Translations under genes and position numbers: made by a program
Part shown: positions 1 through 37,027 of the stretch, one piece after another
Layout of the letters: each line of letters begins with the position of its first letter
How positions within the stretch are numbered: the stretch's first letter is position 1
Notes under the pieces: generated by a model
Database searches by the model: none
What the model was told of the DNA's origin: nothing
Seen by the model: only the letters and a program-made list of their open reading frames with translations
DNA from: a virus
Taxonomy: Duplodnaviria; Heunggongvirae; Uroviricota; Caudoviricetes
DNA length: 37,027 bases
Reading direction: 5' to 3' (one strand)
IMG/VR virus record: IMGVR_UViG_2909303794_000007

Positions 1-9448: not shown

Positions 9449-10809
9449 CGTCCACCTCCGGAGAACAGGCCACCATCACGCATCTGTGTCTGAATTTCAT
9501 CACGGGCACCCTTGCGGGCCATGTCATACACCGCCTTCAGAGCAGCCGGACCTATCTGCCCGTTCGTGCCGTCGTTGTTAATCACCACATGGTTATTCTG
9601 CTCAAACGTCCCGGACGCCTGCGACCGGCTGTCTGCCATGCTGCCCGGTGTACCGACATAACCGCCGGTGGCATAGCCGCGCATCAGCCGGTAAAGATTC
9701 CCCACGCCAATCCGGCTGGTTGCCTCCTTCGTGAAGACAAACTCACCACGGTGAACAATCCCCGCTGGCTCATATTTGCCGCCGGTTCCCGTAAATCCTC
9801 CGGTTGCAAAATGGAATTTCGCCGCAGCGGCCTGAATGGCTGTACCGCCTGACGCGGATGCTCCACCACTGGCAGCACCGCCAATGGCGCTGCCGATACT
9901 CCCGACAATCCCCACCATTGCCTGCTTAAGCAGAATTTCTGTCATCATGGACAGCACGGAACGGGTGAAGCTGCGCCAGTTCTGCTCACTGCCGGTCAGC
10001 ATCGCCGCCATATTTTGTGCAATACCATCAAAGGTCTGCGTGGCTGCACTTTTAACCTGCGACATACTGTCCGTGGCGCTCTCTTCCCACTCACTCCAGC
10101 CGGACTTCAGGCCTGCCATCCAGCTCCCGCGAAGCTGGTCTTCAGCCGCCCAGGTCTTTTTCTGCTCTGACATGACGTTATTCAGCGCCAGCGGATTATC
10201 GCCATACTGTTCCTTCAGGCGCTGTTCCGTGGCTTCCCGTTCTGCCTGCCGGTCAGTCAGCCCCCGGCTTTTCGCATCAATGGCGGCCCGTTTTGCCCGT
10301 TGCTGCTGTGCGAATTTATCCGCCTGCTGCGCCAGCGCGTTCAGGCGCTCCTGATACGTAACCTTGTCGCCAAGTGCAGCCAGCTGGCGTTTGTACTCCA
10401 GCGTCTCATCTTTATGCGCCAGCAGGGATTTCTCCTGTGCAGACAGCTGGCGACGTTGCGCCGCCTCCTCCAGTACCGCGAACTGACTCTCCGCCTTCCA
10501 CAAATCCCGGCGCTGCTGGCTGATTTTCTCATTCGCTCCGGCATGCTTCTCCAGCGTCCGGAGTTCTGCCTGAAGCGTCAGCAGGGCAGCATGAGCACTG
10601 TCTTCCTGACGATCGCCCGCAGACACCTTCACGCCGGACTGTTTCGGCTTTTTCAGCGTCGCTTCATAATCCTTTTTCGCCGCCGCCATCAGCGTGTTGT
10701 AATCCGCCTGCAGGATTTTCCCGTCTTTCAGTGCCTTGTTCAGTTCTTCCTGACGGGCGGTATATTTCTCCAGCGGCGTCTGCAGCCGTTTGTAAGCCTT
10801 CTGCGCCTC
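9445..10809 (-). pseudogene. H: Tape-measure protein H, 5'-truncated at the IS1 boundary (C-terminal ~455 codons remain)
   Basis: The frame is open from the IS1 end at 10809 to the stop at 9445 and matches the lambda H C-terminal half (...EAQKAYKRLQTPLEKYTARQEELNKALKDGKILQADYNTLMAAAKKDYEATLKK...GGLFSGGGR). The N-terminal half of H is absent. Confidence 0.9.
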
Positions 10810-10864
10810 GGTGATGCTGCCAACTTACTGATTTAGTGTATGATGGTGTTTTTGAGGTGCTCCA

Positions 10865-11140
10865 GTGGCTTCTGTTTCTATCAGCTGTCCCTCCTGTTCA
10901 GCTACTGACGGGGTGGTGCGTAACGGCAAAAGCACCGCCGGACATCAGCGCTATCTCTGCTCTCACTGCCGTAAAACATGGCAACTGCAGTTCACTTACA
11001 CCGCTTCTCAACCCGGTACGCACCAGAAAATCATTGATATGGCCATGAATGGCGTTGGATGCCGGGCAACAGCCCGCATTATGGGCGTTGGCCTCAACAC
11101 GATTTTACGTCACTTAAAAAACTCAGGCCGCAGTCGGTAA
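10865..11140 (+). CDS. insA: IS1 InsA
   Basis: 91 aa, [43 protein letters not shown]... Confidence 0.95.
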
Positions 11141-11562
11141 CCTCGCGCATACAGCCGGGCAGTGACGTCATCGTCTGCGCGGAAATGGACGAACAGTGGG
11201 GCTATGTCGGGGCTAAATCGTGCCAGCGCTGGCTGTTTTACGCGTATGACAGGCTCCGGAAGACGGTTGTTGCGCACGTATTCGGTGAACGCACGATGGC
11301 GACGCTGGGGCGTCTTATGAGCCTGCTGTCACCCTTTGACGTGGTGATATGGATGACGGATGGCTGGCCGCTGTATGAATCCCGCCTGAAGGGAAAGCTG
11401 CACGTAATCAGCAAGCGATATACGCAGCGAATTGAGCGGCATAACCTGAATCTGAGGCAGCACCTGGCACGGCTGGGACGGAAGTCGCTGTCGTTCTCAA
11501 AATCGGTGGAGCTGCATGACAAAGTCATCGGGCATTATCTGAACATAAAACACTATCAATAA
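11059..11562 (+). CDS. insB: IS1 InsB reading frame (expressed as InsAB' by programmed -1 frameshift)
   Basis: 167-aa ORF in the -1 frame relative to insA, ending ...[11 protein letters not shown]. Confidence 0.9.
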
Positions 11563-11578
11563 GTTGGAGTCATTACCT

Positions 11579-11803
11579 ATGTCATCAAAGAACAGAACCC
11601 GCAGAACAACAACCCGCAACATCCGATTTCCAAACCAGATAATTGAACAAATTAACATCGCTCTTGACCTGAAAGGTTCAGGTAATTTTTCAGCGTGGGT
11701 TATTGAAGCCTGCAGAAGAAGATTAATTAATGAAAAATATTCTCAATTTGTACCCAACAAAGACAAACACGACCAGAGCACCTGTTCAGACAGGTTTACT
11801 TAA
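11579..11803 (+). CDS. Small ribbon-helix-helix (CopG/Arc-like) DNA-binding protein (~74 aa, start MSSKNRTRR...)
   Basis: Predicted beta-strand RNIRFP, then helices NQIIEQINIAL and NFSAWVIEACRRRL, the typical RHH pattern. ATG is 1 nt downstream of the IS1 right end; the track ORF starting inside IS1 (MESLP...) is an artefact. Confidence 0.45.
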   Translation: MSSKNRTRRTTTRNIRFPNQIIEQINIALDLKGSGNFSAWVIEACRRRLINEKYSQFVPNKDKHDQSTCSDRFT

Positions 11804-11820
11804 ACGACTTATATATGACA

Positions 11821-11849
11821 CAAAAAGCGACCACTAAAGTCGCTTTTTC
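11821..11849. terminator. Bidirectional terminator between the convergent RHH and PerC-like genes
   Basis: aaaaagcgaccactaaagtcgcttttt: stem gcgac/gtcgc flanked by A- and T-runs. Confidence 0.5.
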
Positions 11850-11884
11850 TTATGGTAACAGGCAATAACTCTCTCAGATATTTT

Positions 11885-12199
11885 TTAGCATTTTTTTGAC
11901 CGCGCGTTTCCGGACGTATTCTGTTCTCCTGTCCCTTTATATCGTCGGAATACCCGCCGCTCTTCAAATCCCATTCCCAACTCAGAATGTAGTCTGTTGA
12001 CCGCTTGTTTTATTTCGGTCAGGTTCACCGGTGAAACCGGAGTCCGGCGCGCCTTACGCAAACACTCTGCTCGTTTCTGTGCCGCCACTTTTCTTTTCTG
12101 GTCATCACTTAGCTGTACCATCACTTTTGCCCATCGTTCAGCTGCTCTCCGGTACAGTCCTTTTTTCTCCAGACATTCTGCCACGTGATCATGTAGCAT
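11885..12199 (-). CDS. PerC-family transcriptional activator (Pch-like, 104 aa)
   Basis: Motif AECLEKKGLYRRAAERWAKVM resembles the PerC/Pch signature (LExKGLWRRAAxRW) as I remember it; the size matches PchA/B/C. Preceded by ~460 bp of AT-rich non-coding DNA. Confidence 0.55.
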   Translation of the reverse strand: MLHDHVAECLEKKGLYRRAAERWAKVMVQLSDDQKRKVAAQKRAECLRKARRTPVSPVNLTEIKQAVNRLHSELGMGFEERRVFRRYKGTGEQNTSGNARSKKC

Positions 12200-12664
12200 A
12201 AGTGACCTCCGATTATCTACAGACTGCCATCCTGAATTTACCTTCCCTTAATGAAATAACAATAAAAAACAAGCCACGCAAAAACAATAAAACAACACAC
12301 AAAAAAAACTAAATAATAAACAAAAATAATCACCTTATTTTATTATTTTTTGAGGGAGCAATTACTGAACAAAAAACGCTGACTATATACTCAAAACCAA
12401 ACAACTATTCTGCCAATCAGGTATCATGGCAACACACGGAATTACCGTGTTTTTGCCTTCTCTGCCCATACAATACGGGCATATACTTCATTCTCTATTG
12501 TAATATTTCTATCCATGTGCCCCACTCCATTTACCTGTAAATAATATTCAAAATATTTATCACAGAAATCGTTTTTGGCCATGAACTGAGCACACTATAA
12601 AGTCCGGAACTGACTCTTTGTTAAATTACCTTAACGTTACCAGTAACACCTTCATAACAAAACA

Positions 12665-13132
12665 TCACGGTATACACTGGGTACGGATATATTCCTGTGC
12701 TCCTTCCAGTTGCTTCTGCATTGCCATCAGCCGTTCTCTGAGGATGAAATAATCCCGTTCAGCGGCTTCTGCCAGTCGGGGGCCGGTTGCATTATCCACG
12801 CCGGAGGTGCCGGTGGCTTCACGCACGGTACCGGAGCAGGTGGCGTTGATCCGCAGGCGCTTACGACCAGCGGCAACATCAGCACGCAGAGTTTCATTTT
12901 CAGCTCTCGCATCGGCTAATTCCCTCGAGTATCTGGCATCAAGTGCAGCGACATCACGCTGGCGTATCTGCATATCAGTAATTGTCGCGTTCGCCAGCTC
13001 CAGCTCACTGGCTTTTTTATCGCGCTGCTCTTTGTAGATGATGGCGTGATCACGGTAATGATTCAGCCCCAGACTAAGCGCACCACAGGCCACCAGCAGG
13101 ACAATGATAACCACGCACAGAACACGGTTCAT
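12665..13132 (-). CDS. Rz: Rz i-spanin (start taken at MNRVLCVVIIVLLVACG...)
   Basis: N-terminal transmembrane helix then a coiled-coil-rich periplasmic region; last gene of the lysis cassette; GGTGGTG Shine-Dalgarno upstream of the ATG at 13132. The track ORF extends to 13189. Confidence 0.8.
   Translation of the reverse strand: MNRVLCVVIIVLLVACGALSLGLNHYRDHAIIYKEQRDKKASELELANATITDMQIRQRDVAALDARYSRELADARAENETLRADVAAGRKRLRINATCSGTVREATGTSGVDNATGPRLAEAAERDYFILRERLMAMQKQLEGAQEYIRTQCIP
12727..12912 (-). CDS. Rz1: Rz1 o-spanin lipoprotein embedded in Rz in another frame
   Basis: MKLCVLMLPLVVSACGS... lipobox followed by a proline-rich sequence (PPAPVPCVKPPAPPAWIMQPAP), wholly inside Rz. Confidence 0.8.
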   Translation of the reverse strand: MRELKMKLCVLMLPLVVSACGSTPPAPVPCVKPPAPPAWIMQPAPDWQKPLNGIISSSENG

Positions 13133-13467
13133 ATCACCACCAACGGATTGCCCAGACCAGAACAGCAATGGCCACAATACGAATGGCAAAAGCTGCCGCT
13201 CTTGTTAAATCCAGACTGGCTGGCGTCTCCACTTCAATGCCTTTCATAATGGACAACCTCAGAAAGAATCTTTTATACTTCCTCACAGGGAAAGTACCTC
13301 CCTACCCATAATTTCTCCCTTGCCTTACTCAAGGTCAGAAAACACAAAACCCCGCTTGCTGCCAACAAACGGGGTTTTTACTTTTATTCACTTAGGTTTT
13401 ACCAGTTTTCAGGATTTCGTGTTATCCACCCGCGTTGGCCAACGTCATTTTTCAGGAAAATATTCTG

Positions 13468-14001
13468 CTATCTGTCGATGTCCCAGCACGCCAGCGCGCT
13501 CTCCTGGTCACGCCGTGAGACCTGACCGTAGCAATTATTTGAACGGATACGGCAGTCTCTGCCACCGTCCTTAATCCACCAGCGAATCGCCTCACAGGCA
13601 CCTTTTCGATCGCCTGCATTAATTCGTTTATAAAACGTCGACGGGAAGCACTTACCGGGGCCAATGTTGTACGGACAGAATGACGCGATCCCCGCTTTCT
13701 GGGGTTCGGTCAGCGGCACCCGGATGTTTTTCTCCACCCATGCCAGCGCCTTGTCACGTTCGATGGCATTAACCCGGTCGCATTTTTCCTTTGACAGCTT
13801 CATGCCAGGAATAACAGGCTTACCATCCACCAGAATGGCACCACGGCAGATGGTCCAGATCCCCGCACCATCACGGTATGCCGTGGTGTGGTTACCTTCC
13901 TTTTCATCCAGAAACTGGTCGAGGATTTCAGGCGCAGAAGCACCTGCACCAATCAGCGCCAGAACGGCAGCCGACAGGCCGTATTTTATTTTTTCGTTCA
14001 T
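13468..14001 (-). CDS. R: SAR endolysin (lysozyme R, phage-21/933W type)
   Basis: 177 aa; N-terminal weakly hydrophobic Gly/Ala-rich SAR segment (LSAAVLALIGAGASAPEIL), then a lysozyme-like domain. Confidence 0.85.
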   Translation of the reverse strand: MNEKIKYGLSAAVLALIGAGASAPEILDQFLDEKEGNHTTAYRDGAGIWTICRGAILVDGKPVIPGMKLSKEKCDRVNAIERDKALAWVEKNIRVPLTEPQKAGIASFCPYNIGPGKCFPSTFYKRINAGDRKGACEAIRWWIKDGGRDCRIRSNNCYGQVSRRDQESALACWDIDR

Positions 14002-14118
14002 GGGGATTTATCGATTTCTAATCCCTTGATATGTTAGGTATATAATCAAACACTCATGGTCGCTCTCATAAACATATCCCTTGAGACGCAGCAGATTACA
14101 ACAAATGAAGCCATATAA

Positions 14119-14433
14119 ATGAACAGTAAAGAAAGTTTGCGCAGAAGATTTTTACAACTAATGACAGAAAACGTTAAATCAGAGTTACTTCTTCTGATGG
14201 CAGATAATAACGAAGCAACAAGCAGCATTCTTGCAGACCCTTACGGTAAGATCTCACATAAAACGCTGGATATTATTACCACAACATTAACACCGCTGAT
14301 GCTTCAACGGCTGAAACATAATATCAACGCATGGGTTAATGAAGAATTAAGTCCTCCCTGTTTATGGGATTCTCGTTACGCATGTCAGCAAAAAATGCGA
14401 ATTTTCAACTTACTATCACCAAAGCTCAGGTAG
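14119..14433 (+). CDS. Hypothetical protein (104 aa) encoded on the opposite strand inside an AT-rich insert between S and R
   Basis: Only sizeable ORF in the ~690-bp AT-rich block separating holin from endolysin; no recognisable family. Confidence 0.35.
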   Translation: MNSKESLRRRFLQLMTENVKSELLLLMADNNEATSSILADPYGKISHKTLDIITTTLTPLMLQRLKHNINAWVNEELSPPCLWDSRYACQQKMRIFNLLSPKLR

Positions 14434-14688
14434 CCATAAAATCCTGCCCTTCATGGCATACAGGATTTCAATGGAATCACAATGACCAACTCTTGCACAG
14501 CTGTATCCCTGACTCCCCGACAACTCAGATTTTCAGTATCTGCTGCTATCTAAAGAGAAAGCGCACAAATGCAAGGGCCTTTCATCACGTCCTGTTATTG
14601 ATTGCCTGTGACCTTTTCTTACCTCATGGAACGTTTTTTCAGTTAGAAATATTCATTTTACAACCAGTTCGTATTGTTTATTCATCGA

Positions 14689-14895
14689 CTACTCTCCCCG
14701 CGCCACCTTACGACGGTCCTCTCTGATTTTGAAATACAGGTTAGTCAGATACGTCAGCAGGCCAAACAGCAGACTCCCCAGCACACCTATCGCCACCCAC
14801 TGGGACGGAGAGACTTTGTCCAGCAGCTGCAGTAACCAGTATCCCGTCCCCACCGCTGACGTGGTGTATGACACACCCGTTGTGATTTTTTCCAT
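14689..14895 (-). CDS. S: Class II holin / pinholin (S21-like)
   Basis: 68 aa, [68 protein letters not shown], closely matches the phage 21 S pinholin; two transmembrane segments. Confidence 0.85.
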
Positions 14896-15150
14896 CTGAT
14901 GTATGTCTCCGTCACCGCCGACAGAAAATGAAAGTAAAGGAAAACAAAAAAGCCGCCAGTGTCACCCACTGACGGCCAACGCCGGGAGCCGTGATTATGG
15001 CATTCAGGCTCTGCTAAAAATGCCAGATAACATTCCGGCCTCCCCCGATTCAGGTTATAAATGACACAATATCTTGACAACATCCGTCACTGTCTGTCAG
15101 AAAATGTACTGCCATATAGAAGCAACATGTGAAGTACATCTATCCTTTTG

Positions 15151-15193
15151 AGCCAGCACCTCTCCACCGAAAGTCAGTGCTGGCTGTTTTTTT
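15151..15193 (+). terminator. Plus-strand rho-independent terminator hairpin (module 1)
   Basis: agccagcac...gtgctggct stem followed by T7. Confidence 0.5.
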
Positions 15194-15300
15194 CCTTAAT
15201 AAAGCATCTGTAACTGAAACAATCCGCATATTGATAATATATTGACAGGCATCATTGCTGTCTGTGAAAAATAAGTCTCTACAAACATATAAGGCCTTTT

Positions 15301-15342
15301 AGCCAGCGTCTTCTTTTTCAGGTCAGTCGCTGGCTTTTTTTA
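15301..15342 (+). terminator. Plus-strand rho-independent terminator hairpin (module 2), abutting the esterase stop codon
   Basis: agccagcg...cgctggct stem followed by T7. Confidence 0.5.
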
Positions 15343-17193
15343 TTATGCTGCCGGTGCATTTATCTCCAGCACCAGACTTTCTATCTCAACGCCATACGCT
15401 GCATTTTTTGTAACATCCGTCAGCGTCAGCGCATTCAGTCCCAGTGTCAGACTGTCTTTTATAACCTGGAATGCCGGGCCAGCCACTCCATTCAGTTTCG
15501 GAGTAACCGTGGCACTGCCGGCGGTGAACACCAGCTCCAGCGTCTGCCAGTCGTTACCGTAATCGCCGAACTCCCCCAGCTTCGTGTTTCCGGCTTTCCT
15601 GTGATGCATCAGATTCACTCTGCCGTCAGTGGTCTGAGTGAAGTACGACATCAGGAACGGATTACCGGTACCCGTCATCGCCACACCATCAGGAACGGGA
15701 GCATCCGTATACAGATAAATCCCCAGCCCGAACTGATTGTTGGTCAGTGCGCCTGACAGGCGGAACTTACAGGTCAGTCTGCCGCCCTGTGTCAGCAGGG
15801 TAATTGCGTCATCCACCGGATGCGTCAGGGACCAGGTTTTATTGCTCTGCTTGGTGATCTTAAATACACCATCTGACAACTGAATTCCGCCATCCTTAAT
15901 GCTCCAGCCCTGCGCAGCAGCCTCTCCGGCTGCCGGCAGCAGGGAGATTGTGCGAACCGACGTATCTGCAGACGGACCCGATGGCGTGTTGCCGCCGGGC
16001 GAGGGTTTGATTTCCGGTGCCTTACCACTGATGAAGGCTGAGGTGCGCCCGGCTGCGTTCAGAATAGCGGTTGCCAGACGATCCGGAATAATGCTCCTGC
16101 GCGCCCATGAACTGAAATGTGTCGGGCGGTTTGATGATACCTGGTTTCCATTCGTTCTCGATGCCGCACCGTAATATCCTGATGCCGGAATATCCGGATC
16201 TTCTGCCGGCGCGTTAGTGGCGGTATTGACGCCGTTACCGTCTGTCATGAAGGGCACAAAATAAACGCCCTCACTCTCCCTGTTTTTATACCCGCCGTAC
16301 ACGGTGTCGTACTGGGTAGCGTATGTATTTTTCCAGTAATACGTCGTGTCACCACAAATCCACGGCACATCTGCAGCACTGCCACCATGGCACTGCGCGT
16401 TAAACACGGAGAGGTCAGCACGAAACTGTGTCAGCATGGCTGTAAACAGCGCAGGTTGCTGTGCGTGGGTGGCGGCGCTCATGTCAAACTCTCCCTGCAT
16501 CCAGCACACCGCCAGCAACACATTTTTCGGGTTCTTCTGTAATGCAGCTTTAGTGCGCGCAATCAGGTCCTGATATAACGGTTTACCCACACCCCAGCGT
16601 GCCGAATCCTGGCTGGCCCCCGTGTCCGCACTGAATGTCCCCTCAGCGCCCTGGGTGAATGCAGAACCACCACGACAGCATGGTACCAGCAGGATCCCCG
16701 CGTTATTCGGGATATACGGAAGCAGTTTTTTGGCAATATGTAAGCCCTGGCCGACACAGCCGTACTGCCCTTTGCTCAGGTCTGCCTTCGGATGATTCAG
16801 CGTACTCATATCCTGCACATCATGCAGGCAGTGGTCGGCCGGAATAATATCGTTATATCTGCAGGCAGCCCCACCCGGCGTAACTGTACTGCGGCGCGCC
16901 AGCTGTTTAATGCGCGGATCCGGAGCATCGTATGAATCCGGAAGCGGAAGCCCTTCCCCGTAAGCCATTGCATTGGACTGCCCGGCCAGTACGATGACGT
17001 AGTACCAATCCGGCTCAGTTGCACCACTGACCACCACATCACCTTCTGCTGCAATCGCCTGCATCAGGGTATAAGGGGTTATGGCCACCGGACTACCAAA
17101 CGGCTGCCAGCCCTCTTTCAGTTTGTGTGTCAGCTTTTCCGCAAGGTCTGACGGCGACGCCGCCCTGACAACATCATAATGTTTAATCGACAT
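15343..17193 (-). CDS. nanS-p: Prophage sialate O-acetylesterase (NanS-p-like; DUF1737 N-domain plus SASA/NanS esterase domain plus C-terminal extension)
   Basis: 616 aa; YYVIVLAGQSNAMAYGEGLPLPD...CCRGGSAF...CWMQGEFD... matches E. coli NanS (YjhS) as I recall it. Sits where Stx phages carry this gene, downstream of the toxin locus. Confidence 0.8.
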   Translation of the reverse strand: MSIKHYDVVRAASPSDLAEKLTHKLKEGWQPFGSPVAITPYTLMQAIAAEGDVVVSGATEPDWYYVIVLAGQSNAMAYGEGLPLPDSYDAPDPRIKQLARRSTVTPGGAACRYNDIIPADHCLHDVQDMSTLNHPKADLSKGQYGCVGQGLHIAKKLLPYIPNNAGILLVPCCRGGSAFTQGAEGTFSADTGASQDSARWGVGKPLYQDLIARTKAALQKNPKNVLLAVCWMQGEFDMSAATHAQQPALFTAMLTQFRADLSVFNAQCHGGSAADVPWICGDTTYYWKNTYATQYDTVYGGYKNRESEGVYFVPFMTDGNGVNTATNAPAEDPDIPASGYYGAASRTNGNQVSSNRPTHFSSWARRSIIPDRLATAILNAAGRTSAFISGKAPEIKPSPGGNTPSGPSADTSVRTISLLPAAGEAAAQGWSIKDGGIQLSDGVFKITKQSNKTWSLTHPVDDAITLLTQGGRLTCKFRLSGALTNNQFGLGIYLYTDAPVPDGVAMTGTGNPFLMSYFTQTTDGRVNLMHHRKAGNTKLGEFGDYGNDWQTLELVFTAGSATVTPKLNGVAGPAFQVIKDSLTLGLNALTLTDVTKNAAYGVEIESLVLEINAPAA

Positions 17194-17507
17194 CGAATTT
17201 CTCCCGTGTACAGGAACAGAGTTAAAAAGCCGGAACCGGAATCAAATCACAGGATGACCATCTGCCAGTGGCTGGTCGTAAAAAAAAGGCCGCGCCATGC
17301 GCAGCCGGAAATAAAGGGATAACGATGATAGTTTGAGAAAAACAGAAATAACACTTTTGTGGCAAAGCATGGTGCCGGGTGCCTCCCGGTGAATTCAGTA
17401 CCAGCACCTGAATCCGCGATTATCCCATATACCTACTCGCTGATTGCCCCTCCGCACAGGGGGATTCACCATGCAGAAGTGTTTTTAATAAACAGCAAAC
17501 AAAAAAA

Positions 17508-17675
17508 TCAAGCATTATGCAGGCTGTTTCTTTTTATCACCGGCCACAGCAATACCACAATGCCGCAGACCAGCACCCCATCCGCCAGCACCGACATGAT
17601 TCTGCTGGTGAAATCCACCATCACCACCAGAAACAGCAGGAGTGCAGCCACAGTCAGGCGCAGTTTTACCGTCAC
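17508..17675 (-). CDS. Possible small membrane peptide (GTG start overlapping the TerB-like stop)
   Basis: VTVKLRLTVAALLLFLVVMVDFTSRIMSVLADGVLVCGIVVLLWPVIKRNSLHNA; GTGA start/stop overlap with the upstream gene; hydrophobic. Confidence 0.25.
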   Translation of the reverse strand: MTVKLRLTVAALLLFLVVMVDFTSRIMSVLADGVLVCGIVVLLWPVIKRNSLHNA

Positions 17676-18104
17676 AGGTGATTCTCCAGACGAAGACCCA
17701 GAACACCGGCAATCTCTTCCAGCACCTTGCGCTCTTCCGGCTCAATTTCGCCGTCTGCCTCCGCAATGGCCACCGCCACATCCAGCACATCTTCCGCTTC
17801 ACGCGTATCGTGTTTCACATCCTCGATCTCACGTAACGCCGCACGACGACCAATTTTAAAGTTCGTATCCAGCTGACCGATAATGGTTGCGCTAATCGCA
17901 TTAATTTCTGACGTAAACGCGGACAGCGCAGGCTGATTACGCAGTACCTGTTCGATCTTCGCTTTCTAGGAAGCCTCACATTCACCATCTGCACAGGCCA
18001 CCAGGTATGCGGCGTTAATCACCACCTGTGCCAGATCGCGTTTTTCAAACTTTTTAATTTCCGTTGCCGCTCTGCGGGCTTTTTTTACCAAAAATACCAA
18101 ACAT
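17672..18104 (-). pseudogene. TerB-like (tellurite-resistance-family) gene disrupted by a homopolymer frameshift and an in-frame amber codon
   Basis: MFGIFGKK is followed by a frame change at a T7/A7 run (18080-18086), then ...KKFEKRDLAQVVINAAYLVACADGECEAS, a TAG (minus-strand codon at 17966-17968), then KAKIEQVLRNQPALSAF...DVLDVAVAIAEADGEIEPEERKVLEEIAGVLGLRLENHL. Confidence 0.6.
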
Positions 18105-18273
18105 CGTGACGTTCCTTTGGGTGGGTGAGCCAACGCCCGGGAGCGATCTGCCCACAGAGAAAGTCACACTGACCACTCCGTAAGCTCACCCCCGAAAGGC
18201 TCTGTGGTTGATATGCACCGGGCGTGGCGCAGATACAAAAAAGGCCCGCCGAAGCGAGCCTGGAAAATAAGTG

Positions 18274-18350
18274 TGGCGCGTTGTAGTGGAGTCGAACCAC
18301 TGACCGATTGCTTAGAAGGCAATTGCTCTGTCCGGCTGAGCTAACAACGC
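18274..18350 (-). tRNA. tRNA-Arg (anticodon UCU), phage argN/argO-like
   Basis: Reverse complement GCGTTGTTAGCTCAG...ATTGC-CTTCTAA-GCAAT...GGTTCGACTCC...ACAACGC-G-CCA: cloverleaf with anticodon loop CU-UCU-AA, T-arm GGTTCGACTCC and a 3' CCA. Confidence 0.85.
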
Positions 18351-18387
18351 AGAATACCGATAATGGACCGCCATCGGGGACCCGCCC

Positions 18388-19725
18388 CATAAGCGCTAAC
18401 TTAAGGGTTGAACCATCTGAAGAATGCGACGCCTCGGTGCCTCGTTAAGACGATGCCTCGCGTTCTTCAATTGCGTTTTGTAGGCTGTCAGGGATACTGT
18501 CCCACGAATGGCCACCTGTAAGCTCCAGATGACCATTTTTGTTATTCTCCACAACGAGTTAGTTCTTCTTTTCGGATCCGGCACTTCTGGGGGGGAAATC
18601 CAGCGATGGCTGGATTATGTCGTCAATTAAAAATGCGGCGAGTAGATTAGCAAATATCCACGCTTTCGCGAGTTCAGGTTCCTTTGCACGCAAAGCATCC
18701 AGGTGCAGCAAACTTTTGAGCCGCTTAAAAGCCAGTTCAATTTGCCATCGCAGACGGTAACAATCAGCCACTTGCTCTGCTGAATATTCATCTTCCGGTA
18801 ATGATGTTAGCAATAGCACATGGCCCGCTGCTTCCAGCGTTTCCGCCTGAACTACTCGTCCTTTTCGACGATTCTCGCTGAGCAGTCGGGTTTTACTGAT
18901 TAATGCTTTTTCGGGAGGAAGTGATACGGCAATGAGACGTGCCGGAAAGGGAGCTCCGGCTTTTTTATTACCTGAATTGCCTATCATTACAGTGGTTTCA
19001 CCGTTCTTACCGCAATCCAGCCCGCGCAGAAAACCCATCATGTCAAAGCGCATTCCTTCTGCAGTTAACCAGCGCAATCCTCGCCAGTGAACCCGGACGA
19101 TATAATCAGCTTCTCCAAAAGCAAGTGAGCGGATACATTCGGGACGCGAACCGAATCCCCGGTCAGCAATGCGTATCTCGTCTGCCGTTTGCGCAAATCG
19201 GTCCAGCCGTTCAGCGTCTCTGCTGTCGGTTAGCTCAAAATCAGTGAACTGACAGGTATGAGGATCATATCCCATATGTAGTCGCCATTCAGCGCTGCCG
19301 CCCCCGGGCGCACTGATTGCTGTTCCATCGACAAGACGCAATCTCTTTCCGCTTGTACAACCCGTAACTGCGGCGCGTACAGCAAGTGTTTGTGCGGCAA
19401 GTATGCCAAACCAGTCGGCGGCATTCCGCAGCCGCTTCAGGAGAGCCACGTCAGATAATGTTGCAACGTCATGGAGCTGAGCCCATGCAGTGACTTCACG
19501 TAATGACATCCCCCGGGGCCGTAAGCCAGCCCCAGACGTAGCAGAGTTGCAGCATCACGAATTTCGCGGCGGCGGGTTAGAGCCCCGGCATTACGTGCCG
19601 AAGTATCCAGTTCTTCGGGCTTACCAATATGGGCCAGAATTGCTGACCAGTTATCGTGAGAGTAATTCATCGGCACGTTAAATCATATCAGGCGTAATAC
19701 CACAACCCTTAAGTTAGCGCTTATG
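18388..19725 (-). mobile_element. IS186 (1338 bp) inserted into a GC-rich hairpin between the two phage tRNA genes
   Basis: Terminal inverted repeats cataagcgctaacttaagggttg (18388-18410) and caacccttaagttagcgcttatg (19703-19725), flanked by a direct repeat GGACCCGCCCC (~11 bp) at 18377-18387 and 19726-19736. Confidence 0.9.
18559..19676 (-). pseudogene. IS186 transposase (IS4 family) with a 1-bp frameshift near 19510-19514
   Basis: N-terminal ORF MNYSHDNWSAILAHIGKPEELDTSARNAG...GLAYGPGG and C-terminal ORF MSLREVTAWAQLHDV... are in different frames; one extra base in the G/C run would join them. Confidence 0.75.
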
Positions 19726-19798
19726 GGACCCGCCCCCGCACCAACAACCCTGTTATGGTGTCGTCTGCTCTTCCTGATAAGCTAATGGCGGTATGTGA

Positions 19799-19874
19799 TG
19801 GTGGCCCTTGCTGGATTTGAACCAGCGACCTGGCGATTATGAGTCGCTCGCTCTCACCACTGAGCTAAAGGGCC
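19799..19874 (-). tRNA. ileZ: tRNA with anticodon CAU, Ile2-like (phage ileZ-like)
   Basis: Reverse complement GGCCCTTTAGCTCAGTGGTGAGAGCGAGCGACTCATAATCGCCAGGTCGCTGGTTCAAATCCAGCAAGGGCCACCA closely resembles E. coli tRNA-Ile2 (ileX/ileY). Confidence 0.85.
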
Positions 19875-19923
19875 GGGACCAGAATAATAATGGTGCGAAA
19901 TTAATTCTGCAATCTCATCCGTT

Positions 19924-20973
19924 TCAAACGATTAAATCCTGAACTTCCCTGACTGTCTGCTCAAAACGTTCAGTCTCCAGCTCAACGCCAATTGCACGAC
20001 GCCCGAGCGCCAGTGCCGCTTTTACCGTTGAACCTGAGCCCATAAAAAAATCTGCAACCAGGTCACCCGGACGACTGCTTGCGCTGATTATCTGCTGCAG
20101 CATTTCTGCCGGTTTTTCGCACGGATGTTTCCCGGGATAGAACTGCACCGGTTTATGTGTCCACACATCCGTGTACGGCACCTGCGCCGTCACACCAAAA
20201 TACCGCCGCAGATGCTTATATTCACTCTGCAGCTCCGCATACTGTCGGTTCAGAGAGGCATACGTATCCACCAGCTGGTGGTGGGGCTTTTCCAGTTCAC
20301 CCCGCTGATGCTTCTCTTCTGCCACCCGGGCAAACAGTGCCTGTAATTTCAGATAATCGCTTTCGTTCGGCAGCTGCCACTGACCGGCACTGAACCAGTG
20401 CGACACCATGTTTTTCTTTCCTGTGGCATCTGCAATCTGTTTTGCCGTTATCCCCAGGACAGCGCGCGCATCACGAAAGTAAGCAATCAGCGGGGCCATC
20501 ACATGCTGTTTCAGTGCCCTACCCTTCGCCTCATACCCGGCATCTTTCGGACGATACGGCCCCTGATAATGCTCTGCGAACAGAATGCGCTCTGTGGCGG
20601 GGAAATACGCCCGCAGGCTTTCCTTGTTGCACCCGTTCCAGCGTCCGGACGGCTTTGCCCAGATGATATGGTTCAGCACGTTAAACCGCTCACGCATCAT
20701 GATTTCGGTGTCAGATGCCAGACGATGGCCACAGAACAGGTAAAGACTTCCGGCAGGTTTCAGCACCCGCCAGAACTGCGCAAGACACTGGTCCAGCCAC
20801 TTCAGGTAATCTTCATCACCCGCCCACTGGTTATCCCAGCCCTCGGGTTTCACTTTGAAGTACGGCGGGTCCGTGACTATCAGGTCAACAGAATTTTCGG
20901 GTAACGACCGCATAAATTCCAGGCAGTCGGCGTTGATTAACTCACAACTGGATATTTTTACAGTATTAAGCAT
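19924..20973 (-). CDS. DNA methyltransferase (amino-methyltransferase, beta-class motif order: DPPY near the N-terminus, SAM-binding FxGxG near the C-terminus); no cognate endonuclease seen
   Basis: 349 aa; LIVTDPPYF (motif IV) and DLVADFFMGSGST (motif I). Confidence 0.8.
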   Translation of the reverse strand: MLNTVKISSCELINADCLEFMRSLPENSVDLIVTDPPYFKVKPEGWDNQWAGDEDYLKWLDQCLAQFWRVLKPAGSLYLFCGHRLASDTEIMMRERFNVLNHIIWAKPSGRWNGCNKESLRAYFPATERILFAEHYQGPYRPKDAGYEAKGRALKQHVMAPLIAYFRDARAVLGITAKQIADATGKKNMVSHWFSAGQWQLPNESDYLKLQALFARVAEEKHQRGELEKPHHQLVDTYASLNRQYAELQSEYKHLRRYFGVTAQVPYTDVWTHKPVQFYPGKHPCEKPAEMLQQIISASSRPGDLVADFFMGSGSTVKAALALGRRAIGVELETERFEQTVREVQDLIV

Positions 20974-21123
20974 GGATCATTAAGCCTGTCTCTGATAGGC
21001 TCATTCTGCTTTTGCGCAAAGCAGTGGGCCTGAGGTTTGCTTGTGAACCCAACGCATGAGCAGATGGCTGGTGGGTGCCCCTTACACCCACCAGCCGCCC
21101 ATTTACCACAAATAAAAAAGCCT

Positions 21124-21321
21124 TCAGGACTGAAGGCGTCTGTAACAACCAAACTGATAGTCTGCCAGACCCGCCATAACCAGCTGGGTCAGTATTAACT
21201 GGCAGCGTTCGCGTGAAAGGTAAGTATTCTGCGCAATCTCCCCGACTGTCGCCGGGTCGGTAACGCTTAATTCATTAAACACCACTCTGGCGGTTTCTGT
21301 CATATCCTGCTGTTTCAGCAT
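21124..21321 (-). CDS. Small hypothetical protein with a possible winged-helix motif (~65 aa, start MLKQQDM...)
   Basis: AAGGGA Shine-Dalgarno 8 nt upstream of the ATG at 21321; the 106-aa track ORF is probably over-extended. Confidence 0.35.
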   Translation of the reverse strand: MLKQQDMTETARVVFNELSVTDPATVGEIAQNTYLSRERCQLILTQLVMAGLADYQFGCYRRLQS

Positions 21322-21447
21322 GTCTTTTTCCCTTTTCCGGTTAACGTGACACACCAATAACTCTTGTCGAAAAAGCCAGCAACCTGAAAGAACGGTATTA
21401 ATAACCACCAGCGAATTTATTGCGCTGCTGTATATTACGGACACAAA

Positions 21448-21476
21448 AAAACCACCTTCCGGTGGCTTCCTTGTGC
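21448..21476 (-). terminator. tR'-like rho-independent terminator downstream of the Q-position gene
   Basis: Minus strand: gaagCCACCggaaGGTGGttttttt, a short GC stem plus U7, ~90 bp downstream of the 180-aa gene. Confidence 0.45.
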
Positions 21477-21562
21477 GAAAAAACTTGCATTTCGCCTCGC
21501 GATACAGCTTTGCGAAGCTTACAGGAATTCAAGCTGTTTCTGCGTAAAAAAGCAAGCTTTTT

Positions 21563-22105
21563 TTATCGAAATGAATCGTGCATAGGTACATAAAGCATGT
21601 GTTCAGCCACGGCTAACCAACCTGCAATACGTTTCTCACATGTGCTGAAACACCATTCCGGGTGAGTACGATTTAAACATTCTGCCATTTTTCTCTTACT
21701 CATTCCCCGTCCTTCGTACCTTTGCCGGAGAATATTGATTAGCCCGGGATATTCCCCAAGCACCTCACTGATAACGCGATCAATAATCAACGCCTCTGTG
21801 TCTGTACAATGTGACAACCAGCTCTTCTGCTTCCCTCTGGTCATATCCCGAAAAAATGCCTCAAGTTCCGGTTTTTCCAGCCCGGATTTCTTCATGCTGC
21901 GTAAAACCTCATTAACTGCTGTTTTCGTCAGCTTTTTCGAAACCAGTAACCGGTTAAACATATTTCCGGATTTACCCCCACCGATATACGACCACCGCCC
22001 CCACATCCGTAATTTCCCCTGGATCCAGACTGCTTCCAGCGTGTTCAGGCGTAAATGTTCGCCGCTTTTGCCTGTAATTTCCGGATATATCATATTTACG
22101 CTCAC
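21563..22105 (-). CDS. Protein occupying the late-antiterminator (Q) position; family not assigned (not lambda-Q-like; possibly DUF1133 or a Q21/Q82-type antiterminator)
   Basis: 180 aa; start overlaps the rusA stop; immediately upstream of the tR'-like terminator and the late genes. No similarity to lambda Q that I can see. Confidence 0.35.
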   Translation of the reverse strand: MSVNMIYPEITGKSGEHLRLNTLEAVWIQGKLRMWGRWSYIGGGKSGNMFNRLLVSKKLTKTAVNEVLRSMKKSGLEKPELEAFFRDMTRGKQKSWLSHCTDTEALIIDRVISEVLGEYPGLINILRQRYEGRGMSKRKMAECLNRTHPEWCFSTCEKRIAGWLAVAEHMLYVPMHDSFR

Positions 22106-22461
22106 TCACTCTCAATTTTGTAAATCTTCACACCCAGCCGTCCACCAGATACTGGCTGACCACGTACAATATTGATTTCATCAAACTGCTCATCGTCCAT
22201 TAGCACCCCCGCATGCGTCAGCGCATCCAGCGGCGCTTTCAGAATATTGTCCAGGTCACGGCGGCGCTTATCCGGTGGCTCGGCAATAATCTTTATCGCC
22301 AGCCTTCCGGACAGGTTTAATTTCAGCCGCTGCTGGCGAACAATAAGTGCCACATCCCGGCGATAACGCTCACCGGCTTTTGATACAAAATATGTGCTGC
22401 CACGACGTCGCCAGTAGGTGTTCACCGTCGGCGGGTAAGGCAAAACAAACTCTATACGCAT
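22102..22461 (-). CDS. rusA: RusA-family Holliday junction resolvase
   Basis: 119 aa; ...PPDKRRRDLDNILKAPLDALTHAGVLMDDEQ... matches the RusA catalytic region (DRRRRDLDN...DAL). Confidence 0.85.
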   Translation of the reverse strand: MRIEFVLPYPPTVNTYWRRRGSTYFVSKAGERYRRDVALIVRQQRLKLNLSGRLAIKIIAEPPDKRRRDLDNILKAPLDALTHAGVLMDDEQFDEINIVRGQPVSGGRLGVKIYKIESE

Positions 22462-22473
22462 CAGTAACCTCTT

Positions 22474-23520
22474 TTACCCGAGCACGCCGGTTGCAAAGGC
22501 GTGATCAAGAAAACGAAAAATTAAATCAACCTGGGAACCATGCTTTTCTTCGAACGCCAGCGGATCCGCATGAAGCTCGTTGTGATGCTCCCGACACAGC
22601 GGTAGCGTGAAAATATCGTGGGATTTTGTTCCCATTCCGCCCTGACCATGACCAATCAGATGATGAGGATCGTCCGCTGGCTTACCACAACACGCACACG
22701 GCTGTGTCTTTACCCAGCGTGTGTATTTCTCATTTACCCAGCGGCGACGTTTAGGTCGTTTCATGAAGGATTCCGGAGACTCCGGATCAACGGCAATGCT
22801 TACCACCGTCTTTTCCTGTGGCGGGTTTTGCTGGTGGGCGTGAGGCAGCGGCGCAAGATTTTTTGTGCGCTGTTTCAGGATGCTGGTGGCTGTCTGTTCT
22901 CCCGGTATGATGTCGCTTTCGCGGTACACCGAGCGGATTTTTTCCGCACGTAACCCCAGAGAACGACGTAATGCTGCCTCTGGTAGCGCATCCGCCACCT
23001 GATTGCAGACCGCCCACCAGGATAATTCACCCAGAGATAATTCCCGCTCCTGCGTGCCATTCATTGCATGGCGTATGACGTCAATCATCCATGCTGACAA
23101 ATTTTGGTGAGCAAGTTGCCCGAGTGATTCGGAGGTCTGGTCACGCAACTGGTTGTCGCAGTGCCAGCACAACACCATTGCGCCGGTACCATAACGGTGA
23201 ATGACAGTTTCGCTGTGGTGATAATCGCCGTGTGGCCACTGGCAGGATTTAATATGGCGCAACAGCCAGTCAGACAATGCACCAGCACCACCAGCAGCAC
23301 GAATCACTCGTTCGTCGCTGAAAAATGGCAGCAATGTTTTGTCTTCCACCAGCGGATGGCGAACGGCAGGAACGACCCCGGACGGCAGATTACGCATGCT
23401 TTTCGGTTCCGGCTCCACCAGTACCCGGGTATTGTGAAATACCTGCATGGATTCACGACCTGGCTTAAGGGCCACCAGCCCGAGTTCCGGTACCAGAACA
23501 GGTCGAAGTAATACCCGCAC
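22474..23520 (-). CDS. DUF968 (YdfU-like) prophage protein with HNH-like C-terminus
   Basis: 348 aa; C-terminal CACCGKPADDPHHLIGHGQGGMGTKSHDIFTLPLCREHHNELH; sits upstream of rusA/Q as ydfU does in Qin. Confidence 0.7.
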   Translation of the reverse strand: MRVLLRPVLVPELGLVALKPGRESMQVFHNTRVLVEPEPKSMRNLPSGVVPAVRHPLVEDKTLLPFFSDERVIRAAGGAGALSDWLLRHIKSCQWPHGDYHHSETVIHRYGTGAMVLCWHCDNQLRDQTSESLGQLAHQNLSAWMIDVIRHAMNGTQERELSLGELSWWAVCNQVADALPEAALRRSLGLRAEKIRSVYRESDIIPGEQTATSILKQRTKNLAPLPHAHQQNPPQEKTVVSIAVDPESPESFMKRPKRRRWVNEKYTRWVKTQPCACCGKPADDPHHLIGHGQGGMGTKSHDIFTLPLCREHHNELHADPLAFEEKHGSQVDLIFRFLDHAFATGVLG

Positions 23521-23521
23521 G

Positions 23522-23800
23522 TTACCTCCAGATCCGTTGCTGGAATGTGCGGGACGGACGCGGTGGGCGTTCGGAGTAAGGAAGCCTGACGGAGATTATC
23601 CAGTGACGGTAGTCGAGGCTGAGGGCTTTCTTAATCTCGTATCCGCGCCTGCGGTAACACTGAATCAGCCATTCAGCCTGTTCTTCGGTGCAGGGGTCGT
23701 GCTGATACCAGTCAGATTTGAATGCATGAGAACGCCGCCCGTGCCTGCTGGCAGGGGCGGCAGAGTTATCCGAATTGTAAAATTTGGTATCGTGCGCCAT
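23522..23800 (-). CDS. Hypothetical protein (Rem-like position between hok and DUF968); start taken at MAHDTKFY...
   Basis: ORF adjacent to the DUF968 gene; the assignment is positional only. Confidence 0.35.
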   Translation of the reverse strand: MAHDTKFYNSDNSAAPASRHGRRSHAFKSDWYQHDPCTEEQAEWLIQCYRRRGYEIKKALSLDYRHWIISVRLPYSERPPRPSRTFQQRIWR

Positions 23801-23967
23801 CTGTTTTCTCTGCTGGCGCAGCAGGTGCCAGTTGTTCAGGCTGACGGATGGATTGTAAACCAGAACGACCAGAAAAAACAAAACCCGCCGAAGCGGGTTA
23901 AGTGCGGGTGCGTTGAGGATGCCTGACACATCAGCGGTGGCGAGGGATTTCTCCCCCGCCTGGTCTC

Positions 23968-24123
23968 TTACTCCTCAGGTTCGTAAGCTGTGAAGACAGC
24001 GACCTCCGTCTGGCCGGTTCGGATTCGTACCTCGCAGAGGTCTTTCCTCGTTACCAGTGCCGTCACTATGACGGTTAAACAGATGACGATCAGGGCGATT
24101 AACATCGCCTTTTGCTGCTTCAT
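23968..24123 (-). CDS. hok: Hok/Gef-family type I toxin
   Basis: MKQQKAMLIALIVICLTVIVTALVTRKDLCEVRIRTGQTEVAVFTAYEPEE matches the Hok family (transmembrane helix, then RKxLCExR...EVAAF). Confidence 0.75.
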   Translation of the reverse strand: MKQQKAMLIALIVICLTVIVTALVTRKDLCEVRIRTGQTEVAVFTAYEPEE

Positions 24124-24194
24124 AGCCTGCTTCTCCTGTGTAAGTTCACAGAGATATTGCAATTGCCTCCGGATAAGTAAGGGGAGATTGCACT

Positions 24195-25283
24195 ATGCAA
24201 ATGCAGCATCTGATGGTTGGCTATCCTAAGTACTACCAAACGGCCGATTATGCGTTGAGGCTTTCAGTGATGGCTGATATAGCAACAATGAGAATGAAGG
24301 CTCTGCACTTCTGGGATAAACACGGTATTTCTGCAGCTTCTGAAGCCTTTGGCGTGTCCTGCCGCACGCTTTACTGGTGGCGTCAGTTACTGAACAAGGA
24401 AGGACCTGAGGGGCTAATCCCGCACAGTAAGGCACCTCTGGTGCGACGAAAAAAACACTGGCATCCCGATGTGCTGAAAGAGATTCGACGCCTCAGGACA
24501 GAGCTGCCGAACCTCGGTAAAGAGCAGATTTTTGTTCGCCTGAAGCCCTGGTGCGAACAGCGCTATCTGGCCTGTCCGAGTGTTTCCACCATCGGCAGAA
24601 TGATCGCTGCCGCACATGATAAAATGCGGATGATACCTGTGCGTCTGGGATCGCGGGGGAAGGCACTGCTTGTCAAAAAGCGGTCTGCCAAACCCCGCAG
24701 GCCAAAGCACTACCGCCCGGTAAAGACAGGTGAGCTCATTGGGATGGACGCCATTGAGCTCAGAATGGGCGAACTGCGTCGCTATGTCATCACCATGATC
24801 GACGAATGCAGCAATTACGCGCTGGCGCTGGCTGTGCCGTCACTCAACAGTGATATCGTCAATCACTTCTTCAGCCGCGCAGCCCGGTTGTTCCCGGTCG
24901 GTATCAGCCAGATAATCACAGATAACGGAAAAGAGTTCCTGGGAAACTTCGACAAAACGCTGCAGGAAGCCGCTATCAAACACCTCTGGACCTATCCCTA
25001 CACGCCAAAAATGAACGCTATCTGTGAACGTTTTAACCGGACGTTAAGAGAGCAGTTTATTGAATTTAATGAGATTTTACTCTTTGAAGATCTGGCGCTA
25101 TTTAACCAGAAGCTGGCGGAATATCTGGTGCTGTATAACAGCAAAAGACCCCACAAGGCGCTCGCACTAATGACGCCCGTGGAATATATTTTAAAAGAGA
25201 ATAAAAATTGCAATATGTGGTGGACCCATACATCTCCTTGCCTTTCGGCACGTAAGAGGCTAACCTACGTTTGTGAAGCATAG
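24195..25283 (+). CDS. DDE-type transposase/integrase (rve superfamily, N-terminal HTH; IS481-like single-ORF layout)
   Basis: 362 aa; N-terminal HTH region, central ...IITDNGKEF... and C-terminal ...YNSKRPHKAL... typical of the integrase core domain. The only plus-strand gene in a minus-strand block. IS ends not identified. Confidence 0.65.
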   Translation: MQMQHLMVGYPKYYQTADYALRLSVMADIATMRMKALHFWDKHGISAASEAFGVSCRTLYWWRQLLNKEGPEGLIPHSKAPLVRRKKHWHPDVLKEIRRLRTELPNLGKEQIFVRLKPWCEQRYLACPSVSTIGRMIAAAHDKMRMIPVRLGSRGKALLVKKRSAKPRRPKHYRPVKTGELIGMDAIELRMGELRRYVITMIDECSNYALALAVPSLNSDIVNHFFSRAARLFPVGISQIITDNGKEFLGNFDKTLQEAAIKHLWTYPYTPKMNAICERFNRTLREQFIEFNEILLFEDLALFNQKLAEYLVLYNSKRPHKALALMTPVEYILKENKNCNMWWTHTSPCLSARKRLTYVCEA

Positions 25284-25689
25284 ATTGGGCCTCAGATTAA
25301 TGTTAAGCGTCTTGCAGGACGCGTAATGTTAACTGGGGCTTTTCTCTGTCTGCCTTACGGTGGCATGCCCGAGGCAGACAGCCTCAAGCACCCGCAGCAA
25401 TTCTACTTAACTCTCGCTTTACCGCAAACCGTTTTTACCCGATATGGGAATTCCCATATCGTAATGAATTCAGTTCCCTAGTCGATCCATCAAAAACACA
25501 ACCAGGCAGTAAACGCCCACAACAGCAACAACAGCCAGCGCACCTTCCATTGCCAGTGATATATCATCCGACATATTCCCTCCTTTGGTGTTAATCCCGG
25601 CGAACGTTTTTACCCTCACCGACAAATAACATATACTAAAAAAGCGATAGCCATAGCAACGCCTGTAATTGCAAATGCTTCAGGCCAGT

Positions 25690-26559
25690 TCATTGGCGCA
25701 CCTCCTGCGGCGGTTCTGGTAGAGGCATCCAGTGTGATGGTATCCACGACGCACCAGGTATTATCCACCCATCATTAGCGTCAGGATGCCCCGGGATGTA
25801 AGTCGCCCATTTCATTCGCCAGTCACCTTTCCTGCCAAAATCCCTGGCAACAAGAACGGCTGTTTTGGTATCCGGCATTCGCTCACTACAGCTTATCCAA
25901 CTATCCGGAGTTACCGGATAGTTGCCCGATAGTGCATTCTGCTCCAGTGATGCTTTTACAAACCACGCTGCCTGAACTATAACGCCATGAATCCAGCGCA
26001 AATCAGCATCGCGATCTTTCTTTTTCATCTTTTCGCCACTTAAGGCCTTGCTTATGTGGCTGCGTGCCAGGTCTTCATGTAATTCCTTCGCCTCCTCAAT
26101 GGTGAAACCACCAGGCAGAAGAGCCGGAGTTACCGGAGAGCTGGTTGACGCTTCCGGGATTTTCCGAAAATTATTGGTTGACGAATCTTTATTTTCCCGA
26201 AAGTTTCCGGACTGAAACATGGCTTCGCGGCAATCGTTCCAGCCTGTAGCGTATGCAGCCGCTTTGCTGCTGCCTTCAACTGGCGCATCCTGCCAATACA
26301 TTTCTTCCGGCACTATCGGCGCTGGAGGGGCGGCAAATAGATATCCGCCAAAGTCAGGAAGCTCTCTAATGGCCTGTACAAATTTTTGTTTGCCTACGTC
26401 AACCCCTAATGGGTAATGAGCTATAATCTTTGCCACCGGCTCTGCTTCCAGCGATGCCAGCGCAATCCGTGCCAGTTCCATTTGTTCACCACGGGTAAGC
26501 CCGTTTTCAAGCGGATTTTTAATGAACAATTCAATACGTTCTTTGGTAATAGTGGTCAT
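25690..26559 (-). CDS. Phage protein with C-terminal DUF551 domain
   Basis: 289 aa; C-terminal ...GWIIPGASWIPSHWMPLPEPP typical of DUF551. Confidence 0.6.
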   Translation of the reverse strand: MTTITKERIELFIKNPLENGLTRGEQMELARIALASLEAEPVAKIIAHYPLGVDVGKQKFVQAIRELPDFGGYLFAAPPAPIVPEEMYWQDAPVEGSSKAAAYATGWNDCREAMFQSGNFRENKDSSTNNFRKIPEASTSSPVTPALLPGGFTIEEAKELHEDLARSHISKALSGEKMKKKDRDADLRWIHGVIVQAAWFVKASLEQNALSGNYPVTPDSWISCSERMPDTKTAVLVARDFGRKGDWRMKWATYIPGHPDANDGWIIPGASWIPSHWMPLPEPPQEVRQ

Positions 26560-26569
26560 GTGTTACTCC

Positions 26570-26833
26570 TTAACCCGCAGTGCTTTCAACTGATGAGGGG
26601 AACAAAATCTTTTCATCAAACCCTGCATTCATATCATGAACAGCAACACACCAATCCATCGACGAACGATTATCAAGAGCCTCCATGATTTCATCCATGC
26701 GGCGTAGGTCATACAGGTAAATGCTTTTATCACCAATGGTGTAAAAGCCAATTTTTTTCGGTGATGGACAGCGATCAAGAACTTCCTGTAATTCGTTCAA
26801 CCATGCCCGTTCTTTTTTTGTCAAAGTTGCCAT
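26570..26833 (-). CDS. Hypothetical phage protein (start taken at MATLTKKERAWLNELQEVL...)
   Basis: ORF in the minus-strand early operon. Confidence 0.35.
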   Translation of the reverse strand: MATLTKKERAWLNELQEVLDRCPSPKKIGFYTIGDKSIYLYDLRRMDEIMEALDNRSSMDWCVAVHDMNAGFDEKILFPSSVESTAG

Positions 26834-27083
26834 ATCAGTTTTCCTTATACGGATTAATTTTATTGTGCAGTGTGTTGAATGACGCCCATACCACGTCGTT
26901 ATACAATTCAATAACTGGCTCAATTATTTTTCCGATTATCCAGACTAGGATTAACGGGGATATCGGTATCATCAACACGATAAACAGAATGAGAAACAGA
27001 AATTCTGTTGTTCTACTCTTTCGCGGATATTTTTCTAAATAATGTGACCATTCATTACCGCCCTTTCGGGCGGCCTCCTGACA

Positions 27084-27296
27084 TTAATCGTTGTGATAAC
27101 TCATAGCTTCATTTGCAGCATCAACTGGATCAACCTCCCTCCAGCAATAATTTGGGTCGACTCCTTCAGGCGTCCACGGTTCTAATTCATTTTTTGCCGC
27201 ATTCTCATCGCCAGTAATTTTAAAAATCTGCTCAGAGAATTTTCTTGCCCACTCGTTATATTTTTCCGCATTAATGGCTTTCTGTGTATTTAACAT
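27084..27296 (-). CDS. Hypothetical phage protein (70 aa)
   Basis: ORF in the operon; acidic small protein. Confidence 0.35.
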   Translation of the reverse strand: MLNTQKAINAEKYNEWARKFSEQIFKITGDENAAKNELEPWTPEGVDPNYCWREVDPVDAANEAMSYHND

Positions 27297-27346
27297 AAAT
27301 ACACCTCCAGTTAAGGATTAGATTTTATTTACAGCGCTAAATTTAT

Positions 27347-27703
27347 TTATTCAGTTCTGGATTTTGTCACCCTGCGTATCCGCGCTTTCGCGTTACGCTC
27401 AATCTGAATTAACTTTTCTATATTTTTCCGCCTTTCCTGTTCCTCCTGGCGCAATAGCTTTACATCATCTGCCAGCCTAGTTTCTCTTTTCGCCACAGAG
27501 AGCATCCAGTCAAATGGCTCCACAACTGCACCGCAGATTTTACAGCGGACCTGACGCTCTTTTTCGTCAACCCGGACAGAGGCGTGATGACAATATGGTC
27601 TTTCCGATGGCTCATAAAGAAAATTAACCTGATTACGAGGGTCATCCTCTTTTACCGGAAATAAAACGATATTGCTTAACTCATCCTCTGGTTTTATTTC
27701 CAT
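27347..27703 (-). CDS. Hypothetical protein with a Cys-rich zinc-ribbon-like motif (118 aa)
   Basis: ...PYCHHASVRVDEKERQVRCKICGAVVEP...; overlaps the upstream gene by 23 nt. Confidence 0.4.
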   Translation of the reverse strand: MEIKPEDELSNIVLFPVKEDDPRNQVNFLYEPSERPYCHHASVRVDEKERQVRCKICGAVVEPFDWMLSVAKRETRLADDVKLLRQEEQERRKNIEKLIQIERNAKARIRRVTKSRTE

Positions 27704-28142
27704 GCTCCTCTCCTTTGATGCGAATGCCAGCGACGCGTAATGCGTGTTCTAGGTCAATCAGGTAAAGCCAACTGCCATTTTCTTTAGGTATCATGACATG
27801 TCGCTCATCTGCATTTATCGGGTGTCCATATCGAAGGTCGTAGCGAGTCGGTAATTGAACTTCCCGCGCATCCAGTTCAGCAATACGCTTGCTCCCATCA
27901 GAGATAACGCCTTCGTAATACTCACGCTGCTCGTTGAGTTGTGATTTTGCTTCTTCCAGTCCATCCAGCAAACCAGCGATAATATCCGCTTCCCGATGAC
28001 GGATATGACGCTTAAACGCAGCAAGAGCCGCATCACAATCCTGTTCAGCATTTGGGCTGTCCGGGGTAGCCTGATACCACGCCAGCGTCGACTGATAGTT
28101 TTGTGCTGCCTCACGAAGCGCCTCATAGTTAACCTCTCTCAT
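27681..28142 (-). CDS. Hypothetical phage protein (153 aa)
   Basis: ORF whose start overlaps the stop of the DUF4406-like gene by 4 nt (28139-28142). Confidence 0.4.
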   Translation of the reverse strand: MREVNYEALREAAQNYQSTLAWYQATPDSPNAEQDCDAALAAFKRHIRHREADIIAGLLDGLEEAKSQLNEQREYYEGVISDGSKRIAELDAREVQLPTRYDLRYGHPINADERHVMIPKENGSWLYLIDLEHALRVAGIRIKGEEHGNKTRG

Positions 28143-28435
28143 TGAGCCACCTCCTGATAAATCACCGCATGCCCCAGTTTCTCCGCCAGTGCCAGCTCTG
28201 CCTTAGCGCCCGCTGACCGCTGCCAGCCATTCAGCATGTAAATCGCATCCACACAACGAATCATTGCCATGCAAATATCCATGTAGTGCGGCTGTGTCAG
28301 CCCGTCCGGAAGTACTGCCGGGTTTAAGACGGTATGCCCTTCCCGTTTCAGTTCCTCTTCCACCTTGTGAAATGCCTCACGGTTGAAATTTTCATATCCC
28401 GTCATTGGACCGGCAATATAAACTCTCACCCTCAC
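28139..28435 (-). CDS. DUF4406-like protein (nucleoside 2-deoxyribosyltransferase-like fold)
   Basis: 98 aa; MRVRVYIAGPMTGYENFNREAF...NGWQRSAGAKAELALAEKLG, the YIAGP-type motif of this family. Confidence 0.55.
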   Translation of the reverse strand: MRVRVYIAGPMTGYENFNREAFHKVEEELKREGHTVLNPAVLPDGLTQPHYMDICMAMIRCVDAIYMLNGWQRSAGAKAELALAEKLGHAVIYQEVAQ

Positions 28436-28854
28436 TCCATCACCTCCTGAAAGTTTCCCCGATAGAACGCCAGCACACGCTGCATAACTTCGCTCCTCCT
28501 GCTCTCACGACAAATTATGTTCTGGTGCCTGTCGTAGCGGCGTATTTCGCCGTCTGGTAACGACCAGATAAGGTCCGGATCAACCACTGCAGGTTTCTTC
28601 AGCTTTGCCCTTGAGAGCTTTTTACGGGTATTTTGCCAGTCCTTACGCGCCTGTTCAGACGGGAATAACCCGTAACCAGAGTTGTATACATCGCCACTGG
28701 CAACCAGCTCTCTGGCCAGAACGCTCATCAGATATCTTGTTGCCCCAGTTTTAGCTTCCAGTTGTCGTAACGTCTCGCGCCCACTCTGGCGTACGAGTTC
28801 AAGAACCTGCCCTTTAATTTTTTCCCGCTCTTCTTGTGTAAAAACTTTTGCCAC
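28432..28854 (-). CDS. Hypothetical protein (140 aa) in the position usually taken by a helicase loader
   Basis: ORF directly downstream of the O-like gene, overlapping the next gene by 4 nt; no recognisable ATPase motifs. Confidence 0.35.
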   Translation of the reverse strand: MAKVFTQEEREKIKGQVLELVRQSGRETLRQLEAKTGATRYLMSVLARELVASGDVYNSGYGLFPSEQARKDWQNTRKKLSRAKLKKPAVVDPDLIWSLPDGEIRRYDRHQNIICRESRRSEVMQRVLAFYRGNFQEVME

Positions 28855-28894
28855 AAGCCCTCCTGAAAATTACCTCATGACCAGAAATTAACAC

Positions 28895-29971
28895 TTACCC
28901 CCTGAAGCCCGGCGGAATTTCGTTATCCGGTTCAGAAATATGATTCACACAACGCTGGTTGTTCGTGCCGCTTACCGGGAGCAACCAGGGGTTCTCAAAA
29001 TTCCGGTCCGGTCCAAAAAACGTCGTCGCTCGCTGAACAAATTCCGTTCCCGTTTTCCCGGTAGCCGCCAAGTATCTTGCGTAACGCCTCACGCCATCCA
29101 GCATGGCCTCTGGTGGCACCCCCTCGCGTAATCTGGCCTTCCAGGCACTGAAAGCGGATTTCTTCGGGTTTGCCCCAGCACGCAACGGGTACTCCCGCCA
29201 GACCTGTTCGAACACATCCGGATAATCCACTCGTCCCACAGACTGACCGGTGTTTTCCGGGACTACCCGATCGGCTTCCCGCTGAATGGCGGAATCGGCT
29301 TCAGGCTGCTGAAGTTGGTGTGATTGCTCCTGCCTTGCGGTCATCACCTGCTGCACAGCGCCCGAATCGGCTTTCAGCGCATACGCTGAATCGGCTTCCG
29401 GTGTCGTGCCTGCTGGCTGACCAGGATTGACGGTCTGAACATCCCCTGCCTGGTTCGTGGCGTTTTTTACGCCATGGACCATAGTGTTTTGATCTTCTTG
29501 ATCTGTATCTTTATCTGTATCTTTATCTGTCGTGACTCGTCGTGACATGTGCGTGACATTTCGTGACTCGCCGTGACAATCGCCATTTTGTTCCCGCTTT
29601 CTTTCCCTCTCTCGCTGCGCCCTCTTGCGCTCTGCCGGAGATTTTGCGGTTTGCGAAATATTGCCGTTGTCCTCTTTCAGCACCTGGCGTTTTTCCCATC
29701 CAGTGATTAAATCACCATCAAGTACCCGCCCCTGCATCGTCTGCAAAATTGAATCAATTACCTCTTCTGTCACGTCGAGCGCACTTGCCAAATCTTCTGT
29801 CGTGACATCAATGTGACCTCGCGTGACATTTCGTGACGCGCTCACCAGGAGGTGGATATACACTGCCATCACTGTTGCAATTGGCTGCCCTGACACCCTG
29901 GCAATTGTTCGCCACTTAGGGTCATTTGGCATGTCATGCCATAATCTGAGCCAGGCGTTAGCCATACTCAC
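28895..29971 (-). CDS. Replication initiator / replisome organiser (O-like, YdaU-type N-terminus)
   Basis: 358 aa; N-terminus MSMANAWLRLWHDMPNDPKWRTIARVSG...; two iteron clusters inside the gene; sits downstream of the cro and ydaT-like genes. Confidence 0.65.
   Translation of the reverse strand: MSMANAWLRLWHDMPNDPKWRTIARVSGQPIATVMAVYIHLLVSASRNVTRGHIDVTTEDLASALDVTEEVIDSILQTMQGRVLDGDLITGWEKRQVLKEDNGNISQTAKSPAERKRAQRERERKREQNGDCHGESRNVTHMSRRVTTDKDTDKDTDQEDQNTMVHGVKNATNQAGDVQTVNPGQPAGTTPEADSAYALKADSGAVQQVMTARQEQSHQLQQPEADSAIQREADRVVPENTGQSVGRVDYPDVFEQVWREYPLRAGANPKKSAFSAWKARLREGVPPEAMLDGVRRYARYLAATGKTGTEFVQRATTFFGPDRNFENPWLLPVSGTNNQRCVNHISEPDNEIPPGFRG
29531..29840. repeat. Putative origin: two clusters of 10-11-bp-phased (C)GTGAC iterons inside the initiator gene
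   Basis: CGTGAC at 29531, 29541, 29552, 29562, 29572 and GTGAC at 29801, 29812, 29822, 29832. Confidence 0.55.
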
Positions 29972-30036
29972 CTCTTCTGATACCGAATCTTTTTACTCAC
30001 GAGTTGCCGGAAGCGATTCGATATGGCTATTGTCAG

Positions 30037-30462
30037 TCAATGAACTGCCACAGCATTTCCTGCCGGGCCACCACGGTTCATCTGATTGAAACCGGCGATT
30101 GCCACTGCTACAAAATCATCAGCGTCTCTCACCAGTCGCTCCCGCGTCTCCACCAGCTCCCGAAAATAAGCTGAACTGTGGCTGCGCATTCTGGCCACCA
30201 GCAAAGGTGGCATTGCCTTTTCGATCGCTGGTAACAACGCCTGAATTTTTTCAACTGCATCAGGGGTGTCTTTCTCTACCCAGCGGAAAATTTTCTGGGT
30301 ATTACGGGCTAGGGCTTCCGGATGGCTGTCGTCATACAGTTCCGGGAACGTCATTCCCAGCTCGAAATACGCTTTGGTAATTTTCGCAGCCGGTACTTTT
30401 TCGCCGTCCGGATGCGCCCAGACATTCATCGCCATGCGGATGTGTTCATGCTTGATTTTCAT
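30037..30462 (-). CDS. YdaT-like protein (cII position)
   Basis: 141 aa starting MKIKHEHI..., as I recall for Rac YdaT; immediately downstream of the cro-like gene. Confidence 0.5.
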   Translation of the reverse strand: MKIKHEHIRMAMNVWAHPDGEKVPAAKITKAYFELGMTFPELYDDSHPEALARNTQKIFRWVEKDTPDAVEKIQALLPAIEKAMPPLLVARMRSHSSAYFRELVETRERLVRDADDFVAVAIAGFNQMNRGGPAGNAVAVH

Positions 30463-30674
30463 GAATCATTCTTTCCTTCGTTTGAGGTGCTATCCTGCTT
30501 CTTGTAAAGTTCTGGGTTGTATTTCAATTCACCGTTAGTAATTTCATCCAGTTCCATTGCGCGAAGTTTGGGAATAACTGCTTTCCACCGCACAACAGCC
30601 ACATGTGAAATTCCAAGAGCCTCAGCTACTAGTCGCTTTTTTTTGAAATAGCGCAGAACATCATCTTTGAACAT
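30459..30674 (-). CDS. cro: Cro-like (YdaS-type) HTH regulator
   Basis: 71 aa with HTH (RLVAEALGISHVAVVRW); divergent from the repressor gene. Confidence 0.7.
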   Translation of the reverse strand: MFKDDVLRYFKKKRLVAEALGISHVAVVRWKAVIPKLRAMELDEITNGELKYNPELYKKQDSTSNEGKNDS

Positions 30675-30703
30675 AAAACTCTCCTGTTATTTCGAGTAGA
30701 AGG

Positions 30704-30765
30704 GTAACAATAGTTACATAACAATGTCAACCATAGCAACATCACTTGGTAGTAACATTGGTTAC
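30704..30765. promoter_or_regulatory. Immunity-region operators: two GTAAC-N4-GTTAC palindromes between the cro-like gene and cI
   Basis: GTAACAATAGTTAC (30704-30717) and GTAACATTGGTTAC (30752-30765); the second abuts the cI ATG. Confidence 0.6.
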
Positions 30766-31440
30766 ATGAAAAACACTATCAGCGAACGTATTCGGAATCG
30801 TCGAAAAGACGTTGGATTAACCCAACAGCAGGTTGCGAAAGCAATCGGCATATCTCGTGTATCCGTAACAAAATGGGAAAATGGCTCTTCAAAACCTGAC
30901 GGTGAGAATTTGTATCTACTGTCAAAATTGCTTTCCAAATCTCCTGAATGGATTCTTTATGGAAAGGACGGTCACGATAAAGCCGATGATCTGCGTCTGA
31001 ATCAGTACCCTTACATTAGTGACAACATCGCCCGGTTGCCCGTTTTAACGTGGGAACAGGCTGGTTATTGGGATATGAGTTGTCCAGTAACCGAGATTCC
31101 TGGTATTAAGAATTGGGTTGATGTCATGACAAAAACCGCTGAAAACTCTTTTTTATTGCATGTTGAGGGAGATGCGATGACAAACTCTAACGGCCTCCCA
31201 ACCATCCCCGACGGATCTACCGTGCTGATCACACCATGCTCAAGTAACATTAGAGAACTGGTGGGAAAAATAATCTTAATCCAATTGGAAGGAACGCCAA
31301 ACGTAACACTAAAAAAAGTTGCGATTGACGGACCAAACATCTATCTGTTGTCACTGAATCCGCTTTACAAACCCATCGAACTGAATGGTGGTTACACCAT
31401 TAAAGGTAAAGTTTCACAAATACATCAATACTTAGACTGA
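30766..31440 (+). CDS. cI: CI-like repressor (N-terminal HTH, C-terminal S24/LexA-like domain with GDAM in place of the usual Gxx-S-M nucleophile motif)
   Basis: HTH LTQQQVAKAIGISRVSVTKWENG; C-terminal ...LLHVEGDAMTNS...VTLKKV... aligns with LexA/lambda CI Ser-Lys dyad positions. Start taken at MKNTISER (30766); the track ORF begins at 30724. Confidence 0.8.
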   Translation: MKNTISERIRNRRKDVGLTQQQVAKAIGISRVSVTKWENGSSKPDGENLYLLSKLLSKSPEWILYGKDGHDKADDLRLNQYPYISDNIARLPVLTWEQAGYWDMSCPVTEIPGIKNWVDVMTKTAENSFLLHVEGDAMTNSNGLPTIPDGSTVLITPCSSNIRELVGKIILIQLEGTPNVTLKKVAIDGPNIYLLSLNPLYKPIELNGGYTIKGKVSQIHQYLD

Positions 31441-31446
31441 GTCAGA

Positions 31447-31473
31447 ACCCGCATTCATTGCGGGTTTTTCATG
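31447..31473 (+). terminator. Rho-independent terminator after cI
   Basis: aacccgcaTTCATtgcgggtt stem-loop followed by tttt. Confidence 0.6.
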
Positions 31474-31502
31474 CCCTCAAATGTACCTTTTGCAACATTG
31501 TA

Positions 31503-31528
31503 TTGACTCAAAAGGTAACTCTTGTTAC
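31503..31528 (+). promoter_or_regulatory. Putative PL-type promoter with a third operator palindrome
   Basis: TTGACT (31503-31508) followed by GTAACTCTTGTTAC (31515-31528), the same GTAAC-N4-GTTAC motif as at the cro/cI junction. Confidence 0.5.
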
Positions 31529-31712
31529 CTTAACAACATACCAACCCACCCCGCCCCACAGAACGCCGGGCAATACTTCGAGTTACCAAGCAGTGGTCAG
31601 GGGGTAAGTAGCCAGCCCGAGGCGTATGAACATGACGGCGGGAACACTTTGTATAACAGCGCAGCAGGTTTTTAGTTCCGCTACCCCAGCGTTAAGGGGA
31701 AATGAGGTCAGC

Positions 31713-31865
31713 ATGGATACTATCGATCTTGGCAACAACGAATCTCTGGTGTACGGCGTGTTTCCCAACCAGGACGGCACGTTTACCGCGATGACGTATA
31801 CCAGAAGCAAAACGTTTAAAACTGAAGCTGGCGCGCGTCGCTGGTTAACCAGAAACACTGACTGA
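31713..31865 (+). CDS. YdfA-like small protein (50 aa)
   Basis: MDTIDLGNNESLVYGVFPNQDGTFTAMTYTRSKTFKTEAGARRWLTRNTD resembles Qin YdfA as I recall it; GAGG Shine-Dalgarno upstream. Confidence 0.55.
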   Translation: MDTIDLGNNESLVYGVFPNQDGTFTAMTYTRSKTFKTEAGARRWLTRNTD

Positions 31866-32251
31866 TGAGGTTGACGATGGAATTTAAAGATTTACCAGTA
31901 CCATTCCAGGAAATGGCATCGAATGTGGTTCGCTCTCAACTGGCGACTCTTGACCTGAGTACCGTAGAAAAAGAAACCATCGATACTATATCCGGTAACG
32001 TGCGTCGTGCCTTTATCGGTCTGTACGAAGAGAAGCAGCTCTCTGATAACCAGGATTTACATGAAAAATACTTCCTGGAATTAATGGACATCATTAATAA
32101 AGGATTTGGCTTGTTAATGAAAAAGAAAGGGATTCGAATAGCTCCCCTTGAAAATCATTTTACAGCGAGCAGTATTAATTCCTGTGATTTAAAGCATCAC
32201 ACATCCGATGGGAAAGTTGAATCAAACAACAAAATATCAATTAATCATTAA
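31865..32251 (+). CDS. Hypothetical protein (128 aa), start overlapping the ydfA-like stop
   Basis: ORF in the left operon; ATGA start/stop overlap. Confidence 0.4.
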   Translation: MRLTMEFKDLPVPFQEMASNVVRSQLATLDLSTVEKETIDTISGNVRRAFIGLYEEKQLSDNQDLHEKYFLELMDIINKGFGLLMKKKGIRIAPLENHFTASSINSCDLKHHTSDGKVESNNKISINH

Positions 32252-32552
32252 TTTATTCACAGGTGAGGTAGAGTGCGTGCGCCGGACACGGATAAGAATC
32301 CGGCACTGACAGTTTACTGAAAAGGATATATCCCTGAAAAGTCAGGGCATAACACGAAAGCGCCCGGCGAAGTTAGTCTCTCTGTATAGGTCGTTAAATT
32401 TAATTCGATCGTGCGCTTCCGGTTGTGGCAATCCGCGAAATGGCGCGGCGGTAAGTATGGCGGGGTTATTCCTTCCCCGTTGAGGACACCGGGTTGTCAG
32501 GTTGACCATACGCTTAAGTGACAACCCCGCTGCAACGCCCTCTGTTATCAAT

Positions 32553-32608
32553 TTTCTGGTGACGTTTGGCGGTATCAGTTTTACTCCGTGACTGCTCTGC
32601 CGCCCTTT
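32553..32608 (+). ncRNA. dicF: DicF small RNA homologue (cell-division-inhibiting sRNA)
   Basis: tttctggtgacgtttggcggtatcagttttactccgtgactgctctgccgcccttttt matches DicF as I remember it (3' intrinsic terminator ggcgg...ccgcc-U5) and lies immediately upstream of dicB as in Qin. Confidence 0.6.
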
Positions 32609-32779
32609 TTAAAGTGAATTTTGTGATGCGGTGAATGCGGCTGAGCGCACGCGGAACAGTTAAAACCAAAAACAGTGTTATGGGTGGATTCTCTGTATCC
32701 GGCGTTAATTGTTAACTGGTTAACGTCACCTGGAGGCACCAGGCACCGCATCACAAAATTCATTGTTGAGGACGCGATA

Positions 32780-32968
32780 ATGGAAACGTTATTACCAAAC
32801 GTTAATACGTCTGAAGGTTGTTTTGAAATTGGTGTCACTATCAGTAACCCTGTATTTACTGAAGATGCCATTAACAAGAGAAAACACGAACGGGAGCTAT
32901 TAAATAAAATATGCATTCTTTCAATGCTGGCCCGTTTACGTCCGATACAAAAAGGATGCTGGCAATGA
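32780..32968 (+). CDS. dicB: Cell division inhibitor DicB
   Basis: METLLPNVNTSEGCFEIGVTISNPVFTEDAINKRKHERELLNKICILSMLARLRPIQKGCWQ, 62 aa, near-identical to K-12 DicB as I recall it. Confidence 0.8.
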   Translation: METLLPNVNTSEGCFEIGVTISNPVFTEDAINKRKHERELLNKICILSMLARLRPIQKGCWQ

Positions 32969-33156
32969 ATACAGCATTTGCACTTGTTCTGACAGTTTTT
33001 CTTGTTTCCGGAGAGCCAGTTGATATTGCAGTCAGTGTTCACAGGACAATGCAGGAGTGTGTGACTGCAGCAACCGAACAGAAAATTCCCGGTAACTGTT
33101 ACCCGGTCGATAAAGTTATTCACCAGGATAATAACGAAATCCCGGCAGGTCTTTAA
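32956..33156 (+). CDS. ydfD: YdfD-like small protein with N-terminal hydrophobic segment
   Basis: ...MNTAFALVLTVFLVSGEPVDIAVSVHRTMQECVTAATEQKIPGNCYPVDKVIHQDNNEIPAGL matches Qin YdfD; directly downstream of dicB. Confidence 0.65.
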   Translation: MLAMNTAFALVLTVFLVSGEPVDIAVSVHRTMQECVTAATEQKIPGNCYPVDKVIHQDNNEIPAGL

Positions 33157-33248
33157 AACAGTTCCGTAATAAACATCCGATTTCATTCTTATATGCCAGC
33201 AATGGCAGGGATTTGTTCACCCTTAAATCTGTAATGAGGTAAAACAAA

Positions 33249-37027: not shown

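Follow-up and report, generated by a model that had tools for sequence, protein, structure and literature searches.

An IS1 copy without target-site duplication in place of the cos, head and tail-shaft genes of a tccP2-carrying prophage sequence

The IS1 element and its neighbouring genes

The window, i.e., the whole 37-kb stretch of DNA that was analysed (37,027 nucleotides), contained a single IS1 copy, with a truncated tape-measure gene and the tail-tip genes on its left side and a ylcI/ynfO-family gene, a regulator gene and the lysis genes on its right side. The features at and around the element were as follows:

3563–7042, minus strand: tail-tip gene J (Pfam)
7103–7774, minus strand: tail-tip gene I (Pfam)
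7672–8415, minus strand: tail-tip gene K (Pfam)
8421–9119, minus strand: tail-tip gene L (Pfam)
9119–9448, minus strand: tail-tip gene M (Pfam)
9445–10809, minus strand: 3' remnant, 454 codons, of the lambda-H-type tape-measure gene H (Pfam Tape_meas_lam_C; TIGR01541, 6.5e-136)
10801–10809: left 9-bp flank of IS1, CTGCGCCTC, inside H
10810–11577, plus strand: complete IS1, 768 bp, IS1A-like, with canonical inverted repeats at both ends
10810–10832, plus strand: left inverted repeat (IRL), GGTGATGCTGCCAACTTACTGAT, abutting the truncated H (pattern search, 0 mismatches)
10865–11140, plus strand: insA (Pfam Zn_ribbon_InsA, 1.3e-21; HTH_Tnp_IS1, 4.7e-31)
11059–11562, plus strand: insB' reading frame (Pfam DDE_Tnp_IS1, 2.9e-77)
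11555–11577, minus strand: right inverted repeat (IRR), an imperfect reverse complement of IRL, abutting ylcI
11578–11586: right 9-bp flank of IS1, TATGTCATC, comprising 1 nt and the first 8 nt of ylcI
11579–11803, plus strand: ylcI/ynfO-family gene, 74 aa, DUF3950 (Pfam DUF3950, 1.3e-17)
11885–12199, minus strand: PerC/Pch-family regulator gene, 104 aa (Pfam PerC, 3.8e-44)
12665–13189, minus strand: Rz (Pfam Phage_lysis)
13468–14001, minus strand: lysozyme gene (Pfam Phage_lysozyme)
14689–14895, minus strand: holin gene (Pfam Phage_holin_2_1)

A degenerate-pattern search of the window for IS1 inverted repeats returned two matches, vs. 0 expected by chance; these were the two ends of the element, both at 0 mismatches. 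Its length and ends were those of the IS1 family (approximately 768 bp, with repeats of approximately 23 bp, GGTGATGCTGCCAACTTACTGAT and GGTAATGACTCCAACTTATTGAT), and so was its coding content: the insA and insB' frames scored far above the Pfam cut-offs and overlapped at an A6C motif (TTAAAAAAC, at approximately 11114–11122), where a −1 frameshift joins them. Relatives were annotated with a 'programmed frameshift'. Compared with the IS1A-type copies at loci L001 and L005, 764 of the 768 positions were identical. A scan for promoters and terminators returned only the promoter-like site in the IRL of IS1 itself, and nothing informative at the junctions.

A simple IS1 insertion is flanked by a target-site duplication of 9 bp (sometimes 8 bp). 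The original prediction had stated that the flanks of this copy are not such a direct repeat, and this was confirmed, as CTGCGCCTC and TATGTCATC were alike at only three of nine positions. In an intact relative the left flank runs on as TTCGGTATATTTC, and in intact relatives the right flank is preceded by GGGGCAACAT. In L001 and L005, the IS1 copies sharing the ends of this one were surrounded by perfect 9-bp duplications, and the window's other two IS elements were also accompanied by target duplications (12 bp for IS421, 6 bp for an IS481-family element). The mismatch of the flanks thus indicated that the copy is not a simple insertion, while its identity as IS1 was unaffected.

On the left side, the H remnant aligned in tblastn without gaps and with 99.8% identity to residues 400–853 of an 853-aa tape-measure protein, and to these residues alone; the N-terminal 47% is therefore missing. 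The frame was open from 9445 to 10809, with an in-frame stop at 10825–10827 within IS1, and the first in-frame start remaining was an ATG at 10689. An exact look-up of the resulting 414-aa protein returned two metagenome contigs only, in both of which the morphogenesis region was otherwise complete and without IS1. The tail-tip genes J, I, K, L, and M were kept as intact reading frames (3563–9448), in a block colinear at 97% with related prophages L003 and L009. Both parts of what had been proposed for this side proved correct: the Pfam assignments agreed with a minus-strand tail operon J-I-K-L-M leading into H, and H was open up to the left end of IS1 without its N-terminal half, codons 1–399 being gone.

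On the right side, the start codon at 11579 lay one base past the end of IS1. Its gene was assigned to the ylcI/ynfO family with 63.8 bits for PF13132 (cut-off 25) and 34.5 bits for the NCBIfam model NF041551, YlcI_YnfO_N (cut-off 30), and an identical protein was encoded on at least 996 contigs. In L001, L002, L003, L008, and L009 this gene occupies the same place, with the lysis cassette on one side and cos/terS on the other, and is encoded on the opposite strand; in intact relatives approximately 400 bp separate it from terS, with the cos site in between. Judged by this position, the DUF3950 gene is native to the phage type of the window and not foreign. Since it is the phage's own gene at its normal place, the right breakpoint could be mapped to the base. 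Foreign cargo on this flank was considered and rejected: the order ylcI, PerC, Rz, lysozyme, holin is the native one, and the lysis cassette (12665–14895) was 99% identical to those of L002, L008, and L009. The earlier description of this flank as unrelated cargo therefore had to be abandoned; of the "RHH gene" proposed 1 nt from the IS1 end, the spacing was right and the label was replaced by DUF3950/YlcI-YnfO. A PDB sequence search with YlcI gave no relative with a solved structure. Its single-sequence AlphaFold model (pLDDT 57) contained helices at residues 19–30 and 37–57 after an unstructured N-terminus, and this low-confidence model would be compatible with an RHH-type fold in its helix-helix core only. 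A protein identical to the neighbouring PerC/Pch-family regulator was named 'PchABC family transcriptional regulator' in one source.

The block missing relative to intact prophages

Lambda follows the order int...cI/cro...Q...holin-lysozyme-Rz...[cos-terminase-head-tail]...H-M-L-K-I-J-lom-stf, and prophages of the tccP2/pch type additionally carry effector cargo at the tail-fibre end. The Pfam order along the window matched this arrangement and was colinear with L008 and L009 except for the deleted block; gene order identifies the window as a lambda-like prophage of the tccP2/pch-carrying type, which in relatives is seated between yccA and tRNA-Ser/hyaA. Open reading frames still present included an integrase, an 823-aa exonuclease-family early gene, cI/cro, Q, the lysis genes and M-L-K-I-J, together with the cargo genes tccP2, PerC/pch and a SASA esterase gene.

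The best colinear intact relative was L009, a prophage of E. coli 2012C-4227 located between yccA and tRNA-Ser. It was colinear with the window from tccP2 to int, with 96.8% identity in the left arm and 99.0% in the right arm, and it contained exactly 12,100 bp between the two breakpoints. This segment carries cos, terS, terL, W, portal, protease, D, E, FI, FII, Z, U, V, G, T and the 5' 1.2 kb of H. The same distance was approximately 12.1 kb in L002, 11.9 kb in L003 and 12.1 kb in L008, with the breakpoints on the same strand. Both flanks of the window were colinear, with order and orientation kept, with single prophages of E. coli strains 2012C-4227, O103:H2 PV16-126, 2013C-4991, and Z1322HEC0006. 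Comparison with intact relatives, a check suggested with the original prediction, thus placed the endpoints between H codons 399 and 400 and 1 nt before ylcI, with 11.9–12.1 kb between them in four prophages. The two flanks of IS1 derive from separate parts of one colinear ancestral sequence, as in a deletion product.

Within the 37-kb window, the deleted DNA of L003 and L008 had no blastn match, and of the 15 morphogenesis proteins of L003 only residues 400–853 of H were matched in tblastn. No terminase, portal, capsid, tube or G/T gene and no cos was present anywhere in the window, cosN included. The loss of the packaging, head and tail-shaft genes at IS1 that had been proposed from the sequence was in this way substantiated as an 11.9–12.1-kb morphogenesis block present in relatives and absent here. 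The loss of cos had not been mentioned before and forms part of the deleted segment. These absences were established for the window; the chromosomal flanks and the remaining genome lie outside it, so the 12 kb could persist elsewhere in the genome. The deletion also took the promoter region of ylcI and its native ribosome-binding site. Direct reading of the sequence showed that IRR brings a GGAG to a position 9 nt before the ATG of ylcI, so that the end of IS1 substitutes its own motif, at a workable spacing, for the native site.

Origin of the deletion

These comparisons establish the anatomy, both breakpoints to the base and which genes are missing; the order of events, a transposase-driven mechanism and the phenotype are inferred from the end product. 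We favour, with moderate confidence, an internal loss of approximately 12.1 kb by intramolecular transposition of IS1, leaving one intact IS1 in the scar. IS1 would first have inserted at one of the two present junctions; the AT-rich cos–ylcI interval would be the favoured site, because simple IS1 insertions occur there in other strains, such as the one with a duplication in L005. The IS1 transposase would then have joined an end of IS1 to a target 12.1 kb away on the same molecule (IS1-mediated adjacent deletion). Finally, the intervening DNA, with the ylcI promoter region, the block from cos to G/T (prohead protease gene included) and H codons 1–399, would have left as a circle without replication origin and been lost. 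IS1 would remain with one old and one new flank, which would account for the lack of a target duplication. Independent duplication-less IS1 copies were found in L004, L010, and L011, starting 4–141 nt from ylcI/ynfO and bordered on the other side by distant DNA, which in L011 is the major capsid gene.

In E. coli, the classical adjacent deletions mediated by IS1 were first described for the gal region. Like the junction in the window, they keep one IS and extend from the IS end to an unrelated nearby site, without a duplication. Deletions adjacent to an IS that keep one copy have been described as common in E. coli (PMC4300727); compared with the classical cases and those from evolution experiments, the window is known from its end product alone. 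IEE, which acts on IS1-family elements and excises the IS together with flanking DNA (PMC9943667), was considered but does not directly explain this junction: the IS is removed in that process and is retained here.

The adjacent deletion originally proposed therefore fits the junction, but the sequence fits recombination between two direct IS1 copies equally well. In that alternative, which we regard as possible though rather unlikely, two IS1 copies, inserted independently into H and immediately before ylcI and each flanked by a 9-bp duplication of its own, would have recombined through RecA, excising 12.1 kb and one IS1. The surviving copy would keep one half of each duplication, and the exact product would result: one IS1, unrelated 9-bp flanks and colinear arms. 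Since this product is the same as that of the one-step route, the window alone does not separate the two. The material for such an exchange is at hand, as E. coli is rich in IS1 (median, 14 matching places per genome), several independent IS1 insertions were found in the cos–ylcI interval and in the terminase or tape-measure genes of related prophages, and deletions extending from a newly inserted IS copy to one already present have been described (PMC4300727). The route nevertheless requires two direct IS1 copies within 12 kb and three events (two insertions and a recombination) vs. two (an insertion and a transposition), and on these grounds of parsimony the one-step deletion is favoured. 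A mosaic of two IS1 variants, as a sign of recombination between two copies, was not obvious, a weak test given that the four differences from the IS1A-type copies were uninformative.

Searches of 5,426 complete E. coli genomes, of the GTDB species representatives, of IMG/VR and of JGI metagenomes turned up neither an ancestral nor a sister genome carrying IS1 at just one junction. This leaves the order of events unsupported and, as neither single insertion was seen, counts against recombination between two copies. Exact 24/25-mers across each junction went unmatched in IMG/VR, in the representative genomes of GTDB and in JGI metagenomes, and megablast across the junctions gave no junction-spanning place in the complete E. 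coli set of 5,426 genomes. The exact J and TccP2 proteins were likewise not on record in the public collections searched. The source genome and its close relatives thus appear to lie outside these collections.

Recombination between IS1 copies in two lambdoid prophages of one chromosome, joining a tail arm to an early/lysis arm and deleting or inverting the chromosomal segment between them, appeared improbable. Such genomes do hold many related lambdoid prophages (for the right flank, as many as 15 places in one genome). The tail arm at 3942–10809 was closest to L003/L009-type tails (97–99.9%), and the lysis side of L002 and L008 was 99% identical to the window while their tails reached 75–78%. 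However, the natural prophage L009 has both arm types together, colinear with the window from tccP2 to int, and the outermost left end of the window (tccP2 and the tail fibre, 1–2772) matched the prophage type of the right arm, so that ordinary tail-module mosaicism explains the identities. A mis-join of the arms during assembly, through collapsed copies of IS1, was considered very improbable: a multi-copy 768-bp repeat is a classic place for it, and the junctions and the exact J and TccP2 were absent from the collections searched, but the window crosses IS421 (1.3 kb) and the IS481-family element (1.1 kb), each with its target duplication, which suggests a repeat-resolving assembly, a random mis-join is unlikely to unite arms of the same type in the right order and orientation, and the same architecture is real in the finished genomes of L011, L010, and L004.

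Related IS1 junctions and consequences for the prophage

One known counterpart of the junction in the window is the IS1-bounded deletion in L011, a Qin-type prophage of E. coli CEA106S. Its IS1 has the same orientation, lacks a duplication and places IRR 141 nt upstream of ynfO; the other flank is a 5'-truncated major capsid gene, and cos, terminase, portal and protease are lost. L011 represents an independent event in another prophage, unlike the window in having its distal endpoint in E rather than H, and its IS1 is split by an IS3-family element. DLP12, Qin and their IS1-truncated variants (L003–L005, L010) resemble the window in keeping the lysis cassette and ylcI/ynfO while few or none of the packaging and morphogenesis genes are left. 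Duplication-less IS1 copies lie 44 and 4 nt upstream of ylcI/ynfO in strains 720632 and QL57EC, with chromosomal genes (cusC, ydfJ) on the opposite side. Whereas the deletions of the DLP12 and Qin variants reach the chromosome, that of the window is internal, and the tail-tip genes, the tail fibre and the tccP2 end survive.

Four independent duplication-less IS1 copies, the window's included, were thus located 1, 4, 44, and 141 nt from the start codon of ylcI/ynfO. It is conceivable, though doubtful, that the junction is no random decay scar and that IS1 recurrently settles within the approximately 150 bp upstream of ylcI/ynfO at cos, mostly in one orientation, then removing the packaging side and always sparing ylcI. 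Six events (the window and five in the collection) had the orientation of the window vs. one with the opposite orientation, which was not significant, in a search that required the 5' end of ylcI to be present. A rough expectation from IS1 density indicated no clear enrichment at ylcI. A hot spot for IS1 targeting at the cos region, which is bent and bound by IHF, might explain such recurrence, as might selection for expression of YlcI/YnfO by read-through from IS1; in the latter case, the uncharacterised YlcI/YnfO would benefit the host.

As the head, tube and tape-measure genes are lost, the element would be able to make no capsid, tail tube or tape measure. The prediction that it cannot form particles by itself was thus supported by the genes missing relative to intact relatives. 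The deletion also explains why annotation yields a lysis cassette and a tail-tip operon without terminase, head and tube genes. Loss of cos should additionally close packaging in trans, since the terminase of a helper or co-resident phage should not package the element. Sp4 of E. coli O157:H7 Sakai is likewise a defective lambdoid prophage whose packaging function was damaged by an IS: ISEc8 simply interrupts nu1, the terminase small-subunit gene, and leaves cos and the head and tail genes in place. Packaged Sp4 DNA was still detected, and the terminase of the co-resident Sp14, acting on an identical cos, was most likely responsible (PMC2669165). In contrast to Sp4, the element in the window is without cos and the head and tail-shaft block, and this rescue route should be closed to it.

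The junction represents a routine, private case of the well-known IS-driven decay of prophages, its exact junctions being new to the collections searched. Virulence-associated cargo was kept, namely the type III effector gene tccP2, the PerC/Pch-family regulator gene and a SASA-family (sialate O-acetylesterase-type) carbohydrate esterase gene. The deletion predicts that the element carrying these genes is locked into the chromosome and that its mobilisation would require prior recombination with an intact relative.

The IS1 copy and its target site

A complete IS1, starting with GGTGATGCTGCCAACTTACTGAT and ending in the imperfect reverse complement ...ATCAATAAGTTGGAGTCATTACC, lies between the tail and lysis genes. 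The IS1 terminal repeat was found at exactly two sites in the 37-kb window by degenerate pattern search, with 0 expected by chance.

Features of the junction and the other insertion sequences
3563-7042, minus strand: tail-tip gene J (Pfam)
between J and M, minus strand: tail-tip genes I, K and L (Pfam)
9119-9448, minus strand: tail-tip gene M (Pfam)
9445-10809, minus strand: open remnant of the tape-measure gene H, ending at the last base before IS1
10810-11577: complete IS1, 768 bp
10865-11140: insA (Pfam)
11059-11562: insB' (Pfam)
11579 (start): ylcI/ynfO-family gene, 74 codons
11885-12199, minus strand: PerC/Pch-family regulator gene (Pfam), followed by Rz, lysozyme and holin
18389-19724 (18377-19736 with duplication): IS421-like element, IS4 family; transposase frame 18559-19509; 12-bp target duplication GGGACCCGCCCC
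24138-25232: IS481-family element; transposase 24195-25283; 6-bp target duplication TCTCCT

Pfam E-values for insA and insB' spanned 1e-21 to 3e-77. Their overlap contains the A6C frameshift motif. Only 4 of 768 positions differ from IS1A-type copies of other E. coli, so the element looks functional.

The 9 bases outside its two ends (CTGCGCCTC vs. TATGTCATC) are identical at just 3 positions and, as originally noted, form no direct repeat. Perfect 9-bp repeats surround IS1 copies that share these ends in two further genomes (GCCAACACG in L001 and GACGCAGGT in L005), and the two other insertion sequences of the window also have duplications. The absent duplication is thus a true peculiarity of this copy rather than a boundary error.

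Breakpoints and extent of the lost segment

The frame of the H remnant is closed by a stop codon at 10825-10827, six codons inside IS1. The remnant matches the C-terminal domain of lambda tape measures (Pfam 1.5e-21; TIGR01541 6.5e-136) and gave a gap-free alignment, 99.8% identical, with residues 400-853 of the tape-measure protein (853 residues in all) from L003, an intact relative. The first 399 codons (47%) are therefore absent, in line with the proposed loss of the N-terminal half. A gene call identical to the 414-aa H remnant was found on two metagenome contigs (L006 and L007; gene at 10001-11245), but their morphogenesis region is otherwise complete and has no IS1. A frameshift or a gene-calling choice probably splits the tape-measure gene there; as these contigs illustrate, the deletion is not identifiable from exact-protein look-up alone.

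The right flank had been described as unrelated cargo, a view that the comparison overturned. The gene starting one base past IS1 is a ylcI/ynfO-family member by both Pfam (DUF3950, 63.8 bits) and NCBIfam (NF041551, above cut-off), and its protein occurs identically on about a thousand contigs (at least 996). The gene order is also native, since all intact relatives examined have the lysis cassette, PerC, ylcI on the opposite strand, approximately 400 bp with a lambda-type cos, and terS. Positions 11578-13400 matched 574 records at ≥99% identity, the best matches covering the whole interval at 99.8-99.9%. Upstream of the start codon, the relatives read ...GGGGCAACAT/TATG and the window ...GTCATTACC/TATG; as they diverge exactly at TATG, the right breakpoint is precisely one base 5' of the ylcI ATG.

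The right end of IS1 (11560-11581) sets GGAG 9 nt upstream of this ATG, displacing the native GGGG-containing leader. Since the transposase frames and ylcI share their reading direction, IS1 read-through is a possible source of ylcI expression. Where ylcI and PerC converge, a hairpin at 11822-11852 (AAAAAGCGAC-CACTAAA-GTCGCTTTTT) with A-runs and T-runs on its sides resembles a bidirectional terminator; it was not picked up by a simple promoter/terminator scan.

The best relative overall was L009, the prophage between yccA and tRNA-Ser/hyaA of E. coli 2012C-4227, whose colinearity with the window begins at the start codon of tccP2 and runs through the whole of int (identity 96.8% for 4546-10809 and 99.0% for 11578-17206). 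Exactly 12,100 bp of L009 lie between the positions that correspond to the window's two IS1 borders, and the equivalent interval measures 11.9-12.1 kb in three other relatives. The segment contains cos, terS, terL, W, portal, the S49 prohead protease, D, E, FI, FII, Z, U, V, G, T and the first 1.2 kb of H. Of 15 L003 morphogenesis proteins searched against the window (tblastn), H was the only one with a match, limited to residues 400-853; blastn found nothing for the deleted segment as it stands in L003 or in L008, another intact relative, and lambda cosN was absent from the window at up to 3 mismatches. These results confirmed the anticipated loss of packaging, head and tail-shaft genes, and the loss extends further, to cos and the ylcI promoter region.

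Origin of the deletion

With 12.1 kb held between the breakpoints in colinear relatives, the IS1 junction marks an internal deletion, as originally proposed. A single IS1 without duplication, arms that stay colinear and the absence of 12.1 kb together match what would be expected of an IS-associated deletion. Intramolecular transposition into a nearby target is the classical IS1 'adjacent deletion'. Here, a single resident IS1 would have transposed into a target 12 kb off, deleting the DNA between. IS-adjacent deletions that keep one IS copy have been described as frequent in E. coli (PMC4300727). We lean towards this transposition because it needs fewer events than homologous recombination between two directly oriented IS1 copies, which is possible though rather unlikely. 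Both routes end in the identical sequence and the window alone separates neither, so the proposed adjacent deletion fits the architecture without being the uniquely determined mechanism. No genome with IS1 at just one of the two junctions was found in the collections searched.

A hybrid that arose when IS1 copies of two different prophages recombined is improbable: the tail module resembles L003/L009-type tails, and on the lysis side 99% identity is reached with prophages that match the window at only 75-78% in their tails, but L009 holds both modules in one natural prophage. Mis-assembly through IS1 is likewise improbable, given that two other IS elements are cleanly resolved and that a random mis-join is not expected to give correct order and orientation. 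IEE-promoted excision acts on IS1-family elements but removes the IS (PMC9943667), and is no direct explanation for a junction that retains it.

Parallel cases were sought in finished genomes as IS1 3' ends adjoining the 5' end of ylcI, whose presence was required.

IS1 copies upstream of ylcI/ynfO in other E. coli
QL57EC (L004, 8001-8772): 4 nt upstream; no duplication; other flank ydfJ
720632 (L010, 3333-4144): 44 nt upstream; no duplication; other flank cusC
Ec-RL2-1X (L005, 8001-8861): 93 nt upstream; duplication GACGCAGGT; simple insertion
CEA106S (L011, 2020-4241): 141 nt upstream; no duplication; other flank a 5'-truncated major capsid gene

These four are independent events in the same orientation as the window's IS1, and the internal loss in CEA106S is of the same kind. 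The three copies without duplication border DNA that is normally distant. The opposite orientation was seen in only one record. Since a ratio of six (the window plus five in the collection) to one falls short of significance and only places with ylcI could be retrieved, the pattern is kept as a lead rather than a finding; it may reflect an IS1 hot spot or merely the search design. The exact junction 24/25-mers had no match in IMG/VR, GTDB representative genomes or JGI metagenomes, and no alignment spanned the junction among 5,426 complete E. coli genomes. The junction is private and well defined, and the process that it exemplifies has long been known.

Retained genes and consequences for the prophage

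Retained open reading frames
integrase, 339 aa
exonuclease-family gene, 823 aa
cI-type repressor with S24 peptidase domain
Q, DNA methylase, holin, lysozyme and Rz
tail-tip genes and tail fibre
cargo: tccP2 (six EspF-type repeats), PerC/pch and SASA esterase

The window begins at the ATG of the TccP2/EspF-repeat type III effector gene (1-1035, plus strand; six 47-residue repeats). The exact TccP2 and exact 1159-aa J proteins were not on record in a collection of 15 billion proteins.

The prophage shows further decay in its two additional IS insertions and in a 1-nt deletion in lom (Ail/Lom; 2897-3495, minus strand), which leaves two overlapping frames where L008 has one gene of 600 nt. The IS421-like element lies downstream of Q, between tRNA-Arg(tct) (18274-18350) and a cat-anticodon tRNA (19799-19874). 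The IS481-family element (24132-25393 region) probably splits a hok/sok module, as it sits between a hokD-like region and an Rfam sok match (25227-25393, minus strand); an IS481-family transposase also occupies the equivalent site of L008, the O103:H2 prophage. Two Rfam matches above gathering score lie inside the prophage, distant from the IS1 junction: DicF RNA (32554-32605, plus strand; 76.7 bits) beside the repressor gene, on the side facing int, and STnc100 sRNA (17331-17503, minus strand; 101.5 bits) adjoining the esterase gene.

Because terminase, portal, protease, capsid, decoration, head-tail connectors, tube, chaperones and an intact tape measure are absent, the element's own genes would not yield any particle, which supports the original prediction on this point. 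In prophage Sp4 of E. coli O157 Sakai, an IS interrupts nu1 but cos is kept. Sp4 DNA was nevertheless detected in packaged form, and the enzyme responsible was most likely a second prophage's terminase, which would recognize a cos identical to its own (PMC2669165). Unlike Sp4, the window lacks cos, so packaging by a helper terminase should be closed to it. Mobilization of the element would require prior recombination with an intact relative.

Follow-up and report, generated by a model that had tools for sequence, protein, structure and literature searches.

A pchA-type gene beside an IS1-associated deletion in a defective lambdoid prophage

The interval from 11579 to 12664 of the window – by which we mean the whole 37,027-nucleotide stretch of the virus IMGVR_UViG_2909303794_000007, one strand, 5' to 3' – very likely consists of a pchA-type gene carried as a moron, a phage backbone gene, ylcI, and the edge of an IS1-associated deletion that has brought the backbone gene into contact with the insertion sequence. 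A standard pchA allele and a standard control region lying beside such a deletion form an arrangement that is already known, and no new system or mechanism is present. Between 10500 and 13500 the order of features is a tape-measure gene fragment, IS1, a single T, an open reading frame (ORF) of 74 amino acids (aa), a hairpin, an ORF of 104 aa, a gap, Rz/Rz1 and the endolysin gene (Table 1). An earlier note on this DNA, all of whose described features are present where it put them, had viewed the two ORFs as a pair of regulatory cargo genes, with a ribbon-helix-helix (RHH) protein encoded next to IS1 and a PerC/Pch-like activator convergent with it.

The wider context is that of a lambdoid prophage. 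At the left end of the window the TccP-like protein is followed by a tail fibre, a split Lom and J, and the part of the window that follows the lysis cassette on its right contains a SASA esterase, STnc100, two tRNAs with an IS4-family element between them, a methylase, Q, hok/sok, CI, DicF, an exonuclease and the integrase. The Rz gene, for which the longest ORF of the frame is listed in Table 1 and which is a 468 bp gene in the PGAP annotation of relatives, is the last late gene upstream of pch. The window is a defective, Sp14/CP-933U-like mosaic lambdoid prophage that keeps tccP, pch and dicF.

Table 1. Positions of features in the window, with the strand and the basis on which each was assigned.
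Feature	Position	Strand	Basis or remark
TccP-like protein, six EspF repeats	1-1035		left end of window
Tape-measure gene, C-terminal fragment, cut by IS1 at 10809/10810	9445..10809	-	Pfam Tape_meas_lam_C, E=1.3e-21
IS1, 768 bp, 23-bp terminal inverted repeats	10810..11577	+	Pfam InsA, DDE_Tnp_IS1 (E=2.9e-77)
GGAG inside IS1 right end, 9 nt upstream of ylcI ATG	11566..11569	+	candidate Shine-Dalgarno
ylcI/ynfO-family gene, 74 aa, intact	11579..11803	+	Pfam DUF3950 PF13132, E=1.3e-17
Bidirectional intrinsic-terminator hairpin, AAAAAGCGAC-loop-GTCGCTTTTT, between convergent ylcI and pch	11823..11848	both	RNA folding
pch gene, 104 aa, PerC family	11885..12199	-	Pfam PerC PF06069, E=3.8e-44
AT-rich intergenic region upstream of pch, 465 bp, 33.5% GC	12200..12664	-	composition
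Rz lysis gene, longest ORF of frame	12665..13189	-	Pfam Phage_lysis, E=1.7e-48
Rz1-like lipoprotein ORF embedded in Rz	12727-12912		
DicF sRNA gene, same prophage as pch	32554..32605	+	Rfam RF00039, 76.7 bits vs gathering score 48

The 104-aa minus-strand ORF had been assigned to the PerC/Pch family from a motif, and this assignment is borne out: the PerC profile aligns over its full length, at model positions 1-89 of 90, with a score of 149.3 bits (cutoff 22.6). Alignment with PerC and Pch proteins, the check that had been proposed, takes the identification further: the product is 100% identical to PchA (ECs_1091) of O157:H7 Sakai, differs at two residues from PchC, and is 46-48% identical to PerC. 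At the nucleotide level, window positions 11722-13300, which include the 3' end of ylcI, pch, the AT-rich region and Rz, are 99.6% identical to the Sakai pchA locus. The exact protein is found on at least 1000 contigs, where its public name is 'PchABC family transcriptional regulator', and the module of ylcI, pch, the AT-rich region and Rz is present at a query coverage of at least 80% in 671 of the 5426 complete E. coli genomes. The matches that top the list are all 99.6-99.8% identical and include O145, O103 and O55:H7 strains; a search at the same coverage among 50,697 deposited phage genomes returned none. Group 1 Pch comprises PchA, PchB and PchC, apart from PchD, PchE and PerC (PMC6265319), and, judged by its sequence, the window gene is a known group 1 pch (PchA/B/C) and not a new 'Pch-like' regulator. 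It sits on the lambdoid prophage downstream of the lysis cassette, the order being Rz, AT-rich region, pch and ylcI, followed by cos in relatives, and is a moron between Rz and ylcI, in the slot occupied by bor in lambda.

The IS1 element has the features expected of its family, with a length of 768 bp, inverted repeats of ∼23 bp (GGTGATGCTGCCAACTTACTGAT and GGTAATGACTCCAACTTATTGAT) and the insA and insB' frames, insA lying at 10865-11140 and insB' ending at 11562, both within the element. A 9-bp target-site duplication was sought at its flanks and is absent, the flanks CTGCGCCTC and TATGTCATC being different. Base 11578 is a T and the ATG of the 74-aa ORF occupies 11579-11581, so that the start codon does lie 1 nt from the IS1 end, as had been pointed out, and homology between the window and intact loci starts exactly at 11578. 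On Sakai Sp14 (L003) the breakpoints fall at 15579, within the tape-measure gene, and at 25168, at the ylcI ATG, and the equivalent of ∼9.6 kb is absent by comparison with Sp14, namely the tape-measure N-terminus, the tail shaft, head, portal and terminase genes, cos and the region upstream of ylcI. Because the target duplication is absent and ∼9.6 kb equivalent is missing, IS1 at 10810-11577 marks a deletion or recombination junction and not a simple insertion. With its morphogenesis genes and cos missing, the prophage is unable to package DNA. Neither of the two IS1 junctions was found in the 5426 complete RefSeq E. coli genomes, suggesting that the IS1 event is strain- or lineage-specific, and the truncated tape-measure product, looked up as an exact sequence, occurred on just two metagenome scaffolds, which are without the IS1 context. 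We note that this deletion junction is the point missing from the earlier note's account.

The deletion has direct consequences for the gene at its edge. In intact loci the DNA upstream of ylcI ends in ACGGGGCAACATT-ATG, with a Shine-Dalgarno-like ACGGGG, and this DNA is absent from the window; the earlier view that the IS1 terminus has taken the place of the small gene's native promoter is borne out as far as the loss of its upstream DNA goes, and this loss includes the Shine-Dalgarno sequence. The GGAG within the right end of IS1 appears to be the sole candidate Shine-Dalgarno left for ylcI, and 16 nt separate the insB' stop codon from the ylcI ATG that follows it. A hybrid IS1/ylcI promoter would be impossible because its -10 element would lie within coding sequence, and any expression of ylcI would have to derive from IS1's own transcript. 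The internal promoter of IS1 is weak and is repressed by InsA. In the reading that we prefer, IS1 joins ylcI, 1 nt before its ATG, to the middle of the tape-measure gene; the associated deletion has taken the ylcI promoter and Shine-Dalgarno, cos, and the terminase, portal, head and tail-shaft genes (∼9.6 kb equivalent), and so immobilises a prophage that still has tccP, pch and dicF aboard; and ylcI would now be silent, or weakly expressed as the distal cistron of an insA/insB' transcript with the GGAG of the IS1 end as its Shine-Dalgarno.

The position of IS1 exactly at the ylcI start codon could instead reflect site preference or selection, with read-out from the element and the GGAG together giving new and possibly beneficial expression of ylcI. 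We consider this unlikely, although the GGAG 9 nt before the ATG and the insB' stop codon 16 nt before it count in its favour. An independent IS1 deletion junction is present in Qin of strain QL57EC, 2-5 nt upstream of the ATG of ynfO (a homologue with ∼91% identity), and several other genomes have IS1 some 40-550 bp upstream of ylcI or ynfO; however, junctions of the former kind numbered only two in the survey of 5426 genomes. Moreover, the target TATGTCATC resembles the IS1 end GTCATTACC, such that a hot spot would explain the recurrence without selection, and two events together with an IS1-end-like target are equally compatible with a hot spot and with selection. The weakness of the InsA-repressed internal promoter also counts against useful read-out, and ylcI is destroyed by the IS junctions at other pch loci, a point against any selection for its expression.

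The 74-aa ORF itself is intact. Its product scores 63.8 bits against PF13132 (cutoff 25) and 34.5 bits against NCBIfam NF041551 (YlcI_YnfO_N; cutoff 30), and the ORF has the same start, length and sequence as the PGAP gene WP_001300236.1 of an intact prophage. The start methionine is common to the phage lambda homologue and all aligned relatives, and an N-terminus MS[ST]KN is shared with the relatives and lambda. The possibility that the ORF is a truncated fragment of a larger gene interrupted by IS1 was checked against WP_001300236.1, lambda and these relatives, and the ORF is full length. Members of the family share a core of ∼50 nearly invariant N-terminal residues (TTTRNIRFPNQxIEQINIAL..KGSGNFSAWVIEACRRRL) followed by variable C-terminal tails.

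In intact prophages ylcI lies ∼400 bp from the small-terminase gene with cos (AGGTCGCCGCCC) between them, giving the order terminase, cos, ylcI. Phage lambda (J02459) has a ylcI homologue starting 199 bp from its right end, with DNA 86.5% identical to ylcI over the first ∼150 bp; the lambda reference record leaves this homologue unannotated. In K-12, ylcI adjoins nohD in DLP12 and ynfO adjoins nohA in Qin, and the lambda, DLP12 and Qin homologues sit beside cos without any pch. This distribution marks ylcI as part of the conserved backbone of lambdoid phages, located by the right cos end, and not as a partner of Pch. An exhaustive profile search of 1.8 billion representatives yielded a small family, with 193 members at E≤0.001, and found no link to any named family; a literature search found no functional study of YlcI/YnfO. 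An uncharacterised DUF3950 gene that is conserved beside cos, even in phage lambda, is of some general interest.

As to the proposal that this gene encodes an RHH protein, matches to RHH proteins fall in a consistent register, yet all are below threshold, and no profile or fold match is significant. In an AF2 monomer model of YlcI, residues 13-18 are extended and are followed by helices at 19-32 and 34-55, with moderate confidence (pLDDT ∼76 for the core, mean 64-67). Profile comparison places the YlcI core in one register with Arc (P=0.018), Mnt and CopG, at sub-threshold scores, and in a profile search of PDB sequences two of the top five matches are RHH proteins, CdbA (E=0.12) and a CopG-family protein (E=0.45), neither of which is significant. 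The pattern RNIRFP(N)xxIExI...G..FSAWVIEACRRRL aligns with the beta-strand, helix A and helix B of the Arc, Mnt, CdbA and CopG-family structures, whereas the likeness of YlcI to the Arc/Mnt/CopG repressors stays below significance and is accompanied by no fold-search match. Fold searches with YlcI gave no significant match, Pfam scans at lax thresholds with 20 and 30 YlcI relatives pointed to no consistent RHH family, and a PDB sequence search with the single YlcI protein gave no match. Taken together, the aligned pattern and the predicted model suggest that YlcI probably has an RHH fold. A larger role has also been considered, in which YlcI/YnfO is an unrecognised RHH DNA-binding protein stationed by the right cos, with a role, for example, in lysogen physiology or in the control of the packaging site or late region, the start-codon stretch is a target hot spot for IS1, and the IS1 junctions of the window and of QL57EC lead to read-out expression that alters prophage or virulence regulation. 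This we regard as quite improbable, and YlcI is treated here as a backbone protein with a probable RHH fold.

A pairing of ylcI and pch as a functional two-gene cassette, in which an RHH-like protein represses or tunes pch, or is itself tuned by convergent transcription, and in which IS1 has rewired the circuit, appears very improbable. The two genes face each other across a single shared terminator and occur together in hundreds of genomes; the K-12 ylcI gene and ybcW, which occupies the equivalent slot, show convergent transcriptional overlap and have been described as an 'excludon' (PMC12288877); and the YlcI core is in register with the RHH repressors Arc, Mnt, CdbA and the CopG-family protein. 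The co-occurrence is nonetheless explained by the location of both genes between Rz and cos, and homologues of ylcI lie beside cos in lambda, DLP12 and Qin where pch is lacking. Furthermore, at the best-studied functional locus, that of Sakai pchA, IS629 cuts ylcI and only its last ∼80 bp are kept, and in strain SCPM-O-B-9504 an IS1 junction takes the first two thirds of ylcI yet pch is intact. Since IS629 and IS1 cut ylcI at these other pch loci, ylcI is dispensable for pch. The notion of a two-gene regulatory cargo must accordingly be abandoned in favour of a moron next to a backbone gene. As a separate observation, IS junctions recur just outside the pch module.

The terminator hairpin between the two genes is flanked by A and T runs and is invariant in four of four aligned loci; RNA folds of the two strands of the 80-nt intergenic segment have energies of -12.3 and -17.3 kcal/mol. 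On the other side of pch, between it and Rz, the AT-rich region contrasts with a GC content of 51.1% for the whole window, and is essentially the lowest 465-bp stretch in the 37 kb (0.05th percentile). It had been described as a '∼460-bp AT-rich leader', which is accurate as to length and composition, although 'intergenic regulatory region' is the better term. Within the region lie a Shine-Dalgarno sequence, GGAGGT (12207-12212), and, in the sense strand, a long tract rich in U; the region is identical to that of an intact locus, and falls inside the 99.6%-identical match to Sakai pchA. A promoter scan of the pch strand gave a single sigma-70-like match, at 12432-12404, and the number of sites (two, with 2.8 expected) is no better than in shuffled sequence; a repeat search of the region found nothing meaningful. 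Its base composition makes occupancy and silencing of 12200-12664 by H-NS plausible; we found no statement on H-NS at the pch promoter in PMC4764244 or PMC4456613.

That the region encodes a small protein, from a 46-aa ORF at 12442-12582 on the minus strand, or an sRNA is extremely improbable: the reading frame is uninterrupted in the window, at two further loci and, even with nine substitutions, in Sakai Sp14, but eight of these nine are non-synonymous, no gene is called there by PGAP or the Sakai annotation, the ORF has no Pfam match, and Rfam gave no match over the region at gathering thresholds or even at E≤1. The 46-aa ORF was rejected as coding on the strength of its non-synonymous substitutions.

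What the pch gene might do in its host can be drawn from published studies of the same protein. The pchA, pchB and pchC genes are needed for full expression of ler and the LEE and for adherence (PMC6265319, PMC4456613), and Pch displaces H-NS/StpA from LEE1 and from effector loci, among them espJ-tccP, which is a member of the Pch/Ler regulon (PMC4764244). The pchA gene is in turn controlled by LrhA, Lrp/butyrate and LeuO (PMC4456613), and the DicF sRNA activates its translation by opening a structure in which the Shine-Dalgarno is paired with an anti-Shine-Dalgarno (PMC7769764). As pch and all of its upstream DNA are unchanged from intact loci, its regulation should match that of pchA, by LrhA, Lrp/butyrate and LeuO, and by DicF at the level of translation; an unconstrained prediction of a DicF-pch duplex gave a long-loop structure that is uninterpretable.

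In the moron-and-backbone account, the interval is an accessory slot at the right end of the defective prophage, between Rz and the former position of cos. A pchA-type gene occupies it, together with the AT-rich region upstream of that gene and a terminator that serves both strands. Its product would bind DNA that is rich in AT and coated by H-NS, both at the LEE1/ler promoter and at effector loci such as espJ-tccP, as published for the identical protein, and would relieve silencing by H-NS/StpA, switching type III secretion on; the convergent ylcI/ynfO is a backbone gene, probably encoding a small RHH-like DNA-binding protein. PchA, PchB and PchC are master activators of LEE type III secretion in EHEC, and the gene thus matters when the source strain is annotated for virulence potential. 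The prophage follows a familiar pattern, keeping its virulence regulators and effectors as the genes for phage morphogenesis decay.

Comparison with known elements places the window close to Sakai Sp14 (CP-933U type), which has the same layout, with espJ/tccP, tail fibre, Lom and J at one end, continuing with ylcI, pch, Rz, endolysin and holin, and with Q, CI, dicB/DicF, exonuclease and integrase at the other end. Sp14 retains cos and the terminase, head and tail genes, whereas the window is without these (∼9.6 kb equivalent), and the tail genes of the two are only 76-80% identical, showing that the window prophage is a mosaic relative and not Sp14 itself. Both carry tccP and pch on a single element (espJ-tccP and pchC in Sp14), and the suggestion that a Pch-type gene on the same prophage as tccP is functionally coherent agrees with this and with the place of espJ-tccP in the Pch/Ler regulon (PMC4764244); the co-location is real and is already documented in Sakai Sp14. 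The residues that separate the window protein from PchC (ECs_2737) of Sp14 are those of V6L and V58M.

At the pchA (ECs_1091) locus of prophage Sp4 in Sakai, the module borders, as in the window, on an IS element immediately beyond the downstream end of pch, the difference being that IS629 cuts ylcI at the equivalent of window position 11722, whereas the IS1 of the window leaves the ylcI ORF intact and promoterless. In DLP12 (ylcI), Qin (ynfO) and lambda, the DUF3950 core is the same as in the window family, as are the place of the gene beside cos and the small-terminase gene and its orientation there, and it is the native 200 bp upstream of ylcI that IS1 has replaced in the window. PerC of the pEAF plasmid of typical EPEC belongs to the same Pfam family and is ∼46-48% identical over residues 2-88, a comparison made with PerC genes on E. 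coli and E. albertii plasmids that are presumably of the EAF type. PerC, like Pch, activates LEE1/ler (PMC4764244, PMC4456613), and the dependence of LEE expression on its regulators differs between EPEC and EHEC (PMC4764244); unlike the prophage-borne PchA, PchB and PchC, PerC is encoded on a plasmid within the perABC operon and is without their C-terminal tail.

The insertion sequence junction beside ylcI, the DUF3950 backbone gene that is convergent with pch, has a counterpart in the Qin prophage of strain QL57EC (NZ_CP172108), where a separate IS1 deletion junction with the order ydfJ'/IS1/ynfO (positions 2560-2590 of locus L004) places the IS1 end just 2-5 nt upstream of the start codon of the ylcI homologue ynfO. 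Compared with the junction in the window, this is an independent event at a nearly identical spot, and, as the target sequence is similar to that of the IS1 end (GTCAT), the region at the ylcI/ynfO start may be a hot spot for IS1 insertion. Junctions immediately downstream of pch are also present at further pch loci. In Sakai Sp4 ylcI is truncated by IS629 and the pchA-lysis segment lies in inverted orientation between IS629 and ISEc8 (L008, 32131-39827), and in SCPM-O-B-9504 (NZ_CP144930) gpJ is fused via IS1 to the 3' third of ylcI (L002, about 3460-4320); in both of these, pch and its upstream region are left untouched by the junctions.

The prophage in the window carries pch together with the gene for the DicF small RNA. 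According to published work (PMC7769764), this sRNA opens an SD/anti-SD structure and thereby activates translation of pchA, so that a single prophage here houses both the regulator and the sRNA that activates it. A 46-aa ORF within the AT-rich region upstream of pch is still open in Sakai Sp14; it is probably not a gene, because eight of its nine substitutions are non-synonymous, a Pfam search returned no match, and no annotation is present at its position in relatives.

We note that the phage lambda reference record, J02459, contains an unannotated 65-aa ylcI/ynfO (DUF3950) homologue whose start is separated from the right cohesive end by 199 bp, and which is labelled a hypothetical protein in other lambda-like records. 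Elsewhere in the window, the Lom/Ail outer-membrane protein gene (2897-3495, minus strand) is broken into two overlapping ORFs, which suggests a frameshifted pseudogene. The real N-terminus of the TccP/EspFU-like ORF may lie outside the window, since the ORF starts at its edge.

Coordinates of features in the window, and of the ylcI/ynfO homologue in phage lambda
Feature	Position	Strand	Detail
TccP/EspFU-like ORF	1-1035	+	six EspF proline-rich repeats; Pfam EspF E=1.8e-175
Lom/Ail C-terminal ORF	2897-3169	-	match to C-terminal part
Lom/Ail N-terminal ORF	3094-3495	-	spans Pfam positions 1-129 of 199
46-aa ORF upstream of pch	12442-12582	-	
STnc100 sRNA match	17331-17503	-	
tRNA-Arg(tct)	18274-18350		
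IS4-family transposase	18559-19509	-	316 aa
tRNA(cat)	19799-19874		
sok antisense RNA	25227-25393	-	part of hok/sok-type toxin-antitoxin locus
DicF sRNA gene	32554-32605	+	Rfam 76.7 bits
Lambda ylcI/ynfO homologue	L005 (J02459, reverse complement) 200-397		about J02459 complement(48106..48303)

An IS4-family element lies between the two tRNAs of the window, within 18274-19874. It may have disrupted a middle tRNA-Arg(tcg), as this member of the Sakai-type trio was not detected in the window; at the corresponding place, the Sakai prophages have three adjoining tRNAs (ileZ-argN-argO).

Follow-up and report, generated by a model that had tools for sequence, protein, structure and literature searches.

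The closest known counterpart of the locus described here is the unstudied orf5/orf6 gene pair of the Stx2 phage 86. The smaller gene, orf6 (BAF34038.1), encodes a protein of 104 aa that matches the family PHROG 1853 (E=8.4e-50) and is located just upstream of the lysozyme gene R on the opposite strand. It is faced by orf5 (BAF34037.1), an intact gene for 268 aa, which converges on orf6 and combines a DUF1327 domain (PF07041, E=3.7e-45) with a C-terminal domain, in the following called the partner C-domain. A pair of the same type is carried by the Stx2a phage Stx2_12E129. A second point of comparison are the Hendrix-type morons with bor of phage lambda, a gene that is expressed in lysogens. 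The DUF1327 family includes YdfR, which is reported to bind RNase E in its catalytic, N-terminal half and to co-purify with RNA (PMC13232886; 2026). This paper was also the sole relevant match in the literature searched, in which the small gene itself is not mentioned.

We analyzed a DNA stretch of 37,027 nucleotides (the window; IMG/VR record IMGVR_UViG_2909303794_000007), which holds a lambdoid prophage of E. coli with the late genes on the minus strand. The lysis genes, all on this strand, form a cassette of the phage 21 type: S (14689-14895) encodes a class II holin (PF04971, E=1.3e-32), R (13468-14001) a lysozyme (PF00959, E=7.6e-24; PHROG 7, E=1e-61), and the cassette ends with the spanin gene Rz (12665-13132; PF03245, E=1.7e-48), in which the 61-aa ORF of Rz1 (12727-12912) is embedded. 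A gap of 687 bp (14002-14688) lies between S and R. Its GC content is 38.9%, compared to 54-55% for the three lysis genes S, R and Rz and to 51.1% for the whole window. An equally AT-rich composition was found in 0.6% of the 687-bp segments within the window, in line with the foreign composition of a moron. These values confirm the preliminary description, which had reported an AT-rich gap of about 690 bp splitting S and R and, within it, a plus-strand ORF for 104 aa at 14119-14433; the coordinates and residues of the ORF were as quoted there. Two other ORFs in the gap (14364-14726 on the plus strand and 14046-14228 on the minus strand) had no family matches and were treated as spurious, and an Rfam scan of the gap returned zero matches.

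The 104-aa ORF (14119-14433, plus strand) is a genuine, selected protein-coding gene on the strand opposite to the late genes and divergent from R. Its length alone is mildly unusual, with an ORF of at least 104 aa present in 1.8% of the gap shuffles, and we regard it as a gene because it is conserved under purifying selection rather than because of its length. Comparing the window with eight diverged homologous loci (nine loci in total, Nei-Gojobori) resulted in dN/dS values of 0.14-0.39 at dS values of 0.5-2.4, and homologues that are 33-78% identical all keep the ORF at 104-106 codons. Among the relatives, the product of phage 86 orf6 is 53% identical to the window protein. The idea that the ORF is a chance product or a dead relic without function could draw on the 1.8% of shuffled gaps that contain an ORF this long, on the defective state of the prophage and on the missing family annotation. 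However, dN/dS well under 1 at saturating dS, the conserved length among these homologues and a confident fold make this idea hardly credible, and the dN/dS result effectively refutes it. RefSeq calls the same gene from an internal Met at 14161 (WP_000138558.1, 90 aa). As the first 14 residues are conserved, with N2, L7, R8, F11, L12 and Q13 invariant in the alignment (A1), we place the true start at 14119 and not at the internal Met.

AlphaFold2, supplied with a 7-sequence alignment, returned a confident model with five helices (pLDDT 87.4, pTM 0.78), and the protein is predicted to be soluble. A hydrophobic or transmembrane segment, a signal peptide and a lipobox were all absent from the 104-aa protein, which sets it apart from the lipoprotein Bor. 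The pI is 9.3 for the window protein and ranges from 5 to 9.3 within the family.

The preliminary description could not assign the ORF to a family, and in terms of named families this is still the case: PHROG 1853 (E=3.5e-47, residues 1-102 on profile positions 57-158 of 159) was the sole family match, and its function is unannotated. Scans of the protein against Pfam (E<=0.1), NCBIfam and PADLOC gave zero matches, as did Pfam scans of 15 of its relatives. A profile search against PDB sequences yielded only designed helical proteins (E>=0.008), and a fold search against solved and viral predicted structures gave no informative match. The profile and structure searches that had been proposed as a check thus provided PHROG 1853 and a confident fold, but no functional match. 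An exhaustive profile search of 1.84 billion representatives recovered 21 proteins, all of the PHROG 1853 type, and the small gene family is present in 4 of 50,697 phage records. The family is tiny and confined to enterobacterial lambdoid prophages.

These searches also bear on the cargo that was initially suspected at this position, namely a gene for lysogenic conversion or anti-defence, for which the zero PADLOC matches and the lack of an informative fold match offer no direct support. A role as anti-defence or defence (superinfection-exclusion) cargo would fit the moron-like position and the foreign composition of the gene, its retention in decaying prophages and the format of a small soluble helical protein, which is common among phage inhibitors. 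We nevertheless consider such a role improbable, given that neither PADLOC nor the solved and viral predicted structures contain anything similar, that the pI varies from 5 to 9.3 among the members and that the family is so small and restricted to lambdoid prophages of enterobacteria.

A possible kinship to the PerC/Pch proteins, which are small activators encoded by STEC prophages, was rejected. The window encodes a PerC-family protein (11885-12199, minus strand; PF06069, E=3.8e-44), which resembles the small protein in its length of 104 aa and in the location of its gene in AT-rich accessory DNA flanking the lysis cassette, and a PerC-family gene is also the neighbour of the small gene in a remnant locus (L013). 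In contrast, the sequences are unrelated: the small protein had no PF06069 match and no BLASTP alignment at E<=100 to the PerC protein of the window. The PerC-family gene lies within a second AT-rich block downstream of Rz (11563-12664, 39.3% GC).

To compare the S-R interval across related prophages had been suggested from the outset, and the occupants indeed vary. The premise that S and R are adjacent in cassettes of the phage 21 type has to be corrected, as the two genes are often apart in relatives with holins of this type and commonly have a late-strand DUF1327 gene between them, including the Qin prophage of E. coli K-12, H-19B and Stx2_EH2201. In Qin, the gene order is essQ-ydfR-rrrQ (ydfR at 6055-6366 of L037), and the interval of H-19B and Stx2_EH2201 contains a 114-aa DUF1327 gene, which is unannotated in H-19B. 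PhiR5_1 has a longer DUF1327 protein at this site together with an unrelated ORF on the opposite strand; this small ORF, labelled 'DUF1823 containing protein' in the record, was considered as a relative and discarded, since it has no similarity to the small gene. Rather than being a fixed junction, the site between S and R in P21-type cassettes is a slot with variable occupants, which corrects a common assumption.

In Stx2 phage 86, Stx2_12E129 and seven further loci (L005-L007, L009-L012), the slot contains a convergent gene pair, with the homologue of the small gene just upstream of R. The late-strand partner has 189-268 aa in these loci, and 185-270 aa when the Salmonella prophages are included, and is arranged tail-to-tail with the small gene. 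Its N-terminus is variable (DUF1327 in phage 86, a coiled coil elsewhere), followed by the conserved partner C-domain of about 110 residues with the motifs GRCMG-LQ-AAEIE and NPPFK..W..PG..YLK-R. No Pfam family was found in the partner beyond the DUF1327 fusion and no sequence relative in the PDB, and the AlphaFold2 model is poor (pLDDT 57). In Salmonella (L029-L035) and in metagenomic loci (L025-L028), the pair is kept but positioned upstream of the holin gene, which encodes a holin of another family. In the Salmonella loci, S overlaps with R, and the closest E. coli relatives have a DUF1327 gene between them. The 3' ends of the paired genes either overlap by 18-33 nt or are separated by 8-19 nt, and a separation of 19-21 nt was noted among the Salmonella and metagenomic loci. 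The adjacency of the two genes is conserved in E. coli as well as in these more distant loci. Their products diverge in parallel, with identities of 33-42% for the partner and 33-49% for the small protein. Because the tail-to-tail synteny is strict across all three groups of loci, the gene arrangement suggests that the original role of the pair was tied to the partner. Furthermore, the fusion of DUF1327 to the partner C-domain in phage 86 hints that the late-strand slot gene may act on RNA metabolism, by analogy with YdfR. The DUF1327 genes themselves run with the late operon and have no sequence relationship to the small gene.

The pairing raises the question of whether the small protein is a specific antagonist of the late-strand partner, comparable to an immunity protein or an antitoxin-like binder. 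It would then be made in the lysogen and neutralize partner protein that leaks through read-through of the late terminator, and orphan copies would persist by neutralizing the partners of co-resident or superinfecting relatives. The tail-to-tail pair is kept in phage 86, Stx2_12E129, L005, L009-L012, L029-L035 and L025-L028, although its position relative to S differs, and the parallel divergence of both proteins points in the same direction. The STnc100 late leader of the Salmonella loci is followed by the partner as the first gene, a site prone to leaky read-through, and STEC genomes carry up to three copies of the small gene. On the other hand, the genes are convergent and do not form an operon, and neither of the two proteins matches TA or defence HMMs; the co-transcription expected of a TA pair is missing, and so is the rule that the toxin never occurs alone. 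In the Stx2a phage Stx2_95 (L036, 1285-2274), the slot is occupied by a single late-strand protein of 329 aa with a diverged partner C-domain (45% identity), and the opposite-strand small gene is absent from this slot, indicating that the two genes are not obligately coupled. Conversely, the small gene of L016-L018 lies next to a porin gene and has no partner. Taking also the low confidence of the partner model (pLDDT 57) into account, antagonism is possible, though we regard it as unlikely.

An extension of this idea would be that the small gene and its partner form an undescribed two-component lambdoid module at the entry of the lysis genes. In this module, the late-expressed partner, which is sometimes fused to the RNase E-binding DUF1327 domain, would change how late genes are expressed or when lysis occurs. 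The five-helix protein, made in the lysogen, would serve as its dedicated inhibitor, and the orphans would provide immunity against the partners of related Stx phages. We consider this version doubtful; if true, the orphans in about 12% of the complete E. coli genomes would represent stand-alone immunity. Independent of these readings, the comparison defines a convergent pair of genes that is conserved next to the lysis genes and directly testable, and this is the part worth pursuing.

In the window, the late-strand gene of the slot is dead. A DUF1327 (YdfR-like) stub (14653-14685, minus strand) starts 3 nt past the stop codon of S and comprises the initial 10 codons, which read MNKQYELVVK and are followed by a stop. 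By tblastn, the stub is identical in 11 of 12 positions to the DUF1327 N-terminus of PhiR5_1 and in 8 of 10 to phage 86 orf5, and the DNA of 14650-14898 is about 90% identical to L002 and L020. In contrast to the intact orf5 of phage 86, these 10 codons do not amount to a PF07041 domain. A decayed fragment of the partner C-domain follows at 14481-14603 (minus strand; tblastn against residues 146-186 of the Stx2_12E129 partner, 39% identity, two in-frame stops, E=2e-6 in a small search space), and the third remnant is a trace of the C-terminal KGRI of the partner. At the nucleotide level, no similarity is left across 14441-14649. The gap is therefore not one clean insertion into an adjacent S-R pair, as originally proposed, but a decayed slot, in which a DUF1327/partner gene and the small gene were convergent. 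The preliminary description had named a missed lysis-cassette gene on the minus strand as a finding that would speak against it; such a gene turned up for 14434-14688, as a pseudogene only, and not for the ORF itself.

The small gene survives intact where its neighbours decay, and it does so in the window and in at least three other lineages. In L004, the partner is frameshifted and the small ORF is intact. The ORF is likewise intact in L008, where R is broken and the partner is cut to 28 residues, and in L013, where 12 codons of R and fragments of the partner are left and the gene adjoins the PerC-family gene and a fimbrial operon. L016-L018 show no trace of a partner; here, the small gene is flanked by Q on one side and by a different holin/GH108 cassette on the other, and it directly precedes the porin gene in the same orientation. 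Thus, the gene occurs in the S-R slot (window, L004, L009) as well as in remnants that do not look like prophages and contain a PerC-family gene or an IS (L013, L008). The window prophage is itself defective, with defects at 9445-11562, 18559-19509 and 24195-25283. Only 414 aa are left of the truncated tape-measure protein, whose gene borders on an IS1 transposase gene (11059-11562) that stands where head and terminase genes are expected, and the early and late regions are disrupted by two more transposase genes (DDE_Tnp_1, rve). Since the lysis genes S, R and Rz have stayed intact as well despite these defects, the intactness of the small gene is by itself weak evidence.

The first assessment of the locus as moron-like stands in several respects. 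Like lambda bor and other Hendrix-type morons, the small gene lies beside the lysis genes, is oriented against late transcription, has a foreign composition and occurs in varied contexts of the late region; a conserved TATAAT upstream of it adds to this picture. What did not stand is the clean insertion. Compared with classic morons, the gene also has a conserved convergent partner, and a -10 element is what supports its promoter. This candidate element, TATAAT at 14041-14046 (plus strand), would belong to the putative own promoter of the small gene, although an acceptable -35 element is absent. As a consensus scan called no full sigma-70 promoter upstream of the gene, its promoter function is our inference. 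The element is part of about 115 bp of conserved upstream DNA and is found at equal distance from the ATG in the window, L008, L013, L016 and L004 (five of the six type-A loci); L009 has TACAAT instead. An inverted repeat, TCTCA-N13-TGAGA (14064-14086, plus strand), follows in the presumed 5' leader. It is kept in the window, L009, L008 and L013 and stretched to 10 bp in L016, and the folding of its RNA is no better than that of shuffled sequences (z = -0.15).

Based on these comparisons, we favour a moron-like reading, to which we give about an even chance. The late-strand slot gene, a DUF1327 N-terminus fused to the partner C-domain, has been lost from the window by deletion and decay, and the intact survivor is an autonomous small gene that is read against the late operon and has retained conserved upstream DNA. 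By analogy with lambda bor, this gene would have a promoter of its own and be transcribed in the repressed prophage, because it opposes the Q-dependent late transcription. The protein would act in the cytoplasm by binding another protein and would do so without the partner. A function independent of the partner would in turn be of use to the lysogen or to the prophage residing in it, and not to the production of virions. The gene is in any case an uncharacterized accessory gene in the lambdoid late region.

A plus-strand terminator was not found between S and the ORF stop at 14433, where a hairpin (14441-14472, z = -0.46) lacks a U-tract. The first strong hairpin with a U-tract on this strand is located at about 15151-15197, beyond S, and the classic moron anatomy of promoter, gene and terminator is therefore incomplete. 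In the intact pairs, the 3' overlap with the partner leaves no space for a terminator. Both findings would be expected if transcription itself was the function, meaning that antisense RNA from about 14050 runs through the partner remnant and S and damps leaky lysis genes, with the protein being secondary. Yet the purifying selection on the amino acids and the confident fold show that the protein itself is selected. Moreover, the small gene of L016-L018 faces no holin gene from this side, and in strain E2855 an IS1203 separates the ORF, which is still intact, from S. An antisense function is hence quite unlikely in our view, and we retain the moron-like reading with a selected protein.

We found the 687-bp interval at 99% identity or more in 621 E. 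coli records, most of which are STEC. Among 5426 complete E. coli genomes, 625 carry the allele; they include the serotypes O26, O103, O111, O121, O145 and O157:H7, and a single genome can contain up to three copies. Among deposited phage genomes, none has the window allele and matches are limited to the S and R flanks. At the DNA level, the upstream region together with the ORF (14004-14440) is 77-79% identical to L009, L008 and L013. Prophages with the small gene in their lysis cassette are thus very common in STEC. The gene is under selection in the midst of a decaying prophage, and it has no name, no family other than an unannotated PHROG and no structural relative. If it influences lysis, induction or the interactions between co-resident lambdoid prophages, it would have a bearing on the release of Stx phages.

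Some further features of the region were observed. In phage 21, an extra N-terminal start of the holin gene gives rise to the antiholin form. The window S is a 68-aa single-start holin allele, as in H-19B. The codons upstream (14893-14904, minus strand) read D-I-H-Q-M and thus lack an additional Met, so that an antiholin-type N-terminal start is absent from the window S. A 71-aa form of the holin starts with M-Y-Q-M in phage 86 and L005, and with M-K-S-M in L009.

The DNA upstream of the small gene differs between the two groups of relatives. Phage 86 has a conserved hairpin element (CAGCCCGCCAG..CACTGGCG), whereas the window has TATAAT and the inverted repeat described above. Across the relatives of the phage 86 and Salmonella type, this region contains the invariant sequence TCAGCCCG(C/T)CAGTG-loop-CACTGGCGTT. 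This element has CAGCC/GGCTG as its outer stem and is located 60-80 nt upstream of the small gene (L002 at 3890-3950, L003, L029, L026, L030, L033, L035). It is much better conserved than the surrounding coding DNA, and its single C/T change preserves a G-U pair on the strand of the small gene only. The element showed no covariation and matched no Rfam family; it is absent from the window, in which the upstream region differs.

An STnc100-type late leader (RF02076, 101.5 bits; 173 nt compared to the 206-position model) is present at 17331-17503 on the minus strand. It lies upstream of an esterase gene and marks the late-promoter leader. In contrast to phage 86, no AsxR/AgvB match was found beside this leader in the window. 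The esterase is a NanS-p-like SASA protein, encoded between the late leader and S (15343-17193, minus strand). Between S and this gene, two paralogous plus-strand units (15074-15200 and 15243-15345), for which Rfam returned no match, run opposite to the late genes. Both contain TTGACA-N17-T(C/G)A(G/A)AA and, downstream of it, a strong hairpin with a U7 tract. One hairpin, GCCAGCAC..GUGCUGGC, is located at about 15151-15197 and has a minimum free energy of -26.4 kcal/mol (z = -1.8); the other, AGCCAGCG..CGCUGGCU, is located at about 15301-15343 and has -18.8 kcal/mol (z = -1.3). The units could be small-RNA genes, or they could be terminators of antisense transcripts that run from the 104-aa gene through S.

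Follow-up and report, generated by a model that had tools for sequence, protein, structure and literature searches.

The window analyzed here, a stretch of 37,027 nucleotides of viral DNA taken at its full length, contains a gap of 447 bp (14896-15342) between two late genes on the minus strand. On one side lies a 616-codon ORF (15343-17193, minus) that RefSeq annotates, at identical loci, as a sialate O-acetylesterase of the SASA family (NanS-p type), and on the other a 68-codon ORF (14689-14895, minus) annotated in RefSeq as the class II holin S. Within the gap two modules, here called unit 1 and unit 2, are found on the plus strand, and the esterase gene is convergent with both of them. No RNA gene is annotated at this locus in the RefSeq and phage records inspected.

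Several other RNAs were recognized in the same prophage. A sok antitoxin RNA (25227-25393, minus; Rfam, 112 bits) implies a hok/sok module in the early region; in strain PV15-279 the corresponding site carries an annotated Hok/Gef gene. The antisense sRNA DicF gives a full-length Rfam match of 76.7 bits at 32554-32605 (plus). Two tRNA genes (18277-18350 and 19802-19874, both minus) lie downstream of the Q region, an arrangement shared with Stx-type phages. Between the tRNA genes and the esterase there are no stx genes, and the matching RefSeq locus holds TerB-family and DUF3927 genes.

The earlier note on this DNA had described two plus-strand modules in the gap between the esterase and the holin, and every element that it listed was located on that strand. 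The promoter-like block of unit 1 (15074-15108, plus), whose promoter function is putative, consists of TTGACA (15074-15079), which is a perfect -35 hexamer, CTGTCTGT (15090-15097), containing a TG at 15095-15096, and, directly 3' of the latter, the A-rich block CAGAAAAT (15098-15105). CATATA follows at 15113-15118. The intrinsic terminator (15151-15193) is built from the hairpin arms AGCCAGCAC (15151-15159) and GTGCTGGCT (15177-15185), and comprises a 9-bp GC-rich stem, a loop region of 17 nt, and a G followed by T7 (15187-15193). Unit 2 repeats this arrangement, with a promoter-like block at 15242-15275 (plus) made of TTGACA (15242-15247), CTGTCTGT (15258-15265) and GAAAAAT (15266-15272), CATATA at 15286-15291, and a terminator at 15301-15341. 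The arms of the second hairpin are AGCCAGCG (15301-15308) and CGCTGGCT (15328-15335); its stem (15301-15311 paired with 15325-15335) has a single U.U mismatch, and T7 (15335-15341) ends 1 nt short of the esterase stop codon. Since U-tracts are present on the plus strand only, the orientation of the units is fixed.

Local alignment of the two units gave a score of 32, compared with 10.4 +/- 2.0 for shuffled sequences (z = 10.8, with 0 of 3000 shuffles reaching 32) and with 17.5 at most for alignments to 374 other window segments. The pattern TTGACA-N10-CTGTCTGT is matched exactly at just two places in the 37-kb window, and at three when up to two mismatches are allowed (0.26 expected), and AGCCAGC-N(10-30)-GCTGGCT is found exactly twice (0.00 expected). 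It had also been argued that the stems are kept by compensatory changes. This argument is weaker than stated: one base pair has indeed changed on both sides (A-U in unit 1, G-C in unit 2), but the outer 7 bp are identical and uninformative. Among 19 sequence variants of the units the remaining stem changes are one-sided with pairing kept, and the stems are near-invariant within each unit type. The conclusion of two sRNA genes is nevertheless right. CATATA, which had been listed among the shared elements, is present in both units, but it falls within the RNAs, and its distances to the other blocks are not equivalent; it is therefore neither a positionally conserved element nor a -10 region.

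On the late strand, a hairpin with a T-run had been noticed just upstream of S, and it is indeed there (stem 14977-14951, followed by TTTTTGTTTT). It belongs to a structured region with two hairpins at 14941-15046 (minus; fold -45.7 kcal/mol, z = -3.6), the second of which is a strong intrinsic terminator; the record of phage 434 annotates a terminator at this place. Judged from its sequence, the element most likely stops transcripts that are not Q-modified before they enter holin S, and it could in addition be a separate RNA. It is kept in the PasC locus of prophage PP5 of E2348/69, which lacks the holin and has an ISEc13 transposase gene on that side. We also observed a weak divergent promoter-like site (TTGTCA-15-TATAAC, minus, ~15080-15054) overlapping the -35 hexamer of unit 1.

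Unit 1 is PasA, base for base the published sRNA. PasA was described in EPEC E2348/69 by Pearl Mizrahi et al. (2021, Sci Adv; PMC8550237), who reported its size by Northern, its Hfq-dependent stability and its expression under virulence-activating conditions, together with RIL-seq partners that include core-genome, T3SS and bfp genes. Their Table S6 places PasA on the minus strand of NC_011601.1 with a single start at 743499 and two ends, the major one at 743415 for an RNA of 85 nt and the minor one at 743264 for an RNA of 236 nt. The 85-nt major form (NC_011601.1 743499->743415) is 100% identical to 15109-15193 (plus) of the window, and the Northern probe given in Table S6, GCCAGCACTGACTTTCGGTGGAGAG, is fully complementary to 15160-15184. 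Aligned with 15109-15344, the 236-nt form shows one mismatch, and it ends at the terminator of unit 2. Moreover, the whole 447-bp intergenic region is 99.3% identical to the pasA region of prophage PP2 in E2348/69.

The published seed of PasA, GCCAGCACCU (Fig. S5 text of PMC8550237), is located at 15152-15161 (plus), where it overlaps the 5' arm of the terminator, an overlap that was termed unusual in the preprint by Zhu, Shabalina & Storz (2026; 10.64898/2026.05.13.724894). According to the same preprint, in lambdoid prophages pasA and pasC are directly flanked by the sialic-acid esterase gene and the holin/lysozyme genes, and PasD, a relative of STnc100, is encoded beyond the esterase. An Rfam STnc100 match of 101.5 bits (17331-17503, minus) lies just upstream of the esterase in the window, which is the place of PasD and the position of PasD/EcOnc13-type sRNAs in general. 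Unit 1 and PasA thus share the exact 85 nt, the position between esterase and holin on the opposite strand with the same flanking genes and orientation, the terminator stem-loop with its U-tract, and the seed, and the long form maps here as well; only the host prophage differs, the context here being of the EHEC type. Identical copies of the locus were found in O157:H7, O145 and O111 genomes.

The RNA of unit 2, about 66 nt long (15276-15341, plus), is of the EcOnc51/52 type of Hfq-bound sRNAs and forms the 3' module of the 236-nt PasA form; its predicted fold has an energy of -16.5 kcal/mol (z = -3.9). EcOnc51 and EcOnc52 were reported as orphan Hfq-CRAC peaks in EHEC Sakai by Tree et al. (2014, Mol Cell, Table S2; PMC4104026), and are given as EHEC homologues of PasA in PMC8550237. 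They carry catalogue numbers and no other name. In Table S2 both are marked with a Rho-independent terminator, with a Northern result listed for neither. EcOnc52, from prophage Sp4 of Sakai (1181998-1182075, minus), corresponds to 15276-15353 of the window and runs through the unit 2 terminator, with a 2-nt gap in the loop and one inserted base before the T-run. These differences set both peaks apart from unit 2, which they otherwise resemble, including in their position against the esterase stop. In Sp4, an IS629 element has replaced everything upstream of the equivalent of ~15221, so that unit 1 is gone and the promoter-like block of unit 2 is kept, and the transposase genes of IS629 are oriented away from unit 2. 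As the EcOnc52 peak maps to a prophage lacking unit 1, Hfq-bound unit 2 is thus found where PasA is absent.

The assignment of EcOnc51 to unit 2 of Sp12 is probable and depends on a coordinate shift. The coordinates in Table S2 of Tree and co-workers belong to an older Sakai record, and direct look-ups in NC_002695.2 mis-assign peaks. HnrS (EcOnc10-12; Poudyal et al. 2026, PMC13502914), which has three identical copies, served to calibrate the shift and gave ~+138 at 1.95-2.24 Mb (Sp10, Sp12); after correction by this value EcOnc51 falls on unit 2. At 1.18 Mb, near Sp4, the shift is ~0, because EcOnc05, EcOnc08 and EcOnc21 fall correctly upstream of the esterase, around the STnc100 match. Tree et al. 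list EcOnc51 with 77 nt and a signal of 1.09 million, and EcOnc52 with 78 nt and 1.03 million (PMC4104026). Such near-equal lengths and signals are as expected, since identical copies are multi-mapped.

In the EPEC RIL-seq data of PMC8550237, an entry 'pasA.E2348C_0688.IGR' on the PasA strand was listed by the authors as a second automatic entry of 'PasA*' and not as a separate gene. It is listed with a 7-nt U-tract and five interactions, and has the value 1 in columns without headings that we interpreted as the fraction as second RNA. In its chimeras with escD, the reads on the sRNA side (RNA2) cover 743267-743294 of E2348/69, corresponding to 15314-15341 of the window, that is, the terminator of unit 2. 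In these data unit 2 is the sRNA-like partner of escD. Predicted duplexes of unit 2 or PasA with escD were no better than those of shuffled sRNAs (261/500 and 141/500, respectively).

Taken together, the gap very probably represents the pasA locus, carried by a prophage of the lambdoid, Stx-phage-like kind, and two adjacent sRNA genes of the same orientation, PasA and EcOnc51/52, are placed in it opposite the late operon. The earlier note had proposed either two tandem small-RNA genes antisense to the late operon or mere promoter/terminator cassettes; the former holds, and the latter is not needed. On identical or near-identical sequence, both RNAs, their Hfq binding, the Hfq-dependent stability of PasA, the long form and the RIL-seq partners have been published (PMC8550237, PMC4104026). 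Unit 1 would accordingly produce the 85-nt PasA, an Hfq-dependent RNA acting in trans by base-pairing on core-genome and virulence mRNAs, and unit 2 would produce a second Hfq-bound RNA of about 66 nt from its own promoter-like block. A leaky PasA terminator would give the 236-nt read-through RNA with unit 2 as its tail, in a PrrH-like manner. Both 5' ends would arise from the TTGACA-N10-CTGTCTGT-A-rich blocks.

The promoters should be viewed with some caution. A sigma-70 consensus scan called neither of the two TTGACA blocks because their -10 regions match poorly, and we place the -10 region with confidence in neither unit. Both the 5' end of PasA (15109) and that of EcOnc52 (15276) come 4 nt past the conserved AAAAT, and this speaks for start or processing sites that are equivalent. 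In the preprint by Zhu, Shabalina & Storz the 5' end of PasA is attributed to cleavage of a longer transcript (10.64898/2026.05.13.724894), and TTGACA may thus not be the -35 hexamer of the mature 5' end. The 5' cleavage of the preprint and the single start with two 3' ends of Table S6 (PMC8550237) are in no obvious agreement on the long form. With respect to the independence of unit 2, the peak is seen in Sp4 without unit 1, and a canonical promoter was not called by the scan. We infer that PasA and unit 2 are tandem paralogues, the latter diverged and with a putative promoter of its own.

The relatives of the locus were collected with a pattern scan of viral contigs, which returned 120 stretches, of which 85 were listed; the listed matches and four reference loci were taken in. 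Among these there are about 40 real loci, the other stretches being single matches in unrelated contigs. The matches listed comprise 19 distinct unit sequences of four types, namely PasA, PasA-2 (the type of Sakai Sp12), PasC and unit 2. Also among the matches listed, unit 2 is found at a distance of 167-169 bp in 25 of 25 intact PasA or PasA-2 loci, PasC loci have a single unit in 13 of 13 cases, and unit 2 stands alone only at loci cut by insertion or rearrangement, or on plasmids. When PasA is compared with PasA-2, 11 of the 42 positions of the 5' half are different and none of the 43 in the terminator, and this divergence of the 5' half agrees with the description of PasA-2 in the preprint (10.64898/2026.05.13.724894). 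Between PasA and PasA-2 loci there are zero substitutions in the spacer, the unit 2 promoter and the 5' part of unit 2.

PasC, from prophage PP5 of EPEC E2348/69, resembles both units in different parts. Like unit 2 it adjoins the esterase stop, and its terminator matches that of unit 2 at 37 of 40 positions compared with 33 of 40 for PasA, whereas its promoter block and 5' half are like those of unit 1 (30/36). We considered whether unit 2 might be a variant of the 78-nt PasC and rejected this, since the tails agree (37/40) but the heads are only ~30% identical, so that the 5' parts are unrelated; moreover, PasC loci have one unit and the present locus two, and no exact PasC match exists in the window. 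There is modest support, from sequence comparison, for the view that PasC may represent either a deletion to one repeat or an ancestral single unit.

Of 5426 complete E. coli genomes, 677 contain unit 2, at 2302 places in total, and 691 contain unit-1-type heads, at 2840 places. Among the matches listed, no annotated feature lies under the places of unit 1 or unit 2. About 12% of complete E. coli genomes carry the locus, in several copies each, and almost all of these are EHEC/EPEC-type strains. When one genome per species across GTDB was scanned for the promoter block, only Escherichia albertii had a true tandem locus; the other 16 matches were single, which is about the number estimated to occur by chance. 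The tandem is also found in deposited phages, namely 22 Stx1a phages, YYZ-2008, H-19B and phage 434, the last of which, a classic and non-pathogenic laboratory phage, carries PasA and unit 2 at 99.7% identity (OL657226.1 45304-45589).

Unit 2 could alternatively be only a 3' extension of PasA produced by terminator read-through, with its TTGACA block being a decayed relic of duplication. We consider this unlikely. It agrees with Table S6 of PMC8550237, where unit 2 comes under 'PasA*', with an unchanged start and 236 nt as the minor form, and with the weak -10 region of unit 2, where no promoter was called. However, the 78-nt Hfq-bound peak in Sakai Sp4 comes from a prophage in which unit 1 is deleted and the IS629 genes point away. 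Plasmids argue in the same direction, with unit 2 present at ~100 plasmid places and unit 1 at 7. In the one plasmid copy examined (pRM8385-1, 68049-68205) the homology begins right after the T-run of PasA and includes the promoter block of unit 2, the RNA with its terminator, and 90 nt of the esterase 3' end, without PasA. The plasmids that carry unit 2 are of ~91-96 kb and are found in O103 and other STEC strains, where unit 2 adjoins uilS and IS66. Finally, the promoter block of unit 2 is invariant across the variants, though these variants were chosen by that pattern.

A further possibility is that PasA and unit 2 act in cis, as antisense RNAs to the late transcript of esterase and S, and would tune the esterase, the holin or the timing of lysis through pairing or through convergent transcription; as the explanation of the locus we find this rather improbable. 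The units do lie inside the late transcription unit on its opposite strand, which makes them perfect antisense partners, and late-strand RNA antisense to the 5' end of PasA forms RIL-seq chimeras. PasA motif sites in RIL-seq include the 3' ends of the esterase genes E2348C_0688 and E2348C_1246 (PMC8550237). In the window the PasA seed 8-mer CCAGCACC recurs at 15366-15373 (plus), inside the esterase coding sequence and 213 nt downstream, so that the esterase mRNA carries its complement 20-30 nt before the stop codon. On the other hand, lysogens contain PasA in abundance at a stage when late transcription is shut off, and the majority of its partners are encoded in trans (PMC8550237). A cis role would, of course, be compatible with the trans role of PasA.

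The hairpins might also be plain terminators or insulators of convergent transcription, and the RNAs functionless by-products. The curated record of phage 434 marks all three hairpins as terminators only, with no RNA gene, and the hairpin of unit 2 adjoins the esterase stop. Yet the U-tracts are on the plus strand only and cannot terminate esterase transcripts, and plus-strand U-tracts need plus-strand transcription to act on; the RNAs are, in addition, Hfq-bound and Hfq-dependent, and form many specific chimeras. Consequently, we regard this reading as very improbable. To a small protein we give hardly any credence: the earlier note had stated that no ORF exceeds ~15 codons, and both a 38-codon GTG ORF (15129-15245, plus) and a 30-codon ORF (15196-15288, minus) do exist, but the former starts within PasA, crosses unit 1 and reads through the PasA terminator, which makes it not credible as a gene, and neither is annotated in the RefSeq and phage records inspected.

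The locus itself is already documented as PasA with the EcOnc51/52 module. What the present analysis adds to the literature examined is only the reading of unit 2 as a diverged tandem paralogue, constantly present alongside PasA, and this refinement is a modest one. In EPEC, few accessory-genome sRNAs are as highly connected as PasA. Unit 2, which has about the same spread as PasA, has been folded into PasA in the literature, and treating it as a separate paralogue would alter the counts of copies and targets in the PasA/PasC family as well as the account of its evolution.

The two units were compared with sRNA systems that are already known. Rfam 15 holds no family that matches the locus, either at the gathering score in the whole window or at E values up to 10 in 14850-15400, where the weak matches (snoRNAs, Bacillus ncr982) are noise. 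AgvB and AsxR (RF02702/RF02703), which gave no match at the gathering score in the window nor at E = 10 in 14850-15400, are likewise short Hfq-bound sRNAs of Stx and related prophages, located in the late region antisense to the late operon, and they too have a variable 5' part and a conserved 3' part with the terminator. As the identity of the units they were rejected, since they do not match and their place is beyond the esterase, in the interval that separates it from the moron. AgvB and AsxR are anti-sRNAs, and the likeness of PasA and unit 2 to them is one of architecture and position. HnrS (EcOnc10-12, PMC13502914), a multicopy prophage sRNA of 66 nt, was considered as a candidate on account of its size and copy number, and was dismissed, since its sequence differs and does not occur in the window, and its own locus is downstream of Rz.

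A parallel in architecture is offered by PrrF1/PrrF2 with PrrH in Pseudomonas and by OmrA/OmrB in E. coli, which are adjacent paralogues on the same strand, each with a promoter block and a terminator. Their sequences are unrelated to those of PasA and unit 2, and the promoter of unit 2 is putative. Adjacent paralogues in the same orientation, as in PrrF1/PrrF2, are found here in unit 1 and unit 2 (z = 10.8; 167-169 bp apart at 25 loci), and a read-through RNA that spans both units, as PrrH does, has its counterpart in the published 236-nt form at 15109-15344. In the preprint of Zhu, Shabalina & Storz the copies of pasA are stated not to be products of tandem duplication, and are contrasted with OmrA/B and PrrF1/2 in this respect (10.64898/2026.05.13.724894). 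We give an even chance to the wider hypothesis that unit 2 is a third member of the PasA/PasC family, separately promoted and with its own targets, that it forms a PrrH-like tandem pair with PasA, that PasC is the one-repeat version of this pair, and that a cis role may be added. If this is true, PasC, with its unit-1 head and unit-2-like tail, would be either the result of unequal recombination between the repeats or the ancestral state, and the tandem pair would contradict the statement of the preprint, placing pasA beside OmrA/B and PrrF1/2.

Follow-up and report, generated by a model that had tools for sequence, protein, structure and literature searches.

The window analyzed here, a stretch of viral DNA of 37,027 nucleotides, contains a late region that is laid out like the stx locus of Shiga toxin (Stx) phages, with tRNA genes, a decayed gene and an insertion sequence in the position of the toxin genes. 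The question raised by this locus is whether it represents an ancestral, toxin-free form of the region or the remains of a phage that has lost its toxin. Based on the comparisons presented below, the region belongs to an ordinary, non-Stx lambdoid prophage of Escherichia coli, of the EPEC/EHEC type, which is defective as a whole. Judged from its sequence, the interval is very probably an accessory-gene ("moron") slot in the late operon of this prophage, with tciA–tciB as cargo, tciA being dead, and with IS186 inserted in an argN relic. The arrangement is already known and is not unusual; near-identical copies (99–100%), either free of the insertion sequence or carrying it inverted, are present in RefSeq. 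Its importance beyond correct annotation is slight, and it illustrates a known principle, the exchange of stx1, stx2 and tciAB between conserved late-operon flanks among the lambdoid prophages of pathogenic E. coli.

Gene order of the late region

All features described here lie on the minus strand, on which the order is a Q-like gene, a terminator, a DNA methylase gene, tRNA(CAU), IS186, tRNA-Arg(UCU), a tciA pseudogene, tciB, and the genes for NanS-p, holin, endolysin and Rz. The Q-like gene (21563–22105) was recognized as an antiterminator-Q relative by Pfam matches to DUF1133 (1e-110) and Phage_antitermQ (35.1 bits, cut-off 26). It directly follows the genes for RusA (22102–22461) and a DUF968 protein (22474–23520), as it does in relatives. 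About 100 nt downstream of Q lies a tR'-like intrinsic terminator (21445–21465), whose stem, CCACC-GGAA-GGTGG, is followed by T7; a 65-aa open reading frame (21124–21321) and the gene for an N6/N4 DNA methyltransferase (19924–20973; Pfam N6_N4_Mtase, 4e-44) come next. On the far side of the tRNA genes and cargo, a NanS-p type sialate O-acetylesterase (15343–17193; Pfam DUF1737, SASA and DUF6645) precedes the lysis cassette, which spans 12665–14895. This comprises a class II holin (14689–14895), identified from its translation, an endolysin (13468–14001; Pfam Phage_lysozyme) and Rz (12665–13189; Pfam Phage_lysis), all three in agreement with the annotation of relatives. The order Q, tR'-like terminator, tRNAs, NanS-p, S, R and Rz, which an earlier note had read from the letters without database searches, was recovered by Pfam, ARAGORN, Rfam and the presence of the stem-loop with its T7 tract.

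By analogy with lambda and Stx-phage biology, transcription from a late promoter would be rendered terminator-resistant by the Q-like protein, and the late transcript would then pass through the methylase gene, the phage tRNA genes, the cargo, an STnc100/PasD-family sRNA and the NanS-p esterase gene into the lysis genes. A simple scan downstream of Q returned no sigma-70-like late promoter, so it is from position only that Q-dependent read-through is proposed. Elsewhere in the prophage the head genes are missing, and IS1 occupies their place.

Two prophages, in Z1323HEC0423 (NZ_CP148334.1; beside tRNA-Ser/mtfA) and 14EC017 (NZ_CP024134.1), are 98.8–100% identical to the window over positions 11578–25423. 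Both share its gene order, its tciB and the frameshift and amber codon of its tciA, and both differ from it in the tail genes and early regions. The IS186 site is empty in Z1323HEC0423, whereas in 14EC017 it is occupied, at the identical base, by the IS186 allele of the window in inverted orientation.

Stx-homologous flanks and the borders of the slot

The earlier note had taken this gene order to be the scaffold that flanks stx in Stx phages. The flanks are indeed homologous to stx loci, with identities of 90.6–98.8%. On the left, window positions 19767–21453, covering the methylase gene and tRNA(CAU), are 93.6% identical to the Stx2a phage Stx2_EH1910, the homology starting exactly at the tR'-like terminator (window 21453), and argO with its terminator is 90.6% identical to the same phage. 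On the right, positions 14650–17206, from the holin region through NanS-p, are 98.8% identical to Stx1a phages. Compared as whole loci, those of Stx2a (933W type; Stx2_EH1910, LC567834) and Stx1a (Stx1_14040, LC567819) resemble the window in having methylase, ileZ and argO with its terminator on one side and the STnc100-family sRNA core, NanS-p and holin on the other. They differ from it in carrying stxAB in the slot and in their Q genes, and the Stx2a phage further differs in having a callable argN, tRNA-Arg(UCG). The window contains a Q gene and downstream terminator upstream of the cargo (as predicted from Pfam and the stem-loop) and nanS-p ahead of the S-R-Rz lysis genes, and lacks stxA and stxB between the tRNA genes and nanS-p. 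As a hallmark of Stx phages, however, the scaffold does not stand, since the ileZ–spacer–argO segment occurs in 2,600 of 5,426 complete E. coli genomes. The esterase gene nanS-p is carried by Stx prophages and by non-Stx prophages alike (PMC8065619).

The left border of the slot is the intrinsic terminator after argO (18242–18261); homology to Stx2a and Stx2e phages stops at 18215–18226, just beyond the terminator hairpin, with the Stx2a end at 18215. The right border is the conserved 5' hairpin of a predicted STnc100/PasD-family sRNA (17331–17503), which matches Rfam RF02076 over its full length (101.5 bits; gathering score, 47) and is followed by a terminator at 17288–17306. Homology to Stx1a and Stx2a phages resumes at this hairpin, and the sRNA core in common with Stx1a phages extends to 17488, which leaves 20 bp between it and the tciB stop. 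The resulting slot is 722 bp long here, compared with 1358 bp in the Stx2a phage.

An arrangement of PasD/STnc100, sialate esterase, PasA/PasC and holin, together with synteny of TerB, esterase, sRNA and holin, has been described by Zhu, Shabalina and Storz (bioRxiv 10.64898/2026.05.13.724894). The window matches it in having an STnc100-family sRNA immediately ahead of the esterase gene, with TerB and RusA among the conserved neighbours. Strong minus-strand terminators at 14951–14977 and 15022–15039 hint at PasA/PasC.

The tciA–tciB cassette

The TerB-family pseudogene tciA (17672–18104), delimited by alignment to intact alleles, has a +1 frameshift, the run at 18080–18086 being one A too long (A7, compared with A6 in intact alleles), and an amber codon at 17966–17968 (GAG to TAG). 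An intact TerB protein of ~143 aa is therefore lacking, and the domain is recognizable (Pfam TerB, 6e-14) only in a repaired translation, with one A removed and the amber codon read through. The adjoining tciB (17508–17675) encodes an intact 55-aa DUF3927 membrane protein (Pfam DUF3927, 3e-17) that is identical to WP_000216653.1 of relatives, and the two genes overlap in the tetranucleotide GTGA, which combines the tciB GTG start with the tciA stop. The decayed TerB-like gene and the small GTG-initiated membrane ORF noted earlier in this interval were both substantiated by alignment and Pfam. Both tciA lesions were also present in three other genomes examined, Z1323HEC0423, 14EC017 and O157:H7 PV15-279. 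As the A7 run always accompanies the amber substitution in the window and these three genomes, the frameshift and amber codon are, by comparison of the alleles, inherited.

Intact tciA–tciB occupies the same slot in O157 PA11, phage JLK-2012 and PPyecE_EH1910. These non-Stx elements share with the window the order tciA–tciB, NanS-p, holin and differ from it in having a full-length tciA (143 aa) and no IS186. O157 PA11 additionally has ileZ–relic–argO upstream, with a spacer 99.3% identical to that of the window; the tRNAs of JLK-2012 are Asn/Thr/Gly, and PPyecE has none. A count over 5,426 complete E. coli genomes placed the pair in 839 of them, at 3,936 places in total; the genomes that carry it have a median of 6 copies. 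TciA matches occurred in 131 phage records, the ten commonest organism-name classes of which include no Stx-named class. On these comparisons, tciA–tciB is a standard alternative cargo and not a leftover of toxin loss. Between the shared flanks the cassette varies with the phage (stx1, stx2 or tciA–tciB), and its exchange would most simply proceed through homologous recombination in the flanks.

The names TciA and TciB are taken from the annotation of phage P1. In P1, tciA–tciB–tciC resembles the window pair, the TerB-family TciA being 52.8% identical and a small TciB following it; P1 differs in not being lambdoid and in having these genes outside a Q-dependent late slot, and the window is without tciC. 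Literature searches on tciA/tciB and on ileZ/argN/argO returned almost nothing relevant.

Absence of stx and the likelihood of toxin loss

That no stxA/stxB-like ORF is present, as stated in the earlier note, was confirmed in two ways. A tblastn search of the whole window with the A and B subunits of Stx2a and Stx2e gave a best E value of 0.4, and the sole match by sensitive blastn over the whole window was the shared argO terminator. A derivation by toxin loss would have an Stx phage lose stxAB, with the tciA–tciB segment either replacing these genes or remaining behind. Flanks that are 90–99% identical to Stx1a and Stx2a phages are in keeping with such a history, and repeated stx loss has been put forward as one possibility for chromosomal stx-less esterase–sRNA–holin modules (bioRxiv 10.64898/2026.05.13.724894). 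We nevertheless consider it very unlikely here, given that an stx remnant is absent at both the protein and the DNA level and that the cassette in the slot is a complete two-gene unit, intact in many relatives and found at those 3,936 places in 839 genomes. Also against toxin loss, the amber tciA allele lies behind a different Q gene, without any tRNAs, in O157:H7 PV15-279, which indicates that the modules reassort freely.

Nothing in the sequence indicates former carriage and subsequent loss of stx in this prophage; an Stx-phage ancestor in which stx was cleanly replaced by recombination would leave an identical picture. Alignment to Stx prophages and stx-negative relatives, recommended earlier as the means of deciding between an ancestral toxin-free scaffold and a toxin-loss derivative, yielded Stx-homologous flanks, an alternative cassette and no stx remnant, but the direction of exchange is not readable from these data. 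With cargo being swapped between conserved flanks, an stx-like scaffold is no evidence of a former toxin phage. As to whether stx-less esterase–sRNA–holin modules reflect toxin loss, a question posed by the 2026 preprint, the answer for this lineage is that the module reflects an alternative cassette, the borders of which are exact.

Two tRNA genes and an argN-family relic

ARAGORN and Rfam each recovered both tRNAs. The ileZ-type tRNA(CAU) (19799–19874; Rfam tRNA, 72.5 bits), labeled tRNA-Ile by PGAP in relatives, is base-for-base the same as the Stx2a-phage copy. The argO-type tRNA-Arg(UCU) (18274–18350; Rfam, 67.3 bits) has three T-arm differences from Stx2a-phage argO, two of which compensate each other as a G/C exchange within the stem. 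The earlier observation that only two tRNAs are present, where the set ileZ–argN–argO is usual in Stx phages, thus applies to callable tRNAs, but the third position is filled by an 80-nt argN-family relic. Its 5' part, placed by alignment to Stx2a-phage argN, is at 19726–19791 (66 nt), and its 3' part is at 18364–18387 (24 nt); each part contains one copy of the IS186 target duplication. Put together and relieved of the 10-nt duplication, the two pieces give the uninterrupted 80-nt element of Z1323HEC0423. In alignment to Stx2a-phage argN, the relic keeps the acceptor stem, discriminator-CCA and D-arm, whereas its anticodon arm and T-loop are degenerate, and by this alignment the middle tRNA position is a decayed argN relative.

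The possibility that the spacer is a real third tRNA was rejected, as ARAGORN made no call on the uninterrupted 80-nt copy of Z1323HEC0423 and the Rfam tRNA model gave none at E ≤ 10; for this reason the spacer is termed a relic. Sets of tRNA genes differ between Stx subtypes, with two in Stx2e phages (PMC7366253). In the Stx2e prophage of ETEC1748 (NZ_CP122719.1), as in the window, CAU and Arg-UCU are the only callable tRNAs, and the middle element is 90.8% identical. This prophage differs from the window in carrying stx2e and in that its middle element, labeled tRNA-OTHER by PGAP, keeps a TTCGA-type T-loop. The tRNA-OTHER element was negative with ARAGORN and the Rfam tRNA model, and the copy at the yahM locus was negative with Rfam.

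Should the 80-nt element instead be a functional, non-canonical tRNA-like RNA, the IS186 insertion would have inactivated it. Such a function could account for the retention of acceptor stem, discriminator-CCA and D-arm, for an unusual anticodon-arm sequence that the element has in common with the stx2e-upstream tRNA-OTHER and the chromosomal xtpA/yahM copy, and for the ~1,600 E. coli prophage-bearing records with the element at ≥95% identity. However, the element goes unscored by ARAGORN and by the Rfam tRNA model at E ≤ 10, its T-loop consensus is gone, its anticodon loop would be ~12 nt, and recent spread accounts for the high identity among prophages, so that a functional RNA appears highly improbable. 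Divergent copies of the element were too few for covariation, and a literature search on xtpA found nothing relevant. It would be a long shot to suppose a conserved tRNA-like RNA with an expanded anticodon loop, for which recurrent IS186 insertion in the T-arm serves as a selectable on/off event acting on the late operon or on the RNA. Read as a decayed argN relative, the element carries a practical lesson for annotators, namely that the "missing" argN is a relic forming an IS186 hot spot.

IS186 insertion and its apparently frameshifted transposase

IS186 (IS4 family; 18388–19725; 1338 bp) has 23-bp perfect inverted repeats, and its transposase pseudo-CDS (18559–19670) is co-oriented with the phage late genes. 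It is located in the T-arm of the argN-family relic, where the target reads GGGG-ACCCG-CCCCC; the empty site, in Z1323HEC0423, is GGGGACCCGCCCCC. The element is flanked by a 10-bp target duplication, GGACCCGCCC, at 18378–18387 and 19726–19735. The insertion between the tRNAs had been recognized in the earlier note, and its G-run/C-run target and duplication were both found, but the duplication is 10 bp, or 12 bp counting ambiguous end bases, rather than ~11 bp.

The sole difference from K-12 IS186A is one missing G, at position 212 of the element. On the plus strand, the break in the transposase frame corresponds to C5 at 19510–19514 in place of the six-base run of K-12; with the frame broken in this G-run, the intact 370-aa transposase is absent. 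The transposase frameshift described earlier is therefore present in the sequence as a single missing G, but may be a homopolymer assembly error. It is quite possible, if short of probable, that part of the decay in this interval consists of homopolymer miscalls, affecting the IS186 frame and perhaps the tciA A-run, and that IS186 is actually intact. The lesion is a single base lost from a G6 run, the allele is present in 76 of 2,765 IS186-bearing records scattered over unrelated strains (including the laboratory strain ER1709), and a further IS186 copy in this insertion site lacks a different single base, in the run that is C7 in the window. This pattern of deletions is typical of long-read homopolymer errors. 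On the other hand, the closely related 14EC017 has the same G5 allele at the same site, and for tciA the A7 run always occurs with a true amber substitution in the window and the three other genomes, so that this gene is dead regardless. For annotation, single-base frameshifts in the G/C runs of IS186 are best checked against the reads before the element is called defective.

IS186 was found at one base position, with the same duplication, in at least four prophage backbones, in both orientations and as three IS alleles, and on this recurrence the insertion site is a hot spot. The target consensus of IS186 is a G-run, a short spacer and a C-run. The altered T-arm of the relic (GGGG-N5-CCCCC) happens to provide such a target, into which IS186 has inserted, and other prophages have most likely received the element there independently. 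In-situ inversion was considered for the opposite orientation in 14EC017 and set aside; independent insertion into the hot spot is the simpler account, given that the same base is occupied by different IS alleles in two further backbones.

[quoted passage not shown] The site in the window is like the lon hot spot in its G-run/spacer/C-run target, its ~10-bp duplication, the single exact position and the use of both orientations; the lon site is a promoter, whereas in the window IS186 has entered the degenerate T-arm of a phage pseudo-tRNA. In RM14723, no other IS186 match was found. Matches over query positions 1–182 in tRNA-Lys prophages were rejected as further IS insertions, the tRNA-Lys anticodon arm resembling the IS186 inverted repeat.

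Late region and borders of the cargo slot

The late-regulatory and lysis region of this lambdoid prophage occupies 11578–25423 of the window, on the minus strand. Annotation bore out the gene order that an earlier note had claimed from the Q position to the lysis genes; the full order is DUF968 (22474–23520), RusA (22102–22461), a Q-like gene (21563–22105), a stem-loop with a T7 tail (21445–21465), a 65-aa ORF, an N6/N4 DNA methylase (19924–20973), tRNA(CAU) (19799–19874), IS186 (18388–19725), tRNA-Arg(UCU) (18274–18350), a terminator after argO (18242–18261), a TerB-family pseudogene (17672–18104), a 55-aa DUF3927 ORF (17508–17675) and a NanS-p type esterase (15343–17193), followed by a class II holin, an endolysin and Rz, all on the minus strand. 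Both tRNAs were called by ARAGORN and Rfam; the CAU tRNA of relatives is labelled tRNA-Ile by PGAP and is thus of the ileZ type. By analogy with lambda and Stx phages, late transcription would begin immediately downstream of Q, and the Q-modified RNA polymerase would pass the terminators and continue as far as the lysis genes, so that cargo genes would be expressed on induction. IS186 is oriented in this same direction.

The flanks of the slot, the cargo interval between the argO terminator and an sRNA, were compared with those of Stx phages. Upstream, the methylase and ileZ (19767–21453) are 93.6% identical to the Stx2a phage Stx2_EH1910, as is, at 90.6%, the segment 18215–18384, which spans argO with its terminator and the 3'-terminal part of the argN position; homology ends just beyond the argO terminator. 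Downstream, homology with Stx1a and Stx2a phages restarts at ∼17488–17492, 16–20 bp past the tciB stop, at TTCTGCATGGTGAATCCCCCTGTGCGGAGGGG, which is the conserved 5' hairpin of the STnc100-family sRNA. This STnc100/PasD-family sRNA lies between tciB and nanS-p (17331–17503, minus strand; Rfam 101.5 bits, gathering score 47), with a terminator at 17288–17306, and the stretch from the holin region through NanS-p (14650–17206) is 98.8% identical to Stx1a phages. The slot itself measures 722 bp in the window (17493–18214) versus 1358 bp in the Stx2a phage. When Stx2a and Stx2e subunits were used as queries, no match was obtained anywhere in the window, in agreement with the claimed lack of any stxA/stxB-like ORF.

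In the gap between nanS-p and holin (14896–15342), two minus-strand terminator-like hairpins were also seen, at 14951–14977 (11-bp stem) and 15022–15039; this is the position of the PasA/PasC sRNAs in a 2026 preprint (bioRxiv 10.64898/2026.05.13.724894).

Cargo genes and their alternatives

The TerB-like gene is tciA. Alignment with the intact alleles of the non-Stx phages JLK-2012 and PPyecE_EH1910 confirmed its reported decay, whereby the run at 18080–18086 is A7 rather than A6 and a second lesion converts GAG to TAG (17966–17968). With one A removed, a 143-aa TerB-domain protein is restored except for the amber codon (Pfam 6e-14). Three other genomes (Z1323HEC0423, 14EC017 and O157:H7 PV15-279) carry both the frameshift and the amber codon, indicating that the lesions are inherited and not sequencing noise. 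In PGAP annotation the frameshift is masked by a TTG start, and the internal stop alone is flagged. The small GTG-initiated ORF, also as described, is tciB, intact and matching DUF3927 at 3e-17, its start overlapping the tciA stop as GTGA. Full-length TciA could not be expected from the lesioned gene; a TciB product could still be made from its own GGAG and GTG start.

The window matches JLK-2012 from tciB across the 5' region of tciA, and the match extends for 25 nt (window 18274–18298; L003 7994–8018) into the 3' end of the neighbouring tRNA, a tRNA-Arg in the window and a tRNA-Gly in JLK-2012. The 3' ends of tRNAs may be recombination junctions for the cargo module.

Intact tciA–tciB occupies the same slot in JLK-2012 and PPyecE_EH1910, and in O157 PA11, where it follows ileZ, relic and argO. 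On sequence comparison the slot contents are alternatives. Among 131 phage records with a TciA match, the top ten organism-name classes included no Stx-named class; the flanks were matched by well over 200 Stx-named records. A recurrent synteny of TerB, RusA, esterase, STnc100/PasD and holin has been described, and repeated stx loss from esterase–sRNA–holin modules posed as a question (bioRxiv 10.64898/2026.05.13.724894). For this lineage we favour cassette exchange over stx loss, because the cassette borders are exact and no stx remnant is present, although the direction of exchange is unprovable from sequence. The earlier reading of a stx-locus scaffold stands as to the flanks and the missing toxin, but the locus belongs to the ordinary tciAB class of non-Stx prophage, of which public genomes already contain annotated examples.

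Of 5,426 complete E. coli genomes, 839 carry the tciA–tciB pair, which occupies 3,936 places in all (median six copies per carrying genome), mostly in O157, O111, O145, O26-type and related strains; the ileZ–spacer–argO segment was found in 2,600 genomes of this set. In O157:H7 PV15-279 the same amber tciA allele immediately follows a different Q gene and tRNAs are absent, showing that the modules reassort. Reviews record nanS-p genes from many prophages, Stx and non-Stx alike (PMC8065619).

A decayed argN and insertion of IS186

The 100-bp inter-tRNA spacer aligns end to end with Stx2a-phage argN. The 7-bp acceptor stem, discriminator and CCA are identical and the D-arm similar, whereas in the anticodon arm the sequence is scrambled, and the T-arm reads CGGGG-GCGGGT-CCCCG versus CGGGG-TTCGAGT-CCTCG. 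The element was unscored as a tRNA by ARAGORN and by the Rfam tRNA model, even at E ≤ 10. Only two tRNAs had been reported, and two are indeed called, but from this alignment we call the third position an argN-family relic, not a simple absence. Relic-type spacers at ≥95% identity were found in ∼1,600 records. Upstream of stx2e in strain ETEC1748, the same pair of tRNAs encloses a 90.8%-identical version that PGAP labels tRNA-OTHER; this fits the published set of Met and Arg tRNA only in Stx2e phages (PMC7366253).

A chromosomal 81-nt tRNA-like sequence, ∼80% identical to the relic and sharing its acceptor stem and D-arm, was noted in E. coli WCHEC96200 (L011 2501–2581) and in K-12 (about 345.33–345.41 kb), where it overlaps annotated protein genes, within xtpA and the yahM start. 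It was called as tRNA-Ser(GGA) by ARAGORN, the anticodon loop being oversized, and received no score from the Rfam tRNA model.

IS186 (1338 bp, perfect 23-bp inverted repeats) is inserted inside the relic T-arm. Its target duplication, GGACCCGCCC (18378–18387 and 19726–19735), is 10 bp and not ∼11 bp as first estimated for this inter-tRNA insertion; the 66- and 24-nt relic pieces minus this 10-nt duplication exactly reconstitute the 80-nt element, and the empty site in Z1323HEC0423 is GGGGACCCGCCCCC. Decay of the T-loop created the G-run/C-run target. IS186 has a strict target consensus and insertion hot spots, and recurrent insertion at the relic site is expected behaviour. The occupied site was found in eight complete genomes, and four backbones carry the element at one and the same base, flanked by an identical 10-bp duplication: the window (reverse on the plus strand, G missing at position 212), 14EC017 (forward, G missing at 212), CP55_Sichuan (reverse, intact) and 2013C-4991 (forward, C missing at 1132).

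The 14EC017 copy (L002 6234–7571) shares allele, base and duplication with window 18388–19725 in opposite orientation, in a backbone that is 99.5–100% identical; this could be an independent insertion, a reinsertion or an assembly difference. The IS186 terminal repeat (18388–18410; …AACTTAAGGGTTG) resembles the anticodon arm (…AACTTAAAGGGTTG) of the phage tRNA-Lys(UUU) (L012), which takes the place of argN in some prophages. The likeness, probably coincidental, lengthens BLAST matches misleadingly.

The sole difference from K-12 IS186A is one G lost from a G6 run. The reported transposase frameshift is thus present in the sequence, but its genuineness is doubtful, since the G5 allele occurs in only 76 of 2,765 IS186-bearing records, scattered over unrelated strains of which one is a laboratory strain, and another "frameshifted" copy at this site (L014) has lost a base in the element's C7 run. 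Judged by this pattern, it looks like a homopolymer error of long-read assemblies.

The prophage as a whole

An IS1 transposase (11059–11562) adjoins a truncated tape-measure gene (9445–10689), at a point where the Z1323HEC0423 prophage has ∼12 kb of terminase, head and tail genes that the window lacks; the prophage in the window is therefore defective. An IS481-family element lies at 24195–25283. No whole-window match was found among complete RefSeq genomes.

From the first base runs an ORF with six EspF repeats (1–1035, plus strand; Pfam 1.8e-175), a TccP/EspFu-like gene for a type III effector, neighboured by tail fibre (1432–2745) and J (3563–7042) genes. It marks the prophage as an effector carrier of the kind typical of attaching-and-effacing E. 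coli. The early region encodes sok antitoxin RNA (25227–25393, minus strand; Rfam 112 bits), near whose position hokD is annotated in relatives, and DicF (32554–32605, plus strand; Rfam 77 bits).

Follow-up and report, generated by a model that had tools for sequence, protein, structure and literature searches.

A predicted non-specific adenine methyltransferase gene of an E. coli prophage is preceded by two terminators and by a conserved structured leader, a candidate cis-regulatory RNA

The closest characterized relatives of the enzyme described here are M.EcoGII and M.EcoGI, encoded by prophages of E. coli O104:H4 C227-11 (Murray et al. 2018, PMC5778455). M.EcoGII is a prophage-borne, non-specific N6-adenine methyltransferase of 349 aa, silent in lysogens, whose constitutive expression is harmful and whose over-expression is toxic (PMC5778455). 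In vitro the enzyme is fully active alone and also methylates RNA and DNA:RNA hybrids (PMC5778455), its activity being higher on DNA than on RNA (PMC11551740). Homologues at about 93% identity were classed as non-specific, and their lysogens displayed no methylation signal (PMC6602927). [quoted passage not shown]

Other orphan adenine methyltransferases of phages, represented by P1 Dmt, T4 Dam and the Stx-phage Dam/M.EcoVT2, are believed to protect against restriction or to help packaging, but these are GATC-specific, in contrast to the non-specific M.EcoGII family. In phage Mu, the translation of the DNA modification gene mom is controlled by the small Cys4 zinc-finger protein Com, which binds the mRNA beside a hairpin that sequesters the start codon. 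Small genes placed upstream of a modification gene and putatively encoding DNA-binding proteins are also found in the type II restriction-modification (R-M) systems controlled by C proteins; these are Xre-type HTH proteins that act on the endonuclease gene by way of a palindromic C-box located ahead of their own gene. Finally, in a Stx phage, the wHTH protein PNB-2 is encoded just upstream of the MT-A70 methyltransferase M.EcoPA8orf6770P, binds it in a 1:1 complex and thereby targets 16S rRNA (Gong et al. 2023, PMC10810198).

The window corresponds to the whole stretch of 37,027 nucleotides of the viral record IMGVR_UViG_2909303794_000007. The methyltransferase, the open reading frame of about 65 aa, the tR'-like terminator and the tRNAs reported in a preliminary description of this DNA are all present, on the minus strand. 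In the direction of transcription, the order is a Q-like antiterminator gene, a strong intrinsic terminator (t1), the 65-aa ORF, a second, terminator-like hairpin (t2), a spacer of about 145 nt, the methyltransferase gene, a tRNA-Ile2 gene, an IS421-like element and a tRNA-Arg gene. The methyltransferase gene was said to follow tR' directly; this has to be corrected, since the small ORF, the t2 hairpin and the conserved leader of about 145 nt intervene. The Q-like gene (positions 21563 to 22105, minus strand), which represents the start of the late-control module, matches the Pfam family DUF1133 (E=1.1e-110), Phage_antitermQ (35.1 bits for a cut-off of 26) and PHROG 753, "anti-termination protein Q-like" (E=3.8e-74). 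The tRNA with the anticodon CAT (19799 to 19874, minus strand) was detected by ARAGORN and by the Rfam tRNA model (72.5 bits), is annotated as tRNA-Ile in RefSeq and is of the tRNA-Ile2 (ileZ) type; it forms the downstream end of the conserved module. The tRNA-Arg(TCT) (18274-18350, minus strand) was also found by ARAGORN. According to Pfam and RefSeq, the upstream neighbours of the methyltransferase gene are the small winged-helix-like gene, Q, RusA and DUF968, and the downstream ones are the tRNAs, IS421, a TerB pseudogene and the lysis genes. This context is that of a lambdoid prophage, and the locus is best explained as the first cargo block in the late operon of a Rac-like lambdoid E. coli prophage.

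The methyltransferase gene is an ordinary and very common prophage gene. Similar DNA was detected in 3479 of 5426 complete E. coli genomes, and the module occurs in 292 phage records, mostly from Stx2 phages, where it is localized just upstream of stx. A metagenome scan for distant methyltransferase loci gave close relatives only; the diversity was obtained from a scan of viral sequences, for which the divergent enzyme of locus L139 served as seed.

The gene itself (19924 to 20973, minus strand) encodes a beta-class N6-adenine methyltransferase of 349 aa. Residues 29-340 match the Pfam family PF01555 (N6_N4_Mtase) with an E-value of 3.6e-44 and 151.8 bits (cut-off 26.7), and PADLOC assigns the protein to the class MTase_II (E=2.5e-162). 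The sequence TDPPYF is found at residues 34-39 (DPPY codons at 20860-20871) and the sequence FFMGSGST at residues 309-316 (FxGxG codons at 20032-20046), which gives the motif order of the beta class: DPPY at the N-terminus, a central target-recognition region and the AdoMet-binding FxGxG at the C-terminus. The relatives present in the PDB are aligned in two blocks that flank a central insert of about 165 aa. M.EcoGII, in the copy taken from the supplement of PMC11551740, is identical at 325 of the 349 residues (about 93%), a value possibly slightly underestimated, this supplement having been machine-read; the approximately 24 substitutions affect neither DPPY nor FxGxG. The identity reaches 94.8% with the enzyme of phage 1720a-02, which Murray et al. 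named as a close relative (PMC5778455). With these enzymes the protein shares its length of 349 aa, the succession of DPPY, target-recognition domain and FxGxG, the prophage context and the lack of an endonuclease gene. On sequence grounds it is thus already known, as a member of the characterized M.EcoGI/M.EcoGII family that "methylates every adenine". The orphan amino-methyltransferase of the preliminary description is confirmed as an intact gene behind Q and tR', both catalytic motifs being undamaged in the translation.

Two terminators separate Q from the methyltransferase gene. The first one, t1 (21441 to 21476, minus strand), is a tR'-like intrinsic terminator made of the hairpin CACAAGGAAGCCACC-GGAA-GGUGGUUUUUUUGUG followed by U7, with a folding energy of -23.9 kcal/mol (z=-6.4), and lies about 88 nt past the stop codon of the Q-like gene. 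It belongs to the Q module, since the homology with Stx phages carrying other Q genes ends at about 21419. The second one, t2 (21110 to 21137, minus strand), was identified by a terminator scan; it consists of the hairpin GCCUUC-AGUCCU-GAAGGC followed by U6 (-10.8 kcal/mol) and encloses the stop codon of the small gene. Among 39 loci, 5 of the 6 pairs of its stem have changes on both sides, and its U-run is weaker in other genera. A consensus scan of positions 19700-21800 revealed no sigma-70-like site, and the late promoter PR' was not located, so that expression as part of the late operon is deduced from the position of the gene alone.

The spacer between t2 and the methyltransferase gene, overlooked in the preliminary description, is unexpectedly well conserved. 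Its mean pairwise identity is 84%, against 48% at the third codon positions of the methyltransferase gene, and equals that of the codon positions which determine the amino acids. It constitutes a structured leader (5' UTR) of about 145 nt (20974 to 21116, minus strand), supported by a covariance model (R1), by covariation and by this identity. The model R1 has one match in the window (126 bits, E=4.6e-30) and, across 83 loci, one match per locus in front of the methyltransferase gene, locus L020 lacking the gene itself and locus L293 having a weak match 140 nt upstream. In 79 of 80 metagenome loci the match ends at the ATG. This structured leader is the element most tightly linked to the methyltransferase. 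It is not indispensable, since in one sister clade of the methyltransferase the leader is shorter and is not matched by the model.

Two folds were obtained for this leader, which has no Shine-Dalgarno sequence. Fold A comprises a three-way junction of the helices P1 (21097-21101/21025-21029), P2 (21066-21096) and P3 (21036-21064), followed by P4 (21008-21022) and P5 (20981-21003). Fold B comprises a B1/P2 hairpin (B1, 21097-21102/21056-21061) and a long hairpin composed of B3 (21039-21048/20975-20985), B4 (21024-21030/20998-21004) and P4. This long hairpin pairs the bases located just upstream of the AUG, namely 11 bases ending 1 nt before it. The two folds are mutually exclusive and their energies lie within 2-4 kcal/mol of each other, in the window as in locus L015. 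Both covary, and compensatory pair changes are abundant: changes on both sides are observed for 11 of the 12 pairs of P2 and for 7 of the 8 pairs of P3, and for three pairs each in B3 and B4, which lie outside the covariance model, the support for the alternative fold coming mainly from one divergent clade. On the mRNA strand, G-U pairs by far outnumber A-C mismatches in B1 (82 versus 11) and in B3 (90 versus 12). P3 has many A-C mismatches (68 cells). The independent compensatory events are far fewer than the cell counts suggest, because most of the variation of the leader separates a few clades.

Several other identities of the leader were considered. In a search of positions 17000-23000 with Rfam 15, no family matches the leader on the gene strand at E<=1; the sole match overlapping the leader is P26, on the opposite strand and at chance level (24.3 bits for a gathering score of 36). 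The prophage anti-sRNAs AgvB and AsxR (Tree et al.) are located elsewhere and do not match, and the preprint on the "Pas" sRNA does not mention the locus. Coding by the leader, whether of a short peptide (MGGWWV...) or in a hidden ORF, was rejected, since the mini-ORF has 3 to 42 codons and each frame is open in at most 27 of the 77 sequences. The TGTGAAAAT box, which lies at the 5' edge of the leader, was also rejected as a promoter: the length of the A-run varies among clades, as judged by eye, and the consensus scan has no promoter-like site there.

The leader represents a candidate cis-regulatory RNA that may limit the translation of a toxic enzyme. A more precise reading, to which we would give somewhat less than an even chance, is a so far undescribed bistable RNA in which fold switching would gate the translation of the toxic, non-specific DNA/RNA adenine methyltransferase during late phage growth. 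Candidate triggers of the switch are the winged-helix-like protein encoded next to it (a logic similar to that of com-mom), the ribosomes that finish the upstream ORF within t2, or a metabolite such as SAM/SAH.

The first of these triggers leads to the small gene (ATG at 21321 to stop at 21124, minus strand). A RefSeq record with 100% identity annotates the ORF with the same limits (WP_000917750.1). A GTG-extended version of 106 aa is unlikely to be real, since the homologues from other genera have 63-65 aa. The protein has 333 homologous clusters, most of which bear the source name "TrmB family transcriptional regulator". In Pfam, the protein of the window has sub-threshold matches to winged-helix families only (TrmB, DprA_WH and MarR_2), that to TrmB having an E-value of 0.0042 and 17.4 bits for a cut-off of 25.6. 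Among 28 members of the family, the weak match to TrmB recurs in 27 and that to DprA_WH in 26, the best E-value (6.8e-6) still being sub-threshold. An AlphaFold model built with 28 homologues shows three core helices and a short C-terminal one at low confidence (pLDDT 65.6); it has no Foldseek match in the PDB at E<=0.001, and no PDB sequence was matched significantly by a sequence profile either. The putative winged-helix assignment therefore derives from the weak, sub-threshold Pfam matches only.

The small gene accompanies the methyltransferase frequently, but not obligatorily. In a viral sample biased towards E. coli, it lies directly upstream of the methyltransferase gene in 105 of the 109 loci carrying the latter (120 loci analysed), and the same arrangement recurs in 22 of 23 genome loci (about ten genera), where the spacer is constant at about 150 nt. 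It is also present in the clade with the shorter leader. Conversely, 11 of the 120 loci contain the small gene without the methyltransferase or the leader, and in 38 of 80 divergent methyltransferase loci the leader is kept while no homologue of the small gene is detectable within 1.2 kb. A 77-aa ORF upstream in locus L288 was rejected as a remote homologue (hhalign E=0.12, not significant).

The small protein could be a functional partner of the methyltransferase, either as an activator or repressor of the Com type, which would bind the leader RNA and move it from one fold to the other, or as a PNB-2-like subunit that changes the substrate preference of the enzyme, for example towards RNA. 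We consider this possible but rather doubtful. The association in the viral and genome loci and its persistence in the shorter-leader clade speak for such a partnership, as do the precedent of PNB-2 (PMC10810198) and the methylation of RNA by M.EcoGII in vitro (PMC5778455). Against it stand the loci that have only one of the two genes, and the narrowness of the family: searched with a profile, 1.84 billion representative proteins yielded only 86 clusters, all of them short and stand-alone, without fusions. Moreover, M.EcoGII needs no partner in vitro (PMC5778455). PNB-2 changes the substrate choice of its enzyme, and its locus resembles this one in the phage methyltransferase, the small winged-HTH protein encoded just upstream and the Rho-independent terminator between neighbouring upstream genes (PMC10810198). 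However, M.EcoPA8orf6770P belongs to another family (MT-A70, with a DPPW motif) and is located elsewhere in the phage genome, and the likeness is drawn from the description of PNB-2, not from its sequence (PMC10810198).

Concerning phage Mu, the presumed common points with com-mom are a toxic gene for DNA-adenine modification, silent in the lysogen and expressed late, a small ORF ahead of it and a translation start sequestered in an RNA structure. Mom, however, is not a methyltransferase of the M.EcoGII family, and Com is a zinc-finger protein whose gene overlaps mom, whereas the small protein here is winged-helix-like, is encoded 150 nt upstream and conserves only two cysteines (C40 and C59), too few for the Cys4 zinc finger of Com; in many loci, in addition, the leader is kept although the small gene is missing. 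We see in this an analogy and not a homology.

The conservation of the spacer could also reflect a function of the DNA itself, such as a Chi hotspot or mosaic "linker" for module exchange, a protein operator (a 12-bp inverted repeat) or a promoter. This is suggested by the Chi octamer (GCTGGTGG), which each strand of a perfect 12-bp inverted repeat (21066-21097) carries, and by the over-representation of Chi in the window (16 sites for 1.5 expected, 12 of the 16 on the late-gene strand). In the loci that have only the small gene, the homology also breaks directly past ATGGGCGGCUGGUGGGUGU, a breakpoint which is partly an artefact, since these loci were retrieved with that 19-mer. In divergent loci, other sequences, among them GACTGTAAAGG, GGCAAAGGAG and GCGTACATGA, take the place of the octamer and the hairpin is kept by compensatory changes, which shows that the stem, and not the Chi sequence, is the conserved feature; Chi was rejected in this role. 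The conservation and the covariation, furthermore, extend over all 145 nt of the leader, the sense strand shows a preference for G-U pairs, and the consensus scan has no promoter-like site. A function at the DNA level is consequently judged unlikely, and a structured RNA remains our preferred reading of the spacer.

The role of the enzyme had been proposed beforehand to be anti-restriction or epigenetic. The anti-restriction part agrees with published opinion (PMC5778455, PMC12707154) and is not new, having been put forward for the close relatives M.EcoGI and M.EcoGII; an epigenetic role in the lysogen is contradicted by the reported lack of a methylation signal of these enzymes in lysogens (PMC5778455, PMC6602927). 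We regard it as quite improbable that, instead of protecting progeny DNA, the enzyme alters host or prophage expression through an epigenetic action in the lysogen or through host RNA. Such a role would accord with the activity of M.EcoGII on RNA and DNA:RNA hybrids (PMC5778455), with the stated lack of a known biological role (PMC11551740) and with another Stx-phage methyltransferase that modulates spontaneous induction through rRNA methylation (PMC10810198), but lysogens carrying homologues of M.EcoGI/GII are devoid of the corresponding methylation (PMC5778455, PMC6602927), the activity on DNA exceeds that on RNA (PMC11551740) and the gene lies in the late operon behind two terminators.

No endonuclease gene was detected near the methyltransferase gene on either side in the RefSeq annotation, by Pfam or by PADLOC, in agreement with the preliminary description, and PADLOC gave no match for three upstream neighbours (the small gene, Q and DUF968). 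It is extremely improbable that the methyltransferase is a remnant or a component of an R-M system whose C protein would be the small protein: the best PADLOC matches are "Type II methyltransferase" models, a small putative DNA-binding gene lies upstream and a DUF968 protein with an HNH-like motif is encoded 1.5 kb upstream, but no endonuclease gene is adjacent; DUF968 belongs to another transcription unit upstream of Q, is separated from the methyltransferase gene by RusA and Q, is missing from the surrounding 4 kb of at least 8 related loci and was rejected as a restriction partner, not being linked to the methyltransferase; the small protein has winged-helix profiles only, in place of the Xre-type HTH of C proteins that control an endonuclease; the gene is placed in a late phage operon; and the non-specificity of the characterized relatives (PMC5778455) is incompatible with a cognate sequence-specific endonuclease. 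The "controller-like regulator" proposed for the small gene is likewise not supported, given the lack of an R-M system, the sub-threshold profiles, the lack of structural neighbours and the loci in which either gene occurs alone.

Taken as a whole, an enzyme of the M.EcoGI/M.EcoGII type that is silent in the lysogen, expressed late past t1 and t2, braked by its leader and protective of the progeny is the account that we hold to be likely. Its directly observed components are the identity to characterized enzymes, the intact motifs, the position behind Q and two terminators, the lack of an endonuclease gene and the conserved structured leader. As judged from its sequence, the enzyme would methylate adenine at N6, with S-adenosylmethionine as the donor, in virtually every sequence context. 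The gene would be silent in the lysogen, as it has no recognizable promoter of its own and the transcripts from the late promoter would end at t1 or t2. Upon induction, the Q-modified RNA polymerase would pass both terminators, and the translation of the small ORF may favour read-through into the leader, since its stop codon is included in the t2 hairpin. Through its two competing folds, the leader would act as a further brake on translation, as may be expected for a toxic enzyme. The replicating phage DNA would then be hypermethylated, and the progeny could resist many restriction systems at once.

The enzyme family and its anti-restriction interpretation are a rediscovery of what is known. 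The folded leader of about 145 bases and the frequent small winged-helix-like neighbour, on the contrary, appear to be undescribed so far; the paper on M.EcoGII and M.EcoGI mentions neither the upstream small gene, nor the two terminators, nor the structured leader (PMC5778455). M.EcoGII is a commercial reagent that is used for chromatin footprinting and has been engineered for writing m6A in RNA. The genes of its wild relatives open the late operon, some hundreds of bases past Q, and are preceded by two terminators and by a probably bistable leader. This leader is a candidate new RNA motif, widespread in the prophages of Enterobacterales including Stx2 phages, and the arrangement offers a testable account of how a lysogen may tolerate a gene whose product methylates every adenine.

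All genes of the module are carried by the minus strand. A DUF968 gene (23520-22474) comes first, followed by a RusA gene (22461-22102) and by the gene of a Q-like antiterminator (22105-21563; DUF1133 in Pfam with E=1e-110, Phage_antitermQ with 35 bits, PHROG 'Q-like' with E=4e-74). Behind it lies the tR'-like intrinsic terminator t1 (21476-21441; -23.9 kcal/mol, z=-6.4, seven terminal U) and, downstream of t1, a small ORF of 65 amino acids (21321-21124) whose stop codon is inside a second hairpin followed by U6, t2 (21137-21110). A spacer of about 145-150 nt, the leader (20974-21116), extends from the t2 side to the ATG of the methyltransferase ORF (349 amino acids, 20973-19924), and a tRNA(CAT) (19874-19799) is found downstream. 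The preliminary description of this region is borne out as a whole by gene order, motifs, terminator and tRNAs, and the ORF of about 65 residues that it placed upstream is present; however, the methyltransferase does not directly follow the tR'-like terminator as it had claimed, the small ORF, t2 and the spacer lying in between. A scan for sigma-70-like consensus promoters from 19700 to 21800 gave no match, for the late promoter PR' or any other.

A stretch identical at 100% is present in E. coli 14EC017 (NZ_CP024134), with the same genes in the RefSeq annotation. This copy belongs to a lambdoid prophage that is integrated next to tRNA-Ser and mtfA (RefSeq) and also has dicB, a gene for a RacR-type repressor, and genes for lysis and terminase. 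The tRNA cluster that is usual for the methyltransferase module is split in the window by an IS421-like (IS4-family) element with a frameshifted transposase gene (approximately 18443-19680), located between tRNA-Ile2 and tRNA-Arg(TCT) (18350-18274, minus strand); its DDE-domain ORFs are on the minus strand and the RefSeq table puts the pseudogene on the opposite one. Downstream of tRNA-Arg, adjoining a TerB pseudogene and a DUF3927 gene, the Rfam sRNA family STnc100 is matched at full length (17331-17503, minus strand; 101.5 bits for a gathering score of 47), and a second match (18231-18335) is weak and partial.

The methyltransferase scores far over the cut-off of the Pfam family N6_N4_Mtase, and its motifs are intact: the catalytic TDPPYF corresponds to residues 34-39 and the AdoMet-binding FFMGSGST to residues 309-316. 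It shares 325 of 349 residues, over the full length, with M.EcoGII as printed in the SUPREM-paper supplement, where some mismatches look like machine-reading errors. The enzyme of phage 1720a-02, named by Murray et al. as very similar to M.EcoGII (PMC5778455), displays 94.8% identity. The sequence thus assigns the methyltransferase to an already known family. M.EcoGI and M.EcoGII, both prophage-borne, have 333 of 349 residues in common and target adenine in any context, M.EcoGII being additionally active on single-stranded DNA and RNA; neither is expressed in the lysogen and constitutive expression slows growth (PMC5778455). Homologues from O111 STEC (about 93% identity) were classed as non-specific and gave no methylome signal in the lysogen (PMC6602927). 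Of 5426 complete E. coli genomes, 3479 contain DNA similar to the 2-kb region, and in 1741 the similarity spans 80% or more of the query. Similar DNA is also found in 292 phage records, the majority of which are Stx2 phages.

As the preliminary description had noted, no restriction endonuclease gene is present on either flank (Pfam, RefSeq annotation, PADLOC). The DUF968 protein, with a C-terminal HNH-like motif CxxC...HH...H and a weak Pfam HNHc_6 match (E=1.2e-4), was rejected as a nuclease partner: it belongs upstream of Q, RusA and Q intervene, and it is missing at several related loci. Concerning function, reports of silence in lysogens contradict epigenetic action (PMC5778455, PMC6602927). 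The suggested anti-restriction role agrees with the overcoming of host restriction during infection proposed by the M.EcoGI/M.EcoGII authors (PMC5778455), and therefore repeats a published reading; the finding as first written was a correct observation on a known enzyme family with an interpretation already in print. The biological function of M.EcoGII was still termed unknown in 2024 (PMC11551740).

RefSeq starts the small gene at ATG 21321, and the homologues from other genera measure 63-65 residues. Pfam gave only sub-threshold matches over residues 7-55, all to winged-helix families (TrmB with E=0.004, DprA_WH, MarR_2, HTH_24); among 28 family members, weak matches to TrmB recur in 27 and to DprA_WH in 26 (best E=6.8e-6), and many database records carry the label 'TrmB family transcriptional regulator'. 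AlphaFold, run with 28 homologues, gave a low-confidence model (pLDDT 65.6) with three core helices and a short C-terminal one; this model has no structural neighbour in the PDB (Foldseek, E<=0.001). The family is narrow: of 1.84 billion proteins, only 86 representative clusters belong to it, each short and stand-alone. The controller-like role first suggested for this gene did not survive the test for R-M controller proteins, and a test for a Com-type zinc finger failed. Of 23 genome loci collected by searching with the small protein, 22 have its gene ahead of the methyltransferase (Escherichia, Salmonella, Kluyvera, Citrobacter, Klebsiella, Buttiauxella, Mixta, Mangrovibacter, Scandinavium). 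In a viral sample biased towards E. coli, 120 loci were analysed; 109 carry the methyltransferase, and the small gene precedes it in 105 of these. It is a frequent companion but not an obligatory one, because it precedes the enzyme in only 42 of 80 divergent viral loci and occurs without it in 11 of the 120. A functional partnership is possible and has a precedent in PNB-2, a wHTH protein that redirects another phage methyltransferase to 16S rRNA; unlike the window enzyme, that methyltransferase is of the MT-A70 family (PMC10810198). In a sister clade of the methyltransferase (L253-L255, L258, L262, L264, L269, L271, L274-L276), the small-gene homologue has a different C-terminus, ...GLMESRD.DTFFKRCP, and the leader is of about 85 nt with a P2-like hairpin kept.

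The t2 hairpin covaries across genera, with changes on both sides in five of six pairs, and the small-gene stop codon falls within or beside its loop in every lineage inspected. A ribosome completing the small ORF would therefore melt t2, which suggests that translation of this ORF may favour read-through into the leader; termination at t2 may depend on it.

The alignment of the spacer from 22 loci reveals long invariant runs, between a small protein that is 53-86% identical and a methyltransferase that is about 75% identical in these loci. Over 36 loci, the mean pairwise identity is 84% for the spacer and 82%, 87% and 48% for methyltransferase codon positions 1, 2 and 3; the spacer is thus conserved to the degree of the non-synonymous positions. 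A coding function was rejected: indels are not multiples of three, and any frame is open in at most 27 of 77 sequences. The length of a mini-ORF starting at the conserved AUGGGC ranges between 3 and 42 codons. On the gene strand, the leader corresponds to no Rfam family, and the cited papers on the methyltransferase family do not mention it. E. coli-type leaders lack a Shine-Dalgarno sequence. A covariance model comprising helices P1 to P4 was built from 51 sequences, the more varied leaders having been obtained by scanning with a divergent methyltransferase as seed. The model matches the window exactly once (20971-21116, 126 bits), and each of 83 loci has one match ahead of the methyltransferase, with two exceptions: L020 has no methyltransferase gene and the weak L293 match is 140 nt upstream of the start. 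Among metagenome loci, 79 of 80 have one match ending at the ATG. No significant match was obtained in small-gene-only loci (best L086, 21 bits, E=0.015), and none in the sister clade.

In the model-based alignment of 77 distinct leader sequences, both-sided changes affect 11 of 12 pairs in P2 and 7 of 8 in P3, where A-C mismatches are also numerous; independent compensatory events are few because most leader variation separates a few clades. One P3 pair is C-G (n=34), A-U (n=13), U-A (n=13) or U-G (n=7), another U-A (n=39) or C-G (n=28). P4 has one pair changed on both sides (U-A n=57, G-C n=19), and P1 a compensatory double change in locus L025. All whole-structure measures were above every one of 500 shuffles and every slid control. 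The folding energy of the window leader is -60.9 kcal/mol, vs -45.1 for shuffles (z=-4.1).

A second set of helices also covaries, towards which the alignment is unbiased because B1, B3 and B4 are absent from the covariance model. In B3, GGUCACAAGC pairs with GCUUACUGAUC, the second strand stopping 1 nt short of the AUG, and three pairs are changed on both sides (for example G-C n=42, A-U n=17, G-U n=7). B4 (GGCCCAC with GUGAGCC) also has three such pairs; B1 (AUGGGC with GCUCAU) is 97% paired, with one-sided G-U/G-C/A-U changes only. On the mRNA strand, G-U vs A-C counts are 82 vs 11 in B1 and 90 vs 12 in B3, wobble pairs thus favouring this strand. B1 and B3 are mutually exclusive with P3, and B1 and B4 with P1. 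The two global folds are 2-4 kcal/mol apart (-54.5 vs -58.6 in the window, -50.4 vs -52.4 in L015). These patterns make the leader a candidate bistable cis-regulatory RNA. A Dam site (GATC; 20977-20980, minus strand) precedes the methyltransferase ATG by 3 nt and, as CTGATC[CT]ATG, is retained in 131 of the 145 leaders. In divergent clades the partner strand of B3 contains another GATC, and the retention may simply reflect B3 pairing.

The 37-kb window has 16 copies of the Chi octamer GCTGGTGG vs 1.5 expected from shuffles, 12 of them on the minus (late-gene) strand. Ten copies, including two overlapping palindromic pairs, cluster between the methyltransferase and DUF968 genes (20268-23479). 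By reasoning, RecBCD that enters from the cos end, close to the terminase genes, would recognise Chi in the minus-strand orientation. The octamer forms the P2 5' arm in E. coli-type leaders and is elsewhere replaced by unrelated sequence; since the 3' arm changes to match and pairing persists, the hairpin is conserved and Chi was rejected as a conserved leader feature. In eight small-gene-only loci (L030, L063, L082, L103, L108, L119, L127, L141), homology to the window ends right after ATGGGCGGCTGGTGGGTGT, the Chi-containing P2 5' arm (21083-21101, minus strand); this break could be a mosaic recombination joint, although the sample is biased, the same 19-mer having served to retrieve these loci. 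A second small-gene-only variant (L045, L086, L114, L135) keeps P2 and diverges later.

Position and literature together suggest a course of events. In the lysogen, the methyltransferase would be silent through termination at t1 and t2; after induction, Q-dependent read-through of the terminators would allow its expression, its translation being restrained by the leader, and progeny DNA would become hypermethylated, a broad shield against restriction. The most economical reading of the leader sequences is a candidate bistable 5' UTR that would keep a toxic enzyme weakly or conditionally translated, and the leader is the only element here that would reward experimental work.

Follow-up and report, generated by a model that had tools for sequence, protein, structure and literature searches.

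Gene content and layout of the array

The window analysed here is a 37,027-nucleotide stretch of viral DNA (Caudoviricetes; IMG/VR record IMGVR_UViG_2909303794_000007). Its minus strand carries six small genes, ORF1 to ORF6, between a gene for a replication initiator and a gene for a DUF551 protein. The features of the region are given in the order in which the minus strand is read.

30459-30674, minus strand: Cro/YdaS-like gene, head of the leftward-reading unit (RefSeq annotates the neighbouring gene as a Cro/CI family regulator)
30037-30462, minus strand: YdaT/cII-like gene (PF06254 YdaT; phrog_163, 'CII-like')
28895-29971, minus strand: replication initiator, 358 aa; N-terminal part resembling a replisome organiser, C-terminal half DnaD-like/primosomal, C-terminal tail DnaT-like
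29496-29578, no strand assigned: iteron-like repeats in the initiator gene, comprising three TCGTGAC-containing 18-mers and the 12-mer TCTTTATCTGTA three times in tandem
28432-28854, minus strand: ORF1, 140 aa, DUF977/Ren-like (also annotated LygF), a conserved companion of the replication gene
28139-28435, minus strand: ORF2, 98 aa, DUF4406, with a minimal nucleoside 2-deoxyribosyltransferase fold
27681-28142, minus strand: ORF3, 153 aa, coiled-coil protein of the Ead/Ea22 type with a distinct C-terminal part
27347-27703, minus strand: ORF4, 118 aa, a Cys3His zinc ribbon and, after it, a partly basic helix of 55 residues
27084-27296, minus strand: ORF5, 70 aa, small acidic protein
27057-27074, minus strand: GC-rich hairpin closed by a GAAA loop, flanked by an AGGAGG motif and the start codon of DUF4014
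26835-27051, minus strand: frameshifted DUF4014 gene (phrog_1832), identified by its RefSeq label, a PF13198 match and alignment
26570-26833, minus strand: ORF6, 87 aa from an ATG (117 aa from an upstream TTG), a widespread small phage protein
25690-26559, minus strand: DUF551 protein, 289 aa, next gene in the array (PF04448, E = 6.7e-19)

The strand and coordinates that an initial annotation gave for the six ORFs agree with the ORF table, and the overlapping start and stop codons it described are read directly in the sequence. The ORF1 stop and ORF2 start share GTGA at 28432-28435, ORF2 and ORF3 are joined by ATGA at 28139-28142, and ORF4 starts 23 nt inside the end of ORF3 (27681-27703). The overlaps measure 4, 4 and 23 nt, and further along ORF6 and DUF551 begin after gaps of 1 and 10 nt, respectively. 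A Shine-Dalgarno-like motif lies upstream of every start from ORF1 to ORF6; for example, AGGAGGG precedes the GTG of ORF1 and GGAGGT the ATG of ORF5. All six ORFs are real genes that match known phage families, with PHROG E-values of 1e-42 to 1e-56.

The gap between ORF5 and ORF6 is filled by a seventh gene, DUF4014, that the initial annotation did not list. RefSeq labels it 'frameshifted' in an identical prophage, and its downstream frame matches PF13198 (E = 3.5e-23). Alignment to an intact copy in L006 places the lesion in a poly-A run that has shrunk from A7 to A5. The DUF4014 stop codon lies 1 nt from the ORF6 ATG. Among alternative-frame and antisense ORFs, a single one matches a PHROG (26761-27042, plus strand; phrog_20982, function not assigned), and this is probably a shadow ORF opposite DUF4014. 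The 61-nt context of the hairpin ahead of DUF4014 folds at -19.7 kcal/mol (z = -3.1), and none of 200 shuffled sequences was as stable. It is not a typical terminator, because no T-run follows it. Rfam searches found no RNA family within the six-gene region.

The broken DUF4014 gene, the IS481-family insertion in a nearby hok/sok locus and the chimeric or truncated versions of array genes in other genomes could be taken as signs of a prophage in decay, with ORFs that have lost their function. This is highly improbable. Five of the six ORFs have dN/dS values between 0.03 and 0.25 against diverged copies (ORF1, 0.12-0.18; ORF2, 0.06-0.10; ORF4, 0.07-0.11; ORF6, 0.03; ORF5 within the overall range), which points to purifying selection and argues against decay. 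The reading frames and ribosome binding sites are also intact, and the genes occur in deposited phage genomes as well.

The layout is that of a translationally coupled operon, with all genes on the same strand, overlapping or abutting codons, and no internal minus-strand terminator-like site. However, the array does not end at 26570, because the ORF6 stop codon overlaps the AAGGAG ribosome binding site of DUF551, whose ATG follows 10 nt downstream. Scans for promoters and terminators found no above-chance site bounding the six genes, and the first minus-strand terminator-like site downstream (25519-25503) lies beyond DUF551. Co-transcription is suggested by this layout; the promoter scan of the window missed PR itself. 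Thus, the 'operon of six' proposed initially holds for the tight packing of genes with overlapping codons and fails as a separate six-gene unit, since blocks of it recombine independently (see below) and the array runs on unbroken into DUF551. The genes are better viewed as one stretch of a long early-right unit that proceeds from cro through YdaT/cII and rep. An IS481-family element interrupting hok/sok is found nearby, and RusA and a DUF968 gene lie further downstream of the array.

Replication initiator and the helicase loader

The initiator matches phrog_3729 (E = 2e-257), and its residues 130-358 match phrog_1701, a 'DnaD-like helicase loader' family (E = 2e-62). In NCBIfam and PDB searches its last 24-25 aa match the C-terminus of DnaT (SEPDxxIPPGFRG). 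A BLASTP comparison with an E. coli DnaT sequence also returns this tail, and the C-terminus of that sequence agrees with the PDB alignment. In that comparison the likeness is confined to 25 residues, with nothing beyond the tail. The initiator has no significant full-length similarity to Rac YdaU. A published preprimosome study does not define the role or binding partner of the DnaT tail. The iteron-like repeats within the initiator gene are a probable origin.

The initial annotation remarked that no DnaC- or lambda P-type gene is recognizable where a loader would be expected. Pfam and PHROG searches bear out the absence. None of the six ORFs matches a loader family (lambda P, PF06992/phrog_109; DnaC/IstB ATPase; DnaD-like) in Pfam, PHROGs or NCBIfam, with the P-like gene of Rac-SA53 serving as a positive control. 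The expectation itself is less secure. Phages HannyBb and Tritos have a rep gene followed by DUF977 without a separate loader, and in the window it is the rep protein that hits DnaD-like loader and primosomal PHROGs and terminates in the DnaT-like tail. From sequence comparison, the best explanation for the absent loader lies in this rep protein, which combines a DnaD-like C-terminal half with a C-terminal tail like that of host DnaT. By copying this tail, the initiator may do without a helicase loader of phage origin. Through these two parts it would bring the host primosome and DnaB-DnaC to the iterons in its own gene. The 'missing' loader would then be a property of this type of replication module and not a gap to be filled by a small ORF.

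ORF1 is a Ren homologue

ORF1 had been counted among genes of unknown function, but it belongs to a known family. Nearly all of the protein (residues 1-136 of 140) matches the DUF977 family (PF06163, 102.2 bits; cut-off, 22.1). It also matches phrog_142, 'Ren-like exclusion protein' (E = 1.3e-45), as does lambda Ren (E = 1.6e-41), and direct BLASTP gives a local match to the Ren C-terminus (E = 4e-5). An ORF1-type gene directly follows the replication gene or genes in the window, lambda, Rac-SA53, phage 689R5, HannyBb and Tritos, several of which have unrelated modules. On these profile matches, ORF1 is taken to be a homologue of lambda Ren that belongs with the replication module, and its annotation should read Ren-like. 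The N-terminal part matches phrog_2391, 'DNA binding protein', and in a published analysis the top DUF977 matches are winged-helix DNA-binding domains. A winged-helix N-terminal part is therefore suggested for ORF1. The DUF977 homologues retrieved were all at least 85% identical, making their alignment too shallow to be useful.

ORF1 sits where P sits in lambda, immediately downstream of an initiator, and this adjacency is kept in several phages. It could thus stand in for P or DnaC as a helicase loader of divergent sequence, particularly as Pfam and PHROG searches reveal no other loader at the locus. In the words of Thomason et al., lambda ren is 'likely involved in DNA replication', and their two-hybrid results show Rex proteins contacting O and Ren. 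Nevertheless, such a function is very unlikely. Just as P precedes ren in lambda, a P-like loader gene (PF06992, E = 4.6e-16; phrog_109, E = 2e-54) precedes the DUF977 gene in Rac-SA53. The family therefore coexists with loaders and does not replace them. ORF1 has no ATPase or P-like match, and the winged-helix and phrog_2391 matches also argue against a loader. As a Ren-like companion of the replication module, ORF1 is the one gene of the six with a partial link to ordinary replication functions; ORF2 to ORF6 have none.

ORF2 has a minimal NDT fold

The DUF4406 assignment proposed for ORF2 is upheld by Pfam (PF14359, E = 1.9e-37; 128 bits against a cut-off of 22, residues 4-93). Structure prediction and Foldseek likewise support the proposed nucleoside deoxyribosyltransferase (NDT)-like fold. 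The AF2 model is confident (pLDDT 91.4, pTM 0.85) and matches PDB entries with a probability of 1.00, including NDTs (TMq 0.75-0.78), MilB (0.77-0.80), DNPH1 (0.68-0.74) and BcmB. Across diverse DUF4406 representatives, conservation is 90% or higher for four residues, Y6, S74, G76 and E80, the last three forming a Ser-x-Gly-x-x-x-Glu motif. Judged by spacing, Y6 and E80 resemble Y7 and E88, which PDB entries name for C. thermalis NDT. A mid-chain aspartate, D53, varies in the wider family.

A bona fide nucleoside 2-deoxyribosyltransferase was considered and rejected for ORF2, which scores 15.2 bits against PF05014 (cut-off, 28.8) and has 98 aa compared to 133-159 aa for the NDT matches. The ORF2 model superposes on members of the NDT/DNPH1/Rcl/MilB/BcmB superfamily (TMq 0.70-0.80), and the DUF4406 family conserves an N-terminal tyrosine and the Ser-x-Gly-x-x-x-Glu motif. 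Unlike these 130-160 aa proteins, it lacks the C-terminal segment and is approximately 50 residues shorter than true NDTs. A likely activity for ORF2 is cleavage of the N-glycosidic bond of a bound nucleoside monophosphate through the conserved Glu80, which would make it a minimal NDT/DNPH1/MilB-like enzyme, but a role in binding without catalysis is conceivable.

The DUF4406 profile is matched by 18,167 clusters at 50% identity. Some phage proteins join this fold to dATP/dGTP diphosphohydrolase or MazG-like domains, and the ten longest of the top representatives carry extensions without a Pfam domain. No solved DUF4406 structure is detectable in the PDB by sequence profile, and a full-text literature search for DUF4406 returned incidental mentions only. 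The predicted fold raises the unlikely prospect that phages use proteins of this type as nucleotide N-glycosidases in conflict with the host or rival phages. If so, they might destroy a particular (deoxy)nucleoside monophosphate, modified nucleotides belonging to a competing phage, or an immune signal derived from a nucleotide. In the fusions, DUF4406 might perform the second step of a two-step destruction of dNTPs. Because the family is abundant, confidently folded and without an assigned substrate, it might repay biochemical work.

ORF3 to ORF6

ORF3 matches the Ead/Ea22-like family (PF13935, 43.6 bits; cut-off, 27) and phrog_250 (E = 9e-42), and shares 40% identity with lambda Ea22 across 118 aa (E = 5e-17). 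Its last 17 aa are identical at 16 positions to the Ea22-like gp18 of the Stx2a phage ArgO145. The PGAP name, 'RseB domain-containing protein', reflects a match to PF03888 (23.4 bits; cut-off, 22.3) that spans only 51 of 178 profile positions. This name is probably misleading, as the protein is an Ea22 homologue. Published work (PMC7093339, PMC10834534) reports that ea22 favours lysogeny. ORF3 probably forms coiled-coil oligomers of the Ea22 type and acts on the choice between lysis and lysogeny.

ORF4 matches phrog_1621 (E = 1.4e-55). The cysteine cluster that was initially described as a zinc ribbon is well founded, with C38, H40, C54 and C57 invariant in 42 Enterobacterales homologues; many residues of the helix are invariant in this set as well. 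The AF2 model (pLDDT 76) has strands at 43-46 and 51-54 and a helix at 63-117. Similarity to the TFIIB-type zinc ribbon PF08271 reaches 21.5 bits, below the cut-off of 29. Foldseek of the model against the PDB gives non-significant zinc-ribbon fragments only, the best being a TFIIB ribbon (E = 0.4), and the long helix precludes a useful global match. In P0004 and P0008, ORF4 is fused in frame to an Ea22-type N-terminus, and in P0040 to a far shorter N-terminal piece. The Ea22-ORF4 fusions, found in rare single-member clusters, may be deletion artefacts. ORF4, possibly dimerized by the long helix, probably binds nucleic acid or a host protein, and it may work with ORF3.

ORF5 and ORF6 match their families over the full length (phrog_4659, E = 5.8e-50, and phrog_1714, E = 9.5e-51, respectively). 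Among deposited phages, ORF5 is found in 8 records only (Stx2a phages, ArgO145 and Ro157c2YLVW). ORF6 is found by tblastn in 81 phage records, including phages of Salmonella, Klebsiella, Serratia, Aeromonas, Vibrio and Yersinia. Both are likely to be small binders of host or phage proteins. NCBIfam has no match to any of ORF1 to ORF6, and PDB sequence searches with each ORF and with the DUF4406 profile gave chance-level matches only.

Distribution and mosaic exchange

The identical prophage is annotated in RefSeq genomes, and the whole array is present, identical, in 74 complete E. coli genomes. Sub-blocks, counted when at least 80% of each is present, are more widespread among the 5426 genomes compared: 277 genomes carry DUF977-DUF4406, 552 carry ORF3-ORF4, and 400 carry another block. 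BLAST breakpoints fall at 26837, 27056, 27304, 27731-27738, 28099-28150 and 28431, each coinciding with a gene boundary or lying close to one. Because the blocks recombine independently and break at these boundaries, the six genes do not form a unit. The DUF977-DUF4406 and ORF3-ORF4 pairs travel together fairly often, which may indicate pairwise functional links. Related blocks also occur in other contexts. In ArgO145, the ORF4-ORF5 block is located in the pL-side region beside Ea22-like genes. In an Edwardsiella prophage, DUF4406 lies beside Ead_Ea22 and Eai genes near the integrase.

The initial annotation regarded this nin-equivalent region as a slot for accessory genes, and both its position and its variable content support this description. 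The further suggestion of anti-defence or host takeover is another matter, as nothing in the analysis shows such a role. Lambda Ren counters Rex exclusion, and this is one reason to entertain the idea that the six genes form a coherent island acting jointly against host immunity. The NDT/TIR-related fold of ORF2 is used in nucleotide-based conflict systems, and the array proteins are small, early-expressed and encoded in a variable slot. The sole experimental lead is Rac ydaW, which blocked the retron-Sen2 toxin RcaT in an overexpression screen. However, the array genes reassort separately from one another, and the slot can lack every one of the cassettes, as in Tritos, where no such array follows DUF977. 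PADLOC, whose library covers defence and not anti-defence, gave no significant match for any of the six, and a full-text literature search with the six RefSeq protein accessions found no paper. Ea22 homologues are tied, in the papers cited above, to the lysis-lysogeny choice and not to immunity. A joint island is therefore improbable. That at least one gene of the array has an anti-defence role is plausible, at somewhat less than even chances.

Instead, the region quite probably belongs to a lambda/Rac-like prophage and forms the distal portion of its early-right (PR-type) operon, with exchangeable accessory cassettes and not one machine. The prophage appears to be integrated next to yccA in an EHEC-type E. 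coli. Transcription most likely reads from the cro-like gene through the YdaT/cII-like gene, the initiator and ORF1 to ORF6 into DUF551, and ribosomes would pass from gene to gene at the overlapping or abutting stop and start codons. ORF1 would belong to the replication module. The remaining genes (ORF2 to ORF6, the broken DUF4014 and DUF551) are independently exchangeable cassettes of the 'ea/nin' type, which in lambdoid phages move between the pL and pR early operons. Every gene already has a Pfam or PHROG family and a RefSeq accession. The array is an already known instance of routine lambdoid mosaicism and is neither a new system nor a hidden helicase loader.

Comparison with known systems

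The closest positional counterpart is the lambda nin region, from ren to Q. Both lie between the replication genes and Q, show the same overlapping stops and starts, and have dispensable, variable content. NinB to NinH, however, are all absent from the six ORFs. The probable origin inside the initiator gene is likewise reminiscent of lambda, where ori lies inside O. ORF1 and lambda Ren are both phrog_142 members encoded directly after replication genes, and they have in common the C-terminal motif N(I/L)(I/V)x(R/K)ECRxSxxMxRVLAxY. They differ in length (140 compared to 96 aa), their pairwise similarity is confined to approximately 20 residues, and ORF1 follows the initiator without an intervening P gene.

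Other parts of the array recall the ea region between exo and xis of lambda, P22 and Stx phages, in that ORF3 is Ea22-like and ORF4 and ORF5 adjoin Ea22-like genes on the pL side of ArgO145. In contrast to that region, the cassettes here are located in the PR operon after the replication genes, at the nin position. The identity of ORF3 to lambda Ea22 falls in the N-terminal and coiled-coil parts, whereas the C-terminal parts of the two proteins are unlike.

The early-right region of the Rac prophage (ydaS-ydaT-ydaU-ydaV-ydaW), as represented by phage Rac-SA53, shares with the window YdaS/YdaT-like regulators and a DnaT-related initiator, followed by DUF977 and DUF4406, and the DUF977-DUF4406 block of Rac-SA53 is 89-91% identical. 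Rac-SA53 differs in having an initiator with DUF1376 and DnaT domains, a P-like loader and a DUF1627 gene, whereas the prophage studied here has the phrog_3729 initiator instead.

Gene order and coupling

The window is 99.9% identical to a lambdoid prophage integrated next to yccA in E. coli of EHEC type (O111, O121 and related strains). Of 5426 complete genomes, 74 carry the stretch from 25600 to 30000 essentially whole, and 4633 contain portions of it. Every component belongs to a known family and is present in RefSeq, where the annotation of E. coli strain 13E0780 carries the same genes. In minus-strand order, the region comprises the following elements:

30459-30674, minus strand, Cro/YdaS-like gene
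30037-30462, minus strand, YdaT/cII-like gene
28895-29971, minus strand, replication initiator (rep) of 358 aa
28432-28854, minus strand, ORF1 (DUF977/Ren-like)
28139-28435, minus strand, ORF2 (DUF4406)
27681-28142, minus strand, ORF3 (Ea22-like)
27347-27703, minus strand, ORF4
27084-27296, minus strand, ORF5
26570-26833, minus strand, ORF6
25690-26559, minus strand, DUF551 gene
25227-25393, minus strand, sok (Rfam RF01794, 112 bits)

Beyond DUF551, the hok/sok locus, DUF968, RusA and Q follow downstream.

The initial annotation described six small, tightly coupled minus-strand genes after the replication gene. Their number and sizes are confirmed by the ORFs of the window, and the sequence bears out the start/stop overlaps: GTGA at 28432-28435, ATGA at 28139-28142 and 23 nt at 27681-27703. 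A Shine-Dalgarno-like motif precedes every start. Each ORF has a strong PHROG match (E-values 1e-42 to 1e-56), and five of the six have dN/dS values of 0.03-0.25 relative to diverged phage and prophage copies. The six are genuine genes.

The initial annotation missed that the array extends past 26570, since the stop codon of ORF6 runs into the DUF551 ribosome-binding site. Nor does anything set the six genes apart as a unit of their own: promoter- and terminator-like sites occur no more often than they do after shuffling, and on the minus strand the first terminator-like site is located downstream of DUF551. DUF551 itself is one intact 289-aa ORF in the window. In near-identical prophages (L002 and L006), PGAP breaks it up into a short DUF551 gene and fragments labelled as pseudogenes. 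The N-terminal 120 aa of the protein match separate PHROGs, and it looks like a fusion of modules.

Helicase loading and a probable replication origin

None of ORF1-ORF6 matches P-like, DnaC/IstB or DnaD-like families in Pfam, PHROGs or NCBIfam; as a positive control, the same searches readily find the P-like gene of phage Rac-SA53. Residues 130-358 of the initiator match phrog_1701 'DnaD-like helicase loader', and the protein also matches a 'primosomal protein' PHROG. Its final 24-25 residues align with the DnaT C-terminal tail (…SEPDNEIPPGFRG), both in NCBIfam PRK02854 and in PDB entries 6aep, 2ru8 and 9zbt. BLASTP against an E. coli DnaT sequence, whose C-terminus agrees with the PDB alignment, returns the same 25-residue match. 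The initiator C-terminus, SGTNNQRCVNHISEPDNEIPPGFRG (28895-28969, minus strand; the last 25 codons), is 60% identical to the DnaT tail over 25 aa, and the rest of the initiator has no resemblance to DnaT. A published preprimosome study does not define the partner bound by the DnaT tail. DnaT is a host replication-restart protein, and the initiator tail may mimic a host-partner docking peptide. The initiator probably recruits the host primosome and DnaB-DnaC directly. Such recruitment fits the deposited HannyBb and Tritos genomes, where rep is followed by DUF977 with no loader. The possible DnaT-tail mimicry is one of two features of residual interest in the region, the other being the substrate of the abundant DUF4406 fold.

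Within the rep coding sequence, at 29496-29578, a tandem array of three 12-mers (TCTTTATCTGTA) precedes three 18-mers with TCGTGAC iterons. These repeats lie in the stretch that codes for a low-complexity linker, TDKDTDKDTD. They probably constitute the replication origin, and the placement of these iteron-like repeats inside the rep gene resembles that in lambda, whose ori lies inside O.

ORF1 and ORF2

ORF1 matches PF06163 (102 bits) and also phrog_142 'Ren-like exclusion protein', the family matched by lambda Ren itself (E = 1.6e-41); Ren and ORF1 have a C-terminal motif in common. Profile searches with DUF977 are reported to give winged-helix DNA-binding domains as top matches (PMC2686095), and the N-terminal part of ORF1 matches phrog_2391 'DNA binding protein'. 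In lambda, ren comes directly after the replication genes in the order O-P-ren, and a DUF977/Ren gene takes the same position in phages 689R5, HannyBb and Tritos, as it does in the window. The order in Rac-SA53 is a YdaU-type initiator, a P-like loader, DUF1627 and DUF977. That ORF1 substitutes for a P-type loader was considered and rejected, because DUF977/Ren genes coexist with such loaders.

Two experimental leads bear on relatives of ORF1. An overexpression screen lists Rac ydaW, a putative relative, as a gene that blocks the retron-Sen2 toxin (bioRxiv 10.1101/2020.06.22.160242). The annotation of Rac-SA53 puts the 'ydaW' label on DUF1627 and names its DUF977 gene lygF. For Thomason et al., ren is 'likely involved in DNA replication'; they also report contacts between the Rex proteins and Ren by two-hybrid.

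ORF2 is a DUF4406 protein (Pfam, E = 1.9e-37), a family of 18,167 clusters at 50% identity for which the family sequence profile detected no solved structure. Its AlphaFold2 model (pLDDT 91.4, pTM 0.85; alignment of 47 sequences) retrieves nucleoside 2'-deoxyribosyltransferases (NDTs) from the PDB with Foldseek (TMq 0.75-0.78), as well as the CMP N-glycosidases MilB and BcmB and human DNPH1. Conservation of Tyr6 and of the motif Ser74-x-Gly76-x-x-x-Glu80 is 90% or higher among representatives only 42-59% identical to ORF2. Their spacing resembles that of Tyr7 and Glu88 in C. thermalis NDT, which are mutated in PDB entries and to which Tyr6 and Glu80 may be equivalent. Unlike true NDTs, ORF2 lacks the C-terminal third and falls below the PF05014 cut-off. 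Viral structure predictions include fusions of this fold to dATP/dGTP diphosphohydrolase domains, and PHROGs tie it to a MazG-like family. Both associations fit a predicted action on nucleoside monophosphates.

ORF3 to ORF6

ORF3 is, by sequence, a homologue of lambda Ea22 (40% identity over 118 aa). The central coiled-coil segments are near-identical, whereas the C-terminal parts differ. The 'RseB domain' name given by PGAP derives from a partial match of 51 positions that is barely above cut-off. Two published reports (PMC7093339, PMC10834534) ascribe a pro-lysogenic effect to ea22.

ORF4 has 150 homologous clusters, all from Enterobacterales. C38, H40, C54, C57 and many positions of LRxEExxRRxNIEKLIQIERNAKARIRR are invariant. 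The model (pLDDT 76) consists of a low-confidence N-terminus, a small two-hairpin ribbon and a single 55-residue helix, and has no significant match in the PDB. The ORF4 start sits within the final codons of ORF3. In the Stx2a phage ArgO145, the same junction is found behind a different Ea22-like gene, whose product has 16 of its final 17 residues identical to those of ORF3. Rare fusions join an Ea22-type N-terminus straight onto ORF4, with the N-terminal and coiled-coil parts in homologues P0004 and P0008 and a short N-terminal piece in P0040. They hint, though weakly, at joint action of ORF3 and ORF4.

ORF5 and ORF6 have full-length matches to unannotated PHROGs, and no PDB relative of either was found. 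ORF5 is narrowly distributed (8 phage records, mostly Stx2a phages), and ORF6 occurs in 81 phage records from several genera.

A frameshifted DUF4014 gene

A DUF4014 gene (phrog_1832), overlooked in the initial annotation, occupies the interval from ORF5 to ORF6. Its product is a small membrane protein, described in PHROGs as 'released from the phage upon host infection'. Relative to the intact copy in L006, the gene is frameshifted by the loss of two A residues (A7 to A5) from a poly-A run at about 27026-27032 (minus strand). RefSeq likewise marks DUF4014 as 'frameshifted' in 13E0780, which has 99.9% identity across the region. The homopolymer change and this second record suggest that inactivation is a slippage-prone event.

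A stable GC hairpin, GCCGCCC-GAAA-GGGCGGU (27057-27079, minus strand), separates an AGGAGG motif from the start codon of DUF4014, with z = -3.1 for its 61-nt context and no T-run after it. Folding would move the ribosome-binding site nearer the ATG; alternatively, the hairpin could be an RNA-stability element. Opposite DUF4014, an antisense ORF (26761-27042, plus strand) matches phrog_20982 (E = 2e-27), which is probably a PHROG of shadow ORFs rather than of real genes.

The neighboring hok/sok locus

A 1,095-bp IS481-family element (24138-25232) with a 6-bp target duplication is inserted upstream of hokD, about 10 nt from its start codon, and parts the hok ORF (23968-24162, minus strand) from the sok/mok leader. 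Its transposase ORF (24195-25283) runs beyond the element into flanking DNA. In E. coli Z1323PEC0014, too, the transposase gene separates hokD from the DUF551 side. An isrK-like sRNA is matched weakly just downstream of hok, at 23878-23959 (minus strand), with 27 bits against a gathering score of 50.

Mosaic exchange and comparison with other phages

When six related loci are aligned with BLAST, the breaks fall at 26837, 27056, 27304, 27731-27738, 28099-28150 and 28431, in every case on a gene boundary or no more than a few tens of bases away. The sub-blocks also differ in their frequencies.

Genomes with at least 80% of each block present, among 5426 E. coli genomes
DUF977-DUF4406 block: 277/5426
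ORF3-ORF4 block: 552/5426
ORF5-DUF4014-ORF6 block: 400/5426
Whole array: 74/5426

Judged from these alignments and counts, the array is a mosaic and not a unit. The coupling, domain calls, absent loader and accessory slot of the earlier interpretation stand, and its treatment of the six genes as one unit does not; the anti-defence role suggested for the region received no support in this analysis. Elsewhere, chimeric ORFs place ORF4 in frame with an Ea22-type N-terminus or with fragments of DUF977, DUF1133 or DUF4406 (P0004, P0008, P0040, P0041, P0015 and P0120), so recombination or deletion joints fall inside genes too.

The same cassettes occupy other positions in other phages. ArgO145 carries the ORF4-ORF5 block in its pL-side 'ea' region, and in an Edwardsiella prophage DUF4406 adjoins Ead_Ea22 and Eai genes near the integrase. 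HannyBb has different genes after DUF977 and Tritos has no array of this kind there, so the slot after the Ren-like gene is variable. It is a variable cargo site equivalent to the lambda nin region, filled in the window with ea-type cassettes.

Follow-up and report, generated by a model that had tools for sequence, protein, structure and literature searches.

The stretch of DNA analysed here (the window, 37,027 nucleotides) corresponds to positions ~3,098,276-3,135,302 of the Escherichia coli 14EC007 chromosome (NZ_CP024131.1). It carries a lambdoid prophage that is inserted beside yccA and has tccP2 and a tRNA-Ser gene at its opposite end. The PGAP annotation describes a defective element, in which an IS1A copy cuts the tape-measure gene, the terminase, portal and capsid genes are absent, IS421 and IS481-family elements have inserted and a few genes are pseudogenes. 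The IS1A and IS421 regions are found at 10865-11562 and 18274-19874, and the truncation of the tape-measure gene by IS1A marks the head-gene deletion. The cargo of the prophage comprises tccP2, a PerC/Pch-like gene, dicF, dicB and hokD. A defective prophage equipped with tccP, a Pch-like gene, dicF, dicB and hok had been proposed in an earlier sequence-only reading of this DNA, a description with which the Pfam, PGAP and Rfam assignments agree.

Several smaller features accompany this gene content. The IS421 copy is frameshifted and stands between the prophage tRNA-Arg and tRNA-Ile genes, and a TerB-family gene has an internal stop. The hok/sok module (23968-25393) is split by the IS481-family element, whose transposase gene (24195-25283, plus strand) lies between the hokD ORF (23968-24123, minus strand) and the sok/mok leader (25227-25393, minus strand, Rfam sok match); in E2855, hokD and this leader are contiguous. 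The tccP2 gene (1-1070) has more copies of a 141-bp proline-rich repeat than tccP2 of E2855, as deduced from self-offset BLAST matches at multiples of 141 bp. The sRNA family STnc100 has a full-length match (101.5 bits, 17331-17503, minus strand) upstream of the gene for a SASA-family esterase, within the late region.

The immunity region is intact and consists of a P22-type cro, a YdaT-like gene and a plus-strand repressor gene. The divergent cro (30459-30674, minus strand) encodes a P22_Cro family protein of 71 amino acids (Pfam PF14549, E 2.9e-16; PGAP). In the PGAP gene order, the repressor is followed on its 3' side by ydfA-like genes, DicF (32554-32605, Rfam, 76.7 bits), dicB, an exonuclease gene, xis and int. 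The repressor is a CI-type protein of 224 amino acids when read from the Met at 30766 (30766-31440, plus strand), as identified from the ORF list, Pfam (HTH_3 and Peptidase_S24) and PGAP. The PGAP model is longer (30724-31440, 238 amino acids, WP_000103686.1, 'LexA family protein'). The true start is probably at 30766 and the PGAP start at 30724 14 codons too far upstream, since the additional 14 codons show a dN/dS of ~1, are modelled with a pLDDT below 50 (as are residues 1-15 of the AF2 model in general) and have an operator inside, and since distant homologues start at the Met of 30766. The repressor may be translated from a leaderless or almost leaderless mRNA, comparable to lambda cI transcribed from PRM.

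The N-terminal helix-turn-helix DNA-binding domain (residues 9-63, 30790-30954, plus strand) was recognized as Pfam HTH_3 (E 3.5e-17), matches the N-domain of P22 C2 in a HMMER comparison with solved structures (E 1.4e-12) and resembles 3jxb in fold with a Foldseek TM of 0.95. The C-terminal S24 peptidase-like domain (residues 92-216, 31039-31413, plus strand; Pfam PF00717, Peptidase_S24, E 9.5e-17) matches the lambda CI C-domain (E 1e-10; Foldseek 1kca/1f39, TM ~0.8, rmsd 2.0 A), and the whole protein aligns end to end with the lambda repressor structure 3bdn (HMMER, E 4e-14). An AlphaFold model (mean pLDDT 76.7), in which the linker of residues 84-100 is disordered, matches the lambda repressor, the P22 C2 N-domain and LexA in Foldseek, a comparison that holds at the level of the fold. 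The family profile likewise reaches LexA and UmuD' in the PDB. The lambda-CI architecture claimed in the earlier reading is upheld by Pfam and by the HMMER match to lambda CI.

Predicted operators lie on both sides of the gene. The three best matches to GGTAAC-N4-GTTACC in the whole window start at 30703, 30751 and 31514. GGTAACAATAGTTACA (30703-30718) is located between cro and the repressor gene, AGTAACATTGGTTACA (30751-30766) abuts the ATG at 30766 and GGTAACTCTTGTTACC (31514-31529), the only site with zero mismatches, is an OL-like element ahead of the ydfA-dicF-dicB-exo-xis-int operon. Directly 3' of the stop codon, inspection by eye revealed a hairpin, AACCCGCA-TTCAT-TGCGGGTT, followed by a T run (31446-31469, plus strand), which is conserved in the E. 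coli alleles and is probably the terminator of the repressor transcript. A consensus promoter and terminator scan of 30400-31900 returned nothing useful and did not report this hairpin.

The striking residue of the repressor is found at the nucleophile motif of its S24 domain. This motif reads V-E-G-D-A-M-T, with E-G-D-A-M-T encoded by GAG GGA GAT GCG ATG ACA at 31165-31182 (plus strand), and has Ala in the column of the catalytic Ser; the replacing residue is Ala137 (GCG, 31174-31176, plus strand). The other elements of the self-cleavage site are retained, namely Lys183, the first Lys of VTLKK (31312-31314, plus strand) and the equivalent of lambda K192, LexA K156 and UmuD K97, and Ala99-Gly100 (GCT GGT in EQAG, 31060-31065, plus strand), the equivalent of the scissile Ala111-Gly112 bond of lambda CI. 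In the HMMER alignment with lambda CI (3bdn), which is gap-free near the motif, FLLHVEGDAMT lies over FWLEVEGNSMT with its Ser149, VTLKK over FTFKK with Lys192 and EQAG over VQAG with Ala111-Gly112. A MAFFT alignment with lambda CI, LexA and UmuD sequences placed the Ala in one column with Ser149, Ser119 and Ser60, found the catalytic Lys and the scissile-bond Gly invariant, and aligned Ala99-Gly100 with Ala111-Gly112 of lambda CI, the Ala-Gly of LexA and the Cys-Gly of UmuD.

The column assignment of the sequence-only reading is thereby confirmed by alignment: a lambda CI-like repressor with Ala in the nucleophile column, encoded by a codon one nucleotide away from a Ser codon (GCG versus TCG), and with the VTLKK Lys 46 residues downstream (Ala137 to Lys183). 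Its motif proved correct and its coordinates, 31166-31183, have to be moved one base to the left. The Ser of the adjacent MTNSN had been named as a residue that might instead occupy the nucleophile position. It was rejected, as it is also present in Ser alleles (GDSMTNSN) and missing from a Salmonella Ala allele (GDAMTNPN), and as the gap-free alignment around the motif rules it out, so that the Ala reading stands. No Ser that could compensate for Ala137 was seen among the aligned Ser and Ala alleles. Self-cleaving S24 proteins are characterized by an Ala-Gly or Cys-Gly bond and a Ser-Lys dyad (PMC8565304). The repressor possesses the Ala-Gly bond, which is retained in all close Ser and Ala alleles, and the Lys, expected ~37-46 residues downstream, and lacks the Ser nucleophile.

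The distribution of the allele was analyzed in complete E. coli genomes. The repressor gene is present in 702 of 5426 (~13%), with an identity of at least 99% in 679 of them. A 61-mer centred on the Ala codon occurs with GCG as an exact match in 681 of 683 complete E. coli genomes, and the Ala is therefore not a sequencing accident; of the two genomes with a single mismatch, the one that was checked still has GCG. The corresponding 61-mer with TCG has no exact match in any complete E. coli genome, and the count in IMG/VR is 73 GCG to 1 TCA. The Ala allele resides at three attachment sites (yccA, ompW and serU) in prophages with differing late-gene modules, some of which are nearly complete, and near-identical copies (0-3 differences) were found in E2855, ST131, ETEC6 and APEC 102026. 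The E2855 prophage, at yccA with tccP2, has an identical repressor protein and IS damage that differs from that of the window. In ST131 and ETEC6 the Ala repressor prophage occupies ompW, and the ST131 copies (L003 and L016) have head, tail and lysis genes, a frameshifted gpJ and a lom gene cut by ISEc12. The APEC 102026 prophage (L020, 1-26344) lies at a tRNA-Ser beside mtfA; its late region, compact and HK97-like, looks complete, and int alone is frameshifted. Prophages at ompW have been reported to be generally defective and stably kept (PMC8112680), which fits a prophage group that rarely leaves its host. An allele of at least 99% identity in phylogroups as distant as ST131, ETEC, APEC and EHEC, carried by nearly complete prophages, implies recent horizontal movement of the phage group.

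These data bear on the simplest account of the Ala codon, in which a decaying prophage acquired a one-off Ser-to-Ala (ind-) mutation that, combined with head-gene loss, locked it in the repressed state. The single nucleotide that separates the Ala codon from a Ser codon is in keeping with such an event, as is the clearly defective state of the window prophage with its IS1A-cut tape-measure gene, missing terminase, portal and capsid genes and IS421 and IS481 insertions. It is nevertheless very improbable, since the allele is fixed across many lineages (~680 genomes) and three attachment sites, E2855 combines an identical protein with different IS damage, and two Ala alleles separated by a dS of 0.69 both use GCG and show a dN/dS of 0.05. 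The diverged Ala pair, the E2855 copy and the ~680 genomes together indicate that the substitution long predates the decay of the window prophage, and its presence in E2855, ST131, ETEC and APEC prophages at other sites that it is independent of this decay. The head genes of the window prophage were lost separately, through IS elements, and this prophage cannot make particles for reasons other than its repressor. The tie between the Ala change and the decay of the prophage, implied in the sequence-only reading, has to be given up in view of the 702 of 5426 genomes that carry the gene, the zero TCG versions and the dN/dS of 0.05. Judged from the alleles compared, Ala is the majority form of an entire immunity group, maintained by selection, and not a recent lesion of the window prophage.

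A comparison of GDSM and GDAM alleles, which the earlier reading had called for, uncovered a natural Ser/Ala pair with Ala in the majority. A divergent, Ser-type allele is present in only 8 of 5426 complete genomes, and the three prophages examined, a small sample, all read GDSM (TCA). Two of them are Stx2a prophages, one in O178:H19 2012C-4431 next to rspB and one in JNE120393 at yccA, and the third is a non-Stx prophage in ST130 at yccA; the window prophage therefore occupies a site used by two of the three. The Stx2a loci with Ser alleles were located at L018 976-2216 and 12081-12797 and at L004 3928-5168 and 15001-15717. The Ser-allele proteins (WP_028985609.1, WP_024173670.1) are ~87% identical to the window repressor and are accompanied by a near-identical cro. 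Within the close clade, Ala is encoded by GCG in the window, C8 and ST131 alleles and in an allele of 89% identity (P0002), and by GCA in a Salmonella allele of 68% identity (P0005). Ser is encoded by TCA in the O178:H19 allele and in P0003 (~87% identical) and by TCG in P0006 (65% identical). At least two Ser/Ala switches are needed to explain this pattern; the tree of these few alleles is nearly a star, and the window and P0002 lineages are likely to have inherited Ala from a common ancestor.

The motif consensus of the wider family is G[DE]SM. When full-length relatives are taken at the 50% cluster level (127), Ser occupies the position in 106, Ala in 9 (four of them of this clade), Thr in 6 and other residues in a few, so that Ser is missing in ~15% of related repressors, and the Lys is kept in 119. 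Thr is found in P0031, P0049, P0064, P0105, P0118 and P0170 and Ala in the independent lineages P0041, P0104, P0109 and P0156, with the Lys kept in nearly all of these Thr and Ala relatives. Loss or change of the nucleophile thus seems to be recurrent among HTH-S24 repressors. The remaining relatives with Ala or Thr are unannotated singletons from metagenomes, and the six closest repressors from phages that were cultured or induced (36-43% identity) have Ser throughout. The absence of the Ala allele from cultured phages, where the best match reaches 43% identity, was considered as a sign of non-inducibility and dropped, as the Ser alleles are equally absent.

The coding sequences of both forms are under purifying selection. 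Across alleles the dN/dS ranges from 0.06 to 0.13 in the N-domain and from 0.03 to 0.10 in the C-domain. The C-domains of the window and P0002 alleles, both Ala, differ by a dS of 0.69 and a dN of 0.036 (dN/dS 0.05), a ratio similarly low to that between two Ser alleles (0.10). The low value between Ala alleles means that the S24 domain is held by selection without its nucleophile, most simply, we infer, for dimerization and cooperative binding as in lambda CI. The heavily degraded state of the window prophage might invite the view that the repressor is a functionless remnant in which Ala arose by neutral drift. This is hardly conceivable for a gene whose ORF is intact in every copy examined, whose neighbour cro is intact as well, whose two domains both show a dN/dS of 0.03-0.13, whose operators are invariant and whose nucleophile position holds only Ser or Ala in the clade.

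The invariance of the operators extends across the two forms. All three sites are unchanged in seven alleles, whether Ser or Ala and down to 65% protein identity, and the DNA between them varies; the recognition helix of the repressor is conserved across the alleles. On these grounds the Ser and Ala forms are very likely homoimmune. The repressor of the window is most likely the working immunity repressor of a lambdoid prophage, with an N-terminal helix-turn-helix that is predicted to bind the GGTAAC-N4-GTTACC operators, of which two lie in the cro-repressor interval and the third precedes the leftward early operon. Its C-terminal S24-fold domain would have been kept for dimerization and cooperativity and would have lost the Ser nucleophile, with the Lys base and the Ala-Gly bond remaining.

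Serine-to-alanine substitution is the standard way to obtain an uncleavable LexA and has been used to trap LexA-RecA complexes. In LexA S119A and in Ser149 mutants of lambda CI, both RecA-stimulated and alkaline self-cleavage are abolished, and folding and DNA binding are kept. Among the solved structures listed by Foldseek for the repressor are such S-to-A forms of LexA (1jhh S119A, 6a2s S160A and 8s7g S125A). By analogy with these mutants, the Ala repressor would be unable to undergo RecA-stimulated self-cleavage, and there is good reason to regard it as a functional repressor and a natural ind- allele. Repression of dicB, dicF, exo and the lysis genes would then persist through the SOS response, immunity to phages with matching operators would hold under DNA damage and, as for lambda ind-, the Ala form would be dominant over a co-resident Ser allele. 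Prophages with the Ala repressor probably stay silent during SOS. Cleavage or induction data on the window repressor were not found in the literature.

An ind- repressor blocks RecA-mediated induction alone and leaves lytic growth on infection, spontaneous switching and anti-repression unaffected. The sequence-only reading had described a prophage 'locked' in the repressed state; a block of the RecA route is what the substitution predicts, whereas the word is too strong for the group as a whole, to which other lytic routes would be available. Anti-repressors are known from Gifsy, 186 (Tum), N15 (AntC) and P22 (Ant). It is accordingly possible, although the chances are below even, that the group lacks self-cleavage and is nonetheless induced in another way, by an anti-repressor encoded by the same or another prophage or by a host protease. 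Such a route is compatible with an ind- repressor and would alter the 'locked' part alone. It would agree with the recent movement of an allele that is at least 99% identical in ST131, ETEC, APEC and EHEC and is carried by nearly complete prophages, and the ST131 prophage has ash and Rha-family genes at its far end. In the window, however, PGAP annotates no anti-repressor, under LexA control or otherwise, and a scan for CTGT-N8-ACAG gave 17 LexA-box-like matches against 12.5 expected by chance, the best of which, a perfect site at 24136, is the end of the IS481-family element. Anti-repressor control is common for non-cleavable repressors of enterobacterial prophages, but the repressors known to be controlled in this way are short and have no S24 domain (PMC3121763).

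The conservation of the remaining cleavage elements is also worth considering. Lineages in which Ala is long established still have the Lys and the Ala-Gly bond, which could mean that the site is still used, for instance as a substrate cleaved in trans, or could have structural reasons. During SOS, a Ser relative, such as that of a homoimmune Stx2a phage, might cut the Ala repressor at Ala-Gly within mixed dimers, so that induction would need a helper. Ala lineages show full conservation of the scissile bond and of the strand that flanks it, Ser alleles of ~87% identity with identical operators exist in Stx2a prophages at yccA, and cleavage between molecules is known for UmuD and, to a weak degree, for LexA and CI. 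Yet cleavage of lambda CI is essentially intramolecular, ind- is dominant over ind+ in lambda genetics, which is the opposite outcome, no examined genome has both alleles and structural constraints can account for the conserved strand. Cleavage in trans is therefore a most unlikely route.

With the natural ind- allele as the preferred reading, a wider evolutionary scenario may be sketched, which at present is tentative and rather less probable than not. The Ser/Ala alternative at the nucleophile could act as an evolutionary toggle within one immunity group, in which the rare Ser form is carried by SOS-inducible phages including Stx2a converters and the Ala form has spread (~13% of E. coli genomes) as an SOS-proof, trans-dominant immunity device. 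If this were true, homoimmune Stx2a phages would meet resistance in a cell with an Ala prophage, and their induction and the release of toxin would be held down there even when the DNA is damaged.

Should the Ala repressor prove uncleavable, one natural substitution would decouple a large class of E. coli prophages from SOS. This class includes the TccP2-carrying prophages of attaching-effacing strains and the conserved ST131 prophage. Such decoupling would help to explain the stable upkeep of effector-carrying prophages and why SOS-triggering antibiotics would not mobilize them, and it bears on whether resident Ala prophages shield their hosts from Stx2a phages of this immunity type or silence such phages. 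An annotation as 'LexA family' or 'S24 peptidase' is then no guarantee of SOS inducibility. As categories, prophage repressors outside SOS control and S24 homologues without catalytic activity are known, and the S-to-A exchange is the textbook ind- change. The literature search retrieved no natural Ser-to-Ala CI allele that is fixed across a widespread immunity group of E. coli, no strong purifying selection on such an allele, no rare Ser alleles on Stx2a phages sharing operators with an Ala allele and nothing specific on whether tccP2 prophages or the ompW prophage of ST131 can be induced.

Among known systems, lambda CI and P22 C2 are the closest in build. They share with the window repressor, which is ~27% identical to lambda CI, the two-domain architecture and fold (best PDB matches 3bdn, 8gmu and, for the C-domain, 1kca; 3jxb for the N-domain), the Ala-Gly bond, the Lys, a divergent cro and operators, here predicted, between the two genes and before the leftward operon. 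They differ from it in that its natural majority allele has Ala for Ser and is expected to lack RecA-stimulated self-cleavage, the step that defines their induction. Laboratory ind- mutants (LexA S119A and lambda CI Ser149 substitutions) have the same change at the same position, fold, dimerize and bind DNA, and are not cleaved. These proteins were engineered or selected in the laboratory, whereas the Ala of the window repressor belongs to a wild allele that is found in hundreds of genomes under purifying selection. LexA3(Ind-), the product of lexA3, is a described ind- form (PMC3121763).

The repressors GfoR and GtgR of the Gifsy prophages, DicA and RacR resemble the window repressor in their setting, as they belong to lambdoid or cryptic prophages of enterobacteria, act outside RecA cleavage and are associated with early regions that contain dicB, dicF and ydfA-C. 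Repressors of this type have ~150 amino acids, lack an S24 domain and are switched off by anti-repressors under LexA control (PMC3121763). The window repressor, in contrast, has 224 amino acids and a full S24 domain, and the window contains neither an anti-repressor nor a credible LexA box. Its nearest counterparts are the Ser alleles of its own immunity group, which are ~87% identical, have identical operators and a near-identical cro and, in two of three cases, lie at yccA; they are set apart by GDSM (TCA), by their rarity and by the presence of at least two of them in Stx2a-converting prophages.

Follow-up and report, generated by a model that had tools for sequence, protein, structure and literature searches.

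DicF is a small RNA that regulates ftsZ, metabolism and EHEC virulence, and in the Qin prophage of E. coli K-12 it is preceded by an untranslated leader and followed by dicB and ydfD. What such a leader does is the question raised by a viral DNA stretch of 37,027 nucleotides (IMG/VR record IMGVR_UViG_2909303794_000007, Caudoviricetes), here called the window, which carries the same module. An earlier note, made from the letters alone, took the leader to be the RNase III and RNase E substrate from which DicF is released. The dicF-dicB-ydfD module was already known and nothing in the module itself is new; the interest lies in a domain of about 115 nt located 5' of DicF. The leader, domain included, is present in 4,314 of 5,426 complete E. 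coli genomes (~80%), K-12 among them, and the domain is also found in P1.

A Qin-type module under a LexA-type repressor

Positions 32252-33156 form the central part of the early-left operon, of PL type, in a lambdoid prophage, and correspond to Qin's dicBF module with a LexA-type CI in place of DicA. Our confidence in this identity and anatomy, taken together, is high. The order is CI, OL/PL, a ydfA-like gene, a 124-aa ORF, a 300-nt untranslated leader, DicF, a structured spacer, dicB, ydfD, exonuclease, xis and int (Table 1).

Table 1. Features of the early-left operon and of the conserved RNA domain (positions in the window)
Feature	Position	Strand	Basis
LexA-type CI repressor gene	30724..31440	+	Pfam HTH_3 62.5 bits, Peptidase_S24 61 bits
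Putative PL	31503..31531	+	-35 TTGACT 31503-08, 17-nt spacer, weak -10 TACCTT 31526-31
ydfA-like gene (DUF1391), first of left operon	31710..31865	+	Pfam DUF1391 97 bits
124-aa ORF, in Qin ydfB/ydfC position	31877..32251	+	K-12 alignment
Leader 5' half, weakly constrained, hairpins 32281-32304 and 32332-32347	32252..32410	+	
Conserved 5' flank GUGCGCUUCC, boxA-like	32411..32420	+	conserved across classes with differing further flanks
Conserved leader RNA domain, predicted four-way junction	32422..32536	+	covariation, covariance model, BLAST block borders
Domain helix P1	32422-29/32529-36	+	
Domain helix P2	32433-37/32444-48	+	
Domain helix P3, enclosing variable hairpin Pb (32461-65/32475-79)	32449-52/32488-91	+	
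Domain helix P4, plus P4b (32500-02/32512-14)	32492-99/32519-26	+	
Candidate pseudoknot, GUAUGG with CCAUAC	32455-60/32506-11	+	
AU-rich single-stranded linker GCCCUCUGUUAUCAAU, 16 nt, probable RNase E site	32537..32552	+	K-12 identity
DicF sRNA, hairpin and U-tract forming an intrinsic terminator	32553..32610	+	Rfam RF00039; K-12 identity
DicF-dicB spacer, structured, closed by a perfect 19-bp stem	32615..32762	+	inverted repeat, fold
dicB, cell-division inhibitor	32780..32968	+	Pfam PF05358, 127.4 bits vs cut-off 27, full length
ydfD (DUF1482)	32965..33156	+	Pfam PF07358, 88 bits vs cut-off 25, full length

The earlier note had placed the module downstream of a LexA-like repressor and of a PL-type promoter with an operator, and both statements are upheld by the HTH_3 and Peptidase_S24 domains of the repressor gene and by a GGTAAC-N4-GTTAC site at 31514, with two more such sites in the cI-cro region. 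The CI gene is on the same strand as the left operon and has a terminator-like hairpin, read from the sequence, on its 3' side (31446-31469). A palindromic operator, AAGGTAAC-TCTT-GTTACCTT, overlaps the putative PL at 31512-31531, and the operator motif GGTAACnnnnGTTAC occurs at 30703, 30751 and 31514, with 7 matches against 0.34 expected by chance. A promoter consensus scan made no call at PL, which is therefore given as putative.

The genes ydfA-like, dicB and ydfD stand in the Qin order together with leader, DicF and spacer. The first is nearly identical to K-12 ydfA by alignment, and the dicB and ydfD assignments of the earlier note are secured by full-length Pfam matches (127 and 88 bits); the ydfD start overlaps the dicB stop codon. 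Qin differs in having DicA/DicC where this prophage has a LexA-type CI with GGTAAC-N4-GTTAC operators, and in its interrupted exonuclease, xis and int, which are uninterrupted here. Qin ydfB and ydfC are replaced by the unrelated 124-aa ORF, which has no Pfam match and is annotated as "hypothetical protein" in strain E2855; Qin homology restarts directly after its stop codon. No N-like ORF was seen in the left operon, by ORF list or Pfam.

Between the 124-aa ORF and dicB, some 530 nt are untranslated. The leader (32258-32553) is homologous to the ydfC-dicF intergenic region of K-12 Qin, at 89.7% identity overall, ~85% in its 5' half and ~100% in its last ~175 nt. It is not peculiar to this phage: the differences from Qin are confined to the repressor type and to the ORF in the place of ydfB and ydfC. 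Its description as GC-rich holds relative to its surroundings (0.515-0.535 across 32300-32599 vs 0.37-0.38 in neighbouring 200-nt windows) but not in absolute terms, this being about the E. coli genome average. The three hairpins quoted for it are present (32281-32304, 32332-32347 and 32493-32525). It was also said to lack an ORF, and this stands: the only frames listed, of 36 aa (+) and 69 aa (-), contain indels of 1, 2, 4 and 5 nt among homologues, and since these are not multiples of three, neither is conserved as a reading frame and coding potential was rejected.

DicF and the spacer before dicB

DicF in the window is 100% identical to K-12 Qin DicF. The RF00039 covariance model matches at 32554-32605 (+) with 76.7 bits (gathering score 48), over model positions 1-52 of 52, and UUUUU, read from the sequence, follows the hairpin directly at 32606-32610. 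The segment 32553-32608, which the earlier note called DicF-like with an intrinsic terminator, is accordingly DicF; alignment with the K-12 locus, the check proposed there, gave base-for-base identity and thus excludes a segment unlike DicF. The dicB gene lies 170 nt downstream on the same strand.

In K-12, RNase E dependence of the DicF 5' end has been shown, and the sRNA is counted among those derived from 3' UTRs (PMC5069750, PMC9438474); a 53-nt terminated form and a 72-nt form have been reported (PMC5069750). Since DicF is identical, and both the spacer and the final 175 nt of the leader are ~100% identical, the published scheme of a 5' end made by RNase E and a 3' end made by the terminator or RNase III applies here. 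At the leader/DicF junction, processing by RNase E is plausible, the sequence being that of K-12, where it was shown; the linker there is the same and has a diversity of 0.000 among 32 loci. By this K-12 precedent, RNase E would cut the 16-nt AU-rich linker to create the DicF 5' end, and the DicF hairpin with its U-tract would terminate transcription to give the 53-nt form. Repression of ftsZ by this DicF, like its RNase E-made 5' end, would follow solely from the identity with K-12 DicF.

The 3' side of DicF presents a separate structure. The 19-bp stem (32615-32633/32744-32762) is a 100% complementary inverted repeat, the two substitutions in K-12 give G-U pairs, and the spacer it closes folds with -66.1 kcal/mol (z = -5.35). 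This stem is probably an RNase III site: the 72-nt DicF form would end at ~32624-32625, within it, and cleavage there would yield that form and detach the leader from the dicB mRNA. The proposal that the leader is the substrate of both enzymes thus survives in its RNase E part only, with the RNase III stem lying downstream of DicF.

Over 32603-32812 the spacer aligns along the full STnc100 model (RF02076) with 40.1 bits, short of the gathering score of 47 (E = 9e-7 for a 1.9-kb search), and we regard it as a sub-threshold relative of STnc100, with which it shares a long closing stem around several hairpins. The likeness is one of the spacer 3' of DicF and does not extend to the leader. A bona fide STnc100 copy is located elsewhere in the same window, at 17331-17503 (-).

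A conserved RNA domain 5' of DicF

As judged from aligned sequences, positions 32422-32536 are a discrete, autonomous RNA domain with a predicted four-way junction and a candidate pseudoknot. In a MAFFT alignment, 12 of its 39 pairs show changes on both sides and 93.5% of cells are paired, as against 30-53% in slid controls; a wider, model-guided alignment raises this to compensatory changes in 17 of the 39 pairs and 96.3% of cells paired. None of 500 shuffles reached the observed covariation values with either alignment. The G-U pairs fall on the + strand, and folding the isolated segment by minimum free energy gives the same topology. Helices P3 and P4b and the pseudoknot carry almost no covariation because they are almost invariant; the pseudoknot, which was partly fixed by the search patterns, shows one double change and three G-U cells. 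A scan of IMG/VR for variants of its 5' strand returned three true family members, each with one mutation and further model mismatches, the other matches being due to chance.

It is possible that the leader has no specific function, being folded merely against Rho or nucleases, and that its identity reflects the recent spread of one mosaic block. Long untranslated stretches are Rho targets unless folded, and the ~530 nt before dicB would be one. The family is narrow, most E. coli copies of the leader are at least 90% identical, and folding energies are unremarkable for the domain (z = -1.14) and for leader plus DicF (z = -1.63). Moreover, part of the conservation may stem from recent horizontal spread, since the family is confined to Enterobacterales phages. 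Nevertheless, divergence in the 5' half of the leader and at adjacent synonymous sites is 2-5 times that of the domain. Domain diversity is 0.020, and 0.003-0.006 in the part not fixed by the search pattern, with near-invariant loops; the 5' half, at 0.055, resembles third codon positions of dicB (0.048; ydfD 0.099). Across classes that are only ~77-85% identical, compensatory changes keep the helices, and pseudoknot-mutated copies are as rare as the three just described. We consider a leader without specific function quite improbable. The 5' half itself yielded no pair with changes on both sides among 31 homologues, and the long-range pairs drawn there by RNAalifold were dismissed, with none doubly changed and one competing with P1.

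The covariance model finds exactly one copy of the domain per locus (90-156 bits), and no second, PR-side copy in the window or in 57 loci. BLAST homology blocks match its borders, 32422-32544 in cdtI-type phages and 32433-32529 in P1. Copies that lack both the 5' leader and DicF occur in phage cdtI, Stx2c phages, Ayreon, 2H10, pPE4 and Salmonella phage F1055, and in prophages of Citrobacter, Serratia, Erwinia, Trabulsiella and Izhakiella. In P1 and P7, the C1-controlled Pban promoter lies ~40 nt upstream of the domain, which there has neither a convincing closing helix nor a boxA-like flank. The homology between P1 and Qin is in this domain, not in DicF, and the annotation of a "dicF-like region" in P1 would need correcting.

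Known families did not account for the domain. Rfam 15 gave no match overlapping 32252-32552 at E values up to 10, and none on the P1, cdtI, pPE4 or F1055 copies at permissive thresholds. The P1 match had suggested C4 antisense RNA, a candidate rejected on a negative RF01695 search and on the location of the match in the ban operon rather than immI; tRNA-likeness was likewise rejected, with ARAGORN negative on nine related loci and the Rfam tRNA model negative. The domain is unannotated in the RefSeq records inspected, and neither a description nor its sequence strings turned up in the literature searched, where an earlier verbal account of the upstream homology is possible.

Such a structure could be a product in its own right: after RNase E cleavage, the 115-130-nt domain might persist as a stable trans-acting non-coding RNA made early after induction, for example a protein decoy, a tRNA-like mimic or an anti-defence RNA. 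The autonomous closed four-way junction with its cloverleaf-like topology would suit this, as would its near-invariant loops, which a binding surface would be expected to have. The promoter, domain and terminator of P1 would together yield an RNA of ~170 nt without an ORF, and T-arm-like and anticodon-arm-like hairpins flank the domain in F1055 and Erwinia. However, no tRNA or other Rfam model matches, and the strict coupling of the domain to a terminator and to early operons would be left unexplained. An independent RNA product appears improbable to us.

Possible roles at the downstream terminator

In every case the domain lies on the transcribed strand of an early operon under repressor control. 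A repressor homologue on the same strand ends 350-2174 nt upstream of it in 82 of 123 loci. On its 3' side, each of the 28 distinct sequences carries a GC-rich hairpin and U-run, with the stem starting ~15-60 nt past it and the U-run ending within ~125 nt. The hairpin base (UUGGCGG...CCGCCCUUUUU) is common and the interior varies, DicF being one variant; the Rfam DicF model does not match the non-DicF hairpins. In cdtI-type phages only ~11 nt separate domain and terminator.

The arrangement of domain and intrinsic terminator is the classical one of a sensor-type attenuator, in which binding of a metabolite, ion, tRNA or protein would switch the terminator. The multi-helix junction, candidate pseudoknot and conserved unpaired nucleotides would be in keeping with it. 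Yet the distance to the terminator ranges from ~15 to ~60 nt with a linker that is not conserved between classes, inspection of five classes revealed no mutually exclusive terminator/antiterminator pairing, such as a conserved alternative pairing between the domain 3' strand and the terminator 5' arm, and in P1 the terminator is different while the domain core is unchanged. A riboswitch-like or protein-dependent switch is therefore, in our estimate, very improbable.

We tentatively favour a role in cis, in which the domain would set the balance between termination and read-through in the manner of nut or put, a reading that we rate as possible rather than probable. The domain would determine the fraction of polymerases that stop at the following terminator, producing a short leader RNA and DicF, and the remaining polymerases would read on into dicB, ydfD, exonuclease, xis and int. 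It would thereby be a functional analogue of nut and put sites in phages in which we found no N-like gene. This reading is favoured by the transcribed-strand position in a repressor-controlled operon, by the single copy and by the terminator that is always 3', and expression of dicB through int requires read-through. Against it, no homology to put could be detected, copies in P1 and P7 do without closing helix or boxA-like flank, inspection showed no mutually exclusive terminator/antiterminator pairing, P3, P4b and the pseudoknot are almost free of covariation, the folding z-scores are ordinary, the family is confined to Enterobacterales phages, and PL and the domain are ~890 nt apart in this window. 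The terminator, moreover, does work with the domain present, the 53-nt terminated DicF being reported from K-12 (PMC5069750).

A close rival to control in cis is a scaffold for processing or stability, in which the folded domain, without any effect on RNA polymerase, would act as a barrier on the 5' side and direct RNase E to the linker, so that a precise 5'-monophosphorylated sRNA of the DicF type is freed from the 3' UTR of the preceding gene. The invariant linker lies between two stable structures, a hairpin and U-tract are always 3' of the domain, and these could bind Hfq. The RNase E-dependent 5' end and 3'-UTR origin of DicF agree with this (PMC5069750, PMC9438474), and a title cited in PMC9438474 refers to MicL, whose precise processing by RNase E is directed by stem-loops. 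A simple hairpin would suffice for such a task, though, and the domain has four helices and near-invariant loops. The ~11-nt gap of the cdtI-type phages leaves no 5' seed, and the interiors of non-DicF hairpins vary, unlike a conserved seed, and escape the Rfam DicF model. RNase E processing explains the AU-rich linker, but not a near-invariant four-helix domain in phages with a non-DicF hairpin. We regard the scaffold as somewhat unlikely, though a serious contender.

Control in cis invites comparison with known systems. The put RNA of HK022 is a cis-acting antiterminator RNA (PMC9378689). Like the domain, the put RNAs of HK022 and HK639 come from lambdoid phages without N, are structured, and stand ahead of terminators in the early-left transcript; HK639 carries an annotation for a single put-like RNA, on the left side only. 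Both put and the domain contain the words GGCGCG and ACCAU(G/A)CG, possibly by chance. The domain model nonetheless finds nothing in HK022 or HK639 (for the latter with filters off), and blastn-short finds no similarity. Architecture differs as well: put is a ~70-nt, two-stem, V-shaped RNA directly after PL (PMC9378689), whereas the domain is a 115-nt four-way junction lying 40-900 nt or more from its promoter. RNAs of the HK022 put type suppress termination in cis by way of the zinc-binding domain of RNA polymerase beta'. With no homology detected and an architecture unlike two stem-loops of ~70 nt, we do not class the domain as put.

With lambda nut the domain shares an early-operon position before the first terminator and a boxA-like GUGC(G/U)CU(U/C)... 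immediately on its 5' side, which in other classes reads GUGCUCUCUUC or AUGCUCUUUCC. Against the boxA consensus, which we take to be UGCUCUUU, this flank agrees at 6-8 of 8 positions across classes, and at 6 of 8 in the window; the resemblance is a lead and not a test. The match is imperfect here and absent in P1, and the domain has no boxB-type 15-nt hairpin. With a boxA-like flank only and no N-like ORF seen, the domain is not a lambda-type nut site. The sole perfect TGCTCTTTA match elsewhere in the window, at 24518 (-), overlaps a 362-aa ORF (24195-25283, +), has no nut-like context and was dismissed.

A further parallel is offered by the PR'-tR' leaders (6S RNA/StxS), where StxS is a by-product of an antitermination-controlled early terminator (PMC7547250): the short terminated RNA doubles as an sRNA, and read-through expresses the downstream genes. 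Those leaders belong to the late operon and depend on Q protein acting at a DNA site, whereas the domain is in the early-left operon.

In a wider form, about which we are more doubtful than about control in cis as such, the domain would represent an unrecognised class of phage leader RNA that acts in cis on RNA polymerase during elongation, by itself or together with Nus or other host factors. It would be the nut/put equivalent of N-less lambdoid phages of the Qin, cdtI and F1055 types and of the P1 ban operon, and DicF would be derived from its terminator hairpin.

Control in cis, if true, would account for the way in which lambdoid prophages without N gate dicB, kil and other toxic early-left genes, as well as for the amount of DicF that they make. 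The domain would then be a third RNA solution, besides nut and put, for early-operon antitermination.

The dicF-dicB-ydfD module and its control region

Neither the dicF-dicB-ydfD module nor its processing scheme is new, and its occurrence under CI-type repressors in prophages of pathogenic E. coli is also known. The DicF-like sRNA, dicB and ydfD described in the earlier note were recovered with Rfam and Pfam (see table), and the alignment with the K-12 locus that it had named beforehand as a check agrees base for base over DicF: in a three-way comparison of the window, the Qin prophage of K-12 and E. coli strain E2855, the window's DicF is identical to that of K-12, and this copy of the module is 99% identical to the one in E2855. 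Downstream of the putative PL, the genes run ydfA-like (DUF1391), 124-aa ORF, leader, DicF, dicB, ydfD, exonuclease (823 aa), xis and int. Qin carries ydfB/ydfC where the window has the 124-aa ORF, and homology restarts directly past its stop codon, a mosaic junction with Qin-type sequence placed exactly at 32251. Other variants have a short hairpin of differing sequence at this junction (CUCCAC...GUGGAG or ACACG...CGUGU). In the 823-aa early-left protein, the C-terminal 180 aa match an Rv2179c-like 3'-5' exoribonuclease domain (227 bits) and the long N-terminal part matches nothing in Pfam; RefSeq names a homologue 'exonuclease'.

The earlier contrast with Qin, in which CI takes the place of DicA, holds as far as it goes. 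The upstream repressor is LexA-type (HTH_3 plus Peptidase_S24 in Pfam), and its gene diverges from one gene of P22-Cro type and one of the YdaT family. The GGTAAC-N4-GTTAC core of a palindrome, AAGGTAAC-TCTT-GTTACCTT, recurs at two sites in the cI-cro region, and the operator motif has 7 matches against 0.34 expected. These data support an OL operator overlying a weak candidate PL (TTGACT, 17 nt, TACCTT), which we treat as putative because no promoter was called there in the consensus scan. Elsewhere in the window, a sok antitoxin RNA implies that the prophage holds a toxin-antitoxin locus of hok/sok type.

Features of the left operon and of related elements in the window
Feature	Position (strand)	Description
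STnc100	17331-17503 (-)	RF02076, 101.5 bits
tRNA genes	18277-18350, 19802-19874 (-)
sok RNA	25227-25393 (-)	RF01794, 112 bits
Operator palindrome	31512-31531
124-aa ORF	31877-32251 (+)	No Pfam match
Leader	32252-32552 (+)	Untranslated
Hairpins of the earlier note	32281-32304, 32332-32347, 32493-32525
Degenerate repeat	32358-32380, 32437-32460	CGAAAGCGCCCGGCGAAGUUAG versus CGAAAUGGCGCGGCGGUAAGUAUG
Domain	32422-32536 (+)	Four-way junction
P4 loop	32500-32511	Invariant; non-template DNA GGTTGACCATAC
Linker	32537-32552	Invariant, 16 nt, AU-rich; likely RNase E site
DicF	32554-32605 (+)	Rfam, 76.7 bits (gathering score 48), full model
UUUUU run	32606-32610	Directly 3' of DicF
Inverted repeat	32615-32633 with 32744-32762	Perfect, 19 bp
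DicF-dicB spacer	32603-32812	RF02076, 40.1 bits (below 47)
dicB	32780-32968	Pfam DicB, 127 bits
ydfD	32965-33156	Pfam DUF1482, 88 bits
823-aa protein	33249-35720 (+)

The leader and its structured domain

The leader had been portrayed as GC-rich, filled with hairpins and free of ORFs. All three quoted hairpins are present, and the GC content of 0.515-0.535 is high only relative to the flanks (0.37-0.38 on both). Just two small ORFs (36 and 69 aa) overlap the leader, and both are broken by indels of 1, 2, 4 and 5 nt among homologues; the leader is therefore non-coding. Of 5,426 complete E. coli genomes, 4,314 match the stretch 32258-32553, with 8,979 matching places (89.7% identity in K-12 MG1655), and nearly all records among the matches listed have no annotated feature beneath it. 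Its K-12 counterpart is the ydfC-dicF intergenic region, with ~85% identity in the first 130 nt; identity is essentially 100% once 32391 is reached and stays so across DicF and the DicF-dicB spacer. Judged by this alignment, the window's leader is the Qin leader.

The two halves of the leader behave differently. In the 5' half, RNAalifold on 31 homologues found no pair in which both partners change; the first two hairpins of the earlier note, which lie here, are real sequence features without comparative support. This half also contains a degenerate copy of the domain's 5' part. One IMG/VR variant and two Shigella copies (L029, L012 and L072) are fused at the repeat, and the 5' strand of the domain's closing helix, P1, is missing from them, which looks like a deletion between the repeats.

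The fold of the domain, in contrast, is shown through covariation. A hand-built structure (P1, 8 bp; P2, 5 bp; P3, 4 bp around a variable Pb; P4/P4b, 11 bp) was tested in a MAFFT alignment of 30 diverse copies (A3) and in a model-guided alignment of 33 distinct copies (A5), which leans towards the structure by construction. Paired cells reached 93.5% in A3 and 96.3% in A5, against 30-53% and 31-53% in slid controls; 12/39 and 17/39 pairs had changes on both sides, and 0/500 shuffles attained the observed values in either alignment. Compensatory changes occur in all of P1, P2, Pb and P4 (in P4, for example, GGGUUGUCA/UGACAACCC becomes GAGCUACCA/UGGUAGCUC), and the many G-U pairs assign the domain to the plus strand. 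P3, P4b and a candidate 6-bp pseudoknot (GUAUGG with P4 loop CCAUAC) are nearly without variation and give little evidence for or against. One double change (in phage P1) and three G-U cells occur in the pseudoknot, and its only variants in the IMG/VR scan are three single-mutant copies, each with additional mismatches to the model. The isolated segment's minimum-free-energy fold is the same four-way junction, at an energy that is not unusual (z = -1.14).

Among 32 distinct full-length homologues, nucleotide diversity was 0.055 in the leader's 5' half, 0.020 in DicF, 0.016 in the DicF-dicB spacer, and 0.048 and 0.099 at third codon positions of dicB and ydfD, respectively. The domain (32423-32542) gave 0.020, a value partly constrained by selection of the loci with a pattern fixing ~25 nt of it, and 0.003-0.006 at 32512-32551, outside that pattern. 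Mere Rho- or nuclease-proofing combined with recent horizontal spread is thus an improbable account of the domain, since divergence in the adjacent 5' half of the leader and at synonymous sites is 2-5 times that of the domain, and compensatory changes span classes of only 77-85% identity.

Within the P4 loop, GACCAT fits the NANNAT -10-like pattern, which the put paper ties to sigma-dependent pausing (PMC9378689), and ACCAU(A/G)CG is also found in putL stem I; either likeness could be chance.

Distribution and surroundings of the domain

Distant BLAST against phage genomes showed that cdtI, Stx2c phages, Ayreon and 2H10 share only 32422-32544 with the window (90% identity), and phages P1 and P7 only 32433-32529 (78-82%). 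Pattern scans recovered 16 genome loci (Escherichia, Shigella, Citrobacter, Serratia symbiotica, Trabulsiella, Erwinia tracheiphila and Izhakiella), over 120 IMG/VR contigs and 20 further IMG/VR loci with a divergent hairpin Pb, with 75 distinct core sequences from the scans combined. Three of the 16 come from MAGs that carry the labels Bacillota, Veillonella and Collinsella and are probably misbinned, because their sequences are of E. coli or phage P1 types. With a covariance model, every locus yielded a single copy, scoring 90-156 bits, and HK022 and HK639 yielded no match. The structured domain appears to be undescribed so far: no Rfam family matches any copy examined, it is unannotated among the records inspected, and its sequence strings are absent from searchable papers, although two older papers may mention the upstream homology. 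ARAGORN returned nothing in nine related loci.

In all annotated cases the domain belongs to an early operon under repressor control and is on its transcribed strand, 3' of cI in the window, cdtI and Salmonella phage F1055, and 3' of DicA in Qin and pPE4; in phage P1 it starts ~40 nt after the C1-controlled Pban promoters, before tRNA genes and ban. In 82 of the 123 loci with enough upstream sequence, a repressor homologue on the same strand ends 350-2174 nt before the domain (median ~1 kb), and the next downstream gene is dicB at 84 loci, kil at 5 and something else at 45. All 28 distinct downstream sequences carry a GC-rich hairpin plus U-run, the stem beginning ~15-60 nt past the domain and the U-run ending within ~125 nt. 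Its base, UUGGCGG...CCGCCCUUUUU, is common to all classes but phage P1, and its interior is variable, DicF being one such interior; Rfam DicF does not match the cdtI, pPE4 or phage P1 hairpins. The 'dicF-like region' of phage P1 (NC_005856, 68716-68892; L003 2478-2654) overlaps the domain's 3' half and an unrelated terminator, GCCCAUCUUCGGGUGGGC-U7, and its similarity is therefore due to the former and not to DicF. Immediately 5' of helix P1 lies a conserved flank (GUGCGCUUCC, GUGCUCUCUUC or AUGCUCUUUCC) resembling boxA, a lead and not a test.

In two divergent members, F1055 (L143 3900-4380) and Erwinia tracheiphila (L020 4400-4880), two T-arm-like hairpins (GGUUCGAUUCC, CCGUUCAAUUCGG) precede the domain, the terminator that follows has a Shine-Dalgarno and start codon in its loop (a possible 35-45-codon ORF), and a long stem beyond it encloses GGGCUCAUAACCC, like a CAU anticodon arm. 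It is possible that this entire block of 500 non-coding nt forms a single, larger RNA.

Processing and possible roles of the domain

In K-12, RNase E makes the 5' end of DicF, and termination or RNase III makes the 3' end of a 53- or 72-nt form, respectively; the published scheme assigns no function to the part upstream (PMC5069750, PMC9438474). The proposal that the leader is the RNase III/RNase E substrate holds in part: the likely RNase E site is its AU-rich linker, and the RNase III-type substrate lies downstream of DicF, as indicated by the 19-bp stem, whose 5' arm contains the expected end of the 72-nt form (~32624-32625) and in which two K-12 substitutions yield G-U pairs. The spacer closed by this repeat folds at -66.1 kcal/mol (z = -5.35) and, by its score, is a sub-threshold relative of STnc100. 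A full STnc100 just downstream of two tRNA genes sits in what looks like a late-operon leader, and the phage may therefore employ this long-stem module twice, in separate operons. The comparisons show what the parts are, in what order they stand and how far they are conserved. Extended by sequence identity, the K-12 experiments would have RNase E cutting in the linker, transcription terminating at the DicF hairpin and RNase III cutting in the 19-bp stem. The linker is flanked by two stable structures, and a possible, if doubtful, role for the domain is that of a scaffold holding RNase E in position and keeping the sRNA precursor stable.

We tentatively favour control in cis, by the domain, of the polymerase's fate at the terminator always following, since this terminator is its only invariant partner, the domain occupies the position of nut and put sites, no N-like gene was found in the window's left operon, read-through is required for dicB through int, and precedents exist. 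Put achieves RNA-only antitermination (PMC9378689), HK639 has a single annotated put-like RNA, on the left side, and the StxS sRNA is reported to arise as a by-product at an early terminator under antitermination control (PMC7547250). Against cis control stand the lack of homology between put and the domain, the failure to find an alternative pairing of domain and terminator, the phage P1 copy without closing helix and boxA-like flank, and the terminated 53-nt DicF form reported in K-12 (PMC5069750). Of the other roles, an independent RNA, trans-acting or protein-binding, is unlikely, and an attenuator sensing a ligand or protein is the least probable.

Collectively, the system is a known one of which an RNA component appears to have gone unrecognised, and there is some chance, short of an even one, that the domain represents a new antitermination or elongation-control RNA.
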